In this document: positions 1 to 64,000 of the stretch, piece after piece
Layout: the number at the start of each line of letters is the position of its first letter
Position numbering within the stretch: position 1 is the first letter of the stretch
Assembly (NCBI GenBank): GCA_042572045.1
Contig: JBHPFI010000001.1
Location: forward strand, 47,818-111,817
DNA from: Candidatus Omnitrophota bacterium
GTDB taxonomy: Bacteria; Omnitrophota; Gorgyraeia; Gorgyraeales; Gorgyraeaceae
Length of the DNA: 64,000 nt
Direction: 5' to 3'
The notes under the pieces: generated by a model
Told to the model about the DNA's origin: nothing
What the model saw: only the letters and a program-made list of their open reading frames with translations
Databases searched by the model: none
Made by a program: the position numbers and the translations under genes

Positions 1-603
1 ACCTATGTATTGCCAGAAGATATTTCCTGTGAAGAGGCCACCATGATCGAGCCTCTGGCTTGCGCCGTAAGGGGGCAAAGGGTAATCGATGTCAATAAAG
101 ATCAGATTATCTTGGTCCTGGGAAGCGGTGTCTCCGGACTGTTAAATATCCGATTGGCTAAGCTAAAAGGCGCAAAGGTGATCGCGACTGATATAAATAA
201 ATATAGAATGAGCAAGGCAAAGGAATTTGGGGCAGACGAAGTGCTGAACGCGAGTCAGGGCATTGATATTAAGGTAGACAAAGTGATAATCTGTACAGGC
301 GCTTTACAGGCTGTTGAACAGGCATTCAAGTGCATAGATAAGAAGGGCGTAATATTGTTCTTCGCAATACCAGATAAAAATATTGAGATCCCAACCGTAG
401 ATTTCTGGAGAAATGAAACAACCGTTACATCATCTTATGGCGCAGGACCTGTGGATTTAGAGCAGGCCTTAACGTTGATTAAGAATAAAAAGATAAACAT
501 CAAAGACATAATAACGCACAAGTTGCCGCTGAAAGAGATCCAAAAAGGTTTTCGTATTGCCTTAGACGCAAAGGAATCTCTCAAGGTCGTGTTGGCACCT
601 TAG
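1..603 (+). CDS. Zn-dependent alcohol/threonine/sorbitol dehydrogenase (MDR family), C-terminal part; 5' end lies outside the window
   Basis: ORF is open from base 1 in frame 1. Contains the Rossmann motif LGSGVSGLLNIRLAKLKGAKVIATD typical of the MDR cofactor-binding domain. The track's TTG 'start' at 10 is internal. Confidence 0.7.
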   Translation, partial: TYVLPEDISCEEATMIEPLACAVRGQRVIDVNKDQIILVLGSGVSGLLNIRLAKLKGAKVIATDINKYRMSKAKEFGADEVLNASQGIDIKVDKVIICTGALQAVEQAFKCIDKKGVILFFAIPDKNIEIPTVDFWRNETTVTSSYGAGPVDLEQALTLIKNKKINIKDIITHKLPLKEIQKGFRIALDAKESLKVVLAP

Positions 604-626
604 CAAATTAAACAAAGGGGGTAGAT

Positions 627-863
627 ATGCCGTATGACAGCAGTCTGGATGAATCTTTGTTTTCAAAGTCGTGGGAGAGCGAGGCAGGGCGATTAACCGT
701 AAGCGTGTATTCTTATAACAAAGGAGCCAAGAAGCTGCAGATCACCAGAGAAAACAGAAACCCTGAGGGAGAGCTCAGGTTTACCAAGCTGGGTAGAATG
801 ACCAAAGAGGAGATACAGTCTCTTCTTCCATTGATTCAGGAAGCGTCGAATTGCATGGATTAG
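627..863 (+). CDS. hypothetical small protein (78 aa)
   Basis: ORF preceded by GGGGGTAG RBS-like sequence. No recognisable motif. Confidence 0.3.
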   Translation: MPYDSSLDESLFSKSWESEAGRLTVSVYSYNKGAKKLQITRENRNPEGELRFTKLGRMTKEEIQSLLPLIQEASNCMD

Positions 864-926
864 CCTTTATGTAAGACTGTAGTTCCGTTTATATAGACAC
901 TAAAGAGATCTATTGAGGGAGGGAGC

Positions 927-1877
927 ATGTTCAGGGAAAAGATCAAGGTGTTGGACTGCACTATTCGTGACGGCGGACTAATAAATAATCATAATTTTGA
1001 TCATAGATTCGTTCGCGAAGTATACAAGGCGATTTCAAAATCAGGCGTAGACTACATGGAGATGGGATACAAGAATTCCAGAAAACTGTTTTCTTCTAAA
1101 GAATACGGGTCATGGAAATTCTGCGATGATGATGATATACGGCGTATAATTGACGGGATAGAGTCAAAGACAAAAATCTCTGTCATGGTTGATGTGGGGC
1201 GCGTTGACCTGGATGATGTAAAACCAGTAAACGAGAGCCCTGTGGACATGATAAGAACCGCCTCATACGTAAAGGATATTGATAAGGCGATATTTATGAC
1301 AAATCACTTTGCTGAAAAAGGCTATGAGACAACCATTAATATCATGGCTATTTCCCGGGACCAGGGACCTGAGCTTGACGAAGCCCTTTATCAGATTGAA
1401 AAAGAGAGCAAGGTCGATGAAGTCTATATCGTGGATAGCTTTGGCTCGCTATACCAGGAAAGCGTTGAGCATCTGATTAAACTGGCCAAGAAGATCCTTA
1501 AGACAAAAGAGGTGGGATTTCACGGCCACAATCATCAGCAGCTCGCATTCGGCAACACCATAGAGGCCATTATTCACGACACAAATTATGTCGACGGCAC
1601 AGTATATGGGATAGGTCGCGCTGCCGGGAATTGCCCCTTGGAGTTATTGATCGGATTTTTAAAGAATCCTAAATTTGACATCCGGCCGGTCCTGGATTTA
1701 ATATCCAAGGAATTTATACCTTTAAGAAACAAGATAGAGTGGGGTTATATTATTCCTTATGCCATAGCAGGTATGATGAACGAGCACCCCAAGGCAGCCA
1801 TGGCCTTGCGTAACAGCAACAAGAAAGAAAATTACAGGGAATTTTACGAGAGCCTTATAAATACAGGATTGGATTAA
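927..1877 (+). CDS. HMGL-like / DRE-TIM metallolyase family aldolase (pyruvate carboxyltransferase domain)
   Basis: N-terminal motif KVLDCTIRDGG resembles the (D)xTLRDG(E/M) motif of the HMG-CoA lyase / 4-hydroxy-2-oxovalerate aldolase / isopropylmalate synthase TIM-barrel family. Length 316 aa. Lies directly upstream of eda. Confidence 0.55.
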   Translation: MFREKIKVLDCTIRDGGLINNHNFDHRFVREVYKAISKSGVDYMEMGYKNSRKLFSSKEYGSWKFCDDDDIRRIIDGIESKTKISVMVDVGRVDLDDVKPVNESPVDMIRTASYVKDIDKAIFMTNHFAEKGYETTINIMAISRDQGPELDEALYQIEKESKVDEVYIVDSFGSLYQESVEHLIKLAKKILKTKEVGFHGHNHQQLAFGNTIEAIIHDTNYVDGTVYGIGRAAGNCPLELLIGFLKNPKFDIRPVLDLISKEFIPLRNKIEWGYIIPYAIAGMMNEHPKAAMALRNSNKKENYREFYESLINTGLD

Positions 1878-1885
1878 GAATCACA

Positions 1886-2509
1886 ATGGACGTAAATCAG
1901 CTCAAACAGCTTCCTCTTATGGGCATAGTGCGGGGGATAGAGCTAGATGTAGTTGAACCGCTTGTCGAAACTGTGATCTCTTCCGGCTTGAAGACCATAG
2001 AGGTCACCATGAACACCCCTAAGGCATCGGAGTTGATTCAACGGATGCTGAAGGTGGCGCAAGGCCGTCTCATAATAGGCGCTGGTACTGTGCTGACAGC
2101 CGATGATTTACAGTCGGCCCTAGATAGCGGCGCGACTTTCATTGTCCTGCCAACATTGGTGCGAGACGTTGTAGAGCGTTGCGTAAAGAATAATATCCCT
2201 GTGTTTCCGGGAGCATTAACCCCCCAGGAAATACACGATGCCTGGCGCGCAGGCGCCACCATGGTGAAGGTATTTCCGGCCAAGTTTTTTGGCCCTAGTT
2301 ATTTTAAGGAAATAAAAGCCCCTTTTCAAAAAATAGAACTCCTTGCCTGCGGTGGAGTTACACCTGGCAATATCCAATCATTTTTCTCTTGCGGCGCATC
2401 TGCGGTCGCCTTTGGCGCAAGCGTGTTTAAAAAAGAGTGGCTTGCAGCAAAAGACTTTTTGCGCATCAGGCAAAGCATAAAAGAGCTTATCGCAGCGATA
2501 GGCCAATGA
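1886..2509 (+). CDS. eda: 2-dehydro-3-deoxyphosphogluconate (KDPG) / 4-hydroxy-2-oxoglutarate aldolase
   Basis: 207 aa. GIVRG...GAGTVL...ACGGV motifs and length are characteristic of Eda-family class I aldolases. Confidence 0.8.
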   Translation: MDVNQLKQLPLMGIVRGIELDVVEPLVETVISSGLKTIEVTMNTPKASELIQRMLKVAQGRLIIGAGTVLTADDLQSALDSGATFIVLPTLVRDVVERCVKNNIPVFPGALTPQEIHDAWRAGATMVKVFPAKFFGPSYFKEIKAPFQKIELLACGGVTPGNIQSFFSCGASAVAFGASVFKKEWLAAKDFLRIRQSIKELIAAIGQ

Positions 2510-2562
2510 ATAATATAGAAATAAAGATAGCCGATTATAGCTTAATACGGAAGATATAAGAA

Positions 2563-2874
2563 ATGGACGAAGCAATATATAAAGAAAATCTCTATAGAAA
2601 ATGGCTGGGAGACGAACGCATATGCAAGAGATGCGGGGCCTGCTGCGGGATAAAGGACAACGATCCTTGTGAGCATTTAAAGAAAGACCCTGACGGGTTA
2701 TATCTGTGCGATATATACGAAAATCGTTTTGGCCTGACAAAAACACTTAGCGGAGAGCCGATATTGTGCGTGCCTATACGCAATATGCTCCACAAGACTT
2801 GGTGGGGACGCAGCCAGTGCGCTTATGTTAAGGCGATCAAGACGCAGGGCATCACCCCTCCCGCGCTAACTTGA
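2563..2874 (+). CDS. hypothetical Cys-rich small protein
   Basis: CKRCGACCGIKDNDPCEH cysteine cluster suggests possible metal binding. No family recognised. Confidence 0.3.
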   Translation: MDEAIYKENLYRKWLGDERICKRCGACCGIKDNDPCEHLKKDPDGLYLCDIYENRFGLTKTLSGEPILCVPIRNMLHKTWWGRSQCAYVKAIKTQGITPPALT

Positions 2875-2903
2875 TAAACCCTCAATGACAAAAGTTGTCC
2901 GTC

Positions 2904-2960
2904 GCAGGCAGATAATCCGCCTCTGGCGGATGGATCAATTTCATGTGTCAAGTTAGCGCG
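2904..2960. repeat. left copy of a ~56-bp inverted repeat (pairs with 3867-3922)
   Basis: gcaggcagataatccgcctctggcggatggatcaatttcatgtgtcaagttagcgcg is near-identical (3-4 mismatches) to the reverse complement of 3867-3922. A further half-site, cccgcgctaacttga at 2858-2872, pairs with the end of this copy. Confidence 0.8.
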
Positions 2961-2993
2961 GGTGTTCTGCTAGGGGAGAGGCAGAAACAACCC

Positions 2994-3410
2994 ATGAAAA
3001 AGATTATTTTCCCGATATTCTTGATCCTCGCCTTGTTTTTATTTCTTTTTTTTAAGAGCAAGGCCTTTTTAGTCTATAAGGTGATAGAGGCAAGAAAGGG
3101 CGTTAGGCATACGTCTATAAGGTACGTGTTGGATTGGGATGTTTTTTTAAATTATGTAAGAGATATTCCCAGAGATATCTTTAAAAAACCCATTTTTAAT
3201 AAAACCGATTCCCCTTATAATCTGGGGTTGAGCGGAAAAGAGATAGAGGGCGTAAAGAAGGTTTTAATGGACATGAAGGCCGCCACAGCAGCGTCCGATG
3301 AAACAGATATAGACGTAAATAAATTAAATCTTCAGGAGAAAATCAGGCATTTTCTGGAGAATTATAAGGGGCCATCTGGTCCTCTTAGTGAAAACTATAA
3401 GGAAGAGTAA
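2994..3410 (+). CDS. hypothetical secreted/membrane-anchored protein
   Basis: Probable true start is MKKIIFPIFLILALFLFLFF (hydrophobic signal/anchor) after a GGGGAGAGG RBS. The track ORF at 2943 starts inside the inverted repeat. Confidence 0.4.
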   Translation: MKKIIFPIFLILALFLFLFFKSKAFLVYKVIEARKGVRHTSIRYVLDWDVFLNYVRDIPRDIFKKPIFNKTDSPYNLGLSGKEIEGVKKVLMDMKAATAASDETDIDVNKLNLQEKIRHFLENYKGPSGPLSENYKEE

Positions 3411-3851
3411 ATGAAGCAGAGAAACGAGCTGATTTTATTATTGGCAATGAGCCTATTCTTTTATAGTCCTCTTTCGGCTGAGGCCGGCATAGGACAGAAG
3501 GTAACCGGCACAATGATTAAGGGTGTGGTCAAAATAGCTGTAGCGACAACAAATATTAAAAGGGCGAAGAAAAAGATTGTCAATAAATTGGACGGAATAA
3601 GCGAGGAAGATTTTAGAGAGAGATACTCTGGGTTTTATGAGTTAATAAAGGACTTGCCTCCGGACCTGAAGAGCGCTTATAAAATTACACCGCATATGAG
3701 CAAAGAACAGATGGTCAGGAATGTAGAATCAGTGGATAAGAAAAAGATATACAGAATAATAGGCCGGATTCCGGACAAGACCATTGCAATGCTTTTCAAA
3801 GAATACCTTAGAGGCGCAGGGTTTAAAGAGACAAAGTCTGAGAAGGATTGA
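3411..3851 (+). CDS. hypothetical secreted protein
   Basis: N-terminal signal peptide MKQRNELILLLAMSLFFYSPLSAEA. Start overlaps the stop of the upstream ORF (TAAATG). Confidence 0.4.
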   Translation: MKQRNELILLLAMSLFFYSPLSAEAGIGQKVTGTMIKGVVKIAVATTNIKRAKKKIVNKLDGISEEDFRERYSGFYELIKDLPPDLKSAYKITPHMSKEQMVRNVESVDKKKIYRIIGRIPDKTIAMLFKEYLRGAGFKETKSEKD

Positions 3852-3866
3852 TTTGGCCTTATACCT

Positions 3867-3922
3867 CGCGCTAACTTGACACATGAAATTGATCCATCCG
3901 CCACGGCGGATTATTCGCCTGC
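3867..3922. repeat. right copy of a ~56-bp inverted repeat (pairs with 2904-2960)
   Basis: cgcgctaacttgacacatgaaattgatccatccgccacggcggattattcgcctgc. An additional half-site, tgtcaagttag, at 3943-3953 mirrors the left-side arrangement. Confidence 0.8.
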
Positions 3923-3976
3923 TGCGCATAACTTTAGTCGTTGACTGATTTGTCAAGTTAGGGGATAATAGATGTA

Positions 3977-4486
3977 ATGAAAAGCGCAAAAATAATAATC
4001 ACATTATTAATAGTTGTTGTATTGGCTTCAATTGCCGCTGGTTATGCCGCAGGGTTTTTTGTTTACAGGCAATATAAAGAGAAGGCAGTATATTTTGATA
4101 AACAGGTACAGCTTACCATGGATAAGTTTGGAGGCATAGAAAGTAATCTAGACGAGCTTTATTCTGCCCTGGATAAAGGCAAGATGGAGAGAGAAAATGC
4201 CTTATCTAAGATAGAGAAGATAAAAGAAGATCTTCAGGGATGGAAAAAAGGGTACGGCGCCACTTTATCAGGGCTTAGAAACGCGATAGATGACTTAAAG
4301 GTCGATAGGCTCAGGATGGCAGTCGAGGGGCTAAAGGGAGACATCAATGATTTTAAAATGACTATGCAAGATTTTGATTTGAAACTCGACGAATACAGAG
4401 GAAAGACGGTGAACCTAAGGGCCGACGGAGAGAATGTTAAAAGTGTAGATCTCGGTAAGATTTCTGTGCGCAAAAGGGGAAAGTGA
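3977..4486 (+). CDS. membrane-anchored coiled-coil protein, hypothetical
   Basis: N-terminal TM helix IIITLLIVVVLASIAAGYAAGFFVY followed by a charged helical region. Confidence 0.4.
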   Translation: MKSAKIIITLLIVVVLASIAAGYAAGFFVYRQYKEKAVYFDKQVQLTMDKFGGIESNLDELYSALDKGKMERENALSKIEKIKEDLQGWKKGYGATLSGLRNAIDDLKVDRLRMAVEGLKGDINDFKMTMQDFDLKLDEYRGKTVNLRADGENVKSVDLGKISVRKRGK

Positions 4487-4600
4487 AAATAAACCCCTCC
4501 CCCTCCAGTTCGCGCGTAAACATATAGAGACGCGTTGGAGTATCTGGTGCCGAGTCGGATGAGAACATTAAACGAATTGAGATAGGCTTCTAAAAAACAA

Positions 4601-4636
4601 GACCTTCACCTTGTAGTTCTGGTGAGGGTTTTTATT
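4601..4636 (+). terminator. rho-independent terminator-like hairpin
   Basis: gaccttcacc...ggtgagg stem followed by tttttattt. A similar element occurs at ~58600-58640. Confidence 0.45.
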
Positions 4637-4705
4637 TGAATGTAATCAGGCCTAAGCTAATTAGGAAAAGATGGTGGATTAGCTAAAATAGTAGAGGAGG
4701 GGTGT

Positions 4706-5071
4706 ATGCTTGCGGTGGTTAAGTTTATAGGTATATTTATGACAAGCATGGGCATTGTCTACGCATTAAGTCCAGAGACAACGAAGCGGTTTATAGCATT
4801 TTGGAAGCAAGGGAAAAGGCTCTATATCGGAGCCATTTTAAACATTTTATTCGGCGTTATCTTTTTGTTAGCTGCTTCAAGGTGCAGGGTGGTAGGGGTC
4901 GTGCTTACCATGGGGGTTTTATCTCTTGCAAAAGGCGTTGTTATCTTAATGTTTGGATTAGAAAAGATGAAAACCAGGCTTAACTGGTGGGACAAGAGAT
5001 CCTCTTTGGTTCTGCGCCTCGTAGGCCTTCTGACTATAACTATCGGAACCTTGCTTATTTATTCTGCATAA
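4706..5071 (+). CDS. small integral membrane protein, hypothetical
   Basis: AGGAGGGG RBS 6 nt upstream. Three to four predicted TM helices. Confidence 0.4.
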   Translation: MLAVVKFIGIFMTSMGIVYALSPETTKRFIAFWKQGKRLYIGAILNILFGVIFLLAASRCRVVGVVLTMGVLSLAKGVVILMFGLEKMKTRLNWWDKRSSLVLRLVGLLTITIGTLLIYSA

Positions 5072-5123
5072 GTACAAAAAACAGCAACGGCGTATATCCT
5101 CACAGGCTCCCCCTGCGATACCT

Positions 5124-5897
5124 ATGAAGCATATAGACATTGCCATAAAGGCAGCAAAAGAAGCTGGGAAAATCCACAGAAAATATTTTGGTAAAAAAAG
5201 AGGCGCAGTGACAAAATCCTCATCCTACGACCTCGTGACTAATACAGATATCGAGGCAGAGAGAAAAATTGTATCCTTAATAAAAAGACATTTTCCTGAG
5301 CATAATTTTCTGGCTGAAGAACAAAAATACAGCAAAAAGGATTCTGAGTTTACATGGGTTATAGACCCCTTGGACGGCACAAATAACTTTTTCTGCGGCA
5401 TCCCTGTATTCTGCGTATCAATCGCCCTGATAAAAAGGCAAGAAATAATAGCAGGGGTTGTGTATGATGCGGTAAGGAGAGAGATCTTTCAGGCAGAAAA
5501 GGGAAAAGGCGCTTTTTTAAACAAAAAACCCATAAAGGTAAACTCTGTGGGAGGTTTTAAAAGAGCACTCCTTATAACCGGATTTTATTACGACCGGGGA
5601 GATGTAATGGTTGATGCGCTTGATAAGATAAAGAAATTTTTATTTAGACACATTTTGGGGATTCGAAGATTCGGAGCGGCAGCGCTTGATTTATGCTATA
5701 TTGCTTCTGGTCGCGCAGCAGGCTTCTGGGAATTCGAGCTAAGCCCGTGGGATTTTGCTGCGGGCAAGCTGATCATCGAAGAGGCTGGAGGGAAAGTAAC
5801 AGATAAAAACGGCAAAAAAGTTAACCCCTTCAATAAAGCCTACATTGTCGCCTCCAATGGAGCGATCCACAAAAAGATGCTGGATATATTGAAATGA
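5124..5897 (+). CDS. suhB: inositol monophosphatase family protein
   Basis: WVIDPLDGTNNF metal-binding signature of the IMPase/SuhB family. 257 aa. Confidence 0.8.
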   Translation: MKHIDIAIKAAKEAGKIHRKYFGKKRGAVTKSSSYDLVTNTDIEAERKIVSLIKRHFPEHNFLAEEQKYSKKDSEFTWVIDPLDGTNNFFCGIPVFCVSIALIKRQEIIAGVVYDAVRREIFQAEKGKGAFLNKKPIKVNSVGGFKRALLITGFYYDRGDVMVDALDKIKKFLFRHILGIRRFGAAALDLCYIASGRAAGFWEFELSPWDFAAGKLIIEEAGGKVTDKNGKKVNPFNKAYIVASNGAIHKKMLDILK

Positions 5898-6439
5898 AAA
5901 ACCTTGCTTCTAAACAACCAGCCTCTGGCAAGAGAACAGGAGATCTTAAGATGCTGATACCTACAATAATCATGGGGCTCATGGCAGGGATTATGCTTTT
6001 AATAGGTTACCACAAAGGACAGCATATAACCGGTATTAAAGAGGCTATAAGCATGACCGCGCAGATACTGCCTTTACTTATTTTTGCGCTTATAGTAGCC
6101 GGCATGGTACGCGTGCTTGTGTCGTACGAGATAATATCCAAATGGATAGGGGAAGAGTCCGGCATAAGAGGGATATTAATCGGCACAGTGGCAGGCGCTT
6201 TTACCCCAGGCGGGCCTTATGTAAGCATGCCTATTGCCGCAGGGCTATTAAGGTCTGGGGCAGGCATGGGAACAATGGTGGCGTATATAACAGGCTGGTC
6301 ATTGTGGGCAGTGTGCAGGTTGCCCATGGAAGTAGGCATGCTTGGTTGGAGATTCACTTTTATTCGGCTTATAAGCGTATTGGTTTTACCTCCTATAGCA
6401 GGGATTTTGGCGCAGTTTTTTAATAGACTGATGCGGTAG
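5894..6439 (+). CDS. integral membrane protein (permease-like), hypothetical
   Basis: Start overlaps the suhB stop (ATGA). Multiple hydrophobic helices. Confidence 0.4.
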   Translation: MKNLASKQPASGKRTGDLKMLIPTIIMGLMAGIMLLIGYHKGQHITGIKEAISMTAQILPLLIFALIVAGMVRVLVSYEIISKWIGEESGIRGILIGTVAGAFTPGGPYVSMPIAAGLLRSGAGMGTMVAYITGWSLWAVCRLPMEVGMLGWRFTFIRLISVLVLPPIAGILAQFFNRLMR

Positions 6440-6454
6440 AGGGCGCATAGTAGA

Positions 6455-8029
6455 ATGAAAATATCCAAAGACTATTTTGGTTATCTGGCGAAAAATTATC
6501 CTGTAATGTGCCTTAGCGATGAATTTTACTTTTTCCCCAGGGCTAAAGAGGCTGCCAGATTTTTGAATCATTTAGATAGCTTGGATGAAGAAAAGATAAA
6601 ACAAGATGTCGCATACGTAAAAAAACTTAAAAGTTCATTAGAAAAGCTTGATTCCGAGGATATGGGCCTTGAGGCCCAGATAGACCTGAGGCTTTTAAGT
6701 CAGAGTATGGATACTTTTTTAAGAGAGTTTGGCCAGATTAAAATCTGGCAAGTGGACCCCAGTCTTTATTTAAAAATAGCCCTATTGGGAATAGATCAGC
6801 TCCTAAAGAAGTCCTTTTCGCTTAGGGCTGATATTGATGATTGCCTTCGAGACAGGATTTCCCAAACCCCGCGCTTGCTAAATGAGGCAAAGAACAATCT
6901 AAAAAAGATTCCGCGCGCATATCTAGACGTTTCCATAGAGGTGGTCGAAGCATCTATCAATTATTTTAAGGCCACAGCGTTCTCCCCTAAAGTACATAGC
7001 TTAGTTAAAATGACACTGAAATCCCTGGAGGATTTTAAAAGATTCCTAAAAAAAAGGCCTTCAAGCGCGGTTTTTATGCGAGACAGAAGGATTATTGAAA
7101 GCATATTGAAGGATTCTTTTTCATACAATAGAACGCTTGAGGAAATATTTGAAATCGCCTCTCTGGAATATGCCAGGACCTTAAAGGAGCTCGAGAGAAT
7201 CGCCAAAAAGGTCGACTCGAAAAAGAGCTGGCAGGAGATCTTGTCCAGTTATAAAATGGACATAAAGAAACCAGACGAATTTTTAAGGCTTTATTCGTGC
7301 GAGATAAGAAGATTGAAGGATTTTTTTACTAAAAATGATGTGTTTAATATCAAAAAGACACAGGATATAAAGGTCAGGTTTACGCCTCAATTTATGGAAC
7401 CGATCCGCGCCTCTGCCTCTTACAATTCTCCAGTAACAAATGATATGAAAGAGCCGGCGTATTTTTACATATCAGGCGATGTCAGAGAAAATAGAGATTT
7501 GCATAATGAATATATCTTTGTAAGCGCCCATGAGACCTATCCTGGCCATCACTTGCTGGATTCAATAAGGAGAAAAATGACTAACCCCATAAGACAGCAG
7601 ATCGAATCGCCTTTATTTTATGAAGGTTGGGCTTCTTATGCAGAGAGCCTTATAAGCCATCTGGGATATATAAAGGATCCTTTACACAAGATGTTAGGCC
7701 TCAAGCGCCAGGCCTGGCGGACAGTCCGGGCAATGTTAGATGTTGGCATAAGGATCAATAGCTTGAAATTTGAAGACGCTGAAAATCTTCTTAAAGGTCT
7801 AGGCTATGCGCCGAAGATAGCAAGGTTCATGTTCAGGCACTACGCGCTTTCGCCCGGATATCAATTATGTTATACTATTGGTAAATTTGAGATTGACAAA
7901 TTGAAAGAGAAGTTTTCGTCGAGATTAGGACTGAGAGGATTTCACGACTTTCTTTTGCAGGGCGGCCAAATACCTTTTGACCTGATCGAGCAGAGAATGG
8001 AGAAAGAGTTATGCAAGGATCATTCTTAG
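6455..8029 (+). CDS. DUF885-like protein (possible metallopeptidase-like)
   Basis: 524 aa. The AHETYPGHHLLDS motif resembles the HExxPGHH motif I recall from DUF885 proteins. Assignment is from memory and not verified. Confidence 0.35.
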   Translation: MKISKDYFGYLAKNYPVMCLSDEFYFFPRAKEAARFLNHLDSLDEEKIKQDVAYVKKLKSSLEKLDSEDMGLEAQIDLRLLSQSMDTFLREFGQIKIWQVDPSLYLKIALLGIDQLLKKSFSLRADIDDCLRDRISQTPRLLNEAKNNLKKIPRAYLDVSIEVVEASINYFKATAFSPKVHSLVKMTLKSLEDFKRFLKKRPSSAVFMRDRRIIESILKDSFSYNRTLEEIFEIASLEYARTLKELERIAKKVDSKKSWQEILSSYKMDIKKPDEFLRLYSCEIRRLKDFFTKNDVFNIKKTQDIKVRFTPQFMEPIRASASYNSPVTNDMKEPAYFYISGDVRENRDLHNEYIFVSAHETYPGHHLLDSIRRKMTNPIRQQIESPLFYEGWASYAESLISHLGYIKDPLHKMLGLKRQAWRTVRAMLDVGIRINSLKFEDAENLLKGLGYAPKIARFMFRHYALSPGYQLCYTIGKFEIDKLKEKFSSRLGLRGFHDFLLQGGQIPFDLIEQRMEKELCKDHS

Positions 8030-9393
8030 GATATCACTCCGAGTGGAACATGGGTAGCCCCGGCGGATGGGATTATCAAAAAATGGCTCAGGAAATAGGA
8101 AGCTTAGCGTGGGATGCAATAAAAAAGGCTAGCAAGATAGACGTGGAGTTGGATTTTGACGAGCCTATCCTGAACCCCGTCCCTAATTTCGCCGACCTTC
8201 TTTTAAGAGCGCACGAGAGGAATTTTCCTGGAGAGGAGCCATTTATAGCGTTAATTGCCGAAGAAGATACCCTTGATAAAGTAGGCGAAAACATCAGGAT
8301 TGTCAAATACCTGAACAGTGTTTTAGATGTCAAGGCGGCCTTGATAGATCCCGCCAGACTTGAATTAAAAAATGGAAACATCTACGCGCAGGACAAAAAG
8401 GTCACGGCCATTTTTTTGGATTTCAACAATAATGTGATTTTAAAAACAAAGAAAACCCATAATCTCGACGCGCTTTTAAGCGCCATAAAACAAGGTCTCG
8501 TCACAAATCCCAGGGGCATGGAACCTATAGGCGCAAAAGGGGTCTTTGAAGCTGTGACTTCAGGGTACAAGGATAGATTGTCAGATACTACCGTAAAAAG
8601 AACCCCGTGGACCAGACAATTTTATCCGCGCGCTACTATAGGGCCTAACGGAGAGAACGTACCGGATTTAATAAAATGGGTCGAGAGAAACTGGAATAAT
8701 ATTATATTAAAACCGATCCATGGCTATTCCGGAAAGGGTATTATAATCGGCCATAAAGACCCTGACAGGGAAGGCGGTATAAAAAAGGCCCTGGATTCGG
8801 GTGACTATATTGTGCAGCCGCTTATACCGTTAGATATATGGACCGAAGAGTTTCCATGGATCAACAAGGAGAAGAAGAGTCTATTCATAAAAAAATGGCA
8901 GACTGATTTTCGTTGCTTTGTAACCGATGCGGGTCTTATTGGTTTTGTGACCAGGTTTGGCGGTATACCGACCAATGTAGGTTCGGGAGGAGGGGTCCAG
9001 AGCACCGCGATTTTACGTTCCGATATCTCGGTCAAGGACGCAATTAAAACAGTCAATAACGCGATCCTGAGCCTGGGCTTTGATTTTATTTGGGGGCTGC
9101 AACAAGACCTTGATAAAAAATCCATAGAGATGGGCAATGTCTATTTATTGGGCCCTCTCATGAACACTTTAAGGCCAAGGATTATTACTGAGGCGCATGT
9201 CGAGCAATTAAAAGAGTATGCTCAGAATCTGTGGCAGGATGCATTAGTGTTAGAGAGTTTGTGGTTAGAAGGACATCTTACCAAGTTTGTTCAGATAAGC
9301 TCGGAAGAAGAAGAGATCGCTCAGCTGGCGCCATGGCAGGGCAGGCCTGCTTTGATTGCCGCTGATGGCCTTTTTGGCTTTCAAGGTGCTTAA
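8011..9393 (+). CDS. hypothetical protein, C-terminal ATP-grasp-like region
   Basis: The ILKPIHGYSGKGIIIGHKD segment resembles ATP-grasp / glutathionylspermidine-synthase-type nucleotide-binding strands. Weak. Confidence 0.3.
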   Translation: MQGSFLGYHSEWNMGSPGGWDYQKMAQEIGSLAWDAIKKASKIDVELDFDEPILNPVPNFADLLLRAHERNFPGEEPFIALIAEEDTLDKVGENIRIVKYLNSVLDVKAALIDPARLELKNGNIYAQDKKVTAIFLDFNNNVILKTKKTHNLDALLSAIKQGLVTNPRGMEPIGAKGVFEAVTSGYKDRLSDTTVKRTPWTRQFYPRATIGPNGENVPDLIKWVERNWNNIILKPIHGYSGKGIIIGHKDPDREGGIKKALDSGDYIVQPLIPLDIWTEEFPWINKEKKSLFIKKWQTDFRCFVTDAGLIGFVTRFGGIPTNVGSGGGVQSTAILRSDISVKDAIKTVNNAILSLGFDFIWGLQQDLDKKSIEMGNVYLLGPLMNTLRPRIITEAHVEQLKEYAQNLWQDALVLESLWLEGHLTKFVQISSEEEEIAQLAPWQGRPALIAADGLFGFQGA

Positions 9394-9405
9394 GGGTAAA
9401 TAGAA

Positions 9406-10179
9406 ATGGGAACAAAAAAAGAGTGGTGGAAAGATTTTTTTAACGAGATTTATCTTATTACTGATGCCAGGAGTGTCTGTGACAAGCGCTTGACTCAGAG
9501 AGAGGTGGATCTTTTAGAAGACACTTTGGGTTTGAATAAGACTGACAGGATCCTTGACCTCTGTGGAGGGCACGGAAGGCATTCTTTAGAATTAGCAAGG
9601 AGGGGCTATCGCGACCTGACAGTCCTGGACCATTCAGATTATCTGATTAAATTAGGCAAAAGAATGGCAAGGAAATCAGGCCACAGAATAAAATTCAGAT
9701 GTTGCGATGCGCGGTTTAATGACCTCAGAAACGGCGATTACTCTGTTATATTTATAATGGCCAACTCCTTTGGTTACTTTTCTGAAGAAAGCCAGAATCT
9801 GCGCATTTTAAAAGAAACCCACAGATTGCTAAAAACAGGGGGCAGGCTGCTATTGGACCTTACAAATCCTAGCTATGTAAAGAACGATCTCAAGCCTTTT
9901 TCCTGGCACGAGGCCACTAAAGACGTGATCGTTTGCAGAAAAAGAGAGATATCCAGGGATATTATCAAGGCCAGAGAGATAGTTATATCAAAAAAGAAAG
10001 GTTTGGTAAGGGATGGCTATTATTGCGAACGGTTATACAGTAAAAGCAGGATATCGAACTTTTTGCGCGACGTAGGATTTAAGGCCCCTGCCGTAAAAAC
10101 AGATGTTGCGTTGCATGAAAAGAGAAAAGATTACGGTTTTCTGAGCTCGAGAATGATTGTAACGGCGGTAAAATCTTGA
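9406..10179 (+). CDS. class I SAM-dependent methyltransferase
   Basis: Motif I LDLCGGHGRHSLELA and an acidic residue at the end of strand 2 (TVLDHS). Confidence 0.65.
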   Translation: MGTKKEWWKDFFNEIYLITDARSVCDKRLTQREVDLLEDTLGLNKTDRILDLCGGHGRHSLELARRGYRDLTVLDHSDYLIKLGKRMARKSGHRIKFRCCDARFNDLRNGDYSVIFIMANSFGYFSEESQNLRILKETHRLLKTGGRLLLDLTNPSYVKNDLKPFSWHEATKDVIVCRKREISRDIIKAREIVISKKKGLVRDGYYCERLYSKSRISNFLRDVGFKAPAVKTDVALHEKRKDYGFLSSRMIVTAVKS

Positions 10180-10194
10180 TTTCATTATAAGGTC

Positions 10195-11742
10195 ATGAAA
10201 GGTAAGCCAGCTGAAAATCTAGCTTTATTGTTGGAAAAAAGCGCGGAAAGATTTTCTGATAAAACCGCTCTATTTTTTTCAGATAAAAAAATCAGCTACC
10301 AGGGCCTTTACCGGATGTCTTTAAGGCTTGCTCAGGGGCTCAAGAACCTGGGGCTTAAAAAGAGAGGCAGGGTCGCGGTATTATTACAAAATTCCCCAGA
10401 ATTTATAATCAGTTATTTTGCAGTTATTAATATAGGGGCGATTTGCGTGCCTGTAAATAATATGCTAAAGGAGGAAGAGCTCGGATTTATTTTAAATGAT
10501 TCCGGCGCGGAGCTCATTATAACTTCGATCGCGTTTTTAGATATCATAAATCTGGCTAAGGGAAGACCCCTGGGATTGAAACACACAATCATAACCGACG
10601 GCTTGATGCCGGATAGTTTTAACTTTTACGAAATAATAGAGCGGAGCCTTTTAAAAAAAGAGGGCCTTTTGATAGAGCCGGATGATGTCACATCCATACT
10701 TTATACATCCGGCACGACCGGCAATCCTAAAGGGGCGATGCTCACACATAGAAATTTCCTCTCGAATGTCAGGAGCTGCGCCCCTGCCATAAAGGCCTCG
10801 GATAAAGATAATTTTATTTGCGTTTTACCCATGTTCCACTCTTTTGCGTTTACTGTGTGTATACTTTTACCGCTATCAGTAGGAGCCGCTATCACCATAA
10901 TCGAACACATAAGGCCTTTCAGGAGGGTCGTAAGGAATGTGATAAAGAAAAAGGTGACCGTGTTTGTCGGTATACCTTCGATATTTAATGTGCTTGCCCA
11001 CATGCATATACCGTCTATATTTACCTCAAGAGTCCTCAGGCTCATAGACCCTCTCAGGATATGCATATCAGGGGCAGCCGCATTATCTGTCGAGGTCTTA
11101 AAGGCCTCTGAAGATAAGTTTAGAGTCCCGCTTTTAGAGGGCTATGGATTAACAGAAACTTCCCCCGTAGTATCTTTAAACCCAATACGCGGGGAAAGGA
11201 AGCCGGGCTCAGTCGGCATGGCTATTAAAGGGGTGGATGTAAGGGTGGTGAATGACAAGGGAGAGGATTTGCCGCGCGATAAAACAGGGGAGCTTTTGGT
11301 AAAAGGAAACAATGTAATGAAAGGTTATTTTAATAATGACTCCGCGACAAAGGAGACCATAAAAAATGAATGGCTTCATACCGGCGATATAGCCAGGATC
11401 GACAGGGATGGGTATATCTATATTGTAGATAGAAAAAAGGACATGATCAATGTGCGCGGCCTTAATGTCTACCCTGCGGAGATAGAAAAACTCTTGTTGA
11501 GGCACCCGGGGATCAAAGAAGCCAGCGTGGTGGGCGTAGATGATAGGTTTAAAGGTGAAGTGCCAAAGGCATATATTATTTTAAAGGAAAACGAGGCTTT
11601 AAGCCAAAAAGAAGTGATCGAATATCTAAGAAAACACCTGGCTTTATATAAAATACCTAAATTTGTAGAATTCACGCAAAACTTCCCCAGGACTGCTACA
11701 GGTAAGGTGCTAAAAAGGGCCTTGCGGGAGGGGAGTCGATAA
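10195..11742 (+). CDS. AMP-dependent synthetase/ligase (long-chain fatty-acid--CoA ligase-like)
   Basis: AMP-binding signature YTSGTTGNPKGAMLTHRN and the conserved C-terminal K (TATGKVLK). Confidence 0.8.
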   Translation: MKGKPAENLALLLEKSAERFSDKTALFFSDKKISYQGLYRMSLRLAQGLKNLGLKKRGRVAVLLQNSPEFIISYFAVINIGAICVPVNNMLKEEELGFILNDSGAELIITSIAFLDIINLAKGRPLGLKHTIITDGLMPDSFNFYEIIERSLLKKEGLLIEPDDVTSILYTSGTTGNPKGAMLTHRNFLSNVRSCAPAIKASDKDNFICVLPMFHSFAFTVCILLPLSVGAAITIIEHIRPFRRVVRNVIKKKVTVFVGIPSIFNVLAHMHIPSIFTSRVLRLIDPLRICISGAAALSVEVLKASEDKFRVPLLEGYGLTETSPVVSLNPIRGERKPGSVGMAIKGVDVRVVNDKGEDLPRDKTGELLVKGNNVMKGYFNNDSATKETIKNEWLHTGDIARIDRDGYIYIVDRKKDMINVRGLNVYPAEIEKLLLRHPGIKEASVVGVDDRFKGEVPKAYIILKENEALSQKEVIEYLRKHLALYKIPKFVEFTQNFPRTATGKVLKRALREGSR

Positions 11743-11748
11743 GGAGAG

Positions 11749-12075
11749 ATGATGGATAAAATCATAGGTCAGGCCCTTGGATTGATTGATTTAGTGGATT
11801 ATCAGGATGGTTCAGTAGTGAGTAAGCAGGTAATAAAGAAAGATACAGGAACAGTGACGTTGTTTTCTTTTGATCAAGGGCAGGGGCTAAGTGAGCACAC
11901 CGCTCCCTTCGACGCTTTAGTTTATATTTTTGACGGCGAGGCAGAGATTGTTATAGGCGGTAAACCCAATTTGGTGAAGGCAGGCAACATGATTATTATG
12001 CCGGCCAATAAACCGCATTCTTTAAAAGCAACAAAGCGTTTCAAGATGTTTCTTGTAATGATAAAAGAGGGTTAA
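11749..12075 (+). CDS. cupin domain protein
   Basis: 108 aa small beta-barrel with a GNMIIMPANKPHSLKA cupin-2-like motif. A 3' fragment is duplicated at 56318-56432. Confidence 0.55.
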   Translation: MMDKIIGQALGLIDLVDYQDGSVVSKQVIKKDTGTVTLFSFDQGQGLSEHTAPFDALVYIFDGEAEIVIGGKPNLVKAGNMIIMPANKPHSLKATKRFKMFLVMIKEG

Positions 12076-12103
12076 TAATTAGTTTAGAGCAGAGGGAGGT
12101 TGT

Positions 12104-12283
12104 ATGGGTCCGGTAGAAGCATTGAAATTAGCGCTATCCCAGGAAAAACAAGCAATAGAGATGTACCGAGATTTTTCTGTAAAATACCCGGCAGCAAAAG
12201 ATACATTTACCTTTCTTGTTGTGGAGGAAGAGAAGCACAAAAACCTGCTTGAAAAGAAAATTTCCGAATTAACTCGATATTAG
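12104..12283 (+). CDS. small ferritin-like/rubrerythrin-like helical protein (59 aa), hypothetical
   Basis: Not in the ORF track because it is under 60 aa. Translated by hand as MGPVEALKLALSQEKQAIEMYRDFSVKYPAAKDTFTFLVVEEEKHKNLLEKKISELTRY. The E..A..Y and EEEKH pattern resembles a ferritin-like half-domain. AGGGAGG RBS upstream. Confidence 0.3.
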   Translation: MGPVEALKLALSQEKQAIEMYRDFSVKYPAAKDTFTFLVVEEEKHKNLLEKKISELTRY

Positions 12284-12385
12284 ATTGCCGACCAGTTCCG
12301 GCATATCAGAGGAATCACGGAAACCAGGATTTAAAGATATTTGTGTGTTGAGAGGTGTTAAAATTATTACACACAAGGAGGCATT

Positions 12386-12772
12386 ATGAAAGATGAAAGG
12401 GCGAAGATCGAAGAGGAGTTAGACGATTTAAAGCAAGAGTTCGAAAATTTTAAGGAGGAAAAGGAAAGGATCAGGGCTATAGTCGGCAGGATAGGAGGGG
12501 TGCCAAAATTTAACCCCAAGTTTTTTAATATTCTTTTTATTGTCGCGATTGTGTTCTGTCTGGCCACGTCTCTTGTAAGTAGCGGCACTTTGAGGCTGGC
12601 TATGCTGGAAGTGGCTATCGCTGCCCTGTCCGCAAAGATCATTTATCTTATAGTCAACCAGAATAAAATAACCCATTTTCAATTGTGGATTTTGACGTCT
12701 TTAGAATGGCGGCTTAACGAAATATTGAAGAAGATAAAGACGTTACAGGTAAAATCGAATCCTAATGAATAG
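12386..12772 (+). CDS. hypothetical membrane protein with N-terminal coiled coil
   Basis: AAGGAGG RBS. Charged helix followed by two TM segments. Confidence 0.35.
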   Translation: MKDERAKIEEELDDLKQEFENFKEEKERIRAIVGRIGGVPKFNPKFFNILFIVAIVFCLATSLVSSGTLRLAMLEVAIAALSAKIIYLIVNQNKITHFQLWILTSLEWRLNEILKKIKTLQVKSNPNE

Positions 12773-14021
12773 GGCAAAGAGCAACTTTTTAATTTTATCT
12801 TGGGCTTTATATGACCTGGCTAATCAATTTTTTGCTCTAAATGTAGTATCTTTATATTTTCCCCGCTGGCTTACCATCAAGAAAGGATCTCCCGAAATTT
12901 TCTATAGTTTGTCTTTTGGAGTCTCTATGCTTTTTGTCGCTGTTTGCGCGCCTGTTCTCGGGACGGTTTCTGACATGCGGGGTAGGCGTAAAGAGTTTCT
13001 GATTTATTTTACCCTTCTTTCCATCATATGCACTATGGCATTAGGGTTATGTCGCGGCGTCTTTTCGGCTTTGATGTTTTTTGCAATAGCGAATTTTGGC
13101 TGTCAGGGGGCAGTAGTCTTTTACAATGCCCTTATGGTAGATATAGCCCCTCGGGATAGGATTGGTTTTGTTTCAGGATTGGGAAGGATGTTTGGTTATT
13201 GCGGCGCGCTTCTAGCATTGTATCTTACTAAGCCAGTAGTATTGCAGTTCGGCTATCAGTCGACTTTTTTTCTTACAGGAGTTTTATTTTTAATTTTTTC
13301 CCTGCCCTGTATGATTTTCATAAAAGAAAAGCCGTCTAAAGAAACGCCAGCGATGAGCACTTTCTTGAAGAGGCAAGGGTTGAGGGAGGCCTTTAGGAGA
13401 TTAAAAGAGACTATTTTTGACAGTTATAAATTCGGGAAAGTCAGAAATTTCCTAAAGGCAGCTTTTTTTGGGCTATGCGTAGTCAACACGATCATACTTT
13501 TTATGTCTATTTATGCCAGCAAGGTCTTTGGATTAACAGAGGCCCAGATCATAGATCTTATAGCCTTTTCCACTCTTTTTGCTATACTGGGTAGTATCTT
13601 TTCGGGTTTTATAGGTGATATAATAGGTTATAGACGCTCTCTGATAGGGATATTTTTTCTTTGGGCGATCTGCCTTTTGGGAGGGAGCCTTCTTAAGCCT
13701 CCTTTTCATTGGTTGATCGGCGCGGTGGTAGGAGTAAGTTTAGGCTCTACCTGGGTGATTTGCCGAGCGTTACTGGTAAAGCTTGTTCCCCGAGAAAATA
13801 TAGGCGAGTTTTTCGGATTGTTTAACCTGGCGGGTTACGCTGCCGGAATAATCGGACCTGTGTTTTGGGGGTTAGTTCTTTTAGGCCTTTCTCCTTTAGG
13901 AGCAGTTAGATACCGAATAGCTTTTTTGAGTTTGATTTTATTTATAGTAGTTGGCTTTATTTTTCTTTTAAATATGGACAAGGATGCGAAAAGGCAGAAA
14001 TCCTACGCGGGATCTTCATAG
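12765..14021 (+). CDS. MFS transporter, UMF1/Atg22-like family
   Basis: WALYDLANQFF N-terminal motif typical of the UMF1 (Atg22-like) MFS family. About 12 TM helices. Confidence 0.65.
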   Translation: MNRAKSNFLILSWALYDLANQFFALNVVSLYFPRWLTIKKGSPEIFYSLSFGVSMLFVAVCAPVLGTVSDMRGRRKEFLIYFTLLSIICTMALGLCRGVFSALMFFAIANFGCQGAVVFYNALMVDIAPRDRIGFVSGLGRMFGYCGALLALYLTKPVVLQFGYQSTFFLTGVLFLIFSLPCMIFIKEKPSKETPAMSTFLKRQGLREAFRRLKETIFDSYKFGKVRNFLKAAFFGLCVVNTIILFMSIYASKVFGLTEAQIIDLIAFSTLFAILGSIFSGFIGDIIGYRRSLIGIFFLWAICLLGGSLLKPPFHWLIGAVVGVSLGSTWVICRALLVKLVPRENIGEFFGLFNLAGYAAGIIGPVFWGLVLLGLSPLGAVRYRIAFLSLILFIVVGFIFLLNMDKDAKRQKSYAGSS

Positions 14022-14041
14022 GGAGCCCAGAAGGAGTTTTT

Positions 14042-14830
14042 ATGGAAGAGAAAAAGACCATTCTTATAATAGATGACGAAGAAGATATTGTAAAAATGCT
14101 TAAATTGCGGTTTGAGCAAACTTACAATGTATTGACGGCTTATGATGGGGAATCCGGCTTACAAATCGCCAATGAATCAAAACCGCACCTTATCGTATTG
14201 GATATCAATATGCCTAAAATGGACGGCATAGAGTTTTATGGTAGAATATGCGGCCAGGACAAGAAACCGCGCTTTCCAGTTTTGGTTCTAACCGCCCGCG
14301 GAGAATTGAAAGATCTTTTTAAGCAGATGGACGCAGATGGCTTTATGGAGAAGCCGTTCGAAACTGATGAACTCAGCAAAGAGATCGAAATCATAATAGC
14401 CAAAAGGTATGAAGGCGCTGTAAGGCGGAAATCAAAACTCGCAGGCGCTCCCAAGAAGGTTTTGATAGCCGAAGACAACAAAGACACCTTCAATAAACTC
14501 GCCGTTGCGTTTCTGAACGCGGGATACGTAGTAAATTCTTCAAATAGCGGGATGAATGCCGTTGAAAAAGTATTAGCTGACGTGCCGGACTTGCTGGTCA
14601 TTAAACTGGGGTTGTCGGATTTAAGCGGTGACTTAGTGGCTGTTAAACTGAAACAGATGCCAAAGACCATGGATATGGCCGTTGTATTGTATACTCAAGA
14701 AAGCGACAACCTCGATCATTTTGTATCAGAAAAAATATCTAAGCATATAGGCGTAAAAGTAATCCAATCTGATGACCCATATGTGCTTTTAGATGAAGCC
14801 AGGGCTGTTTTGAAAGATAAGCAGGAATAA
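14042..14830 (+). CDS. response regulator with two receiver-like domains
   Basis: N-terminal REC domain (IIDDEED...LDINMPKMDG...K). The second half, KVLIAEDNKD..., is REC-like. No output domain. Confidence 0.6.
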   Translation: MEEKKTILIIDDEEDIVKMLKLRFEQTYNVLTAYDGESGLQIANESKPHLIVLDINMPKMDGIEFYGRICGQDKKPRFPVLVLTARGELKDLFKQMDADGFMEKPFETDELSKEIEIIIAKRYEGAVRRKSKLAGAPKKVLIAEDNKDTFNKLAVAFLNAGYVVNSSNSGMNAVEKVLADVPDLLVIKLGLSDLSGDLVAVKLKQMPKTMDMAVVLYTQESDNLDHFVSEKISKHIGVKVIQSDDPYVLLDEARAVLKDKQE

Positions 14831-14872
14831 GAAAGATAAACCCGCCTCAAAACAAAGAATCGGTTTGGATAG

Positions 14873-15067
14873 ATGTCCGAATATATCTGCCCCAATTGCA
14901 ACAAACCCATTTATGATGATGAGGCCTTACTGTGTCTATACTGCGGAGAAAGCCTAAGGCGTACTATAGGCTTTATGGGCAAGTTAAAGTACTCCACGCC
15001 AAGAATAATATCATCCATTGTTATTATATTGATATTGTTATGCTTTGTTTTATTAATGGTTAAGTAG
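14873..15067 (+). CDS. small zinc-ribbon protein with C-terminal TM anchor
   Basis: CPNCN...CLYCGE double CxxC followed by a hydrophobic tail. Confidence 0.35.
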   Translation: MSEYICPNCNKPIYDDEALLCLYCGESLRRTIGFMGKLKYSTPRIISSIVIILILLCFVLLMVK

Positions 15068-15083
15068 GGTTGCGGGGATTGAT

Positions 15084-15494
15084 ATGAGATTTAACGTAAG
15101 GATAGACAAAGAGGAGGCCTTAAACCTAAAGATGGCCTCATTGGGAATAAAAGAAACAGACTTGGAAGAGAAATTCATACGCTCGAGCAAGAAGGGCGGA
15201 CAGAAGGTCAACAAGTCTTCCACGTGTGTTTACCTCAAATATAAACCTGCAGGCATAGAGGTCAAGTGCCAGAGAGAACGCTCTCAGGCATTGAACCGGT
15301 TTCTTGCCAGAAGAATCCTTGTCAGTAAAATCGAAGCCCTTATTCTGGGTAAAAGAGCGGCAAAAGAGAAAGAAATAGAAAAGATAAGGCGTCAGAAGCG
15401 AAAGCGCTCTCGTAGGGCTAAAGAAAAGGTCCTCAGGTATAAAAAAATGCGCTCCGAAAAGAAAAAATTGCGTCAATCTCCCTCCCCAGAATGA
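15084..15494 (+). CDS. arfB: peptidyl-tRNA hydrolase ArfB-like (GGQ-motif ribosome rescue factor)
   Basis: SSKKGGQKVNKSSTCV GGQ motif of the RF-1 domain. Length (136 aa) and the basic C-terminal tail (RRQKRKRSRRAKEK...) are typical of ArfB/YaeJ. Confidence 0.65.
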   Translation: MRFNVRIDKEEALNLKMASLGIKETDLEEKFIRSSKKGGQKVNKSSTCVYLKYKPAGIEVKCQRERSQALNRFLARRILVSKIEALILGKRAAKEKEIEKIRRQKRKRSRRAKEKVLRYKKMRSEKKKLRQSPSPE

Positions 15495-15506
15495 TCAGGG
15501 ATTATC

Positions 15507-16730
15507 ATGGATAAAAAGATCATAAAACCCGAACTTGTATCTCCTGCAGGTGACTGGCCTTCTCTCGTCGCCGCGGTAGAAAATGGCGCGGATAGCGTTT
15601 ATTTTGGAGTAAAAATACTCAACATGAGGAACCTGGCCCCTAACTTTGACATAATGGAATTGCCCAAAATAATGAGATTCTTGCGCGACAACAATAAAAA
15701 AGGTTATTTGGCGCTTAACGTAATAGTCCTGGATAAGGAACTTGCCAAGGTCGAGAGTATCCTTCGTGTCGCGAAAAAAGCCGGCGTAGACGCGGTGATT
15801 TTATGGGATATGGCTGTTTTTTCTATTGCGAGTAAACTCGGCTTGAAGATCCATCTTTCGACACAAGCCAGTGTCTCCAACAAAGAAGCTGTTTTATTTT
15901 TTTCTGAGCTGGGCGCCAAAAGAATCGTGCTTGCCAGGGAATGTTCTTTGGAAGATATAAAAAGAATCACAGATTATATTGCAAAAAGGCGTCTTCGGTG
16001 TGAAATAGAAACATTTATTCACGGGGCGATGTGCGTAAGCATTTCCGGCAGGTGTTTTTTATCCGAATATTCGTTCGGCAAATCGGCAAACAGAGGCCAG
16101 TGTCTGCAGCCATGCCGGAGAGAATATTATATTTCTGATGTAGAAGAAAAGGTTTCTTACCGGTTAGGGAAAGACTATATATTAAGTCCGAAGGATTTAT
16201 GCGCCATTGACTTTCTTGACGATCTCGTTGCTTCAGGCGCGCATGCTTTTAAGATCGAGGGGAGAAAAAAGTCAGCGGAGTATGTAAGGGTAGTGACGTC
16301 TGTTTACCGGAGGGCAATAGACGCTGTTTCAGAGGGCAGCTTGTCTGCATCCTTAAAAAGGGATCTCAAAAAAGAGCTAAAAACGGTTTATAACCGGGGG
16401 TTTTCCGAAGGATTGCTGTTCGGGGATTCTCCAGGTAAAATAAGCAGGGGCATAGAGCATACTCACGAGAAAGTTTTTGTAGGGGAAGTGACAAAGTTTT
16501 TTAAGAAGATAAGCGTTGCCCAAATAAAGATTTTTGACCATCCTTTAAAAGTAGGCGATACTATAATGTTTATAGGCAAAACCACACCCGCCCGACAAAC
16601 CCCCGTTACCCAGATCCAGTATCAGCATAAACCTCGAAAAAGAGCTCTTAGAGGCGAACAGGTCGGCGTAAAGCTGCCTTTTCTTGTAAGGTTAAATGAT
16701 AAAGTATTTTTATGGCGGAAGAAAGAATAA
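15507..16730 (+). CDS. peptidase U32 family protein (RlhA/TrhP-like RNA hydroxylation family)
   Basis: N-terminal ELVSPAGDWPSLVAAVENGADSVYFG matches the U32 signature (ELLAPAG...GADAVY.G). 407 aa. Confidence 0.7.
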   Translation: MDKKIIKPELVSPAGDWPSLVAAVENGADSVYFGVKILNMRNLAPNFDIMELPKIMRFLRDNNKKGYLALNVIVLDKELAKVESILRVAKKAGVDAVILWDMAVFSIASKLGLKIHLSTQASVSNKEAVLFFSELGAKRIVLARECSLEDIKRITDYIAKRRLRCEIETFIHGAMCVSISGRCFLSEYSFGKSANRGQCLQPCRREYYISDVEEKVSYRLGKDYILSPKDLCAIDFLDDLVASGAHAFKIEGRKKSAEYVRVVTSVYRRAIDAVSEGSLSASLKRDLKKELKTVYNRGFSEGLLFGDSPGKISRGIEHTHEKVFVGEVTKFFKKISVAQIKIFDHPLKVGDTIMFIGKTTPARQTPVTQIQYQHKPRKRALRGEQVGVKLPFLVRLNDKVFLWRKKE

Positions 16731-17677
16731 CCCTTCTCCTCAAGCATAAGACACTCCTTTCTCCTATGGCAGGGGTCAGTTCTTTTCCTTTCAGGATGCT
16801 CAACCGCGGGTTCGGATGCAGGTTTTGTTTTCTTGAGATGATAAACTGCCGCACCTTGAGCTATTCAAACAGAAAAACCCAGGAAATGATGAGGACGTCC
16901 GAAAAAGACAGGCCTTTAGGGGTCCAAATCCTAGGGAGGAAAGAGCAATTTATTTTAAGAGCTGTCGAAAAGCTTCAGGATTACAGGATGGACATACTTG
17001 ATTTCAACGCGGCGTGTCCTCAGAAAAAAATTACCGGCAGAGGGGAAGGCGCGGCATTGCTTAAAACGCCTAAAACGTTAAACAGTTTATTGAAACTGAT
17101 AGTTAAAAATTCAAATTGCCCTGTTACTGTAAAGATCCGTCTTGGGTGGAATGATTTTTCCCACGCCAGGGATATTGCCCTATACGCCCAGGATGCGGGG
17201 ATAGGCGCTTTATTTATCCATGGCAGGACAAGGGAGCAAGGCTACAGCGGTAAGGTCAACTATGAAGCAATAACAGCGGTAAAGAAATCCCTTGATATTC
17301 CTGTCATAGCGAGCGGGGACATTTTAAATGCTGAATCAGCCAGGAAAATGATAGATGAGACAGGTTGCGATGCTGTAACAGTAGCCCGCGGCGCGCTAGG
17401 CAATCCGTGGATATTTAAAGAAATAGAAGAATTTTTAAGAACCGGCAGGATATTAAAAAGGCCTGCCATAAAAGAAATAGCAAAAACTATGAAGCTTCAT
17501 TTTGAGCTGTGCTTGGATTTTTACGGGGAGAAGAGAGGAGTTGTGAATTTTAGAAAATTCTTTATATGGTACACGCGTCACTTTAGAGGGGTAAAGCCTT
17601 TAAGGACTAAAGTGGCGCGCATAAACACCAAGGAAGAGACATCAAGGCTTATAAACGATTTTTATATTAACTCCTGA
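16712..17677 (+). CDS. dus: tRNA-dihydrouridine synthase
   Basis: LSPMAGVS...LDFNAACPQKKITGRGEGAALL with the catalytic Cys in the LDxNxGCP-type motif. FMN-binding TIM barrel. Confidence 0.8.
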   Translation: MAEERITLLLKHKTLLSPMAGVSSFPFRMLNRGFGCRFCFLEMINCRTLSYSNRKTQEMMRTSEKDRPLGVQILGRKEQFILRAVEKLQDYRMDILDFNAACPQKKITGRGEGAALLKTPKTLNSLLKLIVKNSNCPVTVKIRLGWNDFSHARDIALYAQDAGIGALFIHGRTREQGYSGKVNYEAITAVKKSLDIPVIASGDILNAESARKMIDETGCDAVTVARGALGNPWIFKEIEEFLRTGRILKRPAIKEIAKTMKLHFELCLDFYGEKRGVVNFRKFFIWYTRHFRGVKPLRTKVARINTKEETSRLINDFYINS

Positions 17678-17789
17678 GCGCAATAATAAGTTTTCTAACA
17701 TGATCTCTGTGTCCCGCGGCAGAAGATATAGCAGGTTAGAAACGCGGGTTTTTGGCGTAAAAGGCGCCAAAATAGCGCCAGAGGTTTAT

Positions 17790-17818
17790 TTGAAAGATAG
17801 CGTTTTCCATGGTATACT
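17790..17818 (+). promoter_or_regulatory. sigma70-like promoter of giant gene 1 (TTGAAA-17-TATACT)
   Basis: Conserved with the promoters at 38416-38444 and 59344-59372, at the same spacing. Confidence 0.5.
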
Positions 17819-17825
17819 ATATATA

Positions 17826-18050
17826 AGATATATAGCAGCAAGATTCAAGGCATAGCGTATGTACTTTATATGATTAACCAGGCCAGTAATAAGGGCTATT
17901 TTTTTGCCTATATTAAGTTAAACTTTAAAAAACTCTTATATATAGCAGAAAGATAGAAGACATAGCGTATATGCTGTATTGGACTAACTAAGTTGCCGAG
18001 AAAGGCTATTTTTTTGCCTACATTATGATAAACTTTAAAAAACTCTTCAG
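17826..18050 (+). repeat. tandem direct duplication (~112 bp x2) of the giant-gene leader and start region
   Basis: aagggctatttttttgcctatattaagttaaactttaaaaaactctta (17890-17937) repeats ggctatttttttgcctacattatgataaactttaaaaaactcttcag (18003-18050). The ATG is mutated to ATTAAG in the upstream copy. Confidence 0.6.
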
Positions 18051-21000
18051 TATTAAAATTATATCATTAGTTGTAGCTGTAACATTCTTTGTTACATCTA
18101 CATCTTATGGCATAGACATATCTGATAGGATCCACCTACGAACCCCTCTTTTATCTAATTCAAACGAAGGTACAAATAGGTTAAAACAGGCATTATCCTA
18201 TCAGTTAAGGCAGATGCTAGGTCAGGTGGTTAAGTCAGACACTACAGAAGATCTATCATTCTACGGCGAGACAAGGAGGGCTCTTTTATTAGAAGGCGGG
18301 AAGATTCTTTTAAATGAGGAGCTGTATAATAAATATAACTCTGAAAGCATCCTAGAAAGAACAGAGGCCCTTCAGACAATTATACATGAAACAATAGAGG
18401 CTTTGCTCCAGGTAATAAAAGCGGGCCATTCTTCTAGATATCGCTCCATGAAAGAATTAGCCTTAAATCATCTCGTAGAGCTCTATTTTGCCCTTCCCCA
18501 ATCTGATAAAAGTTATAGAGATGAAATTCTTGCCAATGACATCTGGGCTATTGCGTTTGAATACAGGCTAATGGGTGTAATTCTAGAGGATATCCAGGAC
18601 ACTAATCTTAGAGCATTCTTGAAAGAGGCATACGAGATTATTGACGCGCGCGGAAGCCTGTTTGGAGAGGAATTCAGCAATATTTATAGAGTCAAAGAAA
18701 CTGTGATAAATTCCATCAGAAGAGGGATGACTTTTGTCCCTGCGGCAGCTGGAGTAGATGATGTTGACAGGTCGCTTCTGGATGAAGAAATTCATGCAAT
18801 AGTAATAAGAAGAAAATTGAACGCTCGAATTATACAAAGAATGATAAATCGGAAAAAGAGGCATTTATCACCTTACATTGATGAGGTTGACAGGGCAACA
18901 GGTGTCCAGGTTCTTTCCTTAGCCCTTGCAGGAAAAAACCTTGTGGCAAGGCGAACAGCAGAAGATATTGCCCAGAGAGTTGGAGAAAATTTGGGGCATG
19001 CTATTGCTGGTGTAATTTTAGGAGACAGAAAACTGGCAGGAGCAATGAAGGGTATGGAGAGCGCCGCCGAACAAGATATATGGAAAGATGTTCAGCATGT
19101 TGTCTTAGGCGGCGGCGTACTCTCAGGCGAATTTGGGCATGAGGCAACAGCTGTTTCAGAACAGATTCTAAACAAGCACAACCTTGATGTAGAAGTTGAA
19201 CTTTCTGAATGGGGTAGATGGCTTAATCTAGTTGGCCTGGCTCGTTCTGTTGACATATCGAAACTTCGAGAATTATTTCCAGAAGGCGGTAGGGTAAGTT
19301 TTTTGGTTGCAGATTTCGGTAAAACTATGTGGAAACCAGCCGTGGTAGAAGTAGATGTAGATACAGGTAAGGTAGTTATGATAAATGTTCTTGAGAGCGT
19401 TCCTGTTCCTGAGAATGCAGTGCATCCAGTTGCAAGGCGTTGGTGGGTAACTACAAGGCTATTAGATATAATTGTAGCCCGTTTGCCTGTGCGAGCTCGA
19501 GAGTTTTTCTATGATCGTCGTATACAGAGAACTCGGGAATTTACTGAAGACAGGTTGCGGGAATTATATGCGAACCCGCGACTAAACGAATATAATAATT
19601 TTTCTTCTAATATACTTATGCTCACCGTAGGCATTGATGGATTGGACGATGGTCTTTTGCAAGAGGTATTGGGTAAGAAGGATACCACAGAGACAATAAC
19701 AGGAATATTGTGGGATACAAAGGCAAGCGCCCTGGCTCTTACAGGAAGGTACAAGGAGCCCACGGCCGTTATGGTTGTTGGTACGGGTGCTATCTTAACA
19801 TATGTTCCTGAGACAAAAGGAGAAGTCCTTTCTTTGGCAGATAGATTTATTGTTACAGAAGGACGAGGTGGAATAACCGAGATGGCCGCCCTACAAAAGG
19901 AAATCAAGTCTCCAGATGTTGATGCGCAAGGCAGGGATGAAAACGGAAAATTTACAGAAATCCCTGGGAAAAGTCCAGAATATATGAGGGATTTTGTAGC
20001 GACCCATTATGGAAACACCCCTTTTACCATTGCACAATATATTAAAGATTGGGAAATAGCTAACCCCGGAAGAAGATTGCCGCAAAGCACAGCCTATAGT
20101 GACTTAACTAAAGCAAGGGCAAACGGATGGATTGAAAAACGTGAAAAAGCTCATTATAGACTTACCGATAGCGGTTCTTCTTCGGCTTTAGGCTGTTTTG
20201 GAGTTCAGGTTTCACAGGACATATATGTAGTATCTGATGTCATGATAGATACATTTGGTGGGTCTAATTTTCGTGCAATTCATGTTGATAAAAACACCCA
20301 GCCATTATCACTGGCTGACTATGAGCGTTTTCTAGAAAAGTTAGGAACTGTTAGTCCGTCTTTACACAACCAACTTATGGAAGAGCCAGATCAGGGATTT
20401 CAACAGGTTAATTTAGTCTATTTTACCCCCGGACATATTCTTTTAAGAGCTAGTCGGACAAAAAATCCTGAGAGTATTCGTGACGACCTTCGTCATGAAT
20501 ATTTTGAACAAATGTTACGTATGGCCCCCCTAGAGGAGAGAGAAGCTTTCTCATTATTATATGAAAGGCTCTATACGGCCTATCCTGATTTTACGGCAGG
20601 CATCGATGTTCTTTTTGGAGAATTAGAACCTTATGCAGATCAGATTGGCCAAGAAATTTTTTGGGCAGACTTCTGGACTTATGTGGCTTGGCCAGATTTT
20701 TTGGGGCAAGAGTTTTCCGAGGATATTTTAAGGCGGCTTAGTGCGCAAGCACAAACAGATCCTATAATTGCTAGATCTCTTCCCGTAGTTTTAGAATCTC
20801 TTCAAGGACTCAGAGAACAATCGGAGCGGGCCGCTGATTTGACTGTTTCACAGCTTATCGAAACATTTATTGTTGAGGAGCAACGCCAATATGATTTACT
20901 CATTCCAGAAGCGCAGGATTCAAATATAAAGCTGGCGATGTTTGATGTAGGTGGGGTTTTATTTAAAGTAGATTTTCGTAGAAGCGTTGAAAAATTAAAA

Positions 21001-24000
21001 GAATTTTGCCCCAATCTAGTGGTAGAAGCTTCAGAGCAAGGAGAGATAGACGACTACATCTATAGTTTGTTTAGCGATAGACAAAGCGGTTATCTTGGAT
21101 ATCTATTGGAATCAGGTCGGATGGGACCAGAAGAATTTTTTCAAAGGGTGATAGATGTCTTGAAAAGAGAAGGCGTAGAAATAAGTCTGAGATATAGTGA
21201 GTTTATTGAAGTATGGAACGAGGCGTACGAAGGCCCTATAGAAGAAAACATTGCTTTATTTAAGACTTTTATTCTCAAGGGTTACACCGTATATGTACTT
21301 TCTAATAATAATCCTCTCCACAAGGAACTTGTGCTGTCTCTACTTGAGAGGGAAGGGATCTCTTTTAGCCGCAGACATTTTATATCTTCCCATGAGCTTA
21401 GAATGCTTAAAGGCGAAGACACAGAAACGTTTGAGCAGGTTTTGAAGGATAAACGTATTGGGGTTGAGGTTATTAGTGGTAGTAACTTTAGAGCAAGGGT
21501 TTCTCCGGAAGAGATCATATTTTTTGACGATTCACTAGTTAATGTCAGGATGGCAACTAGCGCTAACATAAATGCTCTACATTATACAGGAGAAAAAGGA
21601 TTCGCTCAGAAAGTTAGTGATGTATTGATGCAGCCTGTTGAAAAACCACGGGCTCTTCGAGGTCTTGTTGATAAATACGTGCAAGCAAGAAAAGCCTTAA
21701 AAGCTCAAAGAGAAAGATTTGAGGACATGGTAGTTGATTTACCAGTTCGAGAACGGGTTGATCTTGAAAGGTTAAGAACATTGGGTAGCGAGTTAGGACT
21801 TGATGAGTTAGAGCAAGAAGCAGAAGCCCTAAAAGAAGAACTAAGTAAATATAGAGCTCCTGATGGGCATATATCCTGGTGGCATTATGGAAGTCAAGAA
21901 GCTAATGACTGGCCCACAAGTTATTCTAGAGATAGAGAGCTACCAGCAGATGAGGTTTGGGATATGGAAAGAGAGCCGTCAACAGATGAAGTGTGGATAG
22001 GTTTGGAACAAGTAGCTCTTGGCGCCAAGGTTATTGCTGTTGATTTTGGAAGAACGCTCGTACCTACCAATGCTCGTATTATAGCAGTTGATGAGTTTCT
22101 GTTAAACTGCTTATCAGTCATGGAACTACTTTTAGTTGCTGATAGTGAATTGCGCATTTATATAATTTCTGGAGCAGCTGTTAGAGAAAGAATAGAAGAG
22201 GTGATAATGTTTTTTCCTAGTCGCTTTCATATGTTAAGTACAAGTACAAGGTTTAGGGTTAGCGAAACAGTATATGATAAAGGCCAGGAGGTGCAAGAAA
22301 TATTACATGAGTCTAATCTACCGGAAAGTTCAGTAATCGCTATAGGCGACAGCGAAGAAAATGATCGCCCAATGGCCCTTAGTGAAGGTTATTTTGTTCA
22401 AGTGTATCCTCATACGCGATCTGTTAGCCCAAATGCATTAGATGTACTAGGACGCATCCTAGATATAAAGGGCCAGATTTTTGTACAGCGTGAAGACATA
22501 GAAGATCAAGATTTAGGTGCAATGGGTAAGTTTTTTATCAAAGATGCTTCTTATGATCATGGGAGGAGTACACTTTCTGTTAGGTTAATTGATATGGAAA
22601 AGCCTCAAAGAAACTTAGAGAGCGTAAAGATAAATGCTCAACGTGCTCCTCCAGGATTGATAAATGAAACATTGCAGCAACTGATGGTGATGAGTACGAA
22701 CCCAATGGTAGGGAGGATTATACGTTGGTACACAGATGAATTTGTAAGAAGTGGAGACGCCCTTATCCTCGAAGATAATAAAAGAGATCTATTAGGTCTA
22801 GGCAAGAGAAATATTATTGCAGTATCACGCCATCTAATAAATAACCCCGTAGCTTTATTCCATGAAATAGCCCATGCATATTTTGACGCACACCCTAACG
22901 AAATAGCCCGCATAGAAAGACAGCTTGCCAAGGGAAGGTTAAGATGGGTAAATTCAAAAGATCAGTCACTTAGGACTCATTATGTACTAAGGGCATTCCA
23001 GAGGCAGATATTCAAAGAAAAAGATAGATATCTTACCCAGCTTATAAATAACGTTAAGGAGACCAGAGAATCAGTATCCAGAAGAGAGTTGTTTTATTTG
23101 GGAGACAATTTAATAGAGCTAAAGCAGCTAATACCATTGGCCGAAGCTCTTGAAAGTGCATTAGGGCAGATTGATGATGAAAGGGCAAGAGCAATGCTTT
23201 CAGGAGGCTTTTCAGTAGATGCTGGTGGATATAGCATTGATAATCCAGGCGAACATTTATTGGACATTGTTATAAGAGATGAAACTGGTTCTAAGGTGGC
23301 TGCAATAAAGGTTTGGCCCCTTAAACAAGCAGATGGCGTATCGTATGATAAAAAGGGAGTGTTTTTAGAATGGTTTGGCATAGAGCCATCATGGATGAAA
23401 GGAAGAGGGGTGTCTGGACCAACACTATACCAGGCATTAGCAAGATTTTTGCATGAATTAGGTTATGAGGAGATATATGCCAATATAAAATGGGGTTCTG
23501 ATGATTTCTGGGAAAATATGGGTTTTGAACCTGCAGAAGAAAGTATATATATACCTGGTAGCATACCTGGTTTTTATATAGAAAAACCAGGGGTTATAAG
23601 AGGTGGTAATTGTCCTACGATTGCGCAACTGCATAAAGGAATAATTACAGATCATGTTGCTGAAGGCAAAGCTTCAATGTTAAACATCAGAGGCTTAACA
23701 CCTGAACAGCACGATATGCTTAATCAAGCCTTAGGGACCTTCTTTGTAGGTTTAAACCAGGTACGCAGTGATATAGATGTCCTTGGGGAAGAAGAACTTG
23801 GTAGAATAGACCCGGAAGGTGTTTTAGGAGAAGTAGAAGACCTCAGGGCTTATAGATTCACTAGGGAACAGTTACAACAAGCACTTGAAGATATAGATGC
23901 CCTTCCAGAGGATATAGAATATATCATAGCTAACCTTATTGCCCATCCAGGTAGATTCAGGGATACAAAGGGTATCCCAAGGGCAACAAATCTTTTTATC

Positions 24001-27000
24001 CTGGATGAACACTATAATATCCTTACTCAATTAGAATCTAGTCTACAGGCTCAATGGGCAAGACATGAGCGTGCACATTTAGATGATATCACGCGTTCAG
24101 AGCAAGATATACAAATTGATCATCCAATTGATAGTGTAGTAGGATCTTTAAGAATCAGGATTGCAGAAGCCCGGTTGCTTTCCGAAACCGATAAACTTGA
24201 TGAATATTTTCTAAAAGAAGTTTGGCCTGATGATTTGACCCAGAAGATCGAGCGAATAATCAATGGGAGGCCTATTACCACTATATTCGGGAAGAACTTT
24301 TTGTTTGTAGGTCGATTTCTTTTTATTACACAAACAGAACGGGGCAAACACAAAGATGAGCTTCAGGATTTTAAGGATTCTGTTATTATATGTAACCTTT
24401 CTTATAGTGAGCACAGCCCTTTTCTTAACTTTGAATGGGGGATTAATACACTTTTAGCAGTTCAGATGCTCCAGGCATATGAAGATGAGGTCAGAGGTAA
24501 AACACTTCTTGATGCTGGTAGCGGTTCGGATGCAGTACTGGGGATGGTGGCTCATAGATTAGGTACAAAACAGGTTTTCTGCGTTGAAGGAAATGGAGAA
24601 AAGGCTAGGGGATCAAGGACATTTTTGGAGATAAACGGAATCGACCAGGGGGTTGTAAGAGTAGTGCATGCTGAGTTCTCTGAACTATTAAGCTCTCCGC
24701 AATTAATAGATAAGCCGGATATTGTAATCGCCAATCTTTCTTATAATGGCTTTTATGCAGAAGACAGAAGCGTACCTCGCATTTCTGATTTAGAAGGGCT
24801 TAAGAACTGGCACAGCCAATTAGCGAGAAGATTTTCTCCTGAACTTTATTTTCTCTGTGGAGCTGTGGAGGAATTCCCTAGTAGAAAACCAGCGGGATGG
24901 ATAGAAGTAGCCAAAGGAGCGATGGATGAAGCCGGCTATAAGATTGCTTTAGAAGAGAGTTTGTACCGCGTAAGGGAAGACGAATCAACTACTTTTGTAT
25001 TAGAGCCTGCGATTGGCCAGACTCAGAAGACGCCCGATGAAATTCTGAGAAACATCATGAGGAGTAGAGATGAAAATAGAATTATCGCCCTTATCGATGA
25101 ACTTAGAAAGGCAACATATGATTCTATAGAGGATACAGATATCTATCTAAACAGAGCCCAAGTACATCTATCTAAGTTAAGAATAGAAAGGCGTAGACGT
25201 AAAAGAACGCTACTTGATACACGAGCTGAATTAGATGCGCTGATACGTGAAGCATCAAAGAGGCCCTTTGGTTTTTCTGTGCAAGAGGTAGAGGGGGGAG
25301 ATCTATTTATAGTAGTCAATGGACAGGTTCCTTTGGAAGATGAAGATTATAAAATAATACTATATAATTTGGTATCATTAAAGAAAATTGTTTCTGAATG
25401 GGGCTCTGATAGAGGCGAAGAATTGATAGATTATGTTAGAAGAAGGACGCTTTCTGGATTTCTTGAGATCGACGACATCAGTCATGAGCAGGGATTTTTA
25501 AGCTTAAAAATTGGCGGTTGTGTTTCAGTGACTATAGATATAGCAACCTTAGAGATAGTTTCACAGTCTGGATTGACATTTTTGCCAAAAGCGGATTTTT
25601 ACGACAGTGGCGTGGTGCGCGAATTCGGGGATTACGTTGCAGGACTTATGGAGTCGGAGCTTGGATTCGATGGAGAAGCAAATATGGGGCTAGATACTAT
25701 TTTGTCTTGGGAGTATGGCGCAAGGGCAGCGAGCAAAAAAGTTGACAGTATACAAGGAGCGAAGTCTTTTGAATTAGACGCTGCTTCTGCAGATGAAGAA
25801 TTGCCTAGTGAGGGGGCCGCCGAAGGCGAAGACGGAAAAACCCAAGCCGAGATAGCTAAAGACAAATTGCTCGGGGAAGAATTTGCTCCTTTGGATCATC
25901 CGCACAATATCGCTAATAAGTTAAACGATTGGTATTATCAAGCGTTTGGAGGGGCGGCTTTCAGAAAAACGGAAAGAGTCGGTACCCTTGAAGAAGCAAG
26001 CGCAAAAAAAAGCGCAGAGGAATTTTATGACACATTGAAGATTTTGGATAGCCAAGGTAGCTTGCTAGAAGAGATTGTAGTTCAAGAATGGGGCGCGGGA
26101 GATGGTTATTCTGCCGCTGTTTTTCTAAGTAGACTAAAAGAGCTTGATGAAGAAAATGGCACTAGCTATTATCAAAGATTACGATACGTTCTGATCGATA
26201 AATCCTCAACAGCCGCTGAGGATATAAAAACCAATCCTTATTTATTAGAGCATGCAAGAGTAATAGATACGCGTGTGATGGATGTTTTAGAGGGCGGAGA
26301 GAAGCTTCGCGAGATATTATTAATAAGGGCCAACTCCCTCTTGAATTCACTTCCTAAAAAGATGTTTAAGATTACGAATGGCGACATTTATGAATTATAT
26401 ACAAGGCCATATCTTGATATGGATGAGGTAGAGGTATTGGTAGATAGTAGCGGCAGGAAATACGGGATCGAAGATATGCGGCGCATACTTAGTGAAGAGG
26501 ATGTAGAAGCTATGCGCCGACTCGGCAGAGAGTTCTTCAGGCGCATAAAGTGGGAGGAAAGATACGAGCCGATTACAAGTACAGAGGAATTGCCCTATGG
26601 AGAATATCTGGAAAGCTTGGTTAGGGATGGTTTTGAGGGAAGCATTGCCCTGGATCTAGGTGCACTAACATGCCTAAATAATATGTTGATACAGCTATCC
26701 TCTCACGGCAGCTTACGGATATGTGATGCAGGCGCCGTAGAGTATCCCGAGATAGGAGAAGTAGCTGGCAAATTATTCAGATTCTATGGAGCCATCTATT
26801 CTCCTGTAAATTTTCATTTTTTAAATGAAACGGCCCCTGTTTCAGTAGGAGCAGTAAGTCAGGTCGCTTATGGCGGCGAGTATGTGCAAAAGAGAATTGG
26901 GTTGGTGAAAGTTCTCAATCTTATCCTAAAAGATTTTGAAACGTTTAAAAGATATTTCAATGCAGAAACTTTTTTTACGCCACCATCTCTAACAGTCCCT

Positions 27001-28536
27001 GAAGGTCAAAGAACAGGGTTATTGGAAACATCGGATACCCTCATGCAAGAATACGGGTTTAGCGAAGAAGGTCTGGAAGTATTTAAACAAAGATTGGCGG
27101 ATAGTAGACAGAATATGCATCGTCGACGGATAGATGAGATAGCTCTTTCGTTTGAGGAAACAGGAAATTTTGTAGGTAATTACGTAGATGCATATATATA
27201 TTGGGTATATAGACGGATGGGAGCAGAAAGAAATAATTTACTGGAAAGCCAGAGGTGGCTAATTCCCGGCTCTTGGCAGGACTTAGCCGCTTACGATCAA
27301 TATAAAGAATTTACTAAATTTTGTACTATTTATAATTTTTACGGTGCCGTAGATGCTATTTTTGATGACATGGAAAGCTTTTTCCCTGGATTAAAGGTGT
27401 TTACTGTTAGGCCGGATAAGACTAGTGGCCCATCTTTATTAGAAACTTCCACGAACGAACTTGATATTGATACGCAAGGCAGGGATGGACAGGGAAGATT
27501 TGCAGAACTCCCTGGGAAAAGTCCGGAATATATGAGGGATTTTGTAGCGACCCATTATGGAGACAGCCCTTTTACTATTGCTCAATATATTAAAGACTGG
27601 GAGGCAGCTAATCCTGGGAGAAGATTGCCGCGTAGTACAGCATATAGCGATTTAAGGAGAGCAAGGGCAAATGGATGGATAGAGGGATCCAAAGAAGGAG
27701 CTCATTTAGATTTAGACGAGTTAATGAGATATTCTTCGATAGGCGGGAGTGCACTCAACCATGAGCTGGTTTTTCATATCAAAGGCAGTGATAGTAAGGA
27801 TCCGGAAGTGGCTAGAGATGAGAATTTAAGAAATATGCAAGTAATTGCAGTAGAATCAACTCTAGACCCAGAGTTTTTTGGCGAGGATCATACTACGCAC
27901 ACATTGTTATTTATAGATACTGAAAAAGACGAGGTGGTTGGTTACGCTGGAGTTGCAATACAAGGGGAGCGCATTATTGGCGGTTCAGGCAAGGTTTTTG
28001 ACTCATTTAGAAATCATGGTTACATGGGGAGAGCCGTAAAGCTTTTACTTTTAAGCCGTCAAACAAAAGAATGGTTCTCGTCTTACTCATTAGAAAAGCC
28101 GGCAGAAAGAATGTATCAAAGAATTGGAGAAGACTCGCGATTTATCATAACATCTGTCAGGCCTTCAGGATACCTCTTAAGGCTTAAGGCCGAGCAAGTC
28201 GCTATGAGTGAGTTACAGCAAACAGTTGTACTATTCTCAGGAGATGAAGCGCAAGATAACCTTGATGGCTTTAGGCAGGCATTAGATGAGCTAGATGAGA
28301 CCAATACAGCTGTAGTAATAGTAGATTCAGAAGAACAGCAGAGATTTTTCATAGAGCACAGAGGAGAACTAGGAAGATTTTATATTAGAACACCGGGACA
28401 ATTAGGTTTAGCTAGCTTTGATTTAGAACAGGTCATGACTACGATAATGGGTATAGATAATCTTAGATGCGTTCCTCTCACAGATTCCCTCTGCGACACC
28501 TTTGAATCCCTTAAGCAGGCCAGGGGCCAGGTGTAG
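18025..28536 (+). CDS. giant secreted multidomain protein, paralog 1 (3503 aa)
   Basis: Uninterrupted 10.5-kb ORF. N-terminal signal-like MINFKKLFSIKIISLVVAVTFFVTSTSYG. Internal motifs: HAD (MFDVGGVLF...YVLSNNN...FFDDSLVNV ~20930-21600), HExxH (FHEIAHAYF ~22861), GNAT-like (~23290-23530 and ~27895-28130), PrmA-like methyltransferase (LLDAGSGSDA...DIVIANLSY ~24440-24800), second SAM methyltransferase (QEWGAGDG ~26000-26350). The repeated ~70-aa module occurs twice, and the C-terminal domain is conserved. Confidence 0.85.
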   Translation: MINFKKLFSIKIISLVVAVTFFVTSTSYGIDISDRIHLRTPLLSNSNEGTNRLKQALSYQLRQMLGQVVKSDTTEDLSFYGETRRALLLEGGKILLNEELYNKYNSESILERTEALQTIIHETIEALLQVIKAGHSSRYRSMKELALNHLVELYFALPQSDKSYRDEILANDIWAIAFEYRLMGVILEDIQDTNLRAFLKEAYEIIDARGSLFGEEFSNIYRVKETVINSIRRGMTFVPAAAGVDDVDRSLLDEEIHAIVIRRKLNARIIQRMINRKKRHLSPYIDEVDRATGVQVLSLALAGKNLVARRTAEDIAQRVGENLGHAIAGVILGDRKLAGAMKGMESAAEQDIWKDVQHVVLGGGVLSGEFGHEATAVSEQILNKHNLDVEVELSEWGRWLNLVGLARSVDISKLRELFPEGGRVSFLVADFGKTMWKPAVVEVDVDTGKVVMINVLESVPVPENAVHPVARRWWVTTRLLDIIVARLPVRAREFFYDRRIQRTREFTEDRLRELYANPRLNEYNNFSSNILMLTVGIDGLDDGLLQEVLGKKDTTETITGILWDTKASALALTGRYKEPTAVMVVGTGAILTYVPETKGEVLSLADRFIVTEGRGGITEMAALQKEIKSPDVDAQGRDENGKFTEIPGKSPEYMRDFVATHYGNTPFTIAQYIKDWEIANPGRRLPQSTAYSDLTKARANGWIEKREKAHYRLTDSGSSSALGCFGVQVSQDIYVVSDVMIDTFGGSNFRAIHVDKNTQPLSLADYERFLEKLGTVSPSLHNQLMEEPDQGFQQVNLVYFTPGHILLRASRTKNPESIRDDLRHEYFEQMLRMAPLEEREAFSLLYERLYTAYPDFTAGIDVLFGELEPYADQIGQEIFWADFWTYVAWPDFLGQEFSEDILRRLSAQAQTDPIIARSLPVVLESLQGLREQSERAADLTVSQLIETFIVEEQRQYDLLIPEAQDSNIKLAMFDVGGVLFKVDFRRSVEKLKEFCPNLVVEASEQGEIDDYIYSLFSDRQSGYLGYLLESGRMGPEEFFQRVIDVLKREGVEISLRYSEFIEVWNEAYEGPIEENIALFKTFILKGYTVYVLSNNNPLHKELVLSLLEREGISFSRRHFISSHELRMLKGEDTETFEQVLKDKRIGVEVISGSNFRARVSPEEIIFFDDSLVNVRMATSANINALHYTGEKGFAQKVSDVLMQPVEKPRALRGLVDKYVQARKALKAQRERFEDMVVDLPVRERVDLERLRTLGSELGLDELEQEAEALKEELSKYRAPDGHISWWHYGSQEANDWPTSYSRDRELPADEVWDMEREPSTDEVWIGLEQVALGAKVIAVDFGRTLVPTNARIIAVDEFLLNCLSVMELLLVADSELRIYIISGAAVRERIEEVIMFFPSRFHMLSTSTRFRVSETVYDKGQEVQEILHESNLPESSVIAIGDSEENDRPMALSEGYFVQVYPHTRSVSPNALDVLGRILDIKGQIFVQREDIEDQDLGAMGKFFIKDASYDHGRSTLSVRLIDMEKPQRNLESVKINAQRAPPGLINETLQQLMVMSTNPMVGRIIRWYTDEFVRSGDALILEDNKRDLLGLGKRNIIAVSRHLINNPVALFHEIAHAYFDAHPNEIARIERQLAKGRLRWVNSKDQSLRTHYVLRAFQRQIFKEKDRYLTQLINNVKETRESVSRRELFYLGDNLIELKQLIPLAEALESALGQIDDERARAMLSGGFSVDAGGYSIDNPGEHLLDIVIRDETGSKVAAIKVWPLKQADGVSYDKKGVFLEWFGIEPSWMKGRGVSGPTLYQALARFLHELGYEEIYANIKWGSDDFWENMGFEPAEESIYIPGSIPGFYIEKPGVIRGGNCPTIAQLHKGIITDHVAEGKASMLNIRGLTPEQHDMLNQALGTFFVGLNQVRSDIDVLGEEELGRIDPEGVLGEVEDLRAYRFTREQLQQALEDIDALPEDIEYIIANLIAHPGRFRDTKGIPRATNLFILDEHYNILTQLESSLQAQWARHERAHLDDITRSEQDIQIDHPIDSVVGSLRIRIAEARLLSETDKLDEYFLKEVWPDDLTQKIERIINGRPITTIFGKNFLFVGRFLFITQTERGKHKDELQDFKDSVIICNLSYSEHSPFLNFEWGINTLLAVQMLQAYEDEVRGKTLLDAGSGSDAVLGMVAHRLGTKQVFCVEGNGEKARGSRTFLEINGIDQGVVRVVHAEFSELLSSPQLIDKPDIVIANLSYNGFYAEDRSVPRISDLEGLKNWHSQLARRFSPELYFLCGAVEEFPSRKPAGWIEVAKGAMDEAGYKIALEESLYRVREDESTTFVLEPAIGQTQKTPDEILRNIMRSRDENRIIALIDELRKATYDSIEDTDIYLNRAQVHLSKLRIERRRRKRTLLDTRAELDALIREASKRPFGFSVQEVEGGDLFIVVNGQVPLEDEDYKIILYNLVSLKKIVSEWGSDRGEELIDYVRRRTLSGFLEIDDISHEQGFLSLKIGGCVSVTIDIATLEIVSQSGLTFLPKADFYDSGVVREFGDYVAGLMESELGFDGEANMGLDTILSWEYGARAASKKVDSIQGAKSFELDAASADEELPSEGAAEGEDGKTQAEIAKDKLLGEEFAPLDHPHNIANKLNDWYYQAFGGAAFRKTERVGTLEEASAKKSAEEFYDTLKILDSQGSLLEEIVVQEWGAGDGYSAAVFLSRLKELDEENGTSYYQRLRYVLIDKSSTAAEDIKTNPYLLEHARVIDTRVMDVLEGGEKLREILLIRANSLLNSLPKKMFKITNGDIYELYTRPYLDMDEVEVLVDSSGRKYGIEDMRRILSEEDVEAMRRLGREFFRRIKWEERYEPITSTEELPYGEYLESLVRDGFEGSIALDLGALTCLNNMLIQLSSHGSLRICDAGAVEYPEIGEVAGKLFRFYGAIYSPVNFHFLNETAPVSVGAVSQVAYGGEYVQKRIGLVKVLNLILKDFETFKRYFNAETFFTPPSLTVPEGQRTGLLETSDTLMQEYGFSEEGLEVFKQRLADSRQNMHRRRIDEIALSFEETGNFVGNYVDAYIYWVYRRMGAERNNLLESQRWLIPGSWQDLAAYDQYKEFTKFCTIYNFYGAVDAIFDDMESFFPGLKVFTVRPDKTSGPSLLETSTNELDIDTQGRDGQGRFAELPGKSPEYMRDFVATHYGDSPFTIAQYIKDWEAANPGRRLPRSTAYSDLRRARANGWIEGSKEGAHLDLDELMRYSSIGGSALNHELVFHIKGSDSKDPEVARDENLRNMQVIAVESTLDPEFFGEDHTTHTLLFIDTEKDEVVGYAGVAIQGERIIGGSGKVFDSFRNHGYMGRAVKLLLLSRQTKEWFSSYSLEKPAERMYQRIGEDSRFIITSVRPSGYLLRLKAEQVAMSELQQTVVLFSGDEAQDNLDGFRQALDELDETNTAVVIVDSEEQQRFFIEHRGELGRFYIRTPGQLGLASFDLEQVMTTIMGIDNLRCVPLTDSLCDTFESLKQARGQV
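19915..20136 (+). repeat. conserved ~70-aa module, copy 1 (DVDAQGRDENGKFTEIPGKSPEYMRDFVATHYG..PFTIAQYIKDWE.ANPGRRLP.STAYSDL..ARANGWIE)
   Basis: Near-identical to 27463-27684 and 44704-44926 (~90% nt identity). Confidence 0.8.
27463..27684 (+). repeat. conserved ~70-aa module, copy 2 (within giant gene 1)
   Basis: DIDTQGRDGQGRFAELPGKSPEYMRDFVATHYGDSPFTIAQYIKDWEAANPGRRLPRSTAYSDLRRARANGWIE. Confidence 0.8.
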
Positions 28537-28567
28537 GAAATAGGGCTCCGCCCCCCTAATAATTTGC

Positions 28568-28596
28568 TTGACAAACAAGAGGGGTTAGTATATACT
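28568..28596 (+). promoter_or_regulatory. sigma70-like promoter (TTGACA-17-TATACT) ahead of the long csp leader
   Basis: Consensus -35 element and good -10 element. This leaves a ~125-nt 5' UTR before cspA, typical of cold-shock genes. Confidence 0.4.
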
Positions 28597-28723
28597 ATAT
28601 TTAGTTTAGTAGTAAATAAGTGAGTAGAAGTCTTTGGCCGTAAGGCAAAAAGAAGTCGCCTTTCGGTTTTTTTTATTTTCTGCCGTTGTTTACTATAATC
28701 TTAATGAAAGGAGGTAGTAGATA

Positions 28724-28924
28724 ATGGCAAAAGGAACAGTAAAATGGTTCAATGACCAGAAAGGTTTTGGGTTTATTACACCTGAAGACGGACCTGATGT
28801 ATTCGTACATCACACCGCGATTCAGAGTGACGGCTTTAAGACTTTAGCAGAAGGCCAGGCAGTCGAGTTAGAAATCGTCGACGGCCCTAAAGGTAAGCAA
28901 GCTCAGAACGTAGTAAAGGCATAA
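28724..28924 (+). CDS. cspA: cold-shock protein, CspA family
   Basis: [33 protein letters not shown]: RNP1/RNP2 motifs. 66 aa. GGAGG RBS. Confidence 0.9.
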
Positions 28925-28939
28925 CCTGAAAAAAACAGA

Positions 28940-28975
28940 TAAGGCCCGCTATTTAAATGCGGGCCTTATTTTGTC
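28940..28975 (+). terminator. rho-independent terminator
   Basis: aaggcccgc-atttaaat-gcgggcctt hairpin followed by attttgt. Confidence 0.6.
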
Positions 28976-28989
28976 GATTTACATAAGGA

Positions 28990-29625
28990 GTGGCACAAAA
29001 GATGCAGGATAGACTGAAGTCGATATGCGAGCAGGCCATGGGAGAAGGCCTTAAGATAGATCTGGAAGGTTGCCATTACGGTGAGACCACCGGGTCGTGC
29101 AAGGTCATAAGAAGGCCGACCAGCTATTATTATTTCCTTGCGGGGCTTATCCGTTCCCAAAGAATGACCCATGTGCTGGAAATAGGGACAAATTCCGGCG
29201 GCTCTATCATGTCCATGTATAGAGGATTAGATAAAGAGGATATACTTAATAGTAAACTCGTGACCGTGGATATAGAGCGTAAGAATCAGGAGGGCTTTAA
29301 GGAATACCCCAATATAGAGCGCATTACAGGAGATTCTTTAGACGAGAGAGTCATAAAAGAGGTGCAAAATCGCTTTGATAGGCCAATAGACCTTATCTAC
29401 ATAGATTCACTTCATGAATATAGCCACACCAAAAAGAATATAGATGTTTACGTCAGGTTGCTCGATCCGCGATACATCGTGCTCGATGATATAAGGCAGT
29501 GCGATTCAATGGTGGAATTATGGAAAGACATAACGCAAGAATTTAAGAATAACGCGTTCGATGCCTCTGATGTCAGCTTCAGAAAAGGAGCCGGGATTGG
29601 AGTTATTGAATGGAGGAAGGTTTAG
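28990..29625 (+). CDS. SAM-dependent methyltransferase-like protein (CmcI/O-MTase-like fold)
   Basis: THVLEIGTNSGGSIMSM (motif I-like) and LIYIDSLHEY... resemble the CmcI/class I methyltransferase family. Confidence 0.4.
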   Translation: MAQKMQDRLKSICEQAMGEGLKIDLEGCHYGETTGSCKVIRRPTSYYYFLAGLIRSQRMTHVLEIGTNSGGSIMSMYRGLDKEDILNSKLVTVDIERKNQEGFKEYPNIERITGDSLDERVIKEVQNRFDRPIDLIYIDSLHEYSHTKKNIDVYVRLLDPRYIVLDDIRQCDSMVELWKDITQEFKNNAFDASDVSFRKGAGIGVIEWRKV

Positions 29626-29698
29626 CCCCAATAGAGCTTGACCGTTTTTTTTGTTGTGCTATACTTAACGATATATATTAAAAGAGGAGAACAGGCAT

Positions 29699-30280
29699 AT
29701 GGGAAACAATGTTCATGATAACAAGACCCCTCAGGAACCCTCAATGACTTATGATGAAATAATGAAAGAAGGAAAAAAGTGGGGGGTCGATATTACCTGG
29801 GAAAAGCTCAATCATTACAAATCACTCGGACTGCTTCCAAAATCCAAAAAAATGCCTGGGGAAAAAGAAGGTTCCTACCCAGCCTCTATCATTGTTAATT
29901 TAAAGTTATATCATTTCTTGCAGAGCTCTTTAAGCTTTACTTTAGAGGAAATCAGGGATTTATTAGATAAAATTAGTATCCCTGATTCTTCAGCAATGGA
30001 TAAGGTTGAGATTCTTCAGGATTGGCTAGGCCTCTCTTACAGTCATTTTTTCGATTATGTAGTCAACGATTTTAAAAACTGGAAAGGGGAACACGATAGT
30101 TTATCATTACCCAATGTTATATTATTGATAAATTGGTGTTATAAAAGGTATTTTCAGACCTCGGGCCTTTCCTATTTAAATAAAAGCTTAAAAGAAATCT
30201 CGCCTGAGAAAATAGCTAAGGAATGGGCAAAGGAAGCTGTTAAGGAAATAAGGTCTACATTAGACATAGAGACGAGGTAA
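29699..30280 (+). CDS. hypothetical protein
   Basis: AAGAGGAG RBS. No motif recognised. Confidence 0.35.
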   Translation: MGNNVHDNKTPQEPSMTYDEIMKEGKKWGVDITWEKLNHYKSLGLLPKSKKMPGEKEGSYPASIIVNLKLYHFLQSSLSFTLEEIRDLLDKISIPDSSAMDKVEILQDWLGLSYSHFFDYVVNDFKNWKGEHDSLSLPNVILLINWCYKRYFQTSGLSYLNKSLKEISPEKIAKEWAKEAVKEIRSTLDIETR

Positions 30281-30420
30281 TTTTTTAGATTTCGTTGTTT
30301 TAACCTACCAGAAACTACAATATTACTATAATAGTTTTTACCGGGCAGGCATTATTCTTTCGCCTTGTTTTTGTTGCCCCAGGGTAGTATCATGTTCCTA
30401 AAGAGCAAAGGAGAGTAGTC

Positions 30421-31017
30421 GTGGAGGTGTTGAGTAATCTTGGTGTCCTTTTGGGGAGTTCATGGGCGTCAGGCGTAAACCTTTATCTAACCATCGCAGG
30501 GTTGGGGATTGCGAATAAAGTTGGCTTGATAAATCTGCCAGGAGATATGGGTGTCATTTCTAATCCGCTTATCATTGCTGTCGCTATATTGATGTATCTG
30601 GTTGAATTTGTTGCCGATAAGATCCCGCTGGTAGATTCTGCGTGGGATTCAGTGCATACGTTCATCAGGCCTATAGGCGGTGCAGCTTTGTCATATATGG
30701 CAATGGCTAATGTAGGCCCAGTAGCGCAAATACCGGCTGCGCTTATCAGCGGCGCAGTATCTATGGATTCTCATCTTACAAAAGCCACTACCCGGGTCGC
30801 CATAAATACATCTCCGGAGCCAGTCACAAATTCAATTGCGAGCGTGTCAGAGGACGCATTAGTGGTAGGCGCGCTGTGGATGGTGGTAAATCATCCTGTT
30901 GTAACCGGGATAGCTGTAATTCTCTTTATTTTATTTTCTATATGGTTTTTAAAGATGATGTTCAAATTTGTAAAGAAAATATTTAGTTTTTTTAAACCTA
31001 AAACTAACACTAATTAA
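30421..31017 (+). CDS. DUF4126-like integral membrane protein
   Basis: The N-terminal LGSSWASGVNLYLTIAGLGIA pattern resembles DUF4126. Four to five TM helices. Confidence 0.4.
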   Translation: MEVLSNLGVLLGSSWASGVNLYLTIAGLGIANKVGLINLPGDMGVISNPLIIAVAILMYLVEFVADKIPLVDSAWDSVHTFIRPIGGAALSYMAMANVGPVAQIPAALISGAVSMDSHLTKATTRVAINTSPEPVTNSIASVSEDALVVGALWMVVNHPVVTGIAVILFILFSIWFLKMMFKFVKKIFSFFKPKTNTN

Positions 31018-31035
31018 CACGGAGGGAGGTAACAA

Positions 31036-31578
31036 ATGACAGTAAGGACAATGTTAAAGATGGAGAATGTGACTTGGGTTTTTATAGCCCTATTGACAGT
31101 CATTATAATTATTTCTTTTTTTCTTCCTTGGGTGACCGTAGAATCGCAACAGGTAGGGGCATTTTCAAAACTTTTGACCGGTAAAAGCCAAGCAGCCATT
31201 GCCACTATTAGCGGATTTAAAATTCCAATATTGGCTAACGGCAAGGACGCTAGGTTAATGATCAGTATTATTAAAATATTTAATCCTAACATAAAAGATG
31301 CGGACAAAAAGAGTTTTGCTGTCTGGGGCATACCTATCTTGGCATTTATTGTCTGCGCAGTTAGTTATTTCTTTGGTAAAAGCAAATGGGTCAATATTGC
31401 ATTTGGCTTGCTTGGTGTGGGGATATTTTTTATTGCTTTTTTTAAAATTAAAACAACAGATTTAAATAAATTAGTGCTAAATGTGAAGATTAGTTCAGGG
31501 ATGTGGCTCATTCTTTACGCGTATTTAGGCATAGGCATTGCGCAGTTTGTTAATTTATTTAGGGTTAGTAAAAAATAA
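31036..31578 (+). CDS. hypothetical integral membrane protein
   Basis: GGAGGGAGG RBS. Several TM helices. Confidence 0.4.
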   Translation: MTVRTMLKMENVTWVFIALLTVIIIISFFLPWVTVESQQVGAFSKLLTGKSQAAIATISGFKIPILANGKDARLMISIIKIFNPNIKDADKKSFAVWGIPILAFIVCAVSYFFGKSKWVNIAFGLLGVGIFFIAFFKIKTTDLNKLVLNVKISSGMWLILYAYLGIGIAQFVNLFRVSKK

Positions 31579-31626
31579 ACTAAAAATTGAGCGTCATTCT
31601 TTGATTTTTTAAGAAAGGAGATCAGG

Positions 31627-32040
31627 GTGATTAAAAGCTTGGTAAGGGCAAGGCAGATTAATGTAATAACTAAAAATGAAATCGGGGCGTTAGCGCGAAT
31701 GATGTCGTTTTTGGTCAATCACGGCATAAACGTAGAGACAATAGCAGGATACTCAAATTACACAGGTGACCAGGGAAATCTTGCTTTTATAACCGATAAA
31801 AATACTGACGCAATTAGTGAATTAATAAGTAACGGATATGAAAATATTAGTGAGAGCGACGTAATTATTATGGAAATTGAAAATAGACCTGGAACATTAA
31901 AAAATATTTCAGAAATCCTTGCCCGTATTAGAATAAATATTAACTATCTTTACTGCACAAGCTGCTCAGGCAGTTGCCCAACCAAGATAGTGTTTTCAAC
32001 CTCAGATAATGATCGAGCAATTAAGGCTTTCACTTCGTGA
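31627..32040 (+). CDS. ACT domain-containing protein (tandem ACT)
   Basis: GTG start after AAGGAG. Two betaalphabetabetaalphabeta-like segments (NEIGALARMMSFLVNHGINVETI and MEIENRPGTLKNISEILARIRINI). Confidence 0.5.
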   Translation: MIKSLVRARQINVITKNEIGALARMMSFLVNHGINVETIAGYSNYTGDQGNLAFITDKNTDAISELISNGYENISESDVIIMEIENRPGTLKNISEILARIRININYLYCTSCSGSCPTKIVFSTSDNDRAIKAFTS

Positions 32041-32164
32041 TGAGTAAAATAGCAGAGAAGATCCTAGAGCTAGACATTGACATTGCTGTTATCAATGAAA
32101 GTCCGGATCCGATAGGGGGCAGCCTTAAAACAAAACAAATATTTAAAGAAAGAAACAGATTATA

Positions 32165-32533
32165 ATGACCCACTCAGGAGACTTTGATTTCGAAGTATCT
32201 TTTTATGAAAACCTTTTAAAGGAAAAGCCCGATTATATCGACGCTTTGGTTGCCTTAGGTGATGCTTATACCAAAGCAGGCCGCTATGAAGACGGCCTTA
32301 GCATCGATAAGAGACTGGCCAAGTTAAAACCAGATGATACAACTGTCCATTATAATCTTGCCTGTAGCTATTCGTTACTTAAGAAGCCTGACTTATGCAT
32401 AGAAGTGCTTAAGAAGGCCCTTGAGTTTGGCTATTGCGACTTTGTATTTATGGAAGAAGATCCTGATCTTGAGTATATAAGAAAAGACGAGAGATATAAA
32501 GACTTAGTATCTAAATATTCTAAGTTAAAATAA
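32165..32533 (+). CDS. TPR-repeat protein
   Basis: Three TPR-like units (ALVALGDAYTKAGRYEDGL, HYNLACSYSLLKKPD, EVLKKALEFGY). Confidence 0.5.
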   Translation: MTHSGDFDFEVSFYENLLKEKPDYIDALVALGDAYTKAGRYEDGLSIDKRLAKLKPDDTTVHYNLACSYSLLKKPDLCIEVLKKALEFGYCDFVFMEEDPDLEYIRKDERYKDLVSKYSKLK

Positions 32534-32542
32534 GAGATAGAT

Positions 32543-32613
32543 TAGATGTATCCCGCTTACAGATTCCCTCTGCGATACTTCCGAATCCCTTAAGCAGGCC
32601 AGGGGCCAGGTAA
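32543..32613 (+). pseudogene. orphan 3'-terminal fragment of the giant-gene family (last ~22 codons plus stop)
   Basis: agatgtatcccgcttacagattccctct matches the gene 2 3' end. gcgatacttccgaatcccttaagcaggccaggggccaggt matches the gene 1 3' end. There is no upstream ORF. The fragment is followed by the same downstream sequence and promoter module as gene 2. Confidence 0.65.
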
Positions 32614-32693
32614 AAATCTTACAGTACAAAATATCCAAAATTATCCCCATAAAACCTGAAATATTATGTTAGTTGGTAATCCCTCCGAGCTTA

Positions 32694-32722
32694 TTGACTA
32701 TTTTAAAGGCTAGTAGTAAAAT
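32694..32722 (+). promoter_or_regulatory. conserved promoter module (TTGACT-17-TAAAAT), copy 1 of 3
   Basis: cttattgactatttt[a/g]aagg... is shared with 48753-48781 and 58850-58878. Confidence 0.45.
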
Positions 32723-32812
32723 AAGGACAATAAGTGAGAACCACGGGGCGGGGTTCGAGATTTAGAAGATAGCTTATGTAAGATGGCTATCTAGATAAAG
32801 GAGGTATCAAAA

Positions 32813-33370
32813 ATGACCAAGAAGCAGGAAAAAAGAGAATATACTTTAGATGGATTAACAGATACCCTAAAGCTTAAATTTGAGGAAGTCAACATTCTCA
32901 ACAATATATTGGAGCTCATAGTATATCAAGATACTAAGCATAGAGTTTTATGGGCGAACAAAGCTGCAGGGGACTCTGTCCAGTCAGAATCTAATCAATT
33001 GATAGGGCGCTATTGTTATGAAGTATGGCACAAGCGTAATGAACCGTGTCTAAATTGCCCTATAAGCAAAGTCATCAAGACAGGCGAGCCGCAGAAATGG
33101 GAAACAGAAGCTGCGGATGGAGGGCATTGGTTTATAAGAGGGTATCCTGTTCGAGATAAAGATGGGAATCTGGTAGGCGTAATTGAAGCTGCATTTGATA
33201 TTGCTGAGCTCAAAGATGCAGAGGAGAATTTACTGAAAAAAGCAGAAGAAGCCACAATGTTAAACAAGTTGTCTGTCGAGAGAGAATGGAAGATGCTGGA
33301 ATTAAAGGGAGAACTGGAATCCCTCAGAGAAAGAATAGCGCGGCTTGAGAAAAAGAAAAAAAATAAATAA
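32813..33370 (+). CDS. PAS domain protein with C-terminal coiled coil
   Basis: AAGGAGG RBS. PAS-like core (ILELIVYQDTKHRVLWANKAA...GHWFIRGYPVRDKDGNLVGVIEAAFDI). The Cys pair CYEVWHKRNEPCLNCP could bind a cofactor. Confidence 0.5.
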   Translation: MTKKQEKREYTLDGLTDTLKLKFEEVNILNNILELIVYQDTKHRVLWANKAAGDSVQSESNQLIGRYCYEVWHKRNEPCLNCPISKVIKTGEPQKWETEAADGGHWFIRGYPVRDKDGNLVGVIEAAFDIAELKDAEENLLKKAEEATMLNKLSVEREWKMLELKGELESLRERIARLEKKKKNK

Positions 33371-33435
33371 CCTTATATAAGAAAAATCTTAGCATAAAAT
33401 CGGGATTGTTTTTTTGTGTTTATAAAGGAGGAATG

Positions 33436-33795
33436 ATGAAGAAGATACTGATCGTGGACGATAACGCCGAAGATATAGCTATTATAAAAAGGTTTCTCGA
33501 TGAAGCGGGTTTTAAGGAGGTCTTAGTTGCAGAAAACGGTGAAGAGGGTGTAAAAAAAGCAAAATCCGAGAAGCCAAATCTGGCGATTATAGACACCATG
33601 CTTCCGGGTATCGATGGCTTTGAGACCTGCAGAAGGATCAAGGAGATCGAGGAAGGCAGGATCAGGGTTGTTATCATAACCGGCGTTTTTGATGCAGTAA
33701 ATATAGCAAAGGCTAAAAAAGTGGGCGCGGATGATTTTACTGCGAAGACCTCTGATTGTGAATCATTGGTTAGGGTGATCAAGCAGTTCATTTAA
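33436..33795 (+). CDS. single-domain response regulator (CheY-like receiver)
   Basis: ILIVDDNAED...LAIIDTMLPGIDGFE...K. Start is placed at the ATG 5 nt after AAAGGAGG; the track ORF starts further upstream at 33406. Confidence 0.7.
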   Translation: MKKILIVDDNAEDIAIIKRFLDEAGFKEVLVAENGEEGVKKAKSEKPNLAIIDTMLPGIDGFETCRRIKEIEEGRIRVVIITGVFDAVNIAKAKKVGADDFTAKTSDCESLVRVIKQFI

Positions 33796-33810
33796 AAGGA
33801 GGAAGGCAAT

Positions 33811-34776
33811 ATGAGCATCAAAGAAATAACGCTCGAGAAGTTTAATGTCACGGATTTTATCGAGGAAAAGTCAAAAGAGGTCGCAGGGCTTGTAGGTGAT
33901 GGAGTGGCTATTAACGCCCTTTCAGGAGGCGTAGATTCTTCGGCTGTTACTATGCTGGGGCACAAGGCCCTGGGAAAGAGGCTTAAGACATATTTTATAG
34001 ATAACGGGATAATGAGAGAAGGCGAGCCTCAGAAGGTCGCGGCATTATTTAAGAAACTAGGGGTTCAGATAGAGATAGTTGACGCGCAGGATGAATTTTT
34101 TAATGCGTTAAAAGGCGTAACCGACCCTGAAGAGAAGAGAGAGGCAATCACCCAGTCTTTTTATAAAGATGTATTTGGTAGGCTTGTAAGAGAGAGCGGA
34201 GCAAAGCATCTTTTGCAAGGTACGATTCTGACAGACGTGGATGAGACAGTTGCCGGCATAAAGAGGCAGCACAATGTCTTTGAGCAGCTGGGCATCGATC
34301 CTCAAAAGGCGTTTGGGTATAGGATTATCGAGCCCCTGATCCAATTGCGCAAGGACGGCGTAAGAAAACTCGCTGCTGGTTTAGGCTTGCCAGAATCCGC
34401 CTATAAGCGCATACCTTTTCCAGGACCAGCGCTCGCAGCCAGGGTCATAGGCGAAGTGACTAAGGAAAAGATCGGCATAATAAGGAAGGCGACCACTGTC
34501 GTTGAAGAGGAGCTTGCTTATACAGGCACGTTCCAGTATATGGCGATTTTGCATCAGGATAGGGTTACCGGCATGAGGGACGGGAAGAGGGATTTTGGCC
34601 TGCAGATCGAGGTGCGATGTTGGGATAGCATAGATGCGAGAAAGGCGACTCCTACGAAATTGCCTTATGACGTACTCTGTAAACTGGCAGACAGAATAGT
34701 CGATGAGGTCCCAGGCGTTGTAAGCGTTACTTATAATATTACCAAAAAGCCCCCCTCGACGATAGAGGCGATATAG
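33811..34776 (+). CDS. guaA: GMP synthase ATP-pyrophosphatase subunit (GuaA subunit B type, PP-loop)
   Basis: PP-loop LSGGVDSS plus the GMP-synthase C-terminal dimerisation signature RIPFPGPALAARVIGEVT. No GATase domain in this ORF or adjacent. Confidence 0.75.
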   Translation: MSIKEITLEKFNVTDFIEEKSKEVAGLVGDGVAINALSGGVDSSAVTMLGHKALGKRLKTYFIDNGIMREGEPQKVAALFKKLGVQIEIVDAQDEFFNALKGVTDPEEKREAITQSFYKDVFGRLVRESGAKHLLQGTILTDVDETVAGIKRQHNVFEQLGIDPQKAFGYRIIEPLIQLRKDGVRKLAAGLGLPESAYKRIPFPGPALAARVIGEVTKEKIGIIRKATTVVEEELAYTGTFQYMAILHQDRVTGMRDGKRDFGLQIEVRCWDSIDARKATPTKLPYDVLCKLADRIVDEVPGVVSVTYNITKKPPSTIEAI

Positions 34777-34793
34777 TACAGGGCAAAATAGCA

Positions 34794-34858
34794 AAATAGG
34801 GACAGCGACATTTATTGGTTATCGATAGTGCCTAATAAATGGTTTGTCCCTATTTTTA
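34794..34858 (+). terminator. nested-hairpin rho-independent terminator
   Basis: atagggaca...(inner hairpin catttatt/aataaatg)...tgtccctat followed by ttttat. Confidence 0.5.
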
Positions 34859-34985
34859 TGCCTATTTGACTCCTTGATAGTCATACAACCCACGCATAAG
34901 TCAAACACAAAATTTGAAACCTTGCCTCCACCCCTGTGACAATGTTTGACTTCTTTTCTTGGTACACTTGACGCTTTGTTAATGG

Positions 34986-35864
34986 ATGGTATACTTCTCG
35001 TTACACGTTAAATTGGCGAGAGGGGTATACGTGAAAAAGTTAATAATAGTAACAACATTTTTTATATTTACGGTAGCAACCCAGGGCTTTACAGAACTTT
35101 CAGAAGCACTTGCTGGGGATTTAGGAATTGAAATAGGATTGGAAACATCCCATATTACTTATGAGGAACCTGGTGTAATGGAAGAAAAGGGCATGATGTA
35201 TGGAGTAAATTGTTCTTTAACATACCGCGGTTGGTTACCTCCATCACCTGCTGAAGTCGATAAGTACATGTTAAGAATAGAAGGAAGATATAGCTATGGA
35301 GAAGTAGATTATGACGGTTCGCTTTCAGATGGAACGCCATATACTATAGATAACATAGATGATTATATGTTAGAGTTTAGAGGCTTAGTGGGTTATGATT
35401 TTTTTATGTCAGAAACATTTATTCTTACACCTTATATTGGATATGGCTATAGATATTTGCATGACGATGTGTCTTTTGACCAGTATGGTTACGGAAGAGA
35501 CTCAAATTATTTCTATAGTCCAATAGGCATAGAGACCATTACTGGGTTAGGGAATGGGTGGTTTGTTGGAGTAAAATTAGAATATGACTATTTTTGGAAT
35601 GGAATGCAGAGAAGTTACCTTAGCGATATTGCCGGCTATAGTGATGCGAAAAACAGACAAAACAGAGGTTATGGTTGCAGGGGCTCTATAAAGCTTAGGA
35701 AGAAAGGTGAGAAAATAGATTTTACAGTAGAACCTTTCATGAGATATTGGAATATTCGAAGGTCAGAAACTTCATACACTACCTGGTATGGAATCTCGTT
35801 CTCTGGGGTGGAACCAAAAAACAATTCTGAAGAATTTGGTATCAACTTCACAGTAGCATATTAA
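34986..35864 (+). CDS. putative outer-membrane beta-barrel protein
   Basis: Signal peptide (probable start VKKLIIVTTFFIFTVATQG near 35031). Tyr/Gly-rich alternating segments. C-terminus ends INFTVAY, an aromatic last residue as in OMP signatures. Confidence 0.4.
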   Translation: MVYFSLHVKLARGVYVKKLIIVTTFFIFTVATQGFTELSEALAGDLGIEIGLETSHITYEEPGVMEEKGMMYGVNCSLTYRGWLPPSPAEVDKYMLRIEGRYSYGEVDYDGSLSDGTPYTIDNIDDYMLEFRGLVGYDFFMSETFILTPYIGYGYRYLHDDVSFDQYGYGRDSNYFYSPIGIETITGLGNGWFVGVKLEYDYFWNGMQRSYLSDIAGYSDAKNRQNRGYGCRGSIKLRKKGEKIDFTVEPFMRYWNIRRSETSYTTWYGISFSGVEPKNNSEEFGINFTVAY

Positions 35865-36147
35865 CATACAAATATATATCCTCGCCTGCCCCACAGCCTA
35901 TCACCTTATTACCCTAATATGCCTGAATACCACACTAAACTGATAGAACGACAACCACATGATAGGCTTAAATTAGGAGATCCGTACAAGAAGACTTGAT
36001 TGTTAGAGTAAAAGTAGTATTATTTTCTACCTTGCCTGTATCCTCTCATCGTAGTATCATAATATGTAACTTAATTACATATAAACCACAAAGGCGCGGG
36101 GTGCGAGGAGTTTAATTATTAATATAAGTCAACCTGGGGTTGCTTTT

Positions 36148-36345
36148 TTGTTTTCAAAGAAAGAAGAAATGAATAAAAAACAATTAATAGCAGTAATAGC
36201 CTTAATCTCAATCATTTCTGTCTGTATCTCTGGTTGTAGAAGCGTCTATGTAGGTGGCAGCGGAAAAATAGGAGGAGTAACAGGCTCAGGTGGAGTAAGC
36301 ATTCCTATTCCAAAGCAAGATTTAGAAACAGATGAGAAGGAATGA
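36148..36345 (+). CDS. small lipoprotein, hypothetical
   Basis: Lipobox-like ISGC after a hydrophobic stretch. Gly-rich. Confidence 0.35.
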   Translation: MFSKKEEMNKKQLIAVIALISIISVCISGCRSVYVGGSGKIGGVTGSGGVSIPIPKQDLETDEKE

Positions 36346-36399
36346 GATGTTGAAGAAAAAATAGAGCCAATCTGGAGTTAATCTGGGTTGGCTTTTTTA

Positions 36400-36540
36400 T
36401 TTGGAGCATATAGGGGTTAAGAACAAGGCGTTCTTAACCTTTCATGATCGGGATCGCAGATTTAAGTTCAAATCCTTGCCCGGGGAGCCATTGTTTTTAG
36501 CCTCTTGCAACAAAATAAGTTGCAAGAGGCTTTTGTTTGG
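36400..36540 (+). ncRNA. candidate small structured RNA with a strong 9-bp hairpin and a terminator
   Basis: Perfect hairpin gttaagaac-aaggc-gttcttaac (36415-36437). A GTTCAAATCC T-loop-like motif followed by ...GGGGAGCCA sits at 36465-36490. Then a 12-bp-stem terminator gcctcttgcaac/gttgcaagaggc plus ttttgttt (36499-36538). It does not fold as a canonical tRNA. Confidence 0.2.
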
Positions 36541-36570
36541 ATTATAATGCGTTGAAAGAGGAGGTGTTAA

Positions 36571-36813
36571 ATGACAATGGAAATGATGCGTGTAGTGCTA
36601 GGATGGTGTTCGATAATCAATATGGGATTACTTCTCTGGTGGTTTTTTGCTATTACGGTATTACATGATTGGGTCTATCGGTTTCATAGCAAATGGTTCA
36701 AGCTGTCGGTAGAAAGGTTTGATGAGATTCACTATACAGGCATAGCGTTTTTTAAGATAGCCATATTCTTTTTCAATATTGTTCCATATTTTGCGTTGCG
36801 TATTGTCGGATGA
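36571..36813 (+). CDS. small membrane protein, hypothetical
   Basis: AGAGGAGG RBS. Two TM helices. Confidence 0.3.
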   Translation: MTMEMMRVVLGWCSIINMGLLLWWFFAITVLHDWVYRFHSKWFKLSVERFDEIHYTGIAFFKIAIFFFNIVPYFALRIVG

Positions 36814-36852
36814 AAGATTTTAAAAGAGACATCCTGAAGAATAAAAAGAGAT

Positions 36853-37422
36853 ATGAAGTTTTTAGCCCTGTCGATTTTAATATTATCCATCATGTTTTGT
36901 TCACTTGCTATAGCAGAAGAGCTGGAACGAGAGGGTCCCGACGGGTTAAAATATGTGGAAGGAGTCTTGGAATATAAGGGTATAAGACGGCATAGGATAA
37001 AAAAGACTAATGATGCAGAGCAATTATTTATTACAGCCGTAGAATTGCTCATAAAAGGGCATTATGATGATAGCATGGAATATTTAAAAGAGGCTATAAG
37101 GAAAGATCCCATATATCTTGATGCTCATTTTATATTGGCTAGTTTATATGAGAGAGAAGGCGATTTGGATAACATGGAGAAAGAATATAGATTCTTTCTA
37201 AAGAAGTCGCATGTAATGCGTAAATGGAAAGAAGAAAGTTTTGGGTTAAAAGACAAGGAATTTGAATTTATCAAAAGGAAATTTGATTATTATAACATCC
37301 CGTTGAAAGAGTCGACCTCCCACTATCTAAATACTAAATATTGGGTTATCGGAACGTTATTCACCCTGGTTGTTGTATCGATAATATTTGTATTAGTGAG
37401 AAAATTATCGGATTTATCTTAA
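36853..37422 (+). CDS. secreted TPR-like protein with C-terminal TM anchor, hypothetical
   Basis: Signal peptide MKFLALSILILSIMFCSLAIA. TPR-like helix pairs. C-terminal hydrophobic helix. Confidence 0.35.
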   Translation: MKFLALSILILSIMFCSLAIAEELEREGPDGLKYVEGVLEYKGIRRHRIKKTNDAEQLFITAVELLIKGHYDDSMEYLKEAIRKDPIYLDAHFILASLYEREGDLDNMEKEYRFFLKKSHVMRKWKEESFGLKDKEFEFIKRKFDYYNIPLKESTSHYLNTKYWVIGTLFTLVVVSIIFVLVRKLSDLS

Positions 37423-37448
37423 TAGTTACAGGAAAGAAAAGGTGAAAA

Positions 37449-38252
37449 ATGAGCAAGAGAATAAAGGCGATCTTTCTTATTATGTTTTTTCTGGCATTCT
37501 GCTCGATATTTTTCTCTCTGAAGGTTGAAAAAATAAGAAGAGAGACAGAATTAGCTAAAAAGATAGAAGATGGAGGCATCAAGGATGCGCAGGATGACGA
37601 AATCTACGCAGAGACTTACATAGCGCCTTCTGTTGCCCAGAGTCAGGGTCTTTATATAGAGGGCGATTTTGAGGGAATAGGCATTAACGATTACGGTACA
37701 GAGGGAATTGCCAAGGTTACCGAATTAGACAAGTCCTCTATGGATTTTTCCAGATACTTTCCTTTGACGGAAGGAAGCCGTTGGGTATATCAGGACTGGT
37801 GGGAGATCCAGGATCCAGAGGGTGAATTTGAAGTAGAGAGTAAGCATATTGGAGAGAAGGTTAGAGTTAAGAGGATAAACAGTTCCCGCACCTTAAAGGT
37901 CGTGTCCGTAGAGGATGAGGGGCCTATCAAGAGGGTCAAGATGGAAGAAGAGGATTATCAAGGTACCCGGACACGTGAAGTCGAATATCTATTTCCGCTG
38001 GAAGTCGGCTCAAAATGGGAAGACACTGATTTACCTGGTACCCTGGACAGAGAAGACAATATGTACGCTTATTATGTAGAAAAAATAGAAGACGTGACTG
38101 TCCCTGCAGGCACGTTTAAGGATTGCTATAAGATAGTTTTTAGAACAAACCCTGATGTTGCAATAGAGTGGTTTTCTCCTGAGAGAGGCATAATAAAGGC
38201 CGAATACCACCACCATGGTACCATTACAAATTATATTAGTGAGTTAAGGTAA
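37449..38252 (+). CDS. hypothetical secreted protein
   Basis: N-terminal anchor/signal IKAIFLIMFFLAFCSIFFSL. No family recognised. Confidence 0.4.
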   Translation: MSKRIKAIFLIMFFLAFCSIFFSLKVEKIRRETELAKKIEDGGIKDAQDDEIYAETYIAPSVAQSQGLYIEGDFEGIGINDYGTEGIAKVTELDKSSMDFSRYFPLTEGSRWVYQDWWEIQDPEGEFEVESKHIGEKVRVKRINSSRTLKVVSVEDEGPIKRVKMEEEDYQGTRTREVEYLFPLEVGSKWEDTDLPGTLDREDNMYAYYVEKIEDVTVPAGTFKDCYKIVFRTNPDVAIEWFSPERGIIKAEYHHHGTITNYISELR

Positions 38253-38415
38253 CCGTTCTCCCGCTTTCTAAAAGCAGTATCATGTTTTTCCCTTCAAGCA
38301 TTTCTTAAAAAATCTATTGACAGGAAAGAGTTTTCATAGTATATTTATAATTTTTTATAAAATATGTAAATAATGTATTGGGGCTCATGCCGAAGGACGG
38401 GTACCAGGAATTTGC

Positions 38416-38444
38416 TTGAAGGATAACGTTTTCTGTGATATACT
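38416..38444 (+). promoter_or_regulatory. sigma70-like promoter of giant gene 2 (TTGAAG-17-TATACT)
   Basis: Paralogous to 17790-17818 and 59344-59372. Confidence 0.5.
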
Positions 38445-38546
38445 TTATATTAATCAGATATACATAGCAGGGATATTTAGGCCATAGAATATATAGATAT
38501 ATGTATTAACCAAGCCGTTAAGAAAGGCTATTTTTTTGCCTACATT

Positions 38547-41500
38547 ATGATAAACTTTAAAAAACTCTTCAGTATGAGGATTGTATCATTAGTCGTAGCT
38601 GTAACATTCTTTGTTACATCTACGTCTTATGGCATAGATATACCTGATAGATCCCACTTAAGGACCCCTCTTTTAACAAATTCAGACCAAGGGACCAGTA
38701 GGTTAAAGCAAGCCCTATTCTACCAGTTAAGACAGATGCTAGGCCAGGTAGTCAATGCAGACACTTCCAAAGACCTTGCCTTTTACGAAGGAGAAAAACA
38801 AGCCCTTTTGCTAGAAGATGGAAAGATCCTGGTAAATGAAGAGCTATATGATAAGTATAACTCTGAGATCCCGGGAGAAAGAACCGAAGCCCTTCAGGTA
38901 CTCATACATGAGACAGTAGAGGCACTTCTCCAGGTTGTAAAAAGAAACCATTCCTCCAGATATCAGACTATGAAGGAGCTGGCCTTAAGTAACCTCCCAG
39001 CACTCTATTTTCGCATTCCCCACCAAGCTGATAAGACCTACCGCGATGAAATCCTTGCAAATGACATCTGGGCAGTTGCATTTGAATACAGAATGATGGG
39101 CATAACCCCAGAACAGGTCCAAGACCCTGATCTCCAAAACTTCCTAAAAAAATCCTATGAGATTATTGATGCACGCAGAAGCCTATTTGGTGAGGAGTTC
39201 AACAGCCCTTACAGGGCTAAAGAGACTGTAGTAGAGGCCTTAAGAAGAGGGTTTGAGTTTAAGAGGGTAGCGAGAGCAGACGCGCAGGAAGAGATGAAGG
39301 GCGGGAAAGAGGTAGTTTTTTTGCAGGCCAGCGTGGCCGACGATTTAATCTATCCAGAAGGCAAGTCGGGATTAATGAACTCTGTGGAAGAGCTGAAAGG
39401 CAAGCCGATTAGGTTTGATATTATCAACGGAGAGATTTTGTTGCAAGATGAGCAGCCGCTATTTAGATTATTAGGGCTTGAGACTTCTCATTCTCAGCAG
39501 GATTTCTTGGAGTATGGGCTCTGCGCGCTTATCCGGGAGCGGCTCTTAGAGACAGATGTTTCTACATTAGGCGATTTGCGCAATCTTAGTTTTGTTTTTG
39601 GTGACGAAGATAGTGCTTCTGTCTCTGGATTTGATTTCCGTAGCCCATATGCTAAAAGTGGAAGAAACGGAATATTTTTTATAAACGTTAAGGCATTAGC
39701 TGCGCTAGAAAAGCCTCAGGACAGACAGACTGCTTTTATTTTAGGCGTCTCACATATGATATCGCATGAGGCCTTAAAAGGCGCGGATACAGTTGAACCA
39801 ATTTTGCTGGCCCAGGATATAAGATTAGCGACTACTCCCGGCAGAATCAGCATGGACCCTAGCGCTTTTATTGAAAACTTTAGAGCTACTGTAAGGCTTG
39901 ACTCCGGACCTTATGAGGGCATATTAAGATTTCTTGATACCGGCTATTTACGGCGAGAGAATATAGAAATATTAGCATCTAGCGGCATAATGAGAGATTT
40001 ATTTCAAGCCCTACCTGAATTGGATGCATTATACGCGGCGCGTTACAAAGGAAAAAGCTTTCTTTCAAAAGAGGAAAGAACAGCTGTGTTCCAATATGCC
40101 ACTATATTGGTCCATCAGGGAAGGATAAAGGAGGCCAGAGAAGTTATTGAACAACCGCTTGGTCGAACTGCTATACTCGGCAGTAGTTACGACAAAGAAT
40201 TATACAAAGCAGAACTCCAGTATTATTTGAATATGGGAGATATTGTTTCAGCGGTTACGCTTACAGAAAAGTTTTTTGCAGAATTTCCAGATGACTGGAG
40301 GGTAACGAACGGAAGTTTTGTAAAAGAGTTTGTTAGTAGAGGATATTTTCAGCAAGCTCGCGAACTTCTGAAAAAATACTATCAAGGCGATGAAATCCGT
40401 CCCGGCGGAGAGCTGCAACATATCGCGTTTTTGTATAAAGAGCTAGGGGAGTTTAATGATTTAATTAATATATGTAAACTTATACCCCTTCAGTTCAAGC
40501 CAGAAGATAGGCCTCGCGAACAATATGCTATGATAACATCTTGTATTCTTGCAGATATGGCGATACATCTTGTAGAAGAAGGCAGGATGAGCGAAGCAAT
40601 CGCCATTGCTTATGAGCCAGGACTTGAGCCGTATAGATTAGTAGTGTTAGCCAAGCTAGTTACTTTTCTTCTAACTAGTGATCGCGCTGATTATCAGGCT
40701 GAAGCGATGAATATCGTCGATAAACTTAAAGACGACCAAATTGTCAGCGCTTTAGTTAATAAACGAATAAGCATGTGGCCTGACCAGCCGGCATATGATT
40801 ATTACTATTATGCTTATATGGAAGGTGTTTACGCAGAAGCAATGTTTGCTATAGGTGAGTATGAATCATTAGCTCGTAAGGTTATCGTGACTACCAGTAT
40901 GGATTTTAATCTGGATTATATATTAGAACGTATTGGTTATGGCGAAGATTTATCGAGATTTATTCAGACCTGCGTAGTGGTTGCTGCAGAGGTCGAGCCC
41001 CCTCAAAACAATATCTATTATCATAATCGCGGTCAATTGCATTTTAACTGTAGAATCGCTAGGATTATGTTTGACTGGGTGTATGAACATGGCTATAGAA
41101 AAACCGCAGAATTCATAGATTCCTATTTAGATGATATTGAGCCAGATAGAACTCATCCAGAAAGACCTTCTTGGGTAATAGCAAAATTAACAGCCCAAGC
41201 TTGTTTACGTAGGGAAATGGACGATTCCCTTGTTGAAGAATGCCGCGGCTACGAAAACGGAGAAAAAATTCTAACTAGCCTTGCCGAACAACGTAAAAAA
41301 AGAAACGAAGCTTTTCCAGCAGACAAAGAAAAAAAAGGCATAAGGAGGTATTGGGAAGATGAATACACTCGAAAGTTTAAACAAACTACAGGAAGTCTTG
41401 ACATAAGAGCTGCTGGGTATCCATCATTGCAAACTTTATTGGAACGCCCTGTTGACCCTTTCAGTGCTAAGAGTAATAGATTTCCAAATATGACTAAAGA

Positions 41501-44500
41501 GTGCCATGGATATGTTACGCGTAGTTCATGGATACTATCGCGATCAGTTATAGGAGCAGTGCTAGAGCGCAGAGAAGGGTATGACAGATTGGCGGAAGAA
41601 ATCGGACCTTACAGGGTTCAGGCACTTTTAGATAGTGTTATACAAAGAAGAGGCGCTGATGCTTATTTTGTTTTCGAGGGGTTTATTGCACTTTTTCATG
41701 CCGGGATTACTAACGTTGACATGTTAGACAGGATAGACCTTGTTCTTACTCCTCTGGCCAGAAAGGCAGGTGTCGGGATAGCTAAGGCCTACGAGGATTT
41801 TGTAGATTTACTATCAGCAGGCATTCCTATTGAAGAAGGCTTGAAGCTTATAGGGACGGTAGTCGAAAGAGAATCTAGTGAGATTTCGGTCGCATATGAT
41901 AGCTTATATGTACTTATTAGAGAAGATATAGTAAATGTTTTAGTTCAGGCCGGCATTTCGCAGCAAGAAGTAGTAAGCTTTTTACAAAACATTGCTACTG
42001 GAGATAGATGGGATACTTCTTTTATTTTTTGGAGCTTAGTAGCGTTGGCCAGGTCAAATCTTATAAACGGAGATAGCTATCCTACCATTGGCCATCTATA
42101 TAAGGAGCTCTCATCATTCCAGAGGGGTGTTAGGAGATTTAAAAGTCTATTTAATAGAGCTAACGGGGCGGTCACAGAAGAGCATTTTAAACAGTTTGAA
42201 GAACGGGCCAAGGATATATATAATGCGCTTGAAATGCAGAATATAATTAGAAAAGGGCAAGTAGTAAAAGAAGAGATAGAAGAGTTTCTTGGTCTAGACG
42301 TAGACCAGGCTGATAGAAAGTATTTGGCGGGATTAAGCTTAAGGAATACTCAAGAGCTCTCGACAGTGCAGAATATTTTGAGAGAAATTTACGGCCGTGC
42401 CTTTGCCGAACAGCACAGGATAGATGAAGTGCGTTTCTGGCCAATGCACCTTAGAAACATAGCCTTTTTCCAGGTAGCTTGCGGAAGAATAGGTCTGGAT
42501 GTTGCGAATTTTGTCGTCAGTTCCTTAGGACCGAGAAGATTGGACAATTTTCTGACGCAAACAATGGAAATATATACTGACGAATCTTATGTGCGTGGAT
42601 TAATTTCGCTATTAAACGGTTCCCAGGACAGGCATCCCGGGCTTGCTTTGCATATAGTGGAATACGCCGCGGCCTATAGCCAGTTAGAGTTGGGAACAGA
42701 GTTTGGCAAGGTAGTCGCAGGAGTGGTGTCGGATAAATTTGGACTTAGACAGGCAAAAATAGACTTAGGAACCGAATTATTCAGGCTATTTTCCCAACAG
42801 CTTGGCTTGCAAGTGGATAACATATCGGAAGATATGATTAATGCCTGGGAGTTGAGCTATCTTTCTAAATTGTTTGTGGGACGCAAAATGATTCATGCCA
42901 AGGGAACGGCCTACAGGCCCCTTCAGGATTTATTCGATAGCATTATTACATCAACGCTCGAGGGCAGGTTTGAGCAATTTATTATGGACACTAATCCTGA
43001 GACAAACGCTTATCCGATGGGCGTTAGAGTGGCCGAGCACAATGAGCAATTAAGAGCGGCGTTGTCCGAAAAGGGGATAGACGTGGCTTTTTGGCTTAGG
43101 TACAGTGAGACGAGCTCCTTTGGTTTTAGTGCCGAAGAAGACGAAGGCGAGGTCATTGATATAATCGGTGAATTGGGTGCATTGGCCGATGCCCTTTCTT
43201 TTATATTGAATAAACTTCCGGGCGATGAAGCGAGGTATGGAGAAGCCATTCTAGGCAGCCTTAGAAAGATGGAGATTTTTCTTGATACGACGGATCCGGA
43301 GCGCCCCTTTTTCTGTAGGATCATGAAGGACGGCGAGCTGTCTACTGATCCGGAAGATGTCTTGTCCGTCTTGTTTGACGGACAGAGATTGCCGGGCTTG
43401 AGAAAAAATCTTGCGTATGTGCAGGGACGCACCGTAGAGCAGGAAGTCGCGACTGCGATATTTCATTTTGTAGAGGATATAGATAGGGTCGACGGAATTG
43501 TCGCAAAGACGGATTTAAAAGATCTTACAAGTGGCGCGGAGAGGTTTACGGTCAAGGTGTGGGGTCGAAACCCCGCAAGGGATATATTCCAGGGTAATTT
43601 TACCAGTTGTTGCGTTGCGATTGATAACAATCTTCATCCGGAGGCGATCCTGGAATACTTAATTGATCAAGGTATTCAGGTGGTAGAGGTGATTAATGAA
43701 GCCACAGGCGAAACGATCGCCCAGACATGGTGTTTTATCGCGATGGATGGTGATGGCGAGGCTGTCTTGGTTATGGACAACATAGAGGTGGTAGGTAAAT
43801 ACGCAGCAGCAGGAACTGATGAGAATAATATAATCAGGGATAATATACTAAGCTATCTGCAAAGATATACGAGGGCAATAGGCGCTAAAGGTCTTTATTT
43901 GGGAAACACCCCATATCAAGACGTGGATGTATCGACGTTTGAGAGAGTTCCGGTAAGCCTGACAAAGTTAGGAGGCAATCTATGGGCTTATGAAGGAGAG
44001 GGTCAGGGGTATCGTTATTATCTGGAGGCGCTTTACAGCGAAGACCGCAGCAGGAGAAAGACTGAGGCCCACAGGATGTCGTTACCCGAGGTGTCCGTTG
44101 ATGAGACTGCAACCGATGCAGGCTTTAGCATAGAAGTCATTACTCCTGATACAATCGATTGGAAATTGATAGGCGAGTTGGCAGCAGTAGAAGTCGATGC
44201 CTATGCTGGGCCTATGGTACTGGGCGTAGAATCCATTAGAAGCGTAGTGGAAAACCCTAAAGCCGTATGCCTTGTTATAAGAGATGACTCCAGCGGGAGA
44301 ATCGCGGGATATCGATTTGCCATACCTTCGCAGGAATATCCGCAGAGTCCGATTGTAGGGGCTGACATACTTTATGGATACGATATCGCAATCCATCCCA
44401 AATATCAAAGGAGAGGGCTTTTTAGCAGGCTGCACGCGGAATTTATCGAGGAGGCACGCGCAAGAGGTTATACAGCGATGTCTGCGCATGTCAGAATAGC

Positions 44501-47500
44501 GGGCAATGTCCCTGAGCCCCTGCGTTGGCCAAGGATATGGATAGAAAGGCTAGAGGGACGACCCGTTAAAGGCGGACAGATTGTCTTTCCTGATAACGGA
44601 AAGCGTTATTCCGACTCGATCCTTTTGGATTGCGCGATCCCGTGGCTCGATGGTGAATCGGCAATCCCATGCGTCCTGGATCTGGCTGAAACAGAGTCTC
44701 CAGACGTTGATTTGCAAGGTAGAGATGAGAGCGGAAAATTTGCAGAGCTCCCCATGAAAAGCCCGGGATATATGAGGGATTTTGTAGCGACCCATTATGG
44801 AGACAGCCCTTTTACCATAGCTCAATATATTAAAGATTGGGAGACGGCTAACCCCGGAAGAAGATTGCCGAGCAGCACAGCCTATAGTGACTTAACTAAA
44901 GCAAGGGCAAACGGATGGATTGAGAAATTAGAGGGACCTCATTATAGACTTGCCGAGATAGGACAGGTTCAGAATGTCGGCCATGTCGAAGCATGGGAAG
45001 AAGATGTAAGTGTCGCTAAAGAGCAAGTTGTAAAAGTCCTTGTTCTCGATGATGACTATCATATGCTCAATGCAACCAAGGAAAGACTTGCCGCCTCAGA
45101 GATTGTAAGTATAGAAACAGCAGCAGAAATGGATGAAGGACTCAAAATATTAGAGGCCAATCCAGATATTAACTTTTTAGTGCTTGATTTTAGACTCTTT
45201 GAGTATCCCACTGAAAATGGAGTTCAGTTTTGCAAGAAGGCGTTTAAGGCCCCTTATAATTTTGAAGGAAGAGTTGTGATTTATTCAGCCGATGATACCG
45301 CTATTATAAGTGAGCTTAAGCGCTATCCCGACCTGTGGGACAGGTATATACAAGGACAGATTTCTATTCAATTAAAACATGACACAAGGGCATTCGAAGA
45401 CATAAGGGCCAGGATTATATCATTCGCAAGGGGTGAAGAGGCGCTGCCTCAGGAAAGCGCTACGGATATCGTAGCATTAGAAGAAGAGCTTCCGCTTGCA
45501 GCATTAACGATAACACCAGATGATATCGGCATTACTCCTGCCATTGTAGATCGATTTAGGGATTGCCATGTAATCATAGCAGATGATAAGCCTTTTATAA
45601 GAAATGCTATCGAGGCAACGGTTAGCAGATTTTTTGATAACGTACATAAATTAGGTACGGTCGAAGATGCTGTAGAATTGGTGAAGGCATTGCGCAGACA
45701 AGGCGTGCCTGAGGAAAGGATAATAATCCTTTCTGATTATGAGTTCGGGACCGAACAGACAGGTATAAGACGGCTGGATGGTCGCGATTTTGTGAACATG
45801 TTGAGGTTAGCCCCGAACGCTGACTATCCCGAGGAGACCCTTGGCTTTATGGGATTCTTCTTCTTTGTTTCAGGAAGTATTATTTCTAAAGACCAGATAT
45901 CCGGCTTTAACAAGTCCGCAAAGGATATTGACTTTGAAGTCAAGGTAAAATATGGGATTGATTATATTGAGAAAAATGCCGATGAAGAGTTTCCGATTGC
46001 ACTGCTAAAAATGGTCTATGTCAGACTTCAAAAGCCGTATAATTTAAGCGCAGATATTACTGATGCCCTTCCACGTAAGCCTATGTCTAAGCCGGCTGAT
46101 ATCAGTTTCTTGAACGGAGGCGTTAATGATTTTGAAACAAGGCTTAAAATGGGCCTTAGGGTTTTAAAAGATTCACTAACAGAACTTGCGCCCAGAGTGG
46201 AAGACAGAGAGGCCTTAAGAAGGATAGAAGAGGTTCTTTCTAAAATGAGTGCATTTTTTGAGCTTGGAAATGTTGACAGGAGCCTTGCCTTTAATGTGCG
46301 TACCCATAATTACAAAGGGCATATTTTTTACGCAGCAGGTTATTTAACTCCCCAGATACGCGAAGAAGTAGAGTCCTTGAGTGCTTCTGATAGAGAAAAA
46401 TACGGACCATTCCTTGAGCAATTGGATAATCTAAGCTTAACGATGAATGTCGCCGCAAACTATATGCTTAGATTATTAAGATTATCCGCAGCAGTCGGGA
46501 ATATTAATATGCCTATTACTTTTGAGGAATTTATACATAATACCGTAGAGATTTTTCTTACCGATTATGGAAAGCGAGTAAGTATTGAAACGGATTTTGA
46601 TAGAGACAGCCTTGAAGGCCTGGAATTTCCCTATGGCCTCGCCTTTATTGTAGCATTCATATTGGATAATGCCCTTGAACAGTATCAGGTAAAGTTTGGC
46701 AAGGATTTTAAAGGCAAGATATTTTTTAAGGTCAATAAGGAAGAAAAGACACTTGAAATAGAAATAATTGACGAGGCGGGTGGCATACCAGAGAAGGTAT
46801 TGCCTAATATATTTCTGAGAAAGTTTACTACAAAGGTACATGGCGCCGGGTTTGGATTATTTTGGGCTAAGCAGCTGATGGGCATGTATGATGGTGAGAT
46901 TGCAGTGCGCAACGAAGGCGATGGCGCCTGTTTTACCTTGACTCTTCCGCTTGATTGGAAACGCATTGCAGAAGAAAAAGAATACGCCCCCGAAGAACTT
47001 ATGCAGCGAGTCCTTGATGTGCTCGCCGAACGCGGCAATCCTGATGCGGAGGAACTTGCAGAGAAGATCGCGAGAGAGATTTATACATACAGCACCAAAA
47101 TTGCTGAGGTTACTAAGACAAGAGAGACAATCTCACACGAATCTTATTTATATCAAGGTCACAAGCACATTAGATACAAAATAGAAGAGATGCTCAACAC
47201 TTATTTCCTGGCTATATGTACTGGCGACTACCAGGTTTTTAGAGATATTATTTTTGAAAAAGGCACGACGCAAAAGGACATAGAAGACCTTTTATTATCG
47301 CTACTTGCGCTTAAACAGGTTGAGGAGAAAGAGGACATAACATTCGCACATTTACCAGTAAGACAGGCGGTTGTGCTCTTATATGATTCTGAAGGCAGAG
47401 CACGGATCTTGCTTCGTTCAAAAGAGAATCTTGCGAGAGAAGAGGAGGGCATTACGCCAGAAAAAAGGAATAGGTATCAAAGAGTATTACGGCAGACTGG

Positions 47501-48674
47501 TTACGCTATACATAAACTAGGCGGAGATGTCGGACATATGTCCTCAGCATTCTACTTTATTCACACGGACGGCAAGATTAGTGAGGGGAAAAAAGACTAT
47601 CTTGAGAGATTATTCAGGCAAGATCTCCCGGACGAGGTCTATGGCATGATACATACATATACAAGCTCAGGAGAACAATTATCAGGGTTTGAGGATGATA
47701 TTCTATGGATAGAAAGAGTGGATGGTTGGCTAGGAGCAATCTCTGATCAGGCAAGGGCATTTATGAATGCGAAAGAGCGGTTAGATCAGGCATTAGAGGG
47801 CGTTGAATTAGAAGAGGGGAGCACGGCTGAAAGAGAAGTAAATAGAGTACGCAGAATTGCTGAGACGAGCCAGACTCTGTTAAAACTTTTACATGGTCAG
47901 CAATTTGAAGATAAAGAGGTTATGGATATTTCTGTGTATCCAGACGAGGATTCCAGAGTGCACGGAAAGGAACAGTTTCACTTTAACGTTTCACCTGGTA
48001 CTAGGTTGAGGTTAAGTTACTTTTTCTTAGATAATATTATGTTAAATCTTTTTCGCTGTAAACCTAAAGATGAAGATTTTTATGTTGATGTAAAGGAAGA
48101 AGGTGGCTACACCGTATTTAACGTTAGATATAAAGGACAAGTTGATCCAGAGACAATGTTTGAGCCTAAAGAATCGCGGTCCACCCCCTGGCAGCGTTAC
48201 GGCCCTCTCATACATGACCTAATTGATGCAGTAAATGGTGAAGTCACTGCTCAGAATGTAGGCGAAGATGTTGAGATAGCCATAAGGTTTCCTCTTCCAG
48301 ATATTGATAGCCAGGGTACGCTTCTAGATGCCCGCGCAGATCTGAATAAATTAAAACAAACCGTAGTATTATTCTCAGGAGACGAAGCGCAAGATAATCT
48401 TGGTGAGTTCAAGCTGGCATTAGGTGAGCTAGATGAGACCAATACAGCTGTAGTAATAGTAGGTTCAGAAGAACAGCAGAGATTTTTCGTAGAGCACAGA
48501 GGAGAACTAGGAAGATTTTATATTAGAACGCCGGAACAAATAGGTTTGGCCGGCGTTGATTTGAATCAAGTCATGACTACGATAATGGGCATAGATAATC
48601 TTAGATGTATCCCGCTTACAGATTCCCTCTTAAACGCCAACCCATCCTTGAAACAGGCCAGGGACCAGGTGTAA
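38547..48674 (+). CDS. giant secreted multidomain protein, paralog 2 (3375 aa)
   Basis: The N-terminal ~230 aa are ~75-85% identical to paralog 1. Internal domains: GNAT (IAIHPKYQRRGLFSRLHAEFIEEARARGY ~44100-44500), the conserved ~70-aa module (44704-44926), two receiver-like domains (KVLVLDDDYHMLN ~45030-45380; HVIIADDKPF ~45570-45900), a GHKL/HATPase_c domain (LDNALE...IDEAGGIP...GAGFGL ~46660-46960) and a second HATPase-like region (~47990-48300). The C-terminal ~110 aa are near-identical to paralog 1. Confidence 0.85.
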   Translation: MINFKKLFSMRIVSLVVAVTFFVTSTSYGIDIPDRSHLRTPLLTNSDQGTSRLKQALFYQLRQMLGQVVNADTSKDLAFYEGEKQALLLEDGKILVNEELYDKYNSEIPGERTEALQVLIHETVEALLQVVKRNHSSRYQTMKELALSNLPALYFRIPHQADKTYRDEILANDIWAVAFEYRMMGITPEQVQDPDLQNFLKKSYEIIDARRSLFGEEFNSPYRAKETVVEALRRGFEFKRVARADAQEEMKGGKEVVFLQASVADDLIYPEGKSGLMNSVEELKGKPIRFDIINGEILLQDEQPLFRLLGLETSHSQQDFLEYGLCALIRERLLETDVSTLGDLRNLSFVFGDEDSASVSGFDFRSPYAKSGRNGIFFINVKALAALEKPQDRQTAFILGVSHMISHEALKGADTVEPILLAQDIRLATTPGRISMDPSAFIENFRATVRLDSGPYEGILRFLDTGYLRRENIEILASSGIMRDLFQALPELDALYAARYKGKSFLSKEERTAVFQYATILVHQGRIKEAREVIEQPLGRTAILGSSYDKELYKAELQYYLNMGDIVSAVTLTEKFFAEFPDDWRVTNGSFVKEFVSRGYFQQARELLKKYYQGDEIRPGGELQHIAFLYKELGEFNDLINICKLIPLQFKPEDRPREQYAMITSCILADMAIHLVEEGRMSEAIAIAYEPGLEPYRLVVLAKLVTFLLTSDRADYQAEAMNIVDKLKDDQIVSALVNKRISMWPDQPAYDYYYYAYMEGVYAEAMFAIGEYESLARKVIVTTSMDFNLDYILERIGYGEDLSRFIQTCVVVAAEVEPPQNNIYYHNRGQLHFNCRIARIMFDWVYEHGYRKTAEFIDSYLDDIEPDRTHPERPSWVIAKLTAQACLRREMDDSLVEECRGYENGEKILTSLAEQRKKRNEAFPADKEKKGIRRYWEDEYTRKFKQTTGSLDIRAAGYPSLQTLLERPVDPFSAKSNRFPNMTKECHGYVTRSSWILSRSVIGAVLERREGYDRLAEEIGPYRVQALLDSVIQRRGADAYFVFEGFIALFHAGITNVDMLDRIDLVLTPLARKAGVGIAKAYEDFVDLLSAGIPIEEGLKLIGTVVERESSEISVAYDSLYVLIREDIVNVLVQAGISQQEVVSFLQNIATGDRWDTSFIFWSLVALARSNLINGDSYPTIGHLYKELSSFQRGVRRFKSLFNRANGAVTEEHFKQFEERAKDIYNALEMQNIIRKGQVVKEEIEEFLGLDVDQADRKYLAGLSLRNTQELSTVQNILREIYGRAFAEQHRIDEVRFWPMHLRNIAFFQVACGRIGLDVANFVVSSLGPRRLDNFLTQTMEIYTDESYVRGLISLLNGSQDRHPGLALHIVEYAAAYSQLELGTEFGKVVAGVVSDKFGLRQAKIDLGTELFRLFSQQLGLQVDNISEDMINAWELSYLSKLFVGRKMIHAKGTAYRPLQDLFDSIITSTLEGRFEQFIMDTNPETNAYPMGVRVAEHNEQLRAALSEKGIDVAFWLRYSETSSFGFSAEEDEGEVIDIIGELGALADALSFILNKLPGDEARYGEAILGSLRKMEIFLDTTDPERPFFCRIMKDGELSTDPEDVLSVLFDGQRLPGLRKNLAYVQGRTVEQEVATAIFHFVEDIDRVDGIVAKTDLKDLTSGAERFTVKVWGRNPARDIFQGNFTSCCVAIDNNLHPEAILEYLIDQGIQVVEVINEATGETIAQTWCFIAMDGDGEAVLVMDNIEVVGKYAAAGTDENNIIRDNILSYLQRYTRAIGAKGLYLGNTPYQDVDVSTFERVPVSLTKLGGNLWAYEGEGQGYRYYLEALYSEDRSRRKTEAHRMSLPEVSVDETATDAGFSIEVITPDTIDWKLIGELAAVEVDAYAGPMVLGVESIRSVVENPKAVCLVIRDDSSGRIAGYRFAIPSQEYPQSPIVGADILYGYDIAIHPKYQRRGLFSRLHAEFIEEARARGYTAMSAHVRIAGNVPEPLRWPRIWIERLEGRPVKGGQIVFPDNGKRYSDSILLDCAIPWLDGESAIPCVLDLAETESPDVDLQGRDESGKFAELPMKSPGYMRDFVATHYGDSPFTIAQYIKDWETANPGRRLPSSTAYSDLTKARANGWIEKLEGPHYRLAEIGQVQNVGHVEAWEEDVSVAKEQVVKVLVLDDDYHMLNATKERLAASEIVSIETAAEMDEGLKILEANPDINFLVLDFRLFEYPTENGVQFCKKAFKAPYNFEGRVVIYSADDTAIISELKRYPDLWDRYIQGQISIQLKHDTRAFEDIRARIISFARGEEALPQESATDIVALEEELPLAALTITPDDIGITPAIVDRFRDCHVIIADDKPFIRNAIEATVSRFFDNVHKLGTVEDAVELVKALRRQGVPEERIIILSDYEFGTEQTGIRRLDGRDFVNMLRLAPNADYPEETLGFMGFFFFVSGSIISKDQISGFNKSAKDIDFEVKVKYGIDYIEKNADEEFPIALLKMVYVRLQKPYNLSADITDALPRKPMSKPADISFLNGGVNDFETRLKMGLRVLKDSLTELAPRVEDREALRRIEEVLSKMSAFFELGNVDRSLAFNVRTHNYKGHIFYAAGYLTPQIREEVESLSASDREKYGPFLEQLDNLSLTMNVAANYMLRLLRLSAAVGNINMPITFEEFIHNTVEIFLTDYGKRVSIETDFDRDSLEGLEFPYGLAFIVAFILDNALEQYQVKFGKDFKGKIFFKVNKEEKTLEIEIIDEAGGIPEKVLPNIFLRKFTTKVHGAGFGLFWAKQLMGMYDGEIAVRNEGDGACFTLTLPLDWKRIAEEKEYAPEELMQRVLDVLAERGNPDAEELAEKIAREIYTYSTKIAEVTKTRETISHESYLYQGHKHIRYKIEEMLNTYFLAICTGDYQVFRDIIFEKGTTQKDIEDLLLSLLALKQVEEKEDITFAHLPVRQAVVLLYDSEGRARILLRSKENLAREEEGITPEKRNRYQRVLRQTGYAIHKLGGDVGHMSSAFYFIHTDGKISEGKKDYLERLFRQDLPDEVYGMIHTYTSSGEQLSGFEDDILWIERVDGWLGAISDQARAFMNAKERLDQALEGVELEEGSTAEREVNRVRRIAETSQTLLKLLHGQQFEDKEVMDISVYPDEDSRVHGKEQFHFNVSPGTRLRLSYFFLDNIMLNLFRCKPKDEDFYVDVKEEGGYTVFNVRYKGQVDPETMFEPKESRSTPWQRYGPLIHDLIDAVNGEVTAQNVGEDVEIAIRFPLPDIDSQGTLLDARADLNKLKQTVVLFSGDEAQDNLGEFKLALGELDETNTAVVIVGSEEQQRFFVEHRGELGRFYIRTPEQIGLAGVDLNQVMTTIMGIDNLRCIPLTDSLLNANPSLKQARDQV
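44704..44926 (+). repeat. conserved ~70-aa module, copy in giant gene 2
   Basis: DVDLQGRDESGKFAELPMKSPGYMRDFVATHYGDSPFTIAQYIKDWETANPGRRLPSSTAYSDLTKARANGWIE. About 90% nt identity to 19915-20136. Confidence 0.8.
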
Positions 48675-48752
48675 AACTTACACTAGAAAACATCTAAAAA
48701 CACATCTCCATAAAAACTGAAATATCCACTAGCCAGCAACTCTTAGGGCTTA

Positions 48753-48781
48753 TTGACTATTTTGAAGGTGAGAGGTAGAAT
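48753..48781 (+). promoter_or_regulatory. conserved promoter module (TTGACT-17-TAGAAT), copy 2 of 3
   Basis: Immediately upstream of the M28 peptidase gene. Same module as 32694-32722 and 58850-58878. Confidence 0.45.
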
Positions 48782-48786
48782 AAATA

Positions 48787-49758
48787 ATGAAAACCATTTT
48801 TCATTTGAGCATATTTGGTCTTATAGTAGTCATTATTTTGACCTCTAGCTTTGGCTGGAGGTTTTGGAGCAAATCATTTATGAGCACTGAAAAAGAAGAT
48901 ATCCTATTGGTTGAAAAATTAAAAGGCCATGTGTATAAACTATCTCATGATATTGGCGATCGCAGCGTTTTTGAATATGAGAAGTTGAAGCAGGCAGAGC
49001 AGTATATTGCAAGGCAATTCACTTCCTTTGGTTACAAAATAGAATTTCAGGATTATGCTGTTTATAATAAAACAGTTAGAAATATAATCGCTATTAAAGA
49101 GGGCACGGCTAGACCGGAAGAGATAATAATTTTAGGAGCTCATTATGATACTTGTTTTAATCCTGGCGCAGATGATAACGCCAGCGGAGTAGCCGTACTT
49201 TTAGAATTGGCAAGGAACTTATCCGGAATTTCTCTTAATAGAACTCTAAAATTTATCGCCTTTACCAATGAAGAGCCCCCGTTTTTTAAGACTGAGGATA
49301 TGGGCAGCATGGTTTACGTAAGAGAAGCCAGAAAGAGAAAAGAAGACATCAAGGCTTCTCTTGTTTTTGAGTCGGTTGGTTACTACACAGATAATCCAAA
49401 CTCTCAACAGTACCCACTGCTATTTGGCTTATTTTATCCAAATAAGGGTAACTTTATCGCTATAGCGGGAAATTTTTCTTCTCGCTGGCTTGTTAAAAGA
49501 GTTGTCACCAGCTTTAAGAGCAAGACCCAGTTTCCCATAGAATCAGTTGTTACCTTTAGTTTTGTCCCTGGCGTTGATTTTTCTGATAATTGGTCGTTTT
49601 GGGAGGGGGATTACCCGTCTATAATGATCACAGATACAGCCTTTTATAGAAATCCCGGTTATCATGGTGTGCTAGATACTTATGAAAAATTAGATTATAA
49701 AGGCATGGGAGAATTGGTAAAAGGATTTAGCGCGGTTTCTATTGGACTTGCAAAATAG
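48787..49758 (+). CDS. M28 family zinc peptidase (aminopeptidase)
   Basis: IIILGAHYDTCFNPGADDNASGVAVLLELAR: M28 metal-ligand motifs (H, D, E, D). N-terminal TM/signal. Confidence 0.75.
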   Translation: MKTIFHLSIFGLIVVIILTSSFGWRFWSKSFMSTEKEDILLVEKLKGHVYKLSHDIGDRSVFEYEKLKQAEQYIARQFTSFGYKIEFQDYAVYNKTVRNIIAIKEGTARPEEIIILGAHYDTCFNPGADDNASGVAVLLELARNLSGISLNRTLKFIAFTNEEPPFFKTEDMGSMVYVREARKRKEDIKASLVFESVGYYTDNPNSQQYPLLFGLFYPNKGNFIAIAGNFSSRWLVKRVVTSFKSKTQFPIESVVTFSFVPGVDFSDNWSFWEGDYPSIMITDTAFYRNPGYHGVLDTYEKLDYKGMGELVKGFSAVSIGLAK

Positions 49759-49779
49759 TTCATTATCTAAGGAGTAGAA

Positions 49780-50631
49780 ATGAATAGAAATAAGCTTCTT
49801 TTACTGATTTTAATATTGGCGATTACTTGCATAGCCTACGGAGAAGATTACAAGACAACATCTTTCATGAGAGACCTTGAAAACAGAAAAGGTTCCTATG
49901 TTTACAAGAAAACCTCACAGCCACGTTCGAATTTTTCTTCTTTTGTAAAACGATTCTCTCGCGACGAAAAGGTATTCTATAAATATACCGAGCACGGGCA
50001 AGGCGACTATGATAGATATTTAAATGTAACGTGGGAGATCGATGCAGAAATGGAAGAAAAAGAAGACCTTCTTTTTCTCATTTATTCCAATAGGATCATT
50101 AGGGATAAAGTTGGGGAAATCATTGTTAAATATGAAAAGCATTTTGATTATGATGAGCGAAAGATAGATTGCATTTCATCCGATGACAAAGGGGAGATCA
50201 TTAAAAAGAAGACCTTTCCTATCAAGGGCTACACTACCGACAACATTACGTTGTCGTATTGTCTTAAAACATTCGTAGCCCACCATGACGATAAAACATA
50301 TAGAAGTTTTTATCTCATTTCGAGCGAACCAAGGCTCTATAGGATAACTACCAAAGTGATCGCTCATGAGGTCTTAGAACTGCCTGCAGGTAAAATAAAC
50401 GCTATCAAATTGAGACTTATCCCTAATTTCGGGGTATTGACAGGCTTAACAGGCGCCTTAATTCCTCCGACGTATGTTTGGTATACTGAAAAGCCTCCTT
50501 ATACCTGGTTGCAGTATGAAGGCCTGGAGGCAGGTTTAGGAACATCCCATATTGTAGTTTATATCTCTGATTTTGTAGAGCATATAACAAGAAACATATT
50601 GTCCCCGCCTTCTAAAAAGAGTATCATATAA
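49780..50631 (+). CDS. hypothetical secreted protein
   Basis: Signal peptide LLLLILILAITCIAYG. Confidence 0.4.
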   Translation: MNRNKLLLLILILAITCIAYGEDYKTTSFMRDLENRKGSYVYKKTSQPRSNFSSFVKRFSRDEKVFYKYTEHGQGDYDRYLNVTWEIDAEMEEKEDLLFLIYSNRIIRDKVGEIIVKYEKHFDYDERKIDCISSDDKGEIIKKKTFPIKGYTTDNITLSYCLKTFVAHHDDKTYRSFYLISSEPRLYRITTKVIAHEVLELPAGKINAIKLRLIPNFGVLTGLTGALIPPTYVWYTEKPPYTWLQYEGLEAGLGTSHIVVYISDFVEHITRNILSPPSKKSII

Positions 50632-50633
50632 AC

Positions 50634-52298
50634 ATGTCACGGTACTACAATCCCAAAAGAAAGAAAAATCTCTATACCCCAGATATGATTAGAATATTGC
50701 TATTAATAGCAATATTTATCTTTAATTCCTTTGTATCCGGGCCTATCTATGGAGTGACCCTTGATGAGCGGTACGGTCCTATATTAGAAAAAGATACATT
50801 TCTTTATAAGGGCGAGGCAGGGTATTTTGAACTGGATGAACAGGGGTATCATGGCCACGGCTCTTTTAATGATTTTAACTCTAACCCAAAGTATCATACC
50901 TTTCAAAGTTCTCTAGAATTCTCCCCTCTAAAAACTCTGGAAGTCGAAGCAGGCCTTTCCCGCACGTTCCCCGAAGGTTATGAGAGGCTCGTATATAATA
51001 CAGCAGGTGCTTTAAGCGCGCTCTATGAATACAATCTGGATTATTTTCAAGAGTACGACCTTGGCCTCAGAAAGAGATGTAAAGATTTTGAGGTCTATTT
51101 TAACTTTTCAGGAAAATACCAGAAGGCAGATTGGAACTATGCGCCTTACCCGAGCGCCGCAAACTTTTTTACGTGCATCCGCACGCACTATGAGGATTTT
51201 AAATTAGGCCTTAAGCATGTTTCAGCTTCTAAGGACAAAGAGCTCTCTTCCATGGAAAAGATCAGAGGACCTTTTCTCGCCAAGGGTCAGGCGAACGTAG
51301 AGATAGAAATAGGTTATAAGCAGGGCGAGGTAATAAGGGATTCTAACAGCCATCATTATTATCATACGCTTAACGCCCATGCTATACCCAAACTTACTGT
51401 GAGGTACGGCTTGGATGAGGACCTCGAGATAGAAGGAGGGGTCTTTTATACAACGCCTTTTGTGTATGAATATGAATACAATCTTTATTCAACAGGGGAG
51501 ATATGTATCGGAGAATATGAGCTTGAGAATAATTTTTATTTTCCTATTAAGTTGAAGTATTGCCATGATGACAAGCTTCTCGCCACTCTTTCAACAGACA
51601 TCAATGTGATAGACCAAAACCTTGACTATGTACAGGGTATAGGAGCTGCTACTGAGTACCCGTCCAGGAGCCTTACTTATTATAATATTTCGCCGACTAT
51701 TACACTTAGCTATCTCTGCGATAAGGGAAAAGATATAAAAAGCGATAAATTCTCCAGTCTTACCAAGGAGCTCCTGCTTAAAAAGCAGTTTTTGATCGAC
51801 TTTAAATATAAGAAGGATATCACCCATCTCAGCAAGGGCTCTACAAATGCTGCCCAGAATATAATAGACCCTTACAATGTATTTATGTATCCATTGGATT
51901 ATTTTATAGTGGGGACTGAATACGCTGCATTTTTAGCAGGCAACGTCTCTTCTGCTGCCACCAACATCAATCCCCAGAATTATTATGTAATAGAGACGGC
52001 TTTTACTTATGGCATAGCTGATTTTATCAATGCAAATTTCATGGCAGGATATCGTTCGGAGAGTTCCCTGCATCACTTTACATTAAATGATCTAAAGAGG
52101 CGCTTCTATGATTTCCAGCCTTATTATTATTTTGGGGCAGGGTGTGATTGGCGGATCGGGAAAAATAGCTTAGTAAGCCTGAGTTCAAAGTTTGTTCCTA
52201 CCTATAAGACATTCCTTGTGCGCGAGGGAGATCCTGAGCAATATGAAGTCGAAAATGAGTATTTCCAGGCAGCTCTTGGCGTAAAAATTATTTTCTAG
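50634..52298 (+). CDS. putative outer-membrane beta-barrel protein
   Basis: Real start probably MIRILLLIAIFIFNSFVSG (~50685). Tyr-rich amphipathic strands. Ends GVKIIF (C-terminal Phe). The first 17 codons duplicate the start of the 55515 gene. Confidence 0.45.
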   Translation: MSRYYNPKRKKNLYTPDMIRILLLIAIFIFNSFVSGPIYGVTLDERYGPILEKDTFLYKGEAGYFELDEQGYHGHGSFNDFNSNPKYHTFQSSLEFSPLKTLEVEAGLSRTFPEGYERLVYNTAGALSALYEYNLDYFQEYDLGLRKRCKDFEVYFNFSGKYQKADWNYAPYPSAANFFTCIRTHYEDFKLGLKHVSASKDKELSSMEKIRGPFLAKGQANVEIEIGYKQGEVIRDSNSHHYYHTLNAHAIPKLTVRYGLDEDLEIEGGVFYTTPFVYEYEYNLYSTGEICIGEYELENNFYFPIKLKYCHDDKLLATLSTDINVIDQNLDYVQGIGAATEYPSRSLTYYNISPTITLSYLCDKGKDIKSDKFSSLTKELLLKKQFLIDFKYKKDITHLSKGSTNAAQNIIDPYNVFMYPLDYFIVGTEYAAFLAGNVSSAATNINPQNYYVIETAFTYGIADFINANFMAGYRSESSLHHFTLNDLKRRFYDFQPYYYFGAGCDWRIGKNSLVSLSSKFVPTYKTFLVREGDPEQYEVENEYFQAALGVKIIF

Positions 52299-53175
52299 GA
52301 GAAATAAGTCTAAAGGGCATTTCGCTTGGGTCAGGGGGAGGCTCTGGTTCAGGCTCTGGTTCTGGTTCTGGCTCTGGCTCCGGTTCAGGTTCTGGAGGTG
52401 GCGGAGGTGGTGGTTCTGGTTCAGGCTCTGGGTCTGGTATAGGCTCGGGCTCAGGTTCTGGTTCTGGAGGTGGAAGCGGTGGTGGTTCTGGCTCTGGTTC
52501 TGGCTCCGGTTCAGGTTCTGGAGGTGGCGGAGGTGGTGGCTCTGGTTCTGGTTCGGGCTCAGGTGGCGGTTCTGGCGGAGGTTCGGGCTCAGATGTCCTG
52601 ATCACTCGACCTCGATTAGCATAGAGCTCCATGCGGTCAGAGTCCTTATCATGGCCAAAAGGCGCCAGCATTTCGTTTGGCGACATATTGCCCTGACCTC
52701 TATTATCAATCGGATTATAAGCCCATCTTGACTTGTTTAATTTATCAAGAGATGCTTTTAGCTCCTCAATCATCATTCTTTTCTCATTTGCCTCGACCTG
52801 ACGCATATTTCTTTTAACAGGTCTTTTTGCTTTTTCAAGCTTGGCCGATACCTTAAACGCCTTTTTATTCTGGTCTTTTTTCTTGCGCCCGGTTTCAATA
52901 ATATGTTTTCTATTTATCGAGTTTCTATTCCCTTTGATATTTACGGAAGAGGGCGATGGACCTTTCTTTATTTTATTATTATTTGGGCTTTTGTTTGAAG
53001 GCGGCGTAGGCGTTGGTGCAGGGTTTTTATTTTGACCGGGAGCATTTACTGAAGGATTATTTTTCTGGGCGTTTTTTCCCGCGCCTTTATTTTTATTATT
53101 ACCGGCATATGCTATATCGCTTTCTATAAGCAGAAAACACATAGTTATGCATAATAATAATCTTAAGATCTTCAT
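52288..53175 (-). CDS. secreted Lys-rich / (Glu-Pro)n repeat protein
   Basis: Signal peptide MKILRLLLCITMCFLLIESDIAYA. A basic N-terminal half is followed by ~90 residues of almost pure EP/PPP repeats (EPEPEPEPPPPPPPEPEP...). The periodicity resembles the TonB proline-rich spacer. Confidence 0.5.
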   Translation of the reverse strand: MKILRLLLCITMCFLLIESDIAYAGNNKNKGAGKNAQKNNPSVNAPGQNKNPAPTPTPPSNKSPNNNKIKKGPSPSSVNIKGNRNSINRKHIIETGRKKKDQNKKAFKVSAKLEKAKRPVKRNMRQVEANEKRMMIEELKASLDKLNKSRWAYNPIDNRGQGNMSPNEMLAPFGHDKDSDRMELYANRGRVIRTSEPEPPPEPPPEPEPEPEPPPPPPPEPEPEPEPEPEPPPLPPPEPEPEPEPIPDPEPEPEPPPPPPPEPEPEPEPEPEPEPEPEPPPDPSEMPFRLISPRK

Positions 53176-53505
53176 TTTTTCACCCCAAAAAAAATACGCC
53201 CATTCCTTTTCGCAAGAAATGGGCGTACTGAAACGCTTTTTTTATATGTAATTATTCGGCAACCCGGCCATCCTAAGTAATAATTAGGACCCTCGGCTTT
53301 GCGTCCCCTTCTTGCGAAAGGTTTGCCTTTTCGTAATATTCTCTCTACTACAAGTATATCATAAAATCGGCCCTTTTTAGGGCATCTGCGAAATAAGTTT
53401 TTAATATGTTTTACCGTCGATAAAACGCTTACTTTTTGAAGCGGTTTTTCACGGGTTTTTGGCTTTTTACTTGACTTATTTTTTAAATGAGATACTATTC
53501 ATTTA

Positions 53506-54093
53506 ATGAAGAAGAGCCTTCTTATCCTCTTGATTTTAGGCTGGTTATGTCCTTTTTTGTATGCGGAGATCACTCCTGAAGAAAGAAGGGTAGAGGAAGA
53601 AAAAAGAACGACCCTTCGCCAGACAGAAGATCATGCGTATAAAAAAAAGACCCCTGCCCCAGAGAAATCTCCCCGGATGCCTGACATGGATTATTTTAGA
53701 GGCCTTCTCGAAAGAAGGGTCACCTTTCTTAAGGATATCTGTAGAGTGTTAGTGATATTGATGGGTGAAGAGGCCCGTCTCAAAGATTTTGATTCACAGC
53801 TTGCATTCCTAAAAGAGAAAAAAATCATCCCTAAAGAGATCGGATCACGCCTTAAGCCTGAGGAACCGCTTCGTAAAGGCGTGGCTAGTATTATGTTTTG
53901 CCGGGCGCTTGGATTAAAAGGCGGGATATCTTTGAGAATATTCAAAAGTAGCAGCAGGTACGCGCTGAAAGAGCTGATGTTTGAGGGTATGATGATTTCC
54001 GGGAGGACTGATGACCTTCTTAACGGCAAGGAGCTGGTCTTTACCCTTACAAAGGCTGCTGATTATCTGGCTGAGAAAAGGATGCGGCGTTGA
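53506..54093 (+). CDS. hypothetical secreted protein
   Basis: Signal peptide LLILLILGWLCPFLYA. The AEITPEERRVEEEKRTTLRQTE motif is shared with the next gene. Confidence 0.4.
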   Translation: MKKSLLILLILGWLCPFLYAEITPEERRVEEEKRTTLRQTEDHAYKKKTPAPEKSPRMPDMDYFRGLLERRVTFLKDICRVLVILMGEEARLKDFDSQLAFLKEKKIIPKEIGSRLKPEEPLRKGVASIMFCRALGLKGGISLRIFKSSSRYALKELMFEGMMISGRTDDLLNGKELVFTLTKAADYLAEKRMRR

Positions 54094-55466
54094 AGCTTAA
54101 GGTGCTGGTAATATTTTTAATCATTCTTCTATCTGGAGAGGCCTTTGGAGCTGAGAGAGATAGAAGGATAGAGGAAGAAAAAAGACTTACCCTGCAAGAA
54201 ACCGAACAAAGGGTTTTAGAGAAGGAAGATAGATTTGCCTTTGACTGGGGAGGATGGATCAACCATAGATTTGATAATTATCATAATGACGACAATGATA
54301 GATTGACCGAGGACGTAATAGATCATACAAATTCTATTGATACCCGGTTATGGCTTAAGGCTGTTTTAAGGAACCCGCTGGATTCCTCTGGAGAATTCGA
54401 ACATTCTTTATACATCAGATTAAAAGATTATTATATCCACAGGCGTCCTGACGACAATGACCGCGATGGCCCGCATCTGGATTATGCTTATTTGACATTG
54501 GATTTTCAGCCTTTATGGTTCAGGCTCGGGAGGGGGTATTTTGACGTTGGCCGCGGCATTGCTTGCAGCAACGTGAATGACGGCGCGGAGTTATTTTTGA
54601 TCATCCCGAAATGGAAGTTTAACCTCTTTTTGTCTCAGACACTTCCGCACGAGGACAATATAGACATCAGTGTGCCTGGTTATGACAAAGAGAGCGACAG
54701 GGTTTTTTACGGTTTTGAGTCAACGTACTTTCTAAATGAAACAAATAATGTATACGGTTTTTTCCTGATGCAGAGAGACTCTAGCGATGAGGACCCCGAG
54801 AATACGTCACAGGATTATACATATGACTCTGAGTATACAGGCGTTGGCGTAGATGGAGAGGCCTGGGGCAAGATAAAGTATTGGGGGGAATTTATCATGC
54901 AGACCGGCCAGAGCTATACTACCGGCACAAATGAACAAAGAGACATTTCTGCGTGGGCAGGCAATGTGGGTATAAAATACGAAACCGAAGTCTATAGCCA
55001 TCCTGCTGTTTCCTTTGAATATGCGCTTGGTTCAGGGGATCCGGATCGCTCAAGCGTTACTAATACGCAGAACGGCAATACCTCAGGAGATGACAATAAT
55101 TTCCTGTACTTCGGCTACATAGAGACTGGATACGCTCTTTCGCCGCTACTATCAAACCTTGAGTTTTATAAACTGCAGGCATCATTTAAACCCCTGGAAC
55201 AGTGCCAGATATTTAAAAGGCTTACAATGGATATAAGTTATTATCTGTACCGCAAGGATGAGGAAACAGGCGCTATCTATGACCTGGACGCAACAGAAAA
55301 TGATGCTGACATTGGCAAGGAGATCGATGTAAGGATCTTTTGGCAGGCCTTTTCAGACCTGAGTTTTGAGGTGCAGTATGGACATTTCTACCCGGGAGAT
55401 GCCTACCCTGCATCTACCAACGATAGCGAAGAGTATCTTGCCTTTAGCACAAGCCTTGCGTTTTAG
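54090..55466 (+). CDS. putative outer-membrane beta-barrel protein (alginate-export/porin-like)
   Basis: TTG start overlapping the upstream stop. Signal peptide. N-terminal AERDRRIEEEKRLTLQETE helix. Ends LAFSTSLAF (C-terminal Phe). Abundant Y/G/D beta-strand pattern. Confidence 0.4.
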   Translation: MKLKVLVIFLIILLSGEAFGAERDRRIEEEKRLTLQETEQRVLEKEDRFAFDWGGWINHRFDNYHNDDNDRLTEDVIDHTNSIDTRLWLKAVLRNPLDSSGEFEHSLYIRLKDYYIHRRPDDNDRDGPHLDYAYLTLDFQPLWFRLGRGYFDVGRGIACSNVNDGAELFLIIPKWKFNLFLSQTLPHEDNIDISVPGYDKESDRVFYGFESTYFLNETNNVYGFFLMQRDSSDEDPENTSQDYTYDSEYTGVGVDGEAWGKIKYWGEFIMQTGQSYTTGTNEQRDISAWAGNVGIKYETEVYSHPAVSFEYALGSGDPDRSSVTNTQNGNTSGDDNNFLYFGYIETGYALSPLLSNLEFYKLQASFKPLEQCQIFKRLTMDISYYLYRKDEETGAIYDLDATENDADIGKEIDVRIFWQAFSDLSFEVQYGHFYPGDAYPASTNDSEEYLAFSTSLAF

Positions 55467-55514
55467 TCTAAACAAGTCCTTGCCTCTGGTGTCTAAAAAT
55501 AGTATCATGTAAAT

Positions 55515-56282
55515 ATGTCGCAATACTACAATCCCAAAAGAAAGAAAAATCTCTATACCCCTCGCTCAGAAAAGCCATATGAGGTAAGTCGTTCAAAGAT
55601 AGACCTATTCTTAAACTGCCCCAGGTGTTTCTATCGTGATAGGCGCCTCGGCATTGCCCAGCCACCCGGATACCCATTTACCCTCAATACAGCCATAGAC
55701 AAGCTTCTTAAAAAAGAATTTGACTCGTATCGTAAAAAAGGCACTACTCATCCTATCATGAAAGAAAACGGCCTGGATGCCATACCGCTAGAGCATGAGA
55801 GTATGGATAAATGGCGGGATGCAAGGAAACGAGGCATCAAGTATCTGCACACAGAAACAAATCTTATACTTAAAGGTGGCATTGATGATGTATGGGTAAA
55901 TCCCCAGGGGGAGTTTATCATAGTTGACTATAAGTCTACTTCAAAGGAAGGAGAGGTCTCTATTGATGCTGATTGGCAGATGAGTTATAAACGCCAGATG
56001 GAGGTATACCAGTGGCTATTTCGTAAAAATGGCTTCAAGGTGTCTCCTATAGGCTATTTTTTGTATTGTAATGGCAATACTGATGTAGAGGCCTTTAATG
56101 GTAAGCTAGAGTTTGAAATAAAACTGATCCCCTATGAAGGAAGCGATTCATGGATAGAGAAGACTGTTTTTGATATTCATAAATGTTTAAACAGTGACTT
56201 AGTGCCCGGGACAGGCAAGGATTGTGATTATTGTAGGTATGTAGGGGCGCTAGGAGTAATTAGACAGAATGAACTTTTTTAG
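55515..56282 (+). CDS. PD-(D/E)xK nuclease with Cys cluster (Cas4/RecB-nuclease-like)
   Basis: Motif II GGIDDVWV, motif III IIVDYKS (D-x-K), QxxxY (QMEVYQW). Cysteines CPRC (N-terminal) and C...CDYC (C-terminal) are arranged as in Cas4/AddB-type [4Fe-4S] nucleases. Confidence 0.55.
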   Translation: MSQYYNPKRKKNLYTPRSEKPYEVSRSKIDLFLNCPRCFYRDRRLGIAQPPGYPFTLNTAIDKLLKKEFDSYRKKGTTHPIMKENGLDAIPLEHESMDKWRDARKRGIKYLHTETNLILKGGIDDVWVNPQGEFIIVDYKSTSKEGEVSIDADWQMSYKRQMEVYQWLFRKNGFKVSPIGYFLYCNGNTDVEAFNGKLEFEIKLIPYEGSDSWIEKTVFDIHKCLNSDLVPGTGKDCDYCRYVGALGVIRQNELF

Positions 56283-56317
56283 GTAGAGTTTTGGGTTTTT
56301 AGGCCTTGCCAAGGGCA

Positions 56318-56432
56318 AGCCCAACCTGGTAACTTCAGGTAATATGATTATTATGCCAGCCAAAAAGCCGCATTCTTTAAAAGCAATAAATCGCTTTAAG
56401 ATGCTCCTTGTAATGATAAAGGAAAAGAGTTA
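56318..56432 (+). pseudogene. remnant copy of the 3' end of the cupin gene (11749-12075)
   Basis: aggtaatatgattattatgccagccaaaaagccgcattctttaaaagcaataaatcgctttaagatgctccttgtaatgataaaggaaaag matches 11985-12072 at roughly 85%. No start or N-terminal part. Confidence 0.6.
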
Positions 56433-56584
56433 GAAGATCTATTAGCGTTTTATATCAGAATGATTCCAAGGCCTCGGTAACAGTAAAATACTCCCAACCG
56501 ATATTACACTAAAAAAACATTGCAAGCGTTACTTTAATACTTTATAATCTACGCAACTGTTCAAAAAAATATTTTTTCGCGAAT

Positions 56585-58522
56585 ATGCCGATAGACTATA
56601 AAAAAAAATTAAACCCTGCCCAACTGGAAGCCGTACGCATGATGGAAGGGTCATACCTTGTTATTGCCGGAGCTGGAAGCGGAAAGACTCGCATACTTGT
56701 TTACCGCGTAGCGCATCTGGTGGAAAAGGGCGTGGATCCTGAAGAAATACTTCTTTTGACCTTTACACGTAAATCCGCCCAGGAGATGCTTTTAAAGGCT
56801 ACGCTCATGCTGGATGAGCGCTGTAAAAAGGTTTCTGGAGGTACATTCCACAGCTTCGCGAACATGGTTTTAAGAAAATACGCCAGGCGCATCGGCATGC
56901 CTAACAATTTCACGATAATGGACCAGTCAGATGCCGAGAACGCGGTTAATCTGGTGCGTAAAAATCTGGGATTTGGCAGCACGGACACCAAGTTTCCCAG
57001 GAAAAAGGCTCTCCTTAGCATAATATCCAAAAGCGTGAATACCCCGTACGATATATCTCTGGTCATAGAAAGCGAATACCCGCATTTCGCGGAATACATG
57101 GAATCAATAAAAAAGATAAAACGCTCTTACGCTAAATACAAGAGGGGAAAGGGGCTTCTTGATTATGATGACCTGCTGGTCTATTTAAAAGAGCTCTTGT
57201 CTTCCAATAAGGATATACGGTCCAGGCTTTCTAAAAAATATAAGTACATTATGGTAGATGAATATCAGGATACAAACAAGCTTCAAGCCGACATACTGTA
57301 TCTTCTGCTTTCAGAGCATAAGAATATCATGGCCGTTGGCGATGATTCTCAGAGTATATACGCTTTTAGGGGGGCGAATTTTAAAAACATAATAGATTTT
57401 CCAAAGATATTCAAGGGGTCAAGGATAATAACTCTTGAAGAAAATTACCGTTCCATACAGCCGATACTTGACCTGACTAACAGGGTAATAGACTTTGCCG
57501 CGGAAAAATTCAGGAAAAATCTATTTACGAGAAAAAAAGGCGCCAACATGCCGCATTTTATAGAGACAGAAAATGAAAACCGTCAGTCAGAACGCATTGT
57601 AGAGAAAGTGATGGAGTTGCGCTCTCGCGGGATAAAGCTCGGAGATATAGCGGTGCTTTTCCGCTCAGGCTGGCACTCTAATGACCTTGAAGTGGAACTA
57701 TCCAGAAACAATATGCCGTTTATCAAATACGGTGGCAGGAAATTCGTTGAATCTTCTCATGTTAAGGACATTATTTCTCATTTAAGGGTCTTTTATAACA
57801 TAAAAGATGAGATAAGTTGGAGCAGAGTTTTTACTCTGATGAAGGGTGTAGGCCCTAAAACAGCCGAGAAAATGTTTAAAAGGATAAGCCAGGACAAAAA
57901 CGCCCTGTCTTCGGATGATAAGCTGTTTAAAAAGACAAAGGACGCTGAGAGGTTGGCGGAGGTATTTAAGGAAGCCTGCGGAGAAGACAAAACGCCTTTT
58001 GATATAATAAAGATGTTCAATGTATATTATGAGCCTATTTTTAGAGAAAGATATGATGATTTTCATAAGCGTGTCAATGACCTTGGTTCTCTTGAAAGAA
58101 TCGCCTTAAGGTATGGAAGAATAGAGGATTTTTTGACTGATATGGCCCTGGAGCCTCCTGAAGAGGGTGTTGTTAAAAAGAATAGCGACAACACAGATAA
58201 ATCAAAACTGGTGCTTTCCACGATTCATTCCGCCAAAGGGCTCGAGTGGCATACGGTATTTATTATACATGTTTCAGAGGGTTGCGTACCGTCTTACCAG
58301 TCAATAGGGAATGATGATTCCATAGAGGAGGAGAGAAGGCTCCTGTATGTTGCTATGACAAGGGCAAAGGAGAATCTCTATATGCTGAAGCCCATGATAG
58401 ATCTTTCCCCGAGGAATTATCTGATCAATAAAAACGGTCCGTCATTTATGGAGATAAGCAGGTTTTTGAGAGAAGGGAATATTCTCAAAAAGTATGTAAA
58501 TTACGAGACGGAAGTTTATTGA
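56585..58522 (+). CDS. UvrD/Rep/PcrA-family ATP-dependent DNA helicase
   Basis: Walker A AGAGSGKTRIL, motif III VDEYQDTN, motif VI HSAKGLEWHTVFI. 645 aa. Confidence 0.85.
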   Translation: MPIDYKKKLNPAQLEAVRMMEGSYLVIAGAGSGKTRILVYRVAHLVEKGVDPEEILLLTFTRKSAQEMLLKATLMLDERCKKVSGGTFHSFANMVLRKYARRIGMPNNFTIMDQSDAENAVNLVRKNLGFGSTDTKFPRKKALLSIISKSVNTPYDISLVIESEYPHFAEYMESIKKIKRSYAKYKRGKGLLDYDDLLVYLKELLSSNKDIRSRLSKKYKYIMVDEYQDTNKLQADILYLLLSEHKNIMAVGDDSQSIYAFRGANFKNIIDFPKIFKGSRIITLEENYRSIQPILDLTNRVIDFAAEKFRKNLFTRKKGANMPHFIETENENRQSERIVEKVMELRSRGIKLGDIAVLFRSGWHSNDLEVELSRNNMPFIKYGGRKFVESSHVKDIISHLRVFYNIKDEISWSRVFTLMKGVGPKTAEKMFKRISQDKNALSSDDKLFKKTKDAERLAEVFKEACGEDKTPFDIIKMFNVYYEPIFRERYDDFHKRVNDLGSLERIALRYGRIEDFLTDMALEPPEEGVVKKNSDNTDKSKLVLSTIHSAKGLEWHTVFIIHVSEGCVPSYQSIGNDDSIEEERRLLYVAMTRAKENLYMLKPMIDLSPRNYLINKNGPSFMEISRFLREGNILKKYVNYETEVY

Positions 58523-58849
58523 CAACCACGCTTTTGCAGTGTAAACTATAAATACAGCTAAATAAAGTCCCGTGTTTGAAGGGGGAACCTGGACAATAAA
58601 AAAGTAAAACCTTCGCGAGAGAAATCTTGTGAGGGTTTTTATATTTTAGGCCCTTAAAGTCGTACGTTCGAAGGGGCTCACTGCGACTCAAAACAATTAA
58701 AACCTTCTTTGTTAAACCAACAAAGGAGGCTTTAATGTTTATAGTTAGGGTTTTGAGGGTGGTTTTGGTAGTAATTATTTTCTTAATGGCCTATCTTCCT
58801 ATCTCTATAAATCCTGGAATATTCGCAAATTGGTGATTCTTGGCACTTA

Positions 58850-58878
58850 TTGACTATTTCGAAGGGGAAGGGTAGAAT
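58850..58878 (+). promoter_or_regulatory. conserved promoter module (TTGACT-17-TAGAAT), copy 3 of 3
   Basis: cacttattgactatttcgaaggggaagggtagaat, 28 nt upstream of the 58906 gene. Confidence 0.45.
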
Positions 58879-58905
58879 GAATGCGATAGGAGGAAAGGAC
58901 GCAAG

Positions 58906-59322
58906 ATGAAGAAAATATTAGTAATTTTGCTGTTATTGATTCTTACTCCTTGTATAGTTTATTTTGCTACATCTGACATAACTCATAGCACTGTTTTGGC
59001 AGAAGAGTTAGAAGAGTTAGAGTTGTTACGTTTAAAAGAATATAAGAAAGATAGTTTTGAAATCGCAGAAGGTCGAGTTAAGAATGTAACGGATACTCTT
59101 CTTAAAGATATTATAGCAGTCGTACAATGGTATAACGAAAAAGGCAAGCCCATTGCTAGCGACAAGGCCGCTGTAGAGTTTAATCCTATTTTGCCTGGGC
59201 AAGTTTCTCCTTTTAAAGTTATGACACCTTATAATCCTGATATGCAGGACTATTCGATTTCATTTGAGACTTTAAAGGAGGAAGCGGTTAGGCATAGAGA
59301 TATGAAGGAGGTTGCTGAATGA
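58906..59322 (+). CDS. hypothetical secreted/lipoprotein
   Basis: GGAGG RBS. Signal LVILLLLILTPCIVYF with a possible lipobox Cys. Confidence 0.35.
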   Translation: MKKILVILLLLILTPCIVYFATSDITHSTVLAEELEELELLRLKEYKKDSFEIAEGRVKNVTDTLLKDIIAVVQWYNEKGKPIASDKAAVEFNPILPGQVSPFKVMTPYNPDMQDYSISFETLKEEAVRHRDMKEVAE

Positions 59323-59343
59323 AAAAGCGCGCCAGAACATTAT

Positions 59344-59372
59344 TTGAAAGATAGCGTTTTCTATGGTATAAT
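59344..59372 (+). promoter_or_regulatory. sigma70-like promoter of giant gene 3 (TTGAAA-17-TATAAT)
   Basis: Perfect -10 element. The conserved leader follows up to the ATG at 59464. Confidence 0.55.
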
Positions 59373-59463
59373 ATAACATAGATAGCAGGAATATCTAGGG
59401 CACATTGTATATTACATAGCGATTAACTAAGCCGTTAAGAAGGGCTATTTTTTTACCTACATT

Positions 59464-62400
59464 ATGATAAACTTTAAAAAACTTTTCACTTTAAAGATTA
59501 TATCAGTAATAGTAAGCATAGCATTCTTATGTAATGCCAGTCTATATGCCCATCCTGAATCAAAAAATACTTTAAGAATATCTGTTGGAGAGCAGCGTAC
59601 ATTTGATCGCATTGACGACACAATGCATCAAATGGTGATAGATGAGCCTCTTGCTGAGGCTGCTAAGGAAGCAGGCACCCCCCGTCTAAATCCTTTATAT
59701 TTATCTAATCTTAGTCCAGAGATAAGCGAAATATTGACTTTACTTAGACAAACTGGTTTAGGTAATTTCGCTGAAGCACTTAAGAGGCTTTGTGATGAAG
59801 AAAGAGTCCAACGTTTTAGTCCTGGAAGAGGCGAATGGATTGGGATATATGGTCATGCATCTGATGAGCGGATAACTGTTAAAGCTGGGCTTGAAGCAGC
59901 TAGAGAAGGGGCAGTCTTAGGTCATGAATTATTGGATTGGTTTAATGTGCAGGTTGATAGCGTGGAAGAACTATCAACTTGGATTGAAGTAAATGAAAAT
60001 ACCCCAAGGCATCTTGGTCCAGCATTTGAAGTAGCTTTAAATAGAACTCTTTCCGGAGACACTGATGTATTAACAAGATTTGTTGAAGACTTCAGAAGAT
60101 ATTTAGAACCCATCAATGTAGCTACAAGACTTTCTGAGCAACCTAACTTATTAAAAGAGACAGCAGAAACAGAAGAAAGGCATTATACTTCAGTACCGTA
60201 TTCATCGCTGAGTATGGAGCAACGCTTTAAAGAAGCCATGGGCAGCAGATACGAAAATATTAGAAATTTTCGTATAGACATGAGAACGGGTAGATATGTA
60301 TTTGAAAAAGCATTAAACAAAAAACCTGATGTCTGGATAACTTATTATTACGAGAACGCGGTCCCTGTGGATCTGGACGGAAGTATTGATGACCTTCTGG
60401 CATTATATGAAGAAAGCGTTCAGGAGGACGAAAGCAATGTTGATATAAGATATTTGATATTCAAACGAATCGCGAAATTCAGGGATAGGGCGTCTCATCT
60501 GGAAGGGGTATTAAAAAATATAATGGATACAGAAACATCAGATAGGGTTCTGGATGAAATACGGGTCGCAATAAATATTGTATCAGGTAGGGCTATTGAC
60601 GGGGGTAAGCGTTTAAGAGTAGCGTATGCCAGCTACGAGATTTCCCCGTTTGTCGGAAAAGGTGGCATAAAAGACGTAATACAACAACTTCCTCGCACTT
60701 TACATAATAAGCGCGGGCATGAAGCTAGCGTTTTTATCCCTTACTGGGAGGAGATCTTAGATAAGTCAGTAGAGGGAAATGATGCAGAAATCAGGATAGA
60801 AGAGGTTGGGGTTTTTGAGTTGCACGGCGAAAGAGTAGAGATATACACCCTTCTTATGCGCAATGAACTTACGGGCGACTTTGAGCCAATAGACGGAGTG
60901 CCTATATATTTATTAAAATGTGCCAGATATTTTTCAACTGAAGATGGAGATATATACAGGCAGGCGTTGGATAGAAAAATAGCTTCGCATCGTATAAGCC
61001 CTAAAAACGCAGAGACTGCCATATTTTTCTCAAAGGCCGTACTGGAGGCAATGAAGCAAATGGGATTAAGGCCTGATATTATCAATACAGCTGACTGGCA
61101 AACAGCCCATATAGCTACATTATTAAGAAAATCAAAAAATCCCGAGTTATACAGTTTTTTCAAAAGTACAAAGACCTTGCATACTATCCATAATATAGGC
61201 CCAAAAGGTCTTATTGCGGCGTCTCCTTATGCGCCTGAAGGCAGTGATGAGAGGGATATGTGGGATTTTATGGGGATCAGCGATGATGCGTACCAGCCGC
61301 CTGATCAGAATGGAGTTGAGTTTTACGGTAGCGCATCTTTGCAAAAAGGAGGGATTGTTTTTGCGGATATGGTAAGTACAGTAGGGATAAGCTATGCGTC
61401 TGAGCTCAAGACAACAGAATTCGGCTCAGGATTTGAGGGTATCAATAGGGTTGCAGGGGTAATAGGGGTACCTAATGGCATAGCATTAAGGGAATGGAAT
61501 CCAGCTAGCAGCTTCTCTATAGAACGTAATTTCAAGAATGATCCTTCGGAACAAGACAGGCAATTGAGTGTTTTGGATGCAAAGGAAGGCAAAAGAGAGA
61601 ACAAAAAAGCAATGACAGCGATGGTAAACGACAACAGAGAAAGGAATAGGGCTACAACCCTAAGAGAATTTACATGCGATGAAGATACTCAGGTTTTTTG
61701 TTTTTTAGGTAGATTTGACGCTCAAAAGGGGTTAGACGTATTATTATCTGTATTAGAAAATGAGCATGAAATAAAAGGTCTCCTTGAGAGCGGGAAGATA
61801 AAGATGATTTTCGCAGGCACAGGGAATCCTGAATATATGCAAAGGGTCAAGAAACTCGAGGAGCTATATCCTGAAAGCGTTGCGTATCTGGGCTGGGTCA
61901 ATGAGGGCACTGCTAAGCAGTTATTTGCTGGAGCTGATGTCAATATCATGCCTTCCATATTCGAACCAAAGGGCATAGTCCAGATGCAGGCTGCTCGGTT
62001 CGGAGCCATAAATCTTGTAAATAAGGTAGGCGGTTTAAGGGACGACATAATAGATTTTTCGGAAGAAGAGGGCGGGAATGGCTATGTCGTAGATTTTGCC
62101 AATTGTAGCAAAGAAGAAGCAGCTAGGTTGCTGCGCAATCAAATGCTTCGGGTAATGTGGGATTTTGGCAATAAGGCAATCTGGGATGCCCAGGTCAGAG
62201 AGGTTTTGGCTGATTCTGCAAAATTCGGATGGGACCTTTCCTGCTTGAAATATGAACTACTCTTTAACGCATCAACAGGAAACTATTATGATCTATTTAC
62301 AAGGCATTTGGTTGATCATATTGACGAGATAACTGGCGCATCTTTTGAAAGGATAATGACAGAAATAGGCAAAGCTTATCTGGCTAGAACAAGGGTATTT

Positions 62401-63312
62401 GATCCTTTAACAGGGACAGTGATGTTGACAGGAGCTGACGCAAAAGAATTTTTGCTTAGGTCAAAACAGTTCTATCACGAAACAACTGTATGTAATCTTG
62501 ATCCGAATCCTATGACAGTAGAGATTGACGAAACCTCGGTAACCCTTGATGATATAGGTGTCGTAGCGATAAAGCCTGGGTCCAGTTTATTGTTTAGAGA
62601 AATAAAAGGCGAGGTAGTGGTAATAATAACACAAAATCCAGAAGCAGTCAGTAGCTGGTATGCTCCTTACGACGAATCTCACGATTTATTTAAAGATAAA
62701 GGCTATAATGAGTCAGGGGTAATTTCCCCGCCTGAATGGTGGCAAAAAGGAGTCACTGTGATAGAGCATGAGTCCAGGGTTAACCAATGGACCTCCGAGC
62801 AGGAGCAGGAATGGCTTATTGATTCCATGACCTTTGGGTCCAATCTCCCAGGGATTTCTATGGTGAGATATTCTACAGATACGGGTGAGGCATGGGTCGA
62901 TTTTAGGGAAATAAGGCCAAGTGAGGACTATCATAGTCATCCAAATAAACCAGAAGGACAAGCAAACTTTATAGAAGTTTATTATATAGTTGAAGGTATG
63001 GCAACATTGCTATATGAAGAAGAAGGGGTGGTAAAAGTAACTGAGTTAGGCCCAGGAGGTATGTGGATAGCAAAAGACGAGGTCCCGCATACAATATTGG
63101 CATTTAAAGGCCCATATAAACATCTGGCGATACAAGTACCAAGTGTATTCCAATATGGGTTTAGATTCAAGGAGATTGTGGAACCGCCCCAGCCAGGTAT
63201 GGAGGAAATGTTAATGCAAACCCAGGAAGCAGACACAGGTATTTTAGAACTGCCCCCGCCAAGCATAGAGGAAATATTTATGCAAAACCAGGAAGTAAGC
63301 AGAGGGGTATAG
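59464..63312 (+). CDS. giant-family paralog 3 (1282 aa) with embedded GT5 glycogen-synthase-like and cupin domains
   Basis: N-terminus MINFKKLFTLKIISVIVSIAFLC shared with the family. ~60617-62055 looks like GlgA (RVAYASYEISPFVGKGGIKDV...GHEASVFIPYW; ...FLGRFDAQKGLD...MPSIFEPKGIVQMQAARFGAINLVNKVGGLRDDI). C-terminal cupin (HSHPNKPEGQANFIEVYYIVEG...PH ~62930-63140). Confidence 0.8.
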   Translation: MINFKKLFTLKIISVIVSIAFLCNASLYAHPESKNTLRISVGEQRTFDRIDDTMHQMVIDEPLAEAAKEAGTPRLNPLYLSNLSPEISEILTLLRQTGLGNFAEALKRLCDEERVQRFSPGRGEWIGIYGHASDERITVKAGLEAAREGAVLGHELLDWFNVQVDSVEELSTWIEVNENTPRHLGPAFEVALNRTLSGDTDVLTRFVEDFRRYLEPINVATRLSEQPNLLKETAETEERHYTSVPYSSLSMEQRFKEAMGSRYENIRNFRIDMRTGRYVFEKALNKKPDVWITYYYENAVPVDLDGSIDDLLALYEESVQEDESNVDIRYLIFKRIAKFRDRASHLEGVLKNIMDTETSDRVLDEIRVAINIVSGRAIDGGKRLRVAYASYEISPFVGKGGIKDVIQQLPRTLHNKRGHEASVFIPYWEEILDKSVEGNDAEIRIEEVGVFELHGERVEIYTLLMRNELTGDFEPIDGVPIYLLKCARYFSTEDGDIYRQALDRKIASHRISPKNAETAIFFSKAVLEAMKQMGLRPDIINTADWQTAHIATLLRKSKNPELYSFFKSTKTLHTIHNIGPKGLIAASPYAPEGSDERDMWDFMGISDDAYQPPDQNGVEFYGSASLQKGGIVFADMVSTVGISYASELKTTEFGSGFEGINRVAGVIGVPNGIALREWNPASSFSIERNFKNDPSEQDRQLSVLDAKEGKRENKKAMTAMVNDNRERNRATTLREFTCDEDTQVFCFLGRFDAQKGLDVLLSVLENEHEIKGLLESGKIKMIFAGTGNPEYMQRVKKLEELYPESVAYLGWVNEGTAKQLFAGADVNIMPSIFEPKGIVQMQAARFGAINLVNKVGGLRDDIIDFSEEEGGNGYVVDFANCSKEEAARLLRNQMLRVMWDFGNKAIWDAQVREVLADSAKFGWDLSCLKYELLFNASTGNYYDLFTRHLVDHIDEITGASFERIMTEIGKAYLARTRVFDPLTGTVMLTGADAKEFLLRSKQFYHETTVCNLDPNPMTVEIDETSVTLDDIGVVAIKPGSSLLFREIKGEVVVIITQNPEAVSSWYAPYDESHDLFKDKGYNESGVISPPEWWQKGVTVIEHESRVNQWTSEQEQEWLIDSMTFGSNLPGISMVRYSTDTGEAWVDFREIRPSEDYHSHPNKPEGQANFIEVYYIVEGMATLLYEEEGVVKVTELGPGGMWIAKDEVPHTILAFKGPYKHLAIQVPSVFQYGFRFKEIVEPPQPGMEEMLMQTQEADTGILELPPPSIEEIFMQNQEVSRGV

Positions 63313-63368
63313 AGATTCTCATAATATAGCCTTGTGAATAAGCGAGATGTTATTTTTTTGTCAAGATT

Positions 63369-64000
63369 ATGATAAAGTTTAGAAAAGACTATAATTTGAA
63401 GATAATATCGCTAATCGTAAGCATTGTATTTTTCTGCAGTTCCACCCTATATTCCTATCCAAATTCTAAAGATACATTAAGACCACCGCTTTCAACTGCA
63501 GATAGCTCTGTATCTCGTGGAGCAGATGGAGGGTTTATAACAAGAGCACAGCATGTATTAATGCGGCTTTGGCTTGAACACAACGATGCACGGAGAGAGG
63601 AAAATAGAGAAAGAGATTTAGAGAGTCAATGCGCTAAAGAGGGAAGGTTATTGCCGAGAGATATCTTTGGCGTAGATGCTACAGAAGAACCTGTAAAACG
63701 ACAATATATCAAAGATGAACTCGTGCTTAATGGCTTTAAGCCTGAGATATATATTGTTCAAGGCTTAGCAGAAGGAACAGGTGTTAGGGGGCACTGGGCA
63801 TTAAGGGATGGCGTAATATATGTGGATAAAGGTTGGTTTGATTCTGAGGGTGAAAGTTCAATATGGCATGAATTAGATGAACTCATAAGTATAAGAATAG
63901 CTGCTATTAATGAAGGAATGAGCTTTGAAGAAATGGTTAGATGGTTAGACGAAGAAGGTGATTCTACAGAAGTTAAAAGATTATTAGAAGGAGCCCATAA
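63369..64000 (+). CDS. giant-family paralog 4, 5' part (continues beyond the window)
   Basis: ATG at 63369, open to the window end. N-terminus MIKFRKDYNLKIISLIVSIVFFCSSTLYSYPNSKDTLRPP parallels paralog 3 (MINFKKLFTLKIISVIVSIAFLCNASLYAHPESKNTLRIS). It is only 56 nt downstream of gene 3 and has no promoter of its own. Confidence 0.6.
   Translation, partial: MIKFRKDYNLKIISLIVSIVFFCSSTLYSYPNSKDTLRPPLSTADSSVSRGADGGFITRAQHVLMRLWLEHNDARREENRERDLESQCAKEGRLLPRDIFGVDATEEPVKRQYIKDELVLNGFKPEIYIVQGLAEGTGVRGHWALRDGVIYVDKGWFDSEGESSIWHELDELISIRIAAINEGMSFEEMVRWLDEEGDSTEVKRLLEGAH

What the first reader, a model, noticed from the sequence alone, without database searches (positions are those of the whole stretch)
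19915..20136. Near-identical ~70-aa module repeated twice in gene 1 and once in gene 2 (possible wHTH-like or docking unit); evidence of gene conversion
The module GRDE.GKF.E.P.KSPEYMRDFVATHYG..PFTIAQYIKDWE.ANPGRRLP.STAYSDL..ARANGWIE occurs at 19915-20136, 27463-27684 and 44704-44926. Nucleotide identity is ~90% even though the flanking protein sequence is unrelated. The helix (IAQYIKDW), turn and helix (STAYSDLTKARANG) pattern, with Arg/Lys flanks, is reminiscent of a winged-helix or other small binding domain. Repetition inside secreted giant proteins could mark a cleavage or autoprocessing junction, or a receptor-docking unit, between effector blocks. The high nucleotide identity implies recent intragenomic recombination.
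Basis: partly seen in the sequence, partly recalled or inferred. Interest (0 to 1): 0.7.

Follow-up and report, generated by a model that had tools for sequence, protein, structure and literature searches.

The report
Winged-helix module in Omnitrophota giant proteins
A ~90-residue block found three times in two 3,400-3,500-residue proteins of an uncultured Omnitrophota bacterium is a new, lineage-restricted relative of PadR-type winged-helix DNA-binding domains. It has been moved between otherwise unrelated large multi-enzyme proteins as a discrete block, which gives a testable handle on what these proteins bind.

Summary
Blastn E-values are 4e-69 to 6e-86, and the flanks are unrelated. Nucleotide identity is 83-88%, not ~90%.

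An exhaustive HMMER search found only 11 other representative proteins carrying the module. The two that are named are from Omnitrophota. The proteins are 385-3,392 aa, the module sits at any position, and most share the same N-terminal leader.

B is closest to a copy in another metagenome, where module + GNAT + C-terminal domain form one 1,051-nt block that begins near the module's 5' edge. A is closest to C. So the pattern is old block shuffling under purifying selection (dS 0.36-0.8, dN/dS ~0.1-0.25), not recent gene conversion.

Function is inferred: most likely nucleic-acid binding or tethering for the adjacent enzyme blocks. Only part of the PadR DNA-contact triad is kept, so a protein-docking role remains a serious rival. 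No autoprotease-type residues are conserved.

The parts
19915..20178 (+). Module copy A (gene 1, aa 631-718). Conserved arm 19915-19968 (R-D-x-x-G-K-F-x-E-x-P-G). Winged-helix core 19969-20178: H1 19975-20007, H2 20029-20061, recognition helix H3 20083-20121, wing strands 20131-20163.
   Evidence: Translation; HMM envelope 19897-20187; AlphaFold2 secondary structure mapped from alignment A3, whose first row starts at 19894.
27463..27729 (+). Module copy B (gene 1, aa 3147-3235). Its wing diverges (..GAHLDLD instead of ..HYRLT). It is the first element of a module-GNAT-C-terminus block that is also found in L006.
   Evidence: L006 nt 3183-4233 aligns to window 27479-28505 at 87.5%.
44703..44966 (+). 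Module copy C (gene 2, aa 2053-2140). It lies between a GNAT domain (aa 1903-1987) and a receiver domain (aa 2164-2250).
18025..28536 (+). Gene 1, 3,503 aa (NCBI MFC1666310.1, 'hypothetical protein', Candidatus Omnitrophota bacterium). Contains a signal-peptide-like leader, a shared N-terminal domain, module A, HAD (aa 968-1180), an HExxH motif at aa 1613, Methyltransf_28 (aa 2667-2794), module B, a weak GNAT match, and the shared C-terminal domain.
38547..48674 (+). Gene 2, 3,375 aa (MFC1666327.1). Contains the same leader and N-terminal domain, TPR-like repeats, GNAT, module C, a receiver domain, HATPase_c (aa 2698-2802), and the same C-terminal domain.
18025..18735 (+). Shared N-terminal block of gene 1 (aa 1-237). 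The gene 2 counterpart is 38547-39260. The block is 72% identical in protein with dS ~1.1. It begins with the leader MINFKKLFS[IM][KR]I[IV]SLVVAVTFFVTSTSYG / ID..HLRTPL.
28205..28536 (+). Shared C-terminal block of gene 1 (QTVVLFSGDE...NTAVVIVDSEEQ...KQARGQV*). The gene 2 counterpart is 48343-48674. Nucleotide identity is 85% and local dS is 0.1-0.4. Related C-termini occur in P0004, P0009, P0010 and in the L002, L005 and L008 proteins.
59464..63312 (+). Gene 3, 1,282 aa (MFC1666337.1). It has the same leader, glycogen-synthase GT5 and GT1 domains, and no module. It shows that the leader family is wider than the module.
63369..64000 (+). Gene 4. It has the same leader (MIKFRKDYNLKIISLIVSIVFFCSSTLYS..TLRPPL) and runs off the end of the window.

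Best explanation
The repeated unit is a portable protein domain of about 90 residues. It consists of a short conserved arm (R-[DN]-x-x-G-[KR]-[FY]-x-E-x-x-G-K-S-P-E-x-M) followed by a three-helix, two-strand winged helix-turn-helix core of the PadR type.

The domain family is rare. As far as its members are named, it is restricted to Omnitrophota. It is embedded once to four times, at any position, in large multi-enzyme proteins. Most of these start with one conserved signal-peptide-like leader, and many end with one conserved C-terminal domain.

Shown: the fold, the family, its distribution, purifying selection on it, and its movement between genes as a sharply bounded block.

Inferred: it acts as a binding handle. 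It most likely contacts nucleic acid through helix 3 and the wing, as PadR and AspA do. This would tether the neighbouring enzyme blocks to DNA or RNA, either of a host or prey cell or in the extracellular matrix. Those blocks include kinase-like, HAD, methyltransferase, GNAT and two-component modules here, and 2H-phosphoesterase, poly(A)-polymerase-like, SF1 helicase and MutS ATPase elsewhere. PadR-type domains work as dimers, so two copies (A with B, or gene 1 with gene 2) may pair.

The three copies in this window are old paralogues spread by domain shuffling, not products of recent homogenisation.
For: Fold:
- AlphaFold2 on 14 sequences gives mean pLDDT 82.7, with blocks from residue 31 onward at 88-96, and topology H28-38, b44, H46-56, H64-76, b80-82, b88-90.
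- Foldseek top hits include LmrR, PadR, Rv3488 and AspA.
- Sub-threshold Pfam PadR matches occur in 6 of 14 members, best E 0.00099.
- hhalign against a PadR consensus gives 93.3% probability, E 2.7e-07, and aligns STAY with GTLY and YRLT.xG with YYRLTEKG.
- NCBI names member P0005 a 'winged helix-turn-helix domain-containing protein'.

Family and context:
- HMMER against 1.84 billion representatives gives 14 hits, of which 11 are real besides gene 1. The module lies between aa 33 and aa 2100 in proteins of 385-3,392 aa.
- The same leader occurs in g1-g4 and in P0003, P0004, P0005, P0007, P0009 and the L002 and L005 neighbours.
- The L008 protein carries 3-4 divergent copies, and P0009 has a tandem second copy.
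- Nucleic-acid enzymes in module-bearing proteins: 2H-phosphodiesterase and PolyA_pol, AAA_11/AAA_12 helicase, MutS_V x2.

Selection and history:
- dN ~0.08-0.10 against dS 0.36-0.79.
- Topology ((A,C),(B,L006)) is supported by 10 informative sites against 1 and 1.
- The L006 block 3183-4233 equals window 27479-28505.

DNA-contact residues: the tyrosine equivalent to PadR Tyr42 is kept in 12 of 14 members. The basic residue equivalent to Lys67 is present in copy A and in most homologues (PMC5728393).
Against: - No binding data exist.
- Only part of the PadR DNA-binding triad (Tyr20, Tyr42, Lys67; PMC5728393) is kept. The Tyr20 equivalent aligns to a variable position, and the Lys67 equivalent is Gly in copies B and C.
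- Net charge of the core is modest and variable, from -3 to +7.
- An invariant Asp sits in the recognition helix.
- A DNA-binding domain in a protein with a signal-peptide-like leader is unexpected. It requires delivery into another cell or an extracellular DNA target, and neither is shown.
- No long C-terminal dimerisation helix of the PadR type is predicted. Only a short helix at residues 92-98 is seen.
- All Pfam scores are below the gathering threshold.
Confidence: 0.5

Rival explanations
1. The winged-helix fold is used purely as a protein-protein docking or dimerisation unit, as in cullin WH-B or ESCRT-II winged helices. It would link enzyme blocks within or between the giant proteins, or dock them onto a secretion or surface partner, with no nucleic-acid role.
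For: - Exposed positions of helix 3 (T66, Y68, D70, K73, R75) are conserved across the whole family instead of varying as operator-specific regulators do. D70 is invariant.
- Core charge is near neutral in several members.
- The PadR Tyr20 equivalent is lost, and the Lys67 equivalent is Gly in copies B and C.
- The proteins carry a signal-peptide-like leader.
Against: - The closest structural and profile matches are all DNA-binding PadR, MarR and AspA domains.
- The Tyr42-equivalent tyrosine and the YRLT wing signature are retained.
- No partner is identified.
Confidence: 0.25
2. The module, or its conserved arm, marks a proteolytic processing junction. A dedicated protease would cut at the conserved R-D / G-[KR]-F arm and release individual enzyme blocks from a polyprotein.
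For: - The arm is conserved (R14 and G18 in at least 90% of members, K26 invariant), but it is predicted with low confidence and so may be flexible. pLDDT is 42-74 over residues 1-30.
- Several homologues have di- or polybasic runs just upstream: KRRRRG, GRRRD, ERKRD.
- West-Roberts et al. propose C39 or S8 peptidase processing of Omnitrophota giant proteins (10.1101/2023.11.21.568195).
- The module lies between different enzyme blocks.
Against: - No conserved Cys, Ser or His is present that could make the module self-cleaving.
- Several proteins carry the module at aa 33-170, directly after the leader, where there is no upstream enzyme block to release.
- Most family members have a single copy.
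- There are no proteomic data.
Confidence: 0.1
3. The high nucleotide identity reflects recent or ongoing gene conversion that homogenises the copies within this genome.
For: - The module (dS 0.36-0.79) and the C-terminal block (local dS 0.1-0.4) are less diverged at synonymous sites than the shared N-terminal block (dS ~1.1).
- A 36-nt stretch is identical in all three window copies, while L006 differs there at 5 positions.
- Lineage-specific differences are clustered, which indicates mosaic structure.
Against: - Copy B is nearer to the copy in another metagenome (dS 0.36) than to A (0.52) or C (0.79).
- Informative sites favour ((A,C),(B,L006)) by 10 to 1 to 1.
- B's divergence from L006 matches that of its flanking GNAT + C-terminus block (dS 0.34), so it evolved together with its flank.
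- A dS of 0.36 or more is not recent.
Confidence: 0.15
4. The repeats are an assembly artefact: a collapse, or a chimeric join at repeated sequence in a metagenome-assembled genome.
For: The source is a MAG contig. The copies share exact runs of 36-50 nt. Read depth cannot be checked here.
Against: - The copies differ at 12-17% of bases, and each is in frame inside a long ORF.
- Neither B nor C is a hybrid of the A/C and B/L006 types along its length.
- An independent assembly (L006) reproduces the junction from module B through GNAT to the C-terminus.
- Eleven other proteins from other samples carry the module.
Confidence: 0.03

Closest known systems
PadR-family winged helix-turn-helix domains (Pfam PF03551; e.g. 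B. subtilis PadR 5X11, LmrR 3F8B, archaeal centromere-binding AspA 5K5Q)
   Same: - hhalign probability is 93%.
- Shared sequence signatures: [ST]-x-Y at the start of helix 3, G-[WL]-I after it, and Y-[RK]-L-T-x-x-G in the wing.
- The PadR Tyr42-equivalent tyrosine is retained.
   Different: - Below the Pfam gathering score in every member: at most ~17 bits against 27.
- Not a stand-alone ~100-180-aa regulator. It is an internal domain of 385-3,503-aa proteins that have a signal-peptide-like leader.
- It carries a conserved N-terminal arm that is absent from PadR.
- No long dimerisation helix or C-terminal domain is predicted.
- The Tyr20 equivalent is not conserved, and the Lys67 equivalent is missing in copies B and C.
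Omnitrophota long multi-enzyme proteins ('Archaeovorins' of West-Roberts et al. 2023, bioRxiv 10.1101/2023.11.21.568195; 'Module 1 / Module 2' long proteins of bioRxiv 10.64898/2026.06.07.730766)
   Same: - Same phylum.
- Same domain vocabulary: methyltransferase, HATPase_c, GNAT, HAD, receiver, PPDK, GT5 glycogen synthase, GT1, radical SAM.
- N-terminal signal peptide or transmembrane segment.
- Tandem arrays of such genes.
   Different: - These proteins are 1.3-3.5 kaa, not 10-147 kaa.
- Neither paper mentions a winged-helix module, the shared leader or the shared C-terminal domain.
- The HMMER search found the module in no protein longer than 3,503 aa.
Pre-toxin / cassette-junction domains of polymorphic toxin systems (conserved domains that flank swappable C-terminal cassettes; recalled from Zhang, Aravind et al. 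2012, not checked here)
   Same: - A conserved block with sharp edges separates unrelated sequence.
- One shared block (module-GNAT-C-terminus) starts near the module's 5' edge in two unrelated genes.
- An orphan 3'-end relic of the family lies nearby at 32542-32724.
   Different: - The extreme C-terminus is conserved, not variable.
- No immunity gene and no toxin domain were identified.
- The module also occurs near the N-terminus.
- PADLOC models give no hit.

Membership tests
Winged helix-turn-helix superfamily | Three-helix bundle with a b-hairpin wing after helix 3 (H1-b1-H2-H3-b2-b3) | tested here: met
   [not shown]
PadR family (PF03551) | Score at or above the Pfam gathering threshold (27 bits) | tested here: not met
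   Best scores are 14.4 bits (copy A) and 16.9 bits (P0005). Six of 14 members match only at E between 0.001 and 1.
PadR family (PF03551) | Profile-level similarity and the wing signature Y-x-L-T-x-x-G | tested here: met
   hhalign of A3 against a PadR consensus gives 93.3% probability, E 2.7e-07, over 57 columns. The consensus itself hits PadR PDB chains at E 4e-16. AspA aligns YYKLTDKG with YYRLTEKG.
PadR family (PF03551) | Canonical DNA-binding triad: Tyr20, Tyr42, Lys67 of B. subtilis PadR (PMC5728393) | tested here: inconclusive
   Mapped through the hhalign alignment and alignment A3.
- The Tyr42 equivalent (Y68) is Y in 12 of 14 members.
- The Lys67 equivalent is K in copy A and basic, or basic within 1-2 residues, in most homologues, but it is G in copies B and C.
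- The Tyr20 equivalent falls on a variable position.
PadR family (PF03551) | Homodimer through a C-terminal helix or domain; binds palindromic operator DNA | not testable with these tools
   Only a short helix (residues 92-98) follows the wing in the model. No multimer or DNA modelling was available.
Omnitrophota giant / long multi-enzyme proteins (Archaeovorin-like) | Omnitrophota origin and the characteristic enzyme-domain vocabulary | tested here: met
   NCBI names place the source in Candidatus Omnitrophota bacterium. HAD, Methyltransf_28, GNAT, receiver and HATPase_c; GT5 + GT1 in gene 3; PPDK in P0007. The vocabulary matches.
Omnitrophota giant / long multi-enzyme proteins (Archaeovorin-like) | Giant size (>= 10,000-30,000 aa) | tested here: not met
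   3,503 and 3,375 aa.
Omnitrophota giant / long multi-enzyme proteins (Archaeovorin-like) | N-terminal signal peptide or membrane anchor | tested here: inconclusive
   The leader MINFKKLFSIKIISLVVAVTFFVTSTSYG has a basic n-region, a ~12-residue hydrophobic core, and small residues at -3 and -1. It is the only strongly hydrophobic segment in either protein. No signal-peptide predictor was available.
Self-cleaving junction domains (HINT, cysteine-protease domain, GPS/SEA) | Conserved catalytic Cys, Ser, Thr or His at the junction | tested here: not met
   The invariant columns of the 14-member alignment are K26, M31, F44, Y49, W53, D70 and A74. No Cys or His is conserved.
Polymorphic-toxin pre-toxin domains | Conserved domain followed by variable C-terminal toxin cassettes, with immunity genes and orphan cassettes downstream | tested here: not met
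   The extreme C-terminus is the most conserved part of the proteins. No toxin or immunity domain was detected. Only an orphan 3' relic was found.

The most novel reading that the evidence does not exclude
The module, the shared leader and the shared C-terminal domain together define a previously undescribed modular system of exported multi-enzyme effectors in Omnitrophota. In this reading the PadR-like winged helix with its arm has two roles. It is the targeting handle that fixes the enzyme blocks on the nucleic acid of a host or prey cell, and it is the recombination junction at which enzyme cassettes are exchanged between genes and genomes. This would be a functional analogue of pre-toxin domains in polymorphic toxins, built on a DNA-binding fold.
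Probability: 0.15. Interest if true: 0.75.

Novelty: new variant of a known kind. Interest (0 to 1): 0.45.

Why it matters
The large and giant proteins of Omnitrophota are among the least understood gene products in bacteria. Published analyses list their enzyme domains but give no information on what the proteins bind or how the enzyme blocks are organised.

This finding identifies a small, confidently folded, conserved domain of a well-understood DNA-binding type inside such proteins. That turns 'function unknown' into bench-scale questions. Does a 90-residue fragment bind DNA or RNA, and which? Does it dimerise? Is the arm cleaved?

The block-transfer evidence also gives a concrete example of how these mosaic genes are assembled. 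The domain is not covered by Pfam or NCBIfam, so a model built from it would improve annotation of this phylum.

Tried and rejected
- The word-indexed protein search found nothing for the module or for its 14-sequence alignment, although gene 1 is in the collection. All homologues therefore come from the exhaustive HMMER search.
- Two of the 14 HMMER hits (P0008, P0012) are repeat-rich false positives.
- The genome-contig scan gave one chance hit, a Flavobacteriales phosphatase-like ORF sharing QYIKDWE.
- Metagenome contigs gave nothing with alignment A2 and three loci with A4. A3 was too diverse to scan.
- Viral contigs gave no relatives.
- The first AlphaFold2 run on 3 sequences was unusable, with pLDDT 56.
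- The afdb50 fold library was unavailable.
- NCBIfam and PADLOC gave no meaningful hit.
- Pfam on the segments flanking the modules added only a weak GNAT match and the receiver domain.
- A nucleotide-level function for the conserved DNA was rejected. The RNA fold z-score is +0.4, and no promoter-like site lies in or around copy A.
- A tblastn scan for decayed extra copies in the window found none. The hit at 43806-44015 has E 0.86.
- The look-up of encoding contigs did not hold gene 1.
Full report
**1. The observation**

The window carries two very long ORFs on the + strand: gene 1 at 18025-28536 (3,503 aa) and gene 2 at 38547-48674 (3,375 aa).

The third range is one base out of frame. The correct range is 44703-44924.

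A self-comparison of the window gives three pairwise DNA matches:
- A with B: 86.0% over 221 nt, E 4e-69.
- A with C: 86.6% over 262 nt, E 6e-86.
- B with C: 82.2% over 259 nt, E 9e-65.

Between the two proteins, blastp finds only three shared blocks: the first ~238 residues (72% identity), the module, and the last ~140 residues (68%). The DNA alignment shows identity collapsing at both edges of the module. The repeat is therefore real, far beyond chance, and sharply bounded.

**2. Where it comes from**

Exact look-ups identify the proteins as NCBI MFC1666310.1, MFC1666327.1 and MFC1666337.1. They come from a 176-kb contig of a 'Candidatus Omnitrophota bacterium' MAG. The window is ordinary bacterial chromosome at 41% GC.

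Four genes in the window begin with one conserved, signal-peptide-like leader (M-I-[NK]-F-[KR]-K...K-I-I-S...F...S-[ST]-x-Y, then ..[HT]-L-R-x-P-L). They start at 18025, 38547, 59464 and 63369. Apart from this leader, neither giant protein has a convincing hydrophobic segment. No signal-peptide predictor was available, so export is inferred, not shown.

Pfam finds the following domains:
- Gene 1: HAD and Methyltransf_28.
- Gene 2: GNAT, a receiver domain and HATPase_c.
- Gene 3: glycogen-synthase GT5 plus GT1.

This is the domain vocabulary reported for Omnitrophota 'Archaeovorins' and 'Module 1 / Module 2' long proteins (bioRxiv 10.1101/2023.11.21.568195 and 10.64898/2026.06.07.730766). Neither text mentions a winged helix, HTH or DNA-binding module in them.

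**3. Homologues**

The word-indexed protein search returned nothing.

The exhaustive HMMER search of a three-copy profile against 1.84 billion representatives returned 14 proteins. Gene 1 itself and two repeat-rich false positives aside, 11 are real. The two with names are from Omnitrophota, and one is annotated 'winged helix-turn-helix domain-containing protein'.

The module lies anywhere from aa 33 to aa 2100 in proteins of 385-3,392 aa. Most of these have the same leader, and several have the same kind of C-terminal domain.

Other domains in these proteins include:
- 2H-phosphodiesterase, a poly(A)-polymerase head domain and PPDK.
- Methyltransferases.
- Two MutS ATPase domains, and TPR repeats.
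- An SF1 helicase, in a further locus from a metagenome scan.

Another metagenome protein (L008, 2,058 aa) has the leader, three to four divergent copies of the module, and the C-terminal domain. P0009 has a degenerate second copy in tandem. Repetition within one protein is therefore a recurrent property of the family.

No relatives were found in viral contigs. One representative-genome hit was due to chance.

**4. Structure**

With only the three window copies, AlphaFold2 was uninformative, with pLDDT 56.

With the 14-sequence alignment, mean pLDDT rose to 82.7, and 10-residue blocks from residue 31 onward scored 88-96. The elements are:
- helix 28-38
- a bridge at residue 44
- helix 46-56
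- helix 64-76
- strands 80-82 and 88-90
- a short helix 92-98

This is the classical winged helix-turn-helix.

The supporting comparisons all point to the PadR family:
- Foldseek is dominated by PadR-family chains: LmrR, PadR, Rv3488, AspA and Pex.
- Pfam PadR is matched only below threshold, in 6 of 14 members with best E 0.00099.
- A profile search of PDB sequences gives AspA at E 0.37, with YYKLTDKG aligned to YYRLTEKG.
- hhalign of the family against a PadR consensus gives 93% probability and E 2.7e-07. The consensus itself hits PadR structures at E 4e-16.

The first ~25 residues form a conserved arm that is predicted with low confidence. Its motif is R-[DN]-x-x-G-[KR]-[FY]-x-E-x-x-G-K-S-P-E-x-M, with R14 and G18 in at least 90% of members and K26 and M31 invariant.

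**5. History of the copies**

The Nei-Gojobori estimates are shown below.

| Comparison | dS | dN |
|---|---|---|
| A with C (module) | 0.36 | 0.08 |
| A with B (module) | 0.47-0.52 | ~0.09 |
| B with C (module) | 0.77-0.79 | 0.08-0.09 |
| N-terminal block, gene 1 vs gene 2 | ~1.1 | 0.18 |
| C-terminal block core, gene 1 vs gene 2 | 0.1-0.4 (local) | 0.07-0.17 (local) |

The module values indicate purifying selection and divergence that is not recent.

The contig of homologue P0002 (L006, from another sample) aligns to window 27479-28505 at 87.5% over 1,051 nt. This covers module B, the GNAT-like domain and the C-terminal domain as one block. Upstream of the module, L006 encodes unrelated HEAT-like repeats followed by a truncated start of the C-terminal domain.

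B and the L006 copy have dS 0.36, which matches their shared flank at 0.34. Informative sites support ((A,C),(B,L006)) by 10 to 1 to 1.

It follows that:
- The two copies inside gene 1 have not been homogenised.
- The module has travelled as part of discrete blocks. In the gene 1 / L006 comparison, the block starts in the module's 5' arm.

Lineage-specific differences are clustered, and a 36-nt stretch is identical in the three window copies but not in L006. This hints at some mosaicism, but the sites are too few for a test.

The nucleotide conservation is not explained by RNA structure (z +0.4) or by a promoter. Neither B nor C is a hybrid along its length, and L006 independently confirms one junction, so a chimeric assembly is unlikely.

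**6. Mechanism**

Shown: a PadR-like winged-helix fold, conserved under selection, inserted between diverse enzyme blocks of leader-bearing Omnitrophota proteins.

Inferred: it is a binding handle.

The case for nucleic acid:
- Every close structural relative binds DNA.
- The tyrosine equivalent to PadR Tyr42 is kept in 12 of 14 members.
- A basic residue equivalent to Lys67 is present in copy A and most homologues.
- Several module-bearing proteins contain nucleic-acid enzymes: 2H-phosphoesterase, nucleotidyltransferase, SF1 helicase and MutS ATPase. The PadR triad itself is taken from PMC5728393.

The case against:
- The Tyr20 equivalent is not conserved.
- The Lys67 equivalent is Gly in copies B and C.
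- Core charge is modest, from -3 to +7.
- An invariant Asp lies in helix 3.
- The exposed face of helix 3 is conserved family-wide. This fits one common ligand, either the DNA backbone or a single protein partner, better than diverse operators.

My estimates are about 0.45-0.5 for a nucleic-acid handle, 0.25 for pure protein docking, and 0.1 for a processing junction. The module cannot be self-cleaving, because no Cys, Ser or His is conserved.

**7. Comparison and novelty**

By fold and by profile the module belongs to the PadR-like branch of the winged-helix superfamily. It fails the Pfam membership threshold, and only part of the canonical DNA-contact triad is retained.

Its context is unusual: it is internal, sometimes repeated, preceded by a conserved arm, and sits in leader-bearing multi-enzyme proteins of 0.4-3.5 kaa. 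The family is very rare, with 11 representative clusters in 1.84 billion.

I rate it a new variant of a known kind. It is of moderate interest because it offers an experimentally tractable entry point into the Omnitrophota long-protein problem, and a concrete example of cassette shuffling in these genes.

Noticed in passing
window 17769-18024, 38416-38546, 59323-59463: Genes 1, 2 and 3 share a conserved upstream region. It has a promoter-like TTGAAAG-N17-TATACT followed by a ~100-nt leader ending ...AAGCC.TTAAGAAGGGCTATTTTTTTGCCTACATT-ATG. A small hairpin plus a T7 run sits immediately before the start codon. The pattern GGCTATTTTTTTRYC occurs 4 times against 0.05 expected. This may be a shared cis-regulatory or attenuator element. 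It is absent from the related loci that were fetched.
   Followed up: partly
window 17828-18047: Gene 1 carries a tandem ~110-nt duplication of the end of that leader. The duplicate includes a decayed copy of the start of the ORF (ATTAAGTTAAACTTTAAAAAACTCTT against ATTATGATAAACTTTAAAAAACTCTT).
   Followed up: partly
window 32542-32724: An orphan relic of the family's 3' end. It covers the last ~24 codons (..RCIPLTDSLCDTSESLKQARGQV, without the stop) at 87% identity to gene 1, plus ~110 nt resembling the spacer downstream of gene 2. It is probably a remnant of a lost or rearranged paralogue.
   Followed up: partly
window 63369-64000: A fourth gene with the same leader (MIKFRKDYNLKIISLIVSIVFFCSSTLYS..TLRPPL) starts 57 nt after gene 3 and runs off the window. 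Tandem arrays of leader genes also occur in L002 (>1,040, 3,063 and 3,969 aa) and L005 (2,916 and 3,212 aa).
   Followed up: partly
window 18025-18735 and 38547-39260; also gene 1 aa 824, 1613, 2014: The shared N-terminal domain contains a conserved H-E-[TI]-[IV]-E-A-L-L-Q-V motif. Zincin-like HExxH or HExxE motifs recur in gene 1 (HEIAH at aa 1613) and in homologues (HELLH in P0007, HEAEH in P0010). These are possible metalloprotease-like modules that might process the proteins. This was not tested.
   Followed up: no
window 28205-28536 and 48343-48674: The shared ~110-aa C-terminal domain (QTVVLFSGDE...NTAVVIVDSEEQ...) has no Pfam match, but related C-termini end many family members. In L006 a truncated start of this domain sits directly upstream of the module, which marks an old recombination junction.
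   Followed up: partly
window 53254-53336 (-): A c-di-GMP-I-GGC riboswitch aptamer (Rfam RF03167, 60.3 bits against a gathering score of 59) lies upstream of the only long minus-strand ORF (52288-53175).
   Followed up: no
window 50611-50680 and 55492-55561: A 70-nt repeat at 91% identity. It gives two unrelated ORFs (starting at 50634 and 55515) the same N-terminus, MSRYYNPKRKKNLYTP.
   Followed up: no
window 2866-2960 and 3867-3961: A 96-nt inverted repeat at 85% identity flanks the 2943-3410 ORF region.
   Followed up: no

Follow-up and report, generated by a model that had tools for sequence, protein, structure and literature searches.

The locus considered here raises the question of why a protein that begins like a secreted one should carry histidine kinase, receiver, and acetyltransferase domains and of where such a protein would work. 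The gene, g2, is an uninterrupted open reading frame of 3,375 amino acids (aa) at 38547..48674 of the window, by which we mean the whole 64,000-nucleotide stretch of DNA that was analyzed; all coordinates below refer to it, and all features lie on its + strand. It encodes a mosaic protein in which one N-terminal Sec-type leader precedes a GNAT acetyltransferase, two domains resembling receivers, and two kinase modules, of which the first has a canonical HATPase_c core and the second a degenerate kinase fold. The gene is genuine and comes from a Candidatus Omnitrophota bacterium: the UvrD encoded in the window is 86 to 89% identical to those of Omnitrophota MAGs and a SAG, and a check for synteny of the g2 locus in these close relatives found unrelated flanks. 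As a whole, we consider it somewhat probable that g2 is a mosaic fusion that contains a phosphorelay switch cassette, carries a promoter-leader module shared with two paralogues, and, by default prediction, is exported.

A sequence-only reading of the locus had called the product giant and its domain combination atypical. The first term is generous for g2, long though the open reading frame is, because the published classes begin at 10 or 30 kAA and the protein reaches 3.4 kAA. The second holds for bacteria in general but not for Omnitrophota, in whose long proteins these domains have been catalogued. One preprint (bioRxiv 10.64898/2026.06.07.730766) lists 916 Omnitrophota proteins of 10 kAA or more, 94% of them with a signal peptide or transmembrane (TM) helix; 779 have Pfam hits, and among these HATPase_c is present in 136, a receiver in 105, and GNAT in 93. 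In another (bioRxiv 10.1101/2023.11.21.568195), HATPase_c is among the commonest domains listed for giant proteins. HATPase_c, REC, GNAT, HAD, and methyltransferase domains are thus already catalogued in leader-bearing long proteins of the phylum in these 2023 and 2026 preprints, which, as far as their available text goes, contain no description of the N-domain, the C-terminal module, or the combined receiver-kinase cassette of g2 described below.

The export-type leader that had been noticed ahead of these domains is borne out by its layout. It spans aa 1 to 29 (38547..38633) and, by inspection, has the three parts of a Sec-type leader, namely, an n-region, MINFKKLFSMR (+3); an h-region, IVSLVVAVTFFV; and a c-region, TSTSYG, after which the next residue is I and the protein continues as IDIPDRSHLRTPLL. 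The positive n-region, the h-region of ~10 to 15 residues, and the small residues at positions −3 and −1 that characterize Sec/SPase I signal peptides can all be recognized in it by eye. The segment from aa 7 to 30 is the sole strongly hydrophobic, membrane-span-like stretch in the 3,375 aa of g2; three weaker internal hydrophobic peaks, around aa 1536 to 1554 and 2688 to 2710, contain several acidic residues, with aa 2688 to 2710 falling within the kinase ATPase domain. A positive n-region (+2 to +5) was seen in 10 of 10 leaders of the family; in most of them the hydrophobic core has ~12 to 13 residues and the polar c-region closes with a small residue, P0004 and P0013 being the exceptions. 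Because the g2 leader has the sequence of a Sec signal peptide that would be cleaved, the protein is by default predicted to be exported. The suggestion that the protein might instead be an envelope-anchored sensory hub is unsupported, because neither a sensor domain nor a second TM segment was found in g2.

The leader is one element of a unit that recurs in the window. Repeat analysis and a promoter scan delineated a shared upstream module (38395..38546) with a promoter-like element, TTGAAG-17-TATACT, at 38416-38444 and a 5′ untranslated region (UTR) of ~95 nt, and alignment showed it to be repeated before two paralogues, at 17769-18024 and 59323-59463 (repeat families D4, D5, and D8). A check of the shared UTR for RNA structure predicted no more than a 4-bp stem and found no covariation. 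The first paralogue, g1 (18025..28536; 3,503 aa), has in common with g2 the leader, the N-domain, a module of ~100 aa that is present twice in g1, and the C-terminal module, with a different cargo consisting of a HAD hydrolase and Methyltransf_28. In the second, g3 (59464..63312; 1,282 aa), the same promoter, UTR, and MINFKKLF leader are fused to a glycogen/starch synthase (GT5 plus GT1). The segment 32542..32724 holds a relic of a giant-gene 3′ end, which matches the final 70 nt of g1 at 87% identity, together with a downstream promoter-like element. The shared promoter, UTR, and leader would coregulate and cotarget the three paralogues with their different cargoes.

Directly after the leader comes the N-domain that defines the family (aa 30 to 245; 38634..39281), which was recognized by its identity to g1 (72%) and to the homologues P0001 to P0003 and the L003 protein (46 to 52%). 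An AF2 model of leader plus N-domain had a pLDDT of 48.5, too low for use. Profile scans with the N-domain recovered no relatives in the GTDB species genomes and one locus in metagenomes; the set of homologues is small, with four for the N-domain and five for the signaling cassette.

The remainder of g2 is composed of cassettes. The first (aa 234 to 453; 39246..39905) has relatives within other long proteins that carry an intact HExxH motif; in g2 the motif is degenerate (SHMISHE). It is followed by a helical/TPR-like cassette (aa 456 to 1172; 39912..42062), which in P0013 stands directly after the leader of that protein. A third cassette (aa 1323 to 1990; 42513..44516) consists of a helical region, a conserved "CC" domain with the motif GNFTSCCVAIDN at aa ~1683 to 1694, and a GNAT acetyltransferase (aa 1903 to 1987; 44253-44507). 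The GNAT assignment of the sequence-only reading stands, with the correction that the Acetyltransf_1 match (PF00583; 29.7 bits against a curated cutoff of 20.7) lies inside the g2 reading frame and not in an adjoining gene. The acetyl coenzyme A (acetyl-CoA) motif of GNATs has the consensus Q/RxxGxG/A, which QRRGLF of g2 fits in part. Next comes the highly conserved ~100-aa module (44667..44981), winged-helix-like by eye only, of which g1 holds two further copies. The C-terminal module (aa 3236 to 3375; 48252..48671) is 68% identical to the C terminus of g1 and 34% identical to that of P0015, and it was poorly modeled. Profile searches of the PDB with the N-domain, the "CC" domain, and the ~100-aa module returned nothing significant, and scans of Pfam and NCBIfam with these three and the C-terminal module gave chance-level matches only, so that the N-domain is without a match in all three databases.

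We conclude that g2 is a mosaic fusion because its segments outside the signaling cassette match different long proteins piecewise and because GC3 differs among its cassettes, varying from 0.32 to 0.48. An exhaustive HMMER search of 1.84 billion representatives with aa 240 to 1439 recovered 10 matches that cover different subsegments of the query; nine are long proteins of 1,381 to 4,199 aa, and the tenth is a 173-aa fragment. The protein would thus be a fusion of at least six cassettes and part of an Omnitrophota class of long, leader-bearing, multienzyme mosaic proteins, in which each g2 cassette occurs alone or in another order; two of them, the helical/TPR-like and the signaling cassettes, elsewhere directly follow leaders of their own.

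The signaling cassette occupies aa ~2150 to 3235 and comprises two receivers, a kinase module, and a pseudokinase module. Kinase module 1 combines DHp-like helices (46227..46616), marked by the motif FNxRxH[NK]YKG with an invariant histidine, with a catalytic ATP-binding domain (46617..46964) that has N, G1, F, and G2 boxes. The latter matches Pfam HATPase_c over aa 2698 to 2802 (nt 46638-46952; E = 1.9e-14; 54.5 bits against a cutoff of 26.4), and the boxes lie where they had been read: the N box LDNALE from aa 2706 (nt 46662), the G1 box DEAGG at aa 2742 to 2746, and the G2 box GAGFGL at aa 2766 to 2771. The G1 box is a DxAxG variant, not DxGxG. A candidate phosphoacceptor was sought among the histidines upstream of the ATPase domain and found in H2587 (codon at nt 46305-46307), which is invariant in six sequences and which a profile-profile comparison with true HisKA kinases (E = 2e-27) aligns with their phospho-His, the His of AHEINNPL. 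H2587, N2708, and D2742-EAGG are invariant in homologues of 40 to 55% overall identity, in which the G2 glycines are also conserved, and the catalytic segments rank among the best-conserved parts of the cassette. Module 1 therefore shows the two sequence features of class I histidine kinases, the H-box His and a Bergerat-fold domain in which the N, G1, F, and G2 boxes are all present. One candidate was tried and rejected: a phmmer alignment to PDB 9p6i placed a Phe (F2582) at the phospho-His position and suggested a pseudokinase, but this single-sequence alignment was shifted by five residues, and the reading was dropped since family conservation and the profile-profile alignment put H2587 on the phospho-His.

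The two receivers proposed in the sequence-only reading lie upstream of the kinase and were recovered with unequal ease. Receiver 1 (aa 2162 to 2285; 45030..45401) matches Response_reg (PF00072) over aa 2164 to 2250 at 29.8 bits, just below the cutoff of 30.2; the four full-length sequences, which alone cover these positions, retain D2168/D2169, D2214, S2247, and K2277. Receiver 2 (aa 2339 to 2490; 45561..46016) is divergent and contains insertions; its Pfam match has an E value of 0.2 and is confined to the first 41 positions of the profile, and hhalign profile-profile comparison aligns it with receiver 1 (E = 1.5e-4), the DD, Asp, and Ser of the two falling on matching positions. All homologues that extend over receiver 2 retain D2346/D2347, D2397, S2442, and K2476. 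The sequence-only reading had entertained fossil domains, with the His/Asp pair gone and the ATP lid degenerate; in module 1 and its receivers the His, the receiver Asp, and the ATP lid are intact, and on these predicted active residues the module is no fossil.

A second HATPase-like region had been placed near 48000, and a second kinase-fold module does lie there (aa 2961 to 3235; 47427..48251), with DHp-like helices and a CA-like domain. It has no Pfam match, a profile search seeded with it returned no matches, and its sequence-profile match to reference kinases is weak (E = 0.006) with an unreliable alignment. A comparison of the second CA-like domain with the first by sequence alone was not significant (E = 0.03); hence, a comparison of folds was required. 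The AF2 model (pLDDT, 65 to 92 over the CA2 region and 50 to 65 around H2989 and H3036) recovered histidine kinase DHp-plus-CA structures in Foldseek with a best E value of 6.5e-8 and 204 matches at an E value of ≤1e-3; among them, at E values of 6.5e-8 to 3e-6, are the ATP-independent ChpT (4fpp/4qpj), DivL (4q20), and RetS (6dk7). The module keeps the N-box Asn (N3163), but its G1 Asp is replaced and its G2 glycines are absent; H2989 and H3036 are invariant. As modeled, it thus appears to have the DHp and CA folds with degenerate nucleotide-binding boxes of an ATP-lid-less kinase fold.

Three free-standing proteins from other Omnitrophota (P0004, P0006, and P0007; 1,143 to 1,179 aa), each with its own leader, align end to end with this block of receivers and kinase modules. 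From the conserved residues, we infer that the catalytic domain of module 1 would bind ATP and then phosphorylate H2587, that the phosphoryl group would move to D2214 and/or D2397 of the N-terminal receivers, and that the second module would take part, much as ChpT, DivL, or RetS does, in phosphotransfer or regulation. Given such a relay and partner, the cassette would act as a switch complete in itself, carried along with the GNAT and other enzyme cargo to which it is fused and probably regulating or localizing that cargo; it would not be a decoy. In short, it has the look of an autonomous phosphorelay joined to an enzyme cargo.

Among the closest known systems are the hybrid histidine kinases and multistep phosphorelays, such as CckA-ChpT-CtrA and ShkA, with which the predicted protein shares the HisKA-type H-box His, the canonical HATPase_c, and the presence of receivers in one polypeptide; the ATP-lid-less module adds a likeness to ChpT, DivL, and RetS. 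In contrast to these kinases, g2 has its receivers before the kinase, lacks a sensor domain and a TM pair, reads DxAxG at the G1 box, and carries the cassette behind a Sec-type leader within a 3.4-kAA fusion. The long proteins described as Module 1 (Nielsen and Lui, 2026) and as the Archaeovorin type (West-Roberts et al., 2023) are likewise from Omnitrophota, have an N-terminal signal peptide or TM helix, are poorly conserved mosaics at variable loci, and share with g1 to g3 a repertoire of HATPase_c, receiver, GNAT, HAD, methyltransferase, and starch synthase domains. From these, g2 differs in being 3 to 40 times shorter (3.4 kAA versus at least 10 or 30 kAA) and in lacking internal TM helices, a SecA-DEAD domain, a C39/S8 peptidase, and an adjacent PilZ gene. 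Origin, leader, and, across g1 and g2, the set of methyltransferase, HATPase_c, GNAT, and HAD domains agree with Module 1; the length falls short of its 10 kAA. Archaeovorins have at least 30,000 aa, numerous TM helices, and a SecA DEAD-like domain; with 3,375 aa, one strongly hydrophobic, membrane-span-like segment at the N terminus, and no matches to SecA or peptidase C39, g2 is not of the Archaeovorin type in the strict sense, although the domain repertoires overlap.

Where the protein works is the harder part of the question. The needs for ATP, acetyl-CoA, SAM, and ADP-glucose are conserved, so the working compartment must supply these, and a Sec-exported g2 body without an obvious source of ATP is in conflict with a working kinase. 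A doubtful, if serious, answer is that the leader is an uncleaved anchor or docking helix at the cytoplasmic face and that the body stays in the cytoplasm as an ordinary soluble hybrid histidine kinase, with its cargo acting on normal substrates. All recognizable domains of g1, g2, and g3 need those cytoplasmic cofactors, and the conservation of the catalytic residues argues that the g2 domains are in use. Nielsen and Lui argue that the domain set is compatible with the cytoplasmic face for a TM-only class (bioRxiv 10.64898/2026.06.07.730766), and West-Roberts et al. caution that topology errors may lie behind metabolic domains being called extracellular (bioRxiv 10.1101/2023.11.21.568195). 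However, the charge bias of the leader (+3 in the n-region and 0 in the C-terminal flank) predicts an N-in/C-out orientation, the short core followed by a polar stretch to a small residue in most leaders is typical of cleaved signal peptides and not of anchors, and the ordinary cytoplasmic enzymes of the window are without such a leader. In those relatives with additional hydrophobic helices behind the N-domain, the helices also appear to be even in number (two in the L003 protein and four in P0001, counted partly by eye), so that the cargo would remain on the side of the N-domain and a cytoplasmic location would not be rescued.

Taking the leader at face value leads to a bolder claim that we regard as unlikely, namely, that a true Sec signal exports an intact ATP-dependent His-Asp phosphorelay together with an acetyltransferase, the exported cargo of the paralogues being a phosphatase with a methyltransferase in one and a glycogen synthase in the other. 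Such proteins would work beyond the cytoplasm of the producing cell, in a host or prey as new Sec-dependent modular effectors or in a nucleotide-containing extracytoplasmic compartment of Omnitrophota, and the free-standing 1.2-kAA cassette proteins would then be minimal, experimentally tractable members. The narrower proposal, which takes up the decoy idea of the sequence-only reading, is quite improbable: that g2 is exported to attack or enter a host or prey cell and that its kinase, receiver, and acetyltransferase domains draw on the ATP and acetyl-CoA of this host to subvert its signaling. The leader is predicted to be of the Sec type, and the conserved N- and C-terminal modules of g1 and g2 (72 and 68% identical) around unrelated enzymatic cargo recall, by analogy, modular effector toxins of the MARTX type. 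Such toxins have conserved ends and swappable central cargo. Neither RTX repeats nor a T1SS signal, a cysteine protease domain, or any sequence similarity to them was found in g2, and its targeting signal is an N-terminal Sec leader and not a C-terminal T1SS one. The genes around g2 encode envelope or secreted proteins (an OMP, a DUF3108-like protein, an M28 peptidase, and an alginate-export porin), and Omnitrophota have been inferred to be episymbionts or predators, with giant-ORF peptides elevated in attached cells of V. archaeovorus (PMC10066038). Against this, a search of the window for T1SS, T2SS, T3SS, T4SS, and T6SS found none, no translocation or autoprocessing domain was detected in g2, and a leader-bearing glycogen synthase such as g3 is hard to see as a signaling decoy; a self-contained cassette that brings along His, Asp, and a second kinase-fold module is more in keeping with an internal relay than with disruption of a foreign partner.

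That the product is a polyprotein cut into cassettes that act separately, equivalent to the free-standing homologues, is very improbable by our estimate, even though cassette boundaries match the ends of such homologues, the M28 peptidase gene lies immediately 3′ of g2, and posttranslational cleavage of Omnitrophota giant proteins has been proposed by West-Roberts et al. (bioRxiv 10.1101/2023.11.21.568195). No C39, S8, or other processing protease domain was detected in g2, where the HExxH-like motif is degenerate, and no conserved cleavage motif was identified at the cassette junctions. Such cleavage is compatible with the mosaic explanation and not exclusive of it. Scarcely credible is the idea that the signaling and acetyltransferase modules are decayed passengers of a structural or scaffold protein with no catalytic role: the second kinase module has indeed lost its G1 Asp and G2 glycines, the HExxH motif (HMISH) is degenerate in g2 and intact in relatives, and receiver 2 is highly divergent, but the phospho-His, N-box Asn, and G1 box of module 1 are invariant and its G2 glycines conserved down to 40% identity, the acidic pocket, Asp, Ser, and Lys of both receivers are conserved wherever homologues cover them, and the catalytic segments are among the cassette's best-conserved parts.

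The explanation that we favor, a mosaic fusion with a phosphorelay cassette behind a shared promoter-leader module, bears on a paradox of Omnitrophota long proteins, in which cytoplasm-type enzymes are found behind signal peptides or in predicted external loops. The locus shows a route by which such proteins are assembled, with separate leader-bearing proteins fused as cassettes and a shared promoter-leader module reused. It also offers small, clean objects on which the paradox can be tested: the 3.4-kAA, single-leader g2 without other TM segments; the 1.3-kAA leader-bearing glycogen synthase g3; and, in relatives, the 1.2-kAA leader-bearing phosphorelay cassette with conserved catalytic residues. 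If export is true, ATP-dependent signaling enzymes would act outside the cell that produces them; if it is false, signal peptide calls would mislead for this class of proteins.

The gene g2 is a single uninterrupted ORF of 3,375 aa (38547 to 48674, forward strand), in agreement with the coordinates of a sequence-only reading that had described an apparently exported giant protein with two receivers, a GHKL ATPase, a second HATPase-like region, and a GNAT acetyltransferase next to it. Pfam searches recovered HATPase_c (aa 2698 to 2802; E = 1.9e-14), Response_reg (aa 2164 to 2250; 29.8 bits against a cutoff of 30.2), GNAT (aa 1903 to 1987; 29.7 bits against a cutoff of 20.7), and weak TPR signals (aa 511 to 602); the kinase core was the only part with matches in NCBIfam or among PDB sequences. 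That reading's N, G1, and G2 boxes lie at aa 2706, 2742, and 2766. Its observation is confirmed, with HATPase_c, receivers, and GNAT all within the ORF (the GNAT being a domain of g2 itself and not its neighbor), and its interpretation is partly supported.

The signaling cassette (aa ~2150 to 3235) comprises two receivers, a kinase (module 1), and a second kinase-fold region (module 2). For module 1, aligning g2 alone with PDB 9p6i put F2582 at the phospho-His position, as in a pseudokinase, a reading overturned by the homologues. Five of these (P0004 to P0008) align with g2 over the signaling region, and the motif FNxRxH[NK]YKG is kept in all six sequences. In a profile-profile alignment of the family with true HisKA/HATPase_c kinases (P0009 to P0011; E = 2e-27), the invariant H2587 falls exactly on the phospho-His of AHEINNPL. 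N2708 and D2742-EAGG are likewise invariant and the G2 glycines conserved, at an overall identity of 40 to 55%. Both receivers retain the acidic pair, Asp, Ser, and Lys in every covering homologue (four full-length sequences for receiver 1). The second is very divergent, reaching only E = 0.2 against Pfam, and in its alignment with the first (E = 1.5e-4) the key residues line up.

Module 2 (aa 2961 to 3235, near nt 48000) had no match in Pfam or in a profile search. Its AlphaFold model (pLDDT 65 to 92 across the CA-like part) matches the DHp-plus-CA structures of many histidine kinases, with E values down to 6.5e-8, including the ATP-independent ChpT, DivL, and RetS. The module lacks the G1 Asp and the G2 glycines, and H2989 and H3036 are invariant. 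The second HATPase-like region thus has a kinase fold, in degenerate form; the proposed sign of fossil domains, no His/Asp pair and a degenerate lid, applies to module 2 only and fails for module 1. We propose that CA1 of module 1 would bind ATP and phosphorylate H2587, from which the phosphoryl group would pass to D2214 and/or D2397, with the lid-less module 2 as a partner in phosphotransfer or regulation. For a single-chain His-Asp-His-Asp relay, one active kinase, two receivers, and a ChpT-like module would suffice; the output would probably be the control or localization of the enzyme cargo fused to it.

When mapped by BLAST against the full set of collected relatives, g2 falls into a leader plus N-domain (aa 1 to 245), an HExxH-related cassette that is degenerate in g2 (aa 234 to 453), a helical/TPR cassette (aa 456 to 1172) which the relative P0013 carries behind a leader of its own, a helical-'CC'-GNAT cassette (aa 1323 to 1990), a conserved ~100-aa module (aa 2041 to 2145), the signaling cassette, and a C-terminal module (aa 3236 to 3375). 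The signaling cassette aligns end to end with three free-standing Omnitrophota proteins of 1,143 to 1,179 aa (P0004, P0006, and P0007), each beginning with its own hydrophobic leader; housekeeping genes surround P0006. An exhaustive HMMER search of 1.84 billion representative proteins with aa 240 to 1439 recovered only ten hits, covering differing subsegments of the query, of which nine are long proteins (1,381 to 4,199 aa) and the tenth is a 173-aa fragment. From these piecewise matches in different proteins and the strongly unequal GC3 of the cassettes (0.32 to 0.48), we infer that g2 is a fusion mosaic. The N-domain, 'CC' domain, ~100-aa module, and C-terminal module had no significant relatives in Pfam, NCBIfam, or PDB sequences, and an N-domain profile found none in GTDB species genomes; the AF2 model of the N-domain was too poor for use (pLDDT 48.5).

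Several observations accompany the relatives. The SHMISHE of g2 (39246 to 39905, aa 234 to 453) corresponds to a metalloprotease-like HExxH, SHEA[VMI]HE, in P0015, P0017, and P0021, the Glu being lost in g2. P0015 (3,663 aa) has a C-terminal tail (..LQCIPLTD..) in common with g2 and a PilZ gene after it; its 5' end lies at most 65 nt from the contig end, so it may or may not carry a leader. Mobile-element genes adjoin N-domain relatives at three loci (IS21 transposase and IstB at L001, IstB at L002, a tyrosine recombinase at L003), and one such relative, P0002, is apparently truncated beside an IS.

Two paralogues in the window share the leader. The first, g1 (18025 to 28536, forward strand; 3,503 aa), carries HAD hydrolase and methyltransferase cargo, is 72% identical to g2 over the leader and N-domain and 68% over the C-terminal module, and has the ~100-aa module twice. 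The second, g3 (59464 to 63312, forward strand; 1,282 aa), has only the leader in common with them, ahead of a glycogen/starch synthase (GT5, E = 1.5e-43, plus GT1; KGGI-x-DV motif intact) flanked by ~380 N-terminal and ~350 C-terminal aa of unknown sequence. All three have a common promoter-like site and ~95-nt 5'UTR, in which no conserved RNA structure was found; with the first ~20 to 29 codons, this unit (17769 to 18089, 38395 to 38611, and 59323 to 59528) precedes different bodies. The g1 copy is tandemly duplicated (17873 to 17979), the start codon of the extra copy having decayed from ATG to AAG. A 70-nt intergenic relic of a giant-gene 3' end (32542 to 32611) matches the end of g1 at 87% identity. 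After it, a promoter-like element, TTGACT-17-TAGAAT (to 32724), recurs at 48704 to 48785 and 58801 to 58882; copies stand immediately ahead of ORFs 32813, 48787, and 58906, whose start codons are so near the -10 hexamer that the mRNAs may be leaderless. Two unrelated ORFs, one for a 554-aa membrane protein and the other for a PD-(D/E)XK nuclease, have another 5' module in common (70 nt, 50611 to 50680 and 55492 to 55561, 91% identical), which takes in their start and ~15 initial codons, MS[RQ]YYNPKRKKNLYTP. A 110-nt direct repeat (82% identical) occupies two intergenic regions 44 kb apart (11959 to 12068 and 56314 to 56423).

A Kyte-Doolittle scan of the whole of g2 found one strongly hydrophobic, membrane-span-like segment (aa 7 to 30); three weaker internal peaks hold several acidic residues. 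In all ten related leaders the n-region is positively charged (+2 to +5). Most then have a hydrophobic core of ~12 to 13 residues and a polar stretch that closes with Gly/Ala/Ser before an acidic residue, a pattern from which P0004 and P0013 deviate. An [LI]R motif, loosely conserved, follows 6 to 12 residues farther along. No such leader is carried by ordinary cytoplasmic enzymes in the window, and g2 is surrounded mostly by genes for envelope or secreted proteins. As judged from its sequence, the leader is built like a cleavable Sec signal peptide, with a charge bias that predicts an N-in/C-out orientation. Against export, each recognizable domain needs a cytoplasmic cofactor and shows visible constraint. 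On the sequence evidence, export appears the likelier reading, and a decoy role for g2 is possible though unlikely.

Almost all genes in the window are on the forward strand, including all ORFs of at least 150 aa except one, and GC skew is positive throughout, the cumulative skew climbing monotonically; the window (1 to 64000) thus lies wholly on the leading strand of one replichore. Its UvrD is 86 to 89% identical to UvrD from several MAGs and a single SAG of Candidatus Omnitrophota, and synteny does not extend to the flanks.

The Nielsen and Lui catalogue of Omnitrophota proteins of at least 10 kAA (bioRxiv 10.64898/2026.06.07.730766) reports one co-occurrence module of methyltransferase, HATPase_c (136 proteins), GNAT (93), and HAD and another of receiver domains (105) and starch synthase (153), finds a signal peptide or TM helix in 94% of the proteins (signal peptide only, 9%), and explicitly addresses how such metabolic content conflicts with a predicted external topology. 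HATPase_c is one of the most frequent domains of giant proteins according to West-Roberts et al. (bioRxiv 10.1101/2023.11.21.568195), who also propose that these proteins are cleaved after translation, and Seymour et al. (PMC10066038) tie giant ORFs to a host-dependent lifestyle. The PilZ genes that West-Roberts et al. describe after giant genes may be compared with a c-di-GMP-I-GGC riboswitch a few kilobases downstream of g2 (53254 to 53336, reverse strand; 60.3 bits against a gathering score of 59). The riboswitch immediately precedes a 295-aa ORF with a leader (53175 to 52288, reverse strand), whose 3' half consists of direct repeats spaced 12 to 24 nt apart (52327 to 52602). Since its domain repertoire and signal peptide or TM helix are already catalogued in Omnitrophota long proteins, g2 would be a smaller member of a described class, chiefly useful as a small test case for the export paradox that these proteins pose.

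What the first reader, a model, noticed from the sequence alone, without database searches (positions are those of the whole stretch)
59464..63312. Glycogen-synthase-like GT5 domain and cupin fused behind the giant-family signal peptide
Residues encoded at ~60617-62055 align by eye with bacterial GlgA. The N-terminal Gly-rich motif is E.SPFVGKGG (GlgA: E.APFAKTGGL). The C-terminal half has the signature MPS.FEP.G..Q..A.RYG..P.V...GGL.D. The domain is flanked by ~380 aa of unique N-terminal sequence and a C-terminal HxH...E...H cupin. A secreted or exposed glucan synthase is unusual. It may build an extracellular polysaccharide, or act on partner-cell glycans.
Basis: partly seen in the sequence, partly recalled or inferred. 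Interest (0 to 1): 0.55.

Follow-up and report, generated by a model that had tools for sequence, protein, structure and literature searches.

The report
Signal-peptide-bearing glycogen-synthase-like enzyme with cupin
An uncultured Omnitrophota bacterium encodes a 1282-residue protein that puts a divergent but apparently catalytically intact glycogen-synthase-type domain and a metal-binding cupin behind the same export leader and 5' control region as its neighbouring giant proteins, so an enzyme that normally works in the cytoplasm is probably sent outside the cell.

Summary
ORF 59464-63312 (+) encodes 1282 aa.

- **GT5 core:** aa 385-935 match the whole GlgA profile (TIGR02095 positions 2-475 of 477, E 5e-80; Pfam PF08323 and PF00534).
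- **Leader:** aa 1-29 form a classical Sec-type signal peptide. It is shared with both giant ORFs, together with about 95 nt of 5'-UTR.
- **Cupin:** no HMM detects it in the target itself, but transitive homology supports it. H1157, H1159, E1171 and H1209 are invariant in 42 homologs, and 24 of 42 hit Pfam Cupin_2.

- The GT5 domain ends at nt 62268, not 62055.
- The N-terminal 380 aa are not unique. They comprise the leader, an insert homologous to another protein (P0018), and a 140-aa domain that always precedes this GT5 subfamily.
- The canonical Lys of K-X-G-G-L is lost (V-G-K-G-G-I). All other catalytic and NDP-sugar residues are invariant.

The protein scores below NCBI's GlgA cutoffs, and no glg genes lie in the window. 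It belongs to a narrow Omnitrophota-only family with swappable C-terminal modules. GT5 domains in Omnitrophota long proteins are already reported in two preprints.

Most likely it is an exported, active glucosyltransferase of the host-interaction proteome. Where it obtains NDP-glucose is unresolved.

The parts
59344..59372 (+). Near-consensus sigma-70-type promoter (TTGAAA-17 nt-TATAAT, TG-extended)
   Evidence: Best promoter-like site in 58500-64000, 11 of 12 matches; sequence read. It is a consensus match only, and the total number of sites in the region is not above the shuffled expectation.
59369..59463 (+). 5'-UTR cassette shared with the two giant genes
   Evidence: Positions -95..-1 are 78% identical to giant 2 and 66% to giant 1. 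The giants are 69% identical to each other over the same stretch. Identity falls to 27% after codon 29. No Rfam match and no conserved fold.
59464..59550 (+). Sec/SPase-I-type signal peptide, aa 1-29 (MINFKKLFTLK / IISVIVSIAFLC / NASLYA, then HPE)
   Evidence: n-region charge +3, 12-residue h-region, A at -1 and L at -3. The same architecture occurs in 20 of 20 related leaders. BLASTP to the giants is confined to aa 1-29. It is the only hydrophobic segment in the protein.
59572..59589 (+). Post-cleavage 'LRxP/S' box (LRISVG, aa 37-42)
   Evidence: An LR.[PSA] motif lies 5-12 residues (18 in one case) after the predicted cleavage site in 19 of 20 leader-bearing proteins (P0007 has VRVP). These include the giants, the downstream ORF and the stand-alone cupin-module proteins P0014 and P0016.
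59731..60183 (+). Helical insert module, aa ~90-240, absent from the other family members
   Evidence: 39% identity over 160 aa to the N-terminus of P0018, an unrelated 603-aa protein (E 9e-18 database-wide; pairwise E 6e-31). The AF2 model is helical with pLDDT ~70-86. No Pfam or PDB match.
60205..60615 (+). Family-specific N-domain, aa 248-384 (RFKEAMG...IRNF...TGRYVFQK...YYYEN...), always directly upstream of the GT5 core
   Evidence: A local HMM finds it immediately before the GT5 domain in 13 of 13 proteins, including inside the 2117-aa P0011. AF2 pLDDT is 82-93, with one helix, four strands and four helices. No Foldseek PDB hit with E<1 and no Pfam hit.
60616..62268 (+). GT5 (GT-B) glycogen/starch-synthase-like catalytic core, aa 385-935
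   Evidence: Residues invariant in the 12-member family: E392, G400, G401, D544, H576, N671, R750, K755, E834. These correspond to E. coli E9, G17, G18, D137, H161, N246, R300, K305, E377. Deviations: G398 at the K15 position and K836 at the C379 position.
62392..62661 (+). Beta-rich first half of the C-terminal module, aa ~977-1066
   Evidence: Conserved in P0002, P0003, P0013-P0016 and many representatives. AF2 predicts strands but pLDDT is only 55-66. One weak profile hit to Phd antitoxin 3hry (E 0.002) is not interpreted.
62836..63183 (+). Divergent cupin domain, aa ~1125-1240, with a 3-His/1-Glu site (H1157, H1159, E1171, H1209)
   Evidence: These four residues plus E1154, Y1173, G1178 and F1229 are invariant in 42 homologs. 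24 of 42 homologs hit Pfam Cupin_2 (best E 1e-6) and others hit Cupin_1, Cupin_6, ARD, 3-HAO and AraC_binding. Profile hits against PDB are mostly cupins: 7zvm E 0.003, 7zvy, 3-HAO and quercetinase. JGI names the homolog P0028 'mannose-6-phosphate isomerase-like protein (cupin superfamily)'. The fold itself was not confirmed, because the AF2 model has pLDDT 41.
63184..63312 (+). C-terminal tail with a duplicated EEMLMQTQE / EEIFMQNQE motif, plus the stop codon
   Evidence: Read from the translation. Homologs end in a related ...NEILxQxxxA[AC]SI tail. Function unknown.

Best explanation
This is a Sec-exported, multi-domain enzyme from a narrow, Omnitrophota-specific family. Its fixed core is an N-domain followed by a divergent GT5 glucosyltransferase. 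The C-terminal accessory module is interchangeable, and here it is a metal-binding cupin.

**Shown**
- The GT5 core aligns end to end with GlgA and keeps every catalytic and NDP-sugar-contacting residue tested, except the Lys of K-X-G-G-L.
- The gene shares a ~180-nt 5' cassette (5'-UTR plus signal-peptide codons) with the two neighbouring giant genes.
- All relatives carry the same leader type: a basic n-region, a short h-region, a small residue at -1, and then an LRxP box.

**Inferred**
- The protein is co-expressed with the giants, crosses the inner membrane through Sec, and is cleaved after A29.
- It joins the giants in the surface or host-interaction proteome of this probably host-dependent nanobacterium.
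- Its GT5 domain transfers glucose from an NDP-glucose, with altered donor handling because of the changed phosphate loop, onto an alpha-glucan or another glycan acceptor.
- Because nucleotide-sugars are not expected in the medium, the site of action is most plausibly the interior or interface of an attached host or prey cell, as with the secreted GlgA of Chlamydia.
- The cupin binds a metal and probably a sugar or sugar-phosphate ligand.
For: **Domain identity**
- Searches identify the GT5 core.
- Nine catalytic or substrate positions are all invariant although only 23.6% of GT5 columns are invariant across members down to 47% identity. Assuming independence, the rough chance expectation is 0.236^9, about 2e-6. 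This argues for retained catalysis.

**Export**
- The leader has n/h/c architecture with positive charge only on the N side (20 of 20) and a short h-region. Most have 10-15 uncharged residues. The crude scan gives 18-19 for four of them because it runs on into the polar c-region.
- The residue at -1 is small (A, G or S), and no other hydrophobic segment exists in the protein.
- The C-terminal module also occurs as a stand-alone protein with its own leader and LRxP box (P0014, P0016).

**Link to the giants**
- The shared signal peptide and 5'-UTR are documented.
- A fourth leader-bearing ORF lies immediately downstream.
- Giant 1 also carries 'cytoplasmic-type' enzyme domains, HAD and a SAM methyltransferase, behind the same leader.

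**Secretion context in relatives**
- In two of the four distinct genomic loci recovered (L003, which is the same contig as L001, and L005) the gene lies 1-6 kb downstream of two T2SS-E/MshE ATPases and pseudopilins, and next to another leader-bearing ORF.

**Literature**
- Omnitrophota giants are enriched in GT5 domains and most of their domains are predicted extracellular.
- 94% of long Omnitrophota proteins carry a signal peptide or TM helices.
- Host-dependent or predatory lifestyles are proposed for the phylum.
- Chlamydia secretes GlgA and uses host UDP-glucose.
Against: - No trained signal-peptide or topology predictor could be run, so export rests on classical rules.
- No NDP-glucose source outside the cytoplasm is known, and no delivery apparatus into a host is demonstrated.
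- K-X-G-G-L is described as strictly conserved in glycogen and starch synthases, with the Lys contacting ADP-glucose (PMC2576272). Its loss here could mean reduced or different activity.
- The target scores below all curated GlgA cutoffs.
- The 2026 preprint argues that sugar-metabolism modules in TM-only long Omnitrophota proteins may sit on the cytoplasmic face.
- In this window the gene is not next to T2SS genes.
- The rest of the genome could not be inspected for glgC, glgB or a canonical glgA.
Confidence: 0.42

Rival explanations
1. It is the cell's own glycogen synthase, membrane-tethered or cytoplasmic. On this reading the N-terminal hydrophobic segment is an uncleaved anchor, or is not used for export. 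The catalytic domain faces the producer's cytoplasm, where ADP- or UDP-glucose is available. The N-domain and cupin are regulatory or substrate-channelling add-ons.
For: - A Leloir GT-B enzyme needs cytoplasmic nucleotide-sugar, which is established biochemistry.
- The full catalytic set is conserved.
- NCBI annotates the identical protein as 'glycogen synthase'.
- The 2026 preprint reads sugar-metabolism modules of TM-only long proteins as cytoplasm-facing.
- Other cargo behind the same leader (HAD hydrolase, SAM methyltransferase) also needs cytoplasmic cofactors.
Against: - The positive-inside rule places the N-terminus in the cytoplasm and the body of the protein outside. The n-region charge is +2 to +5 in 20 of 20 leaders, and net charge after the segment is about zero.
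- In most leaders the h-region of 10-15 residues is too short for a stable TM helix and is followed by a canonical small -3/-1 site.
- There is no glg operon context within 64 kb.
- The protein scores below the GlgA cutoffs and lacks K-X-G-G-L.
Confidence: 0.25
2. It is an exported but non-catalytic glycan-binding module. The GT5 fold is used as an alpha-glucan or host-glycan binding domain (an adhesin or pseudo-enzyme) in the surface coat, and the cupin acts as a second carbohydrate-binding unit.
For: - The K-X-G-G-L lysine is lost, and the residue before GG varies (K/R/M/A/Q).
- The FEPCG cysteine is replaced (K836).
- No nucleotide-sugar is expected extracellularly.
- Giant Omnitrophota proteins are proposed to act in attachment and cell-wall interaction.
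Against: - Residues needed only for chemistry or donor phosphate binding remain invariant across about 50% sequence divergence: E834 (E. coli E377), R750, K755, D544 and H576. This is not expected for a binding-only module.
Confidence: 0.15
3. It directly builds an extracellular or periplasmic alpha-glucan coat outside the producer's cytoplasm. The donor would be an exported or unconventional glucosyl donor.
For: - The protein has an export leader and an intact catalytic site.
- The altered donor loop could reflect a different donor.
- An Alginate_exp-type outer-membrane porin and other exported proteins are encoded 4-10 kb upstream.
Against: - No known GT5 or GT-B enzyme uses a non-nucleotide donor.
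- Known surface alpha-glucans made by GlgA are synthesised intracellularly and then exported (PMC11046441).
- No polysaccharide-export operon surrounds the gene.
Confidence: 0.1
4. The fusion is an assembly or gene-calling artefact that joins unrelated genes.
For: - The insert at aa 90-240 is unique to this genome among family members.
Against: - The same N-domain-GT5-cupin order occurs in P0002 (79% identity over the aligned region) and in P0003, from independent assemblies.
- The reading frame is uninterrupted.
- The insert has a real homolog elsewhere.
- The start codon is fixed by the 5' cassette shared with the giants.
Confidence: 0.02

Closest known systems
Bacterial glycogen synthase GlgA and plant starch synthases (CAZy GT5; PDB 1rzu, 2qzs, 6gne)
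   Same: - The GT-B two-lobe core aligns over the whole GlgA profile.
- The following positions are conserved (E. coli numbering): E9, G17, G18, D137, H161, N246, R300, K305 and E377, plus the FEPxG...GGL C-terminal signature.
   Different: - It scores below the curated GlgA cutoffs (269.5 versus 328.45 bits).
- K-X-G-G-L is replaced by V-G-K-G-G-I, and FEPCG by FEPKG.
- About 79 extra loop residues are present.
- The protein carries a Sec-type signal peptide, a 350-aa N-terminal extension and a 350-aa C-terminal extension.
- No glgC, glgB or glgP lies nearby.
GT5 'glycogen-synthase-like' domains in Omnitrophota giant or long proteins (Archaeovorins, West-Roberts et al. 2023 preprint; 'Module 2', 2026 preprint)
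   Same: - Same phylum and same Pfam domains (PF08323 and PF00534).
- The domains sit in proteins with signal peptides or TM segments.
- The leader and 5'-UTR are literally shared with the giants of this genome.
   Different: - The protein is only 1282 aa, has a single N-terminal hydrophobic segment and has no TM array.
- It belongs to a discrete 12-member family with a fixed N-domain+GT5 unit.
- Giant 1 was scanned with Pfam and shows no GT5 domain. BLASTP shows that neither giant resembles this protein beyond aa 29.
- Those preprints do not describe this family, the K-X-G-G-L change or the cupin fusion.
Secreted GlgA of Chlamydia trachomatis
   Same: - It is a GT5 glycogen synthase that leaves the bacterium and makes glycogen from host nucleotide-sugar (UDP-glucose) in a host-derived compartment (PMC3722199, PMC4829429, PMC11046441).
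- It is the only well-documented precedent for a glycogen synthase that works outside its producer.
   Different: - The Chlamydia enzyme is a normal-length GlgA exported by type III, or plasmid-dependent, secretion without a Sec signal peptide.
- Here the signal is a cleavable Sec-type leader. No T3SS is in evidence, and a host is only presumed.
Small metal-binding cupins (Pfam Cupin_2 clan; PDB 7zvm 'mannose-6-phosphate isomerase', 7zvy)
   Same: - The two-motif pattern with an H-x-H...E...H ligand set is present, with E-x6-G spacing in motif 1 and a [PS]xGxxxxxxxxxPH-type motif 2.
- Both motifs align to 7zvm.
   Different: - The HxH-to-E spacing is 11 residues instead of 3-4.
- The target itself gives no Pfam cupin hit.
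- The cupin is always preceded by a family-specific beta-rich region in this module.
- Substrate is unknown and the fold is not confirmed.
Fungal alpha-1,3-glucan synthase Ags1 (a GT5 domain fused to other domains; from my own knowledge, not tested here)
   Same: - It is a multi-domain protein in which a GT5 synthase is coupled to extracytoplasmic modules for a cell-surface glucan.
   Different: - Ags1 keeps its GT5 domain on the cytoplasmic side of a multi-span membrane region.
- The protein here has no TM region apart from the leader.

Membership tests
CAZy GT5 / Pfam Glyco_transf_5 + Glycos_transf_1 (GT-B glucan synthases) | Significant match to the PF08323 N-lobe and the PF00534 C-lobe above gathering thresholds | tested here: met
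   PF08323 scores 149.6 bits (cutoff 22.7) over aa 385-660. PF00534 scores 57.9 bits (cutoff 26.4) over aa 736-890.
CAZy GT5 / Pfam Glyco_transf_5 + Glycos_transf_1 (GT-B glucan synthases) | Catalytic and NDP-glucose-contacting residues (A. tumefaciens/E. coli G18, D137/138, H161/163, N246, R299/300, K305, E377) | tested here: met
   G401, D544, H576, N671, R750, K755 and E834 are present in the target and invariant in all 12 family members. The residue list is taken from PMC2576272 and from my own knowledge of the E. coli GS structures.
Canonical glycogen synthase GlgA (NCBIfam TIGR02095 / NF001898 equivalogs) | Score at or above the curated whole-protein cutoff | tested here: not met
   TIGR02095 scores 269.5 bits against a cutoff of 328.45. 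NF001898 scores 239.1 against 603. All other GlgA equivalogs also score below their cutoffs.
Canonical glycogen synthase GlgA (NCBIfam TIGR02095 / NF001898 equivalogs) | N-terminal K-X-G-G-L motif with the ADP-glucose-binding Lys15, described as strictly conserved in SSs and GSs (PMC2576272) | tested here: not met
   The target has V-G398-K399-G-G-I. Across the family the K15 position is G, A or E, and the next residue is K, R, M, A or Q.
Canonical glycogen synthase GlgA (NCBIfam TIGR02095 / NF001898 equivalogs) | Leaderless, ~480-aa single-domain cytoplasmic protein, usually encoded with glgC/glgB/glgP | tested here: not met
   The protein is 1282 aa with an N-terminal signal-peptide-like leader and two extensions. 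No glg genes were found among the 19 neighbouring ORFs scanned. The rest of the genome was not available.
Canonical glycogen synthase GlgA (NCBIfam TIGR02095 / NF001898 equivalogs) | ADP-/UDP-glucose:alpha-1,4-glucan glucosyltransferase activity | not testable with these tools
   This requires an enzyme assay.
Cupin superfamily | Two conserved motifs supplying a His/His/Glu/His metal site | tested here: met
   H1157, H1159, E1171 and H1209 are invariant in 42 homologs, with E-x6-G spacing. The HxH-to-E spacing is atypical at 11 residues.
Cupin superfamily | Significant profile match to cupin models | tested here: inconclusive
   The target alone gives no Pfam hit at E<=10. Among homologs, 24 of 42 hit Cupin_2 (best E 1e-6), and there are hits to Cupin_1, Cupin_6, ARD and 3-HAO. 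The family profile against PDB gives 7zvm at E 0.003, and most of the other hits are cupins. Membership is therefore supported transitively rather than directly.
Cupin superfamily | Double-stranded beta-helix (jelly-roll barrel) fold | tested here: inconclusive
   The AF2 model of aa 936-1282 has mean pLDDT 41 and is unusable.
Sec / signal peptidase I signal peptide | Tripartite n/h/c structure with a basic n-region, a 7-15-residue h-region and small residues at -3/-1 | tested here: met
   The target has n-region charge +3, the h-region IISVIVSIAFLC (12 aa) and the c-region NASLYA followed by H. The same design occurs in 20 of 20 related leaders. This is a heuristic rule-based check only.
Sec / signal peptidase I signal peptide | Call by a trained predictor (SignalP, DeepTMHMM) or experimental cleavage and export | not testable with these tools
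   No such predictor is available here.
Chlamydia-type secreted GlgA | Secretion into a host compartment and use of host UDP-glucose | not testable with these tools
   This is a functional analogy only. The export signal is of a different type.

The most novel reading that the evidence does not exclude
The MI[NK]F[KR]K...KIIS...Y[AG] leader plus the downstream LRxP box would be a lineage-specific sorting signal. It would route a whole set of 'cytoplasmic-type' enzymes out of the Omnitrophota cell and into or onto a host cell. That set includes the GT5 synthase, cupins, and the HAD and methyltransferase domains carried in giants.

On this reading, this protein is a delivered effector. It polymerises the host's NDP-glucose pool into glucan and so hijacks host carbon. 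This would be a free-living-nanobacterium counterpart of the Chlamydia GlgA strategy, with the changed K-X-G-G loop adapting it to the host's nucleotide-sugar.
Probability: 0.18. Interest if true: 0.8.

Novelty: new variant of a known kind. Interest (0 to 1): 0.48.

Why it matters
Glycogen and starch synthases are textbook cytoplasmic or plastidial enzymes. A family that keeps the catalytic machinery but always carries a cleavable-looking export leader raises two linked questions: where does a Leloir glycosyltransferase obtain its donor outside the cell, and what are Omnitrophota doing to their presumed hosts?

This 1282-aa protein has one signal peptide and no TM array. It is therefore a far more tractable test case than the 10,000-100,000-aa giants that carry similar GT5 domains with ambiguous topology. 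It can be expressed, assayed and localised. Because its leader and 5'-UTR are shared with the giants, the answer would carry over to them.

If the protein is ordinary, meaning a membrane-tethered housekeeping synthase, that result would still be useful. It would warn that signal-peptide-like N-termini in this phylum do not imply export.

Tried and rejected
1. **AF2 model of the C-terminal 347 aa** (7-sequence alignment): mean pLDDT 41, unusable, so no fold search was run on it.
3. **A shared 'GH...HExx[DE]' post-leader module.** By eye I thought the giants, the downstream ORF and the target's insert shared such a module. BLASTP shows only insert-P0018 homology (E 6e-31). The downstream ORF matches weakly (E ~0.08) and the giants not at all beyond aa 29. 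The idea is rejected as unproven.
4. **A structured RNA in the conserved 5'-UTR:** RNAalifold gives -1.66 kcal/mol with no compensatory pairs, and there is no Rfam hit.
5. **Co-occurrence of GT5 with the cupin module in other carriers:** a family GT5 HMM finds no GT5 in the ~95 other carriers recovered, giants included. The cupin is therefore a promiscuous module and not a dedicated GT5 partner.
6. **Alternative C-terminal modules** (by eye, P-loop-like in P0005 and P0008, HD-like in P0010-P0012): Pfam gives only a weak HD hit in P0012 (E 0.007). They are described only as unrelated extensions.
7. **Exact look-up of the target's contig:** not on record, so the downstream gene and the rest of the genome could not be read.
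8. **The Chem Rev alpha-glucan review** did not contain the residue-level GlgA information I looked for. PMC2576272 did.

Full report
**1. What is there**

ORF 59464..63312 on the + strand encodes 1282 aa. The identical protein is in NCBI as 'glycogen synthase [Candidatus Omnitrophota bacterium]', on a 176-kb contig. Nearly all genes in the window lie on the + strand, and G+C is about 41%.

**2. The GT5 core is real and complete**

- Pfam finds Glyco_transf_5 at aa 385-660 (E 1.5e-43) and Glycos_transf_1 at aa 736-890 (E 1.2e-15).
- NCBIfam TIGR02095 (glgA) aligns aa 385-935 to profile positions 2-475 of 477 (E 5e-80, 269.5 bits). This is below the curated cutoff of 328.45, and every GlgA equivalog model is also below its cutoff.
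- The best solved relatives are A. tumefaciens GS 1rzu, Arabidopsis SSIV 6gne and E. coli GS 2qzs/3d1j, at E 1e-29 to 1e-31.
- The similarity therefore spans the whole enzyme and is not confined to motifs.

**3. Catalytic residues**

I used the HMMER alignments to E. coli and A. tumefaciens GS and a 12-member family alignment.

- Nine positions are present and invariant: E392, G400, G401, D544, H576, N671, R750, K755 and E834. They correspond to E. coli E9, G17, G18, D137, H161, N246, R300, K305 and E377.
- Only 23.6% of GT5 columns are invariant across members down to 47% identity, so the conservation of these nine is informative.
- The exception is the K-X-G-G-L motif. PMC2576272 calls it strictly conserved in all starch and glycogen synthases, with Lys15 contacting ADP-glucose. 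Here it reads V-G398-K399-G-G-I.
- Across the family the K15 position is G, A or E. The following residue is K, R, M, A or Q.
- The Cys of FEPCG is Lys (K836).

**4. The leader**

- aa 1-29 (MINFKKLFTLKIISVIVSIAFLCNASLYA) match the N-termini of giant ORFs 18025..28536 (3503 aa) and 38547..48674 (3375 aa). Nothing else in those proteins matches.
- A fourth ORF starting at 63369 has the same leader and runs off the window.
- Other exported-looking ORFs in the window have ordinary MKK-type leaders.
- I compared 20 related leaders: the four ORFs here, the family members, the stand-alone C-module proteins P0014 and P0016, and neighbouring ORFs in related genomes. All have a +2 to +5 n-region, a short uncharged core of 10-15 residues in most (the crude scan gives 9-19), and A, G or S at -1.
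- In 19 of 20 an LRx[PSA] box lies 5-12 residues (18 in one case) after the predicted cleavage site.
- No other hydrophobic segment exists in the target.
- By classical rules this is a cleavable Sec signal peptide. No trained predictor was available.

**5. The shared 5' cassette**

At the DNA level, the 95 nt upstream of the ATG are 78% identical to giant 2 and 66% to giant 1. The giants are 69% identical to each other over this stretch. The signal-peptide codons are about 70% identical, and identity falls to 27% immediately afterwards. A near-consensus promoter (TTGAAA-17 nt-TATAAT) precedes the cassette. I found no conserved RNA fold and no Rfam family. The cassette suggests common regulation and a common export route.

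**6. The N-terminal 384 aa are not 'unique'**

- aa 90-240 are homologous to the N-terminus of an unrelated 603-aa protein, P0018. This insert is absent from the other family members.
- aa 248-384 form a domain found directly before the GT5 core in 13 of 13 proteins, including inside the 2117-aa P0011.
- The AF2 model of this domain is confident (pLDDT 82-93): one helix, a four-stranded sheet and four helices. It has no PDB match by Foldseek and no Pfam match.

**7. The C-terminal module and the cupin**

- Pfam finds nothing in aa 936-1282, and the AF2 model failed (pLDDT 41).
- A profile of the seven close homologs hit one PDB chain, the 113-aa cupin 7zvm. The E-value is 0.056, and both cupin motifs align.
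- An exhaustive profile search found 100 representative clusters with this module. They include proteins of 3383-7631 aa and many 450-600-aa proteins.
- In a 42-sequence alignment, H1157, H1159, E1171 and H1209 are invariant, together with E1154, Y1173, G1178 and F1229.
- 24 of the 42 members hit Pfam Cupin_2 (best E 1e-6). Others hit Cupin_1, Cupin_6, ARD, 3-HAO and AraC_binding.
- The 42-sequence profile against PDB gives 7zvm at E 0.003, and most other hits are cupins.
- Named carriers are Omnitrophota, and JGI calls one of them 'mannose-6-phosphate isomerase-like (cupin superfamily)'.
- I conclude that aa ~1125-1240 form a divergent metal-binding cupin. It is preceded by a family-specific beta-rich region at aa ~977-1066.
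- The module also exists alone behind its own leader and LRxP box (P0014, P0016).
- None of the ~95 other carriers recovered contains GT5. The module is promiscuous and is not a dedicated partner of the synthase.

**8. The family and its context**

- Only 12 clusters among 5.8 billion proteins match the full protein.
- Only 4 of about 185,000 species-representative genomes carry a relative.
- Every named source is Omnitrophota.
- The N-domain+GT5 unit is constant and the C-terminus varies. It is the cupin module in the target, P0002 and P0003. It is an unrelated extension elsewhere, one of them weakly HD-like.
- In two related genomes the gene follows two T2SS-E/MshE ATPases, pseudopilins and an HMGL-like gene, and sits beside another leader-bearing ORF.
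- In this window the HMGL-like gene is at 927-1877, 57 kb away from the target.
- The target's neighbours are a PD-(D/E)XK nuclease, a UvrD helicase and a small exported protein. An M28 peptidase and an Alginate_exp porin lie further upstream.
- No glg pathway genes were found among the ORFs scanned in the window.

**9. Mechanism**

*Shown:* a complete GT5 core with conserved chemistry, a Sec-type leader shared with the giants, a cupin metal site, and a modular family.

*Inferred:* the protein is co-expressed with the giants, exported and cleaved, and acts as a glucosyltransferase outside the producer's cytoplasm. Nucleotide-sugars are cytoplasmic, so the most coherent site of action is an attached host or prey cell. 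Three observations fit this:
- the proposed host-dependent or predatory lifestyle of Omnitrophota;
- the prevalence of GT5 domains in their largely extracellular giants;
- the Chlamydia precedent of a secreted GlgA that uses host UDP-glucose.

I give this reading 0.42.

The main rival is a membrane-tethered or cytoplasmic housekeeping synthase (0.25). It is favoured by enzymology but contradicted by the leader's charge distribution, short h-region and cleavage-site pattern. A non-catalytic glycan binder (0.15) is disfavoured by invariance of residues needed only for chemistry. Direct extracellular polymer synthesis (0.10) lacks a donor. An assembly artefact (0.02) is excluded by three independent assemblies that share the architecture.

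**10. Novelty and verdict**

The protein is a member of GT5, but by the tests above it is not a canonical GlgA. GT5 domains in signal-peptide- or TM-bearing Omnitrophota proteins are already reported in two preprints.

What appears to be new here:
- a compact family with a single signal peptide and a fixed N-domain+GT5 unit;
- the lost K-X-G-G-L lysine;
- the swappable C-terminal modules, including a new divergent cupin family;
- the 5'-UTR plus leader cassette shared with the giants;
- the LRxP box.

I rate it a new variant of a known kind, with interest of about 0.48.

Noticed in passing
window 63369-64000 (+), runs off the end of the window: A fourth ORF carries the same leader (MIKFRKDYNLKIISLIVSIVFFCSSTLYSYPNSKDTLRPPLS...). 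Its signal-peptide codons and the next 33 nt are 67-74% identical to those of the GT5 gene. It contains a 'GHWALRDGVIYVDKG...IWHELDEL' stretch that only weakly resembles the target's insert (BLASTP E ~0.08).
   Followed up: partly
window 17930-18111, 38452-38633 and 59369-59550: A shared ~180-nt 5' cassette (95-nt 5'-UTR plus 29 signal-peptide codons) links the two giant genes and the GT5 gene. Just before the ATG there is a conserved ...AAGCCGTTAAGAAGGGCTATTTTTTT.CCTACATT stretch, with no obvious Shine-Dalgarno sequence. No conserved RNA structure or Rfam family was found.
   Followed up: partly
window aa 37-42 of ORF 59464 (nt 59572-59589), plus the giants (nt ~18136-18147 and 38658-38669) and the related proteins P0002-P0017: A conserved LRx[PSA] box lies 5-12 residues (18 in one case) after the predicted signal-peptide cleavage site in 19 of the 20 proteins with this leader type. 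It may be a lineage-specific sorting or processing motif. I know of no described equivalent.
   Followed up: partly
window 53254-53336 (-): A c-di-GMP-I-GGC riboswitch (Rfam RF03167, 60.3 bits against a gathering score of 59, E 1e-11) lies directly upstream of the minus-strand ORF 52288-53175. That ORF encodes a 295-aa exported-looking protein with no Pfam match.
   Followed up: no
window 18025-28536 (+): Giant ORF 1 (3503 aa) carries a HAD-hydrolase domain (aa 968-1180) and a Methyltransf_28 SAM-methyltransferase-like domain (aa 2667-2794) behind the same export leader. These are also enzymes that normally depend on cytoplasmic cofactors. The two giants share only their termini and one internal repeat (BLASTP).
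   Followed up: partly
window 63184-63309 (aa 1241-1282), and the C-termini of P0002, P0003, P0013 and P0015: The target's tail contains a duplicated motif (PGMEEMLMQTQEA / PSIEEIFMQNQEV). Homologs end in a conserved ...LNEILxQxxxA[AC]SI-COOH. This may be a C-terminal recognition or sorting motif.
   Followed up: no
loci L001/L003 (JAUSEX010000058.1) and L005 (DNHS01000025.1), compared with window 927-1877: In two related genomes the GT5 gene directly follows an HMGL-like gene that lies downstream of T2SS-E/MshE ATPases and pseudopilins. In this window the orthologous HMGL-like gene (927-1877) is 57 kb upstream, and both giants lie in between. This suggests a large insertion or rearrangement.
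   Followed up: no
P0018 (603 aa, JGI metagenome), residues ~225-250: The protein that shares the target's insert module also contains an 'HNHPNTGGTPSPND' stretch. By eye this resembles the JAB/MPN (RadC-like) metalloprotease motif. Pfam gives no hit.
   Followed up: no
window 62392-62661 (aa ~977-1066), alignment A4 profile positions 111-163: The beta-rich region in front of the cupin gives a weak profile hit to the Phd antitoxin (PDB 3hry, E 0.002). The match lies over a '...G.p.VVi.t....Y...' stretch. It may be spurious.
   Followed up: no
window 54090-55466 (+) and 48787-49758 (+): An Alginate_exp-family outer-membrane porin (E 5e-30) and an exported M28 peptidase lie in a run of exported proteins of unknown function between giant 2 and the GT5 gene.
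   Followed up: no
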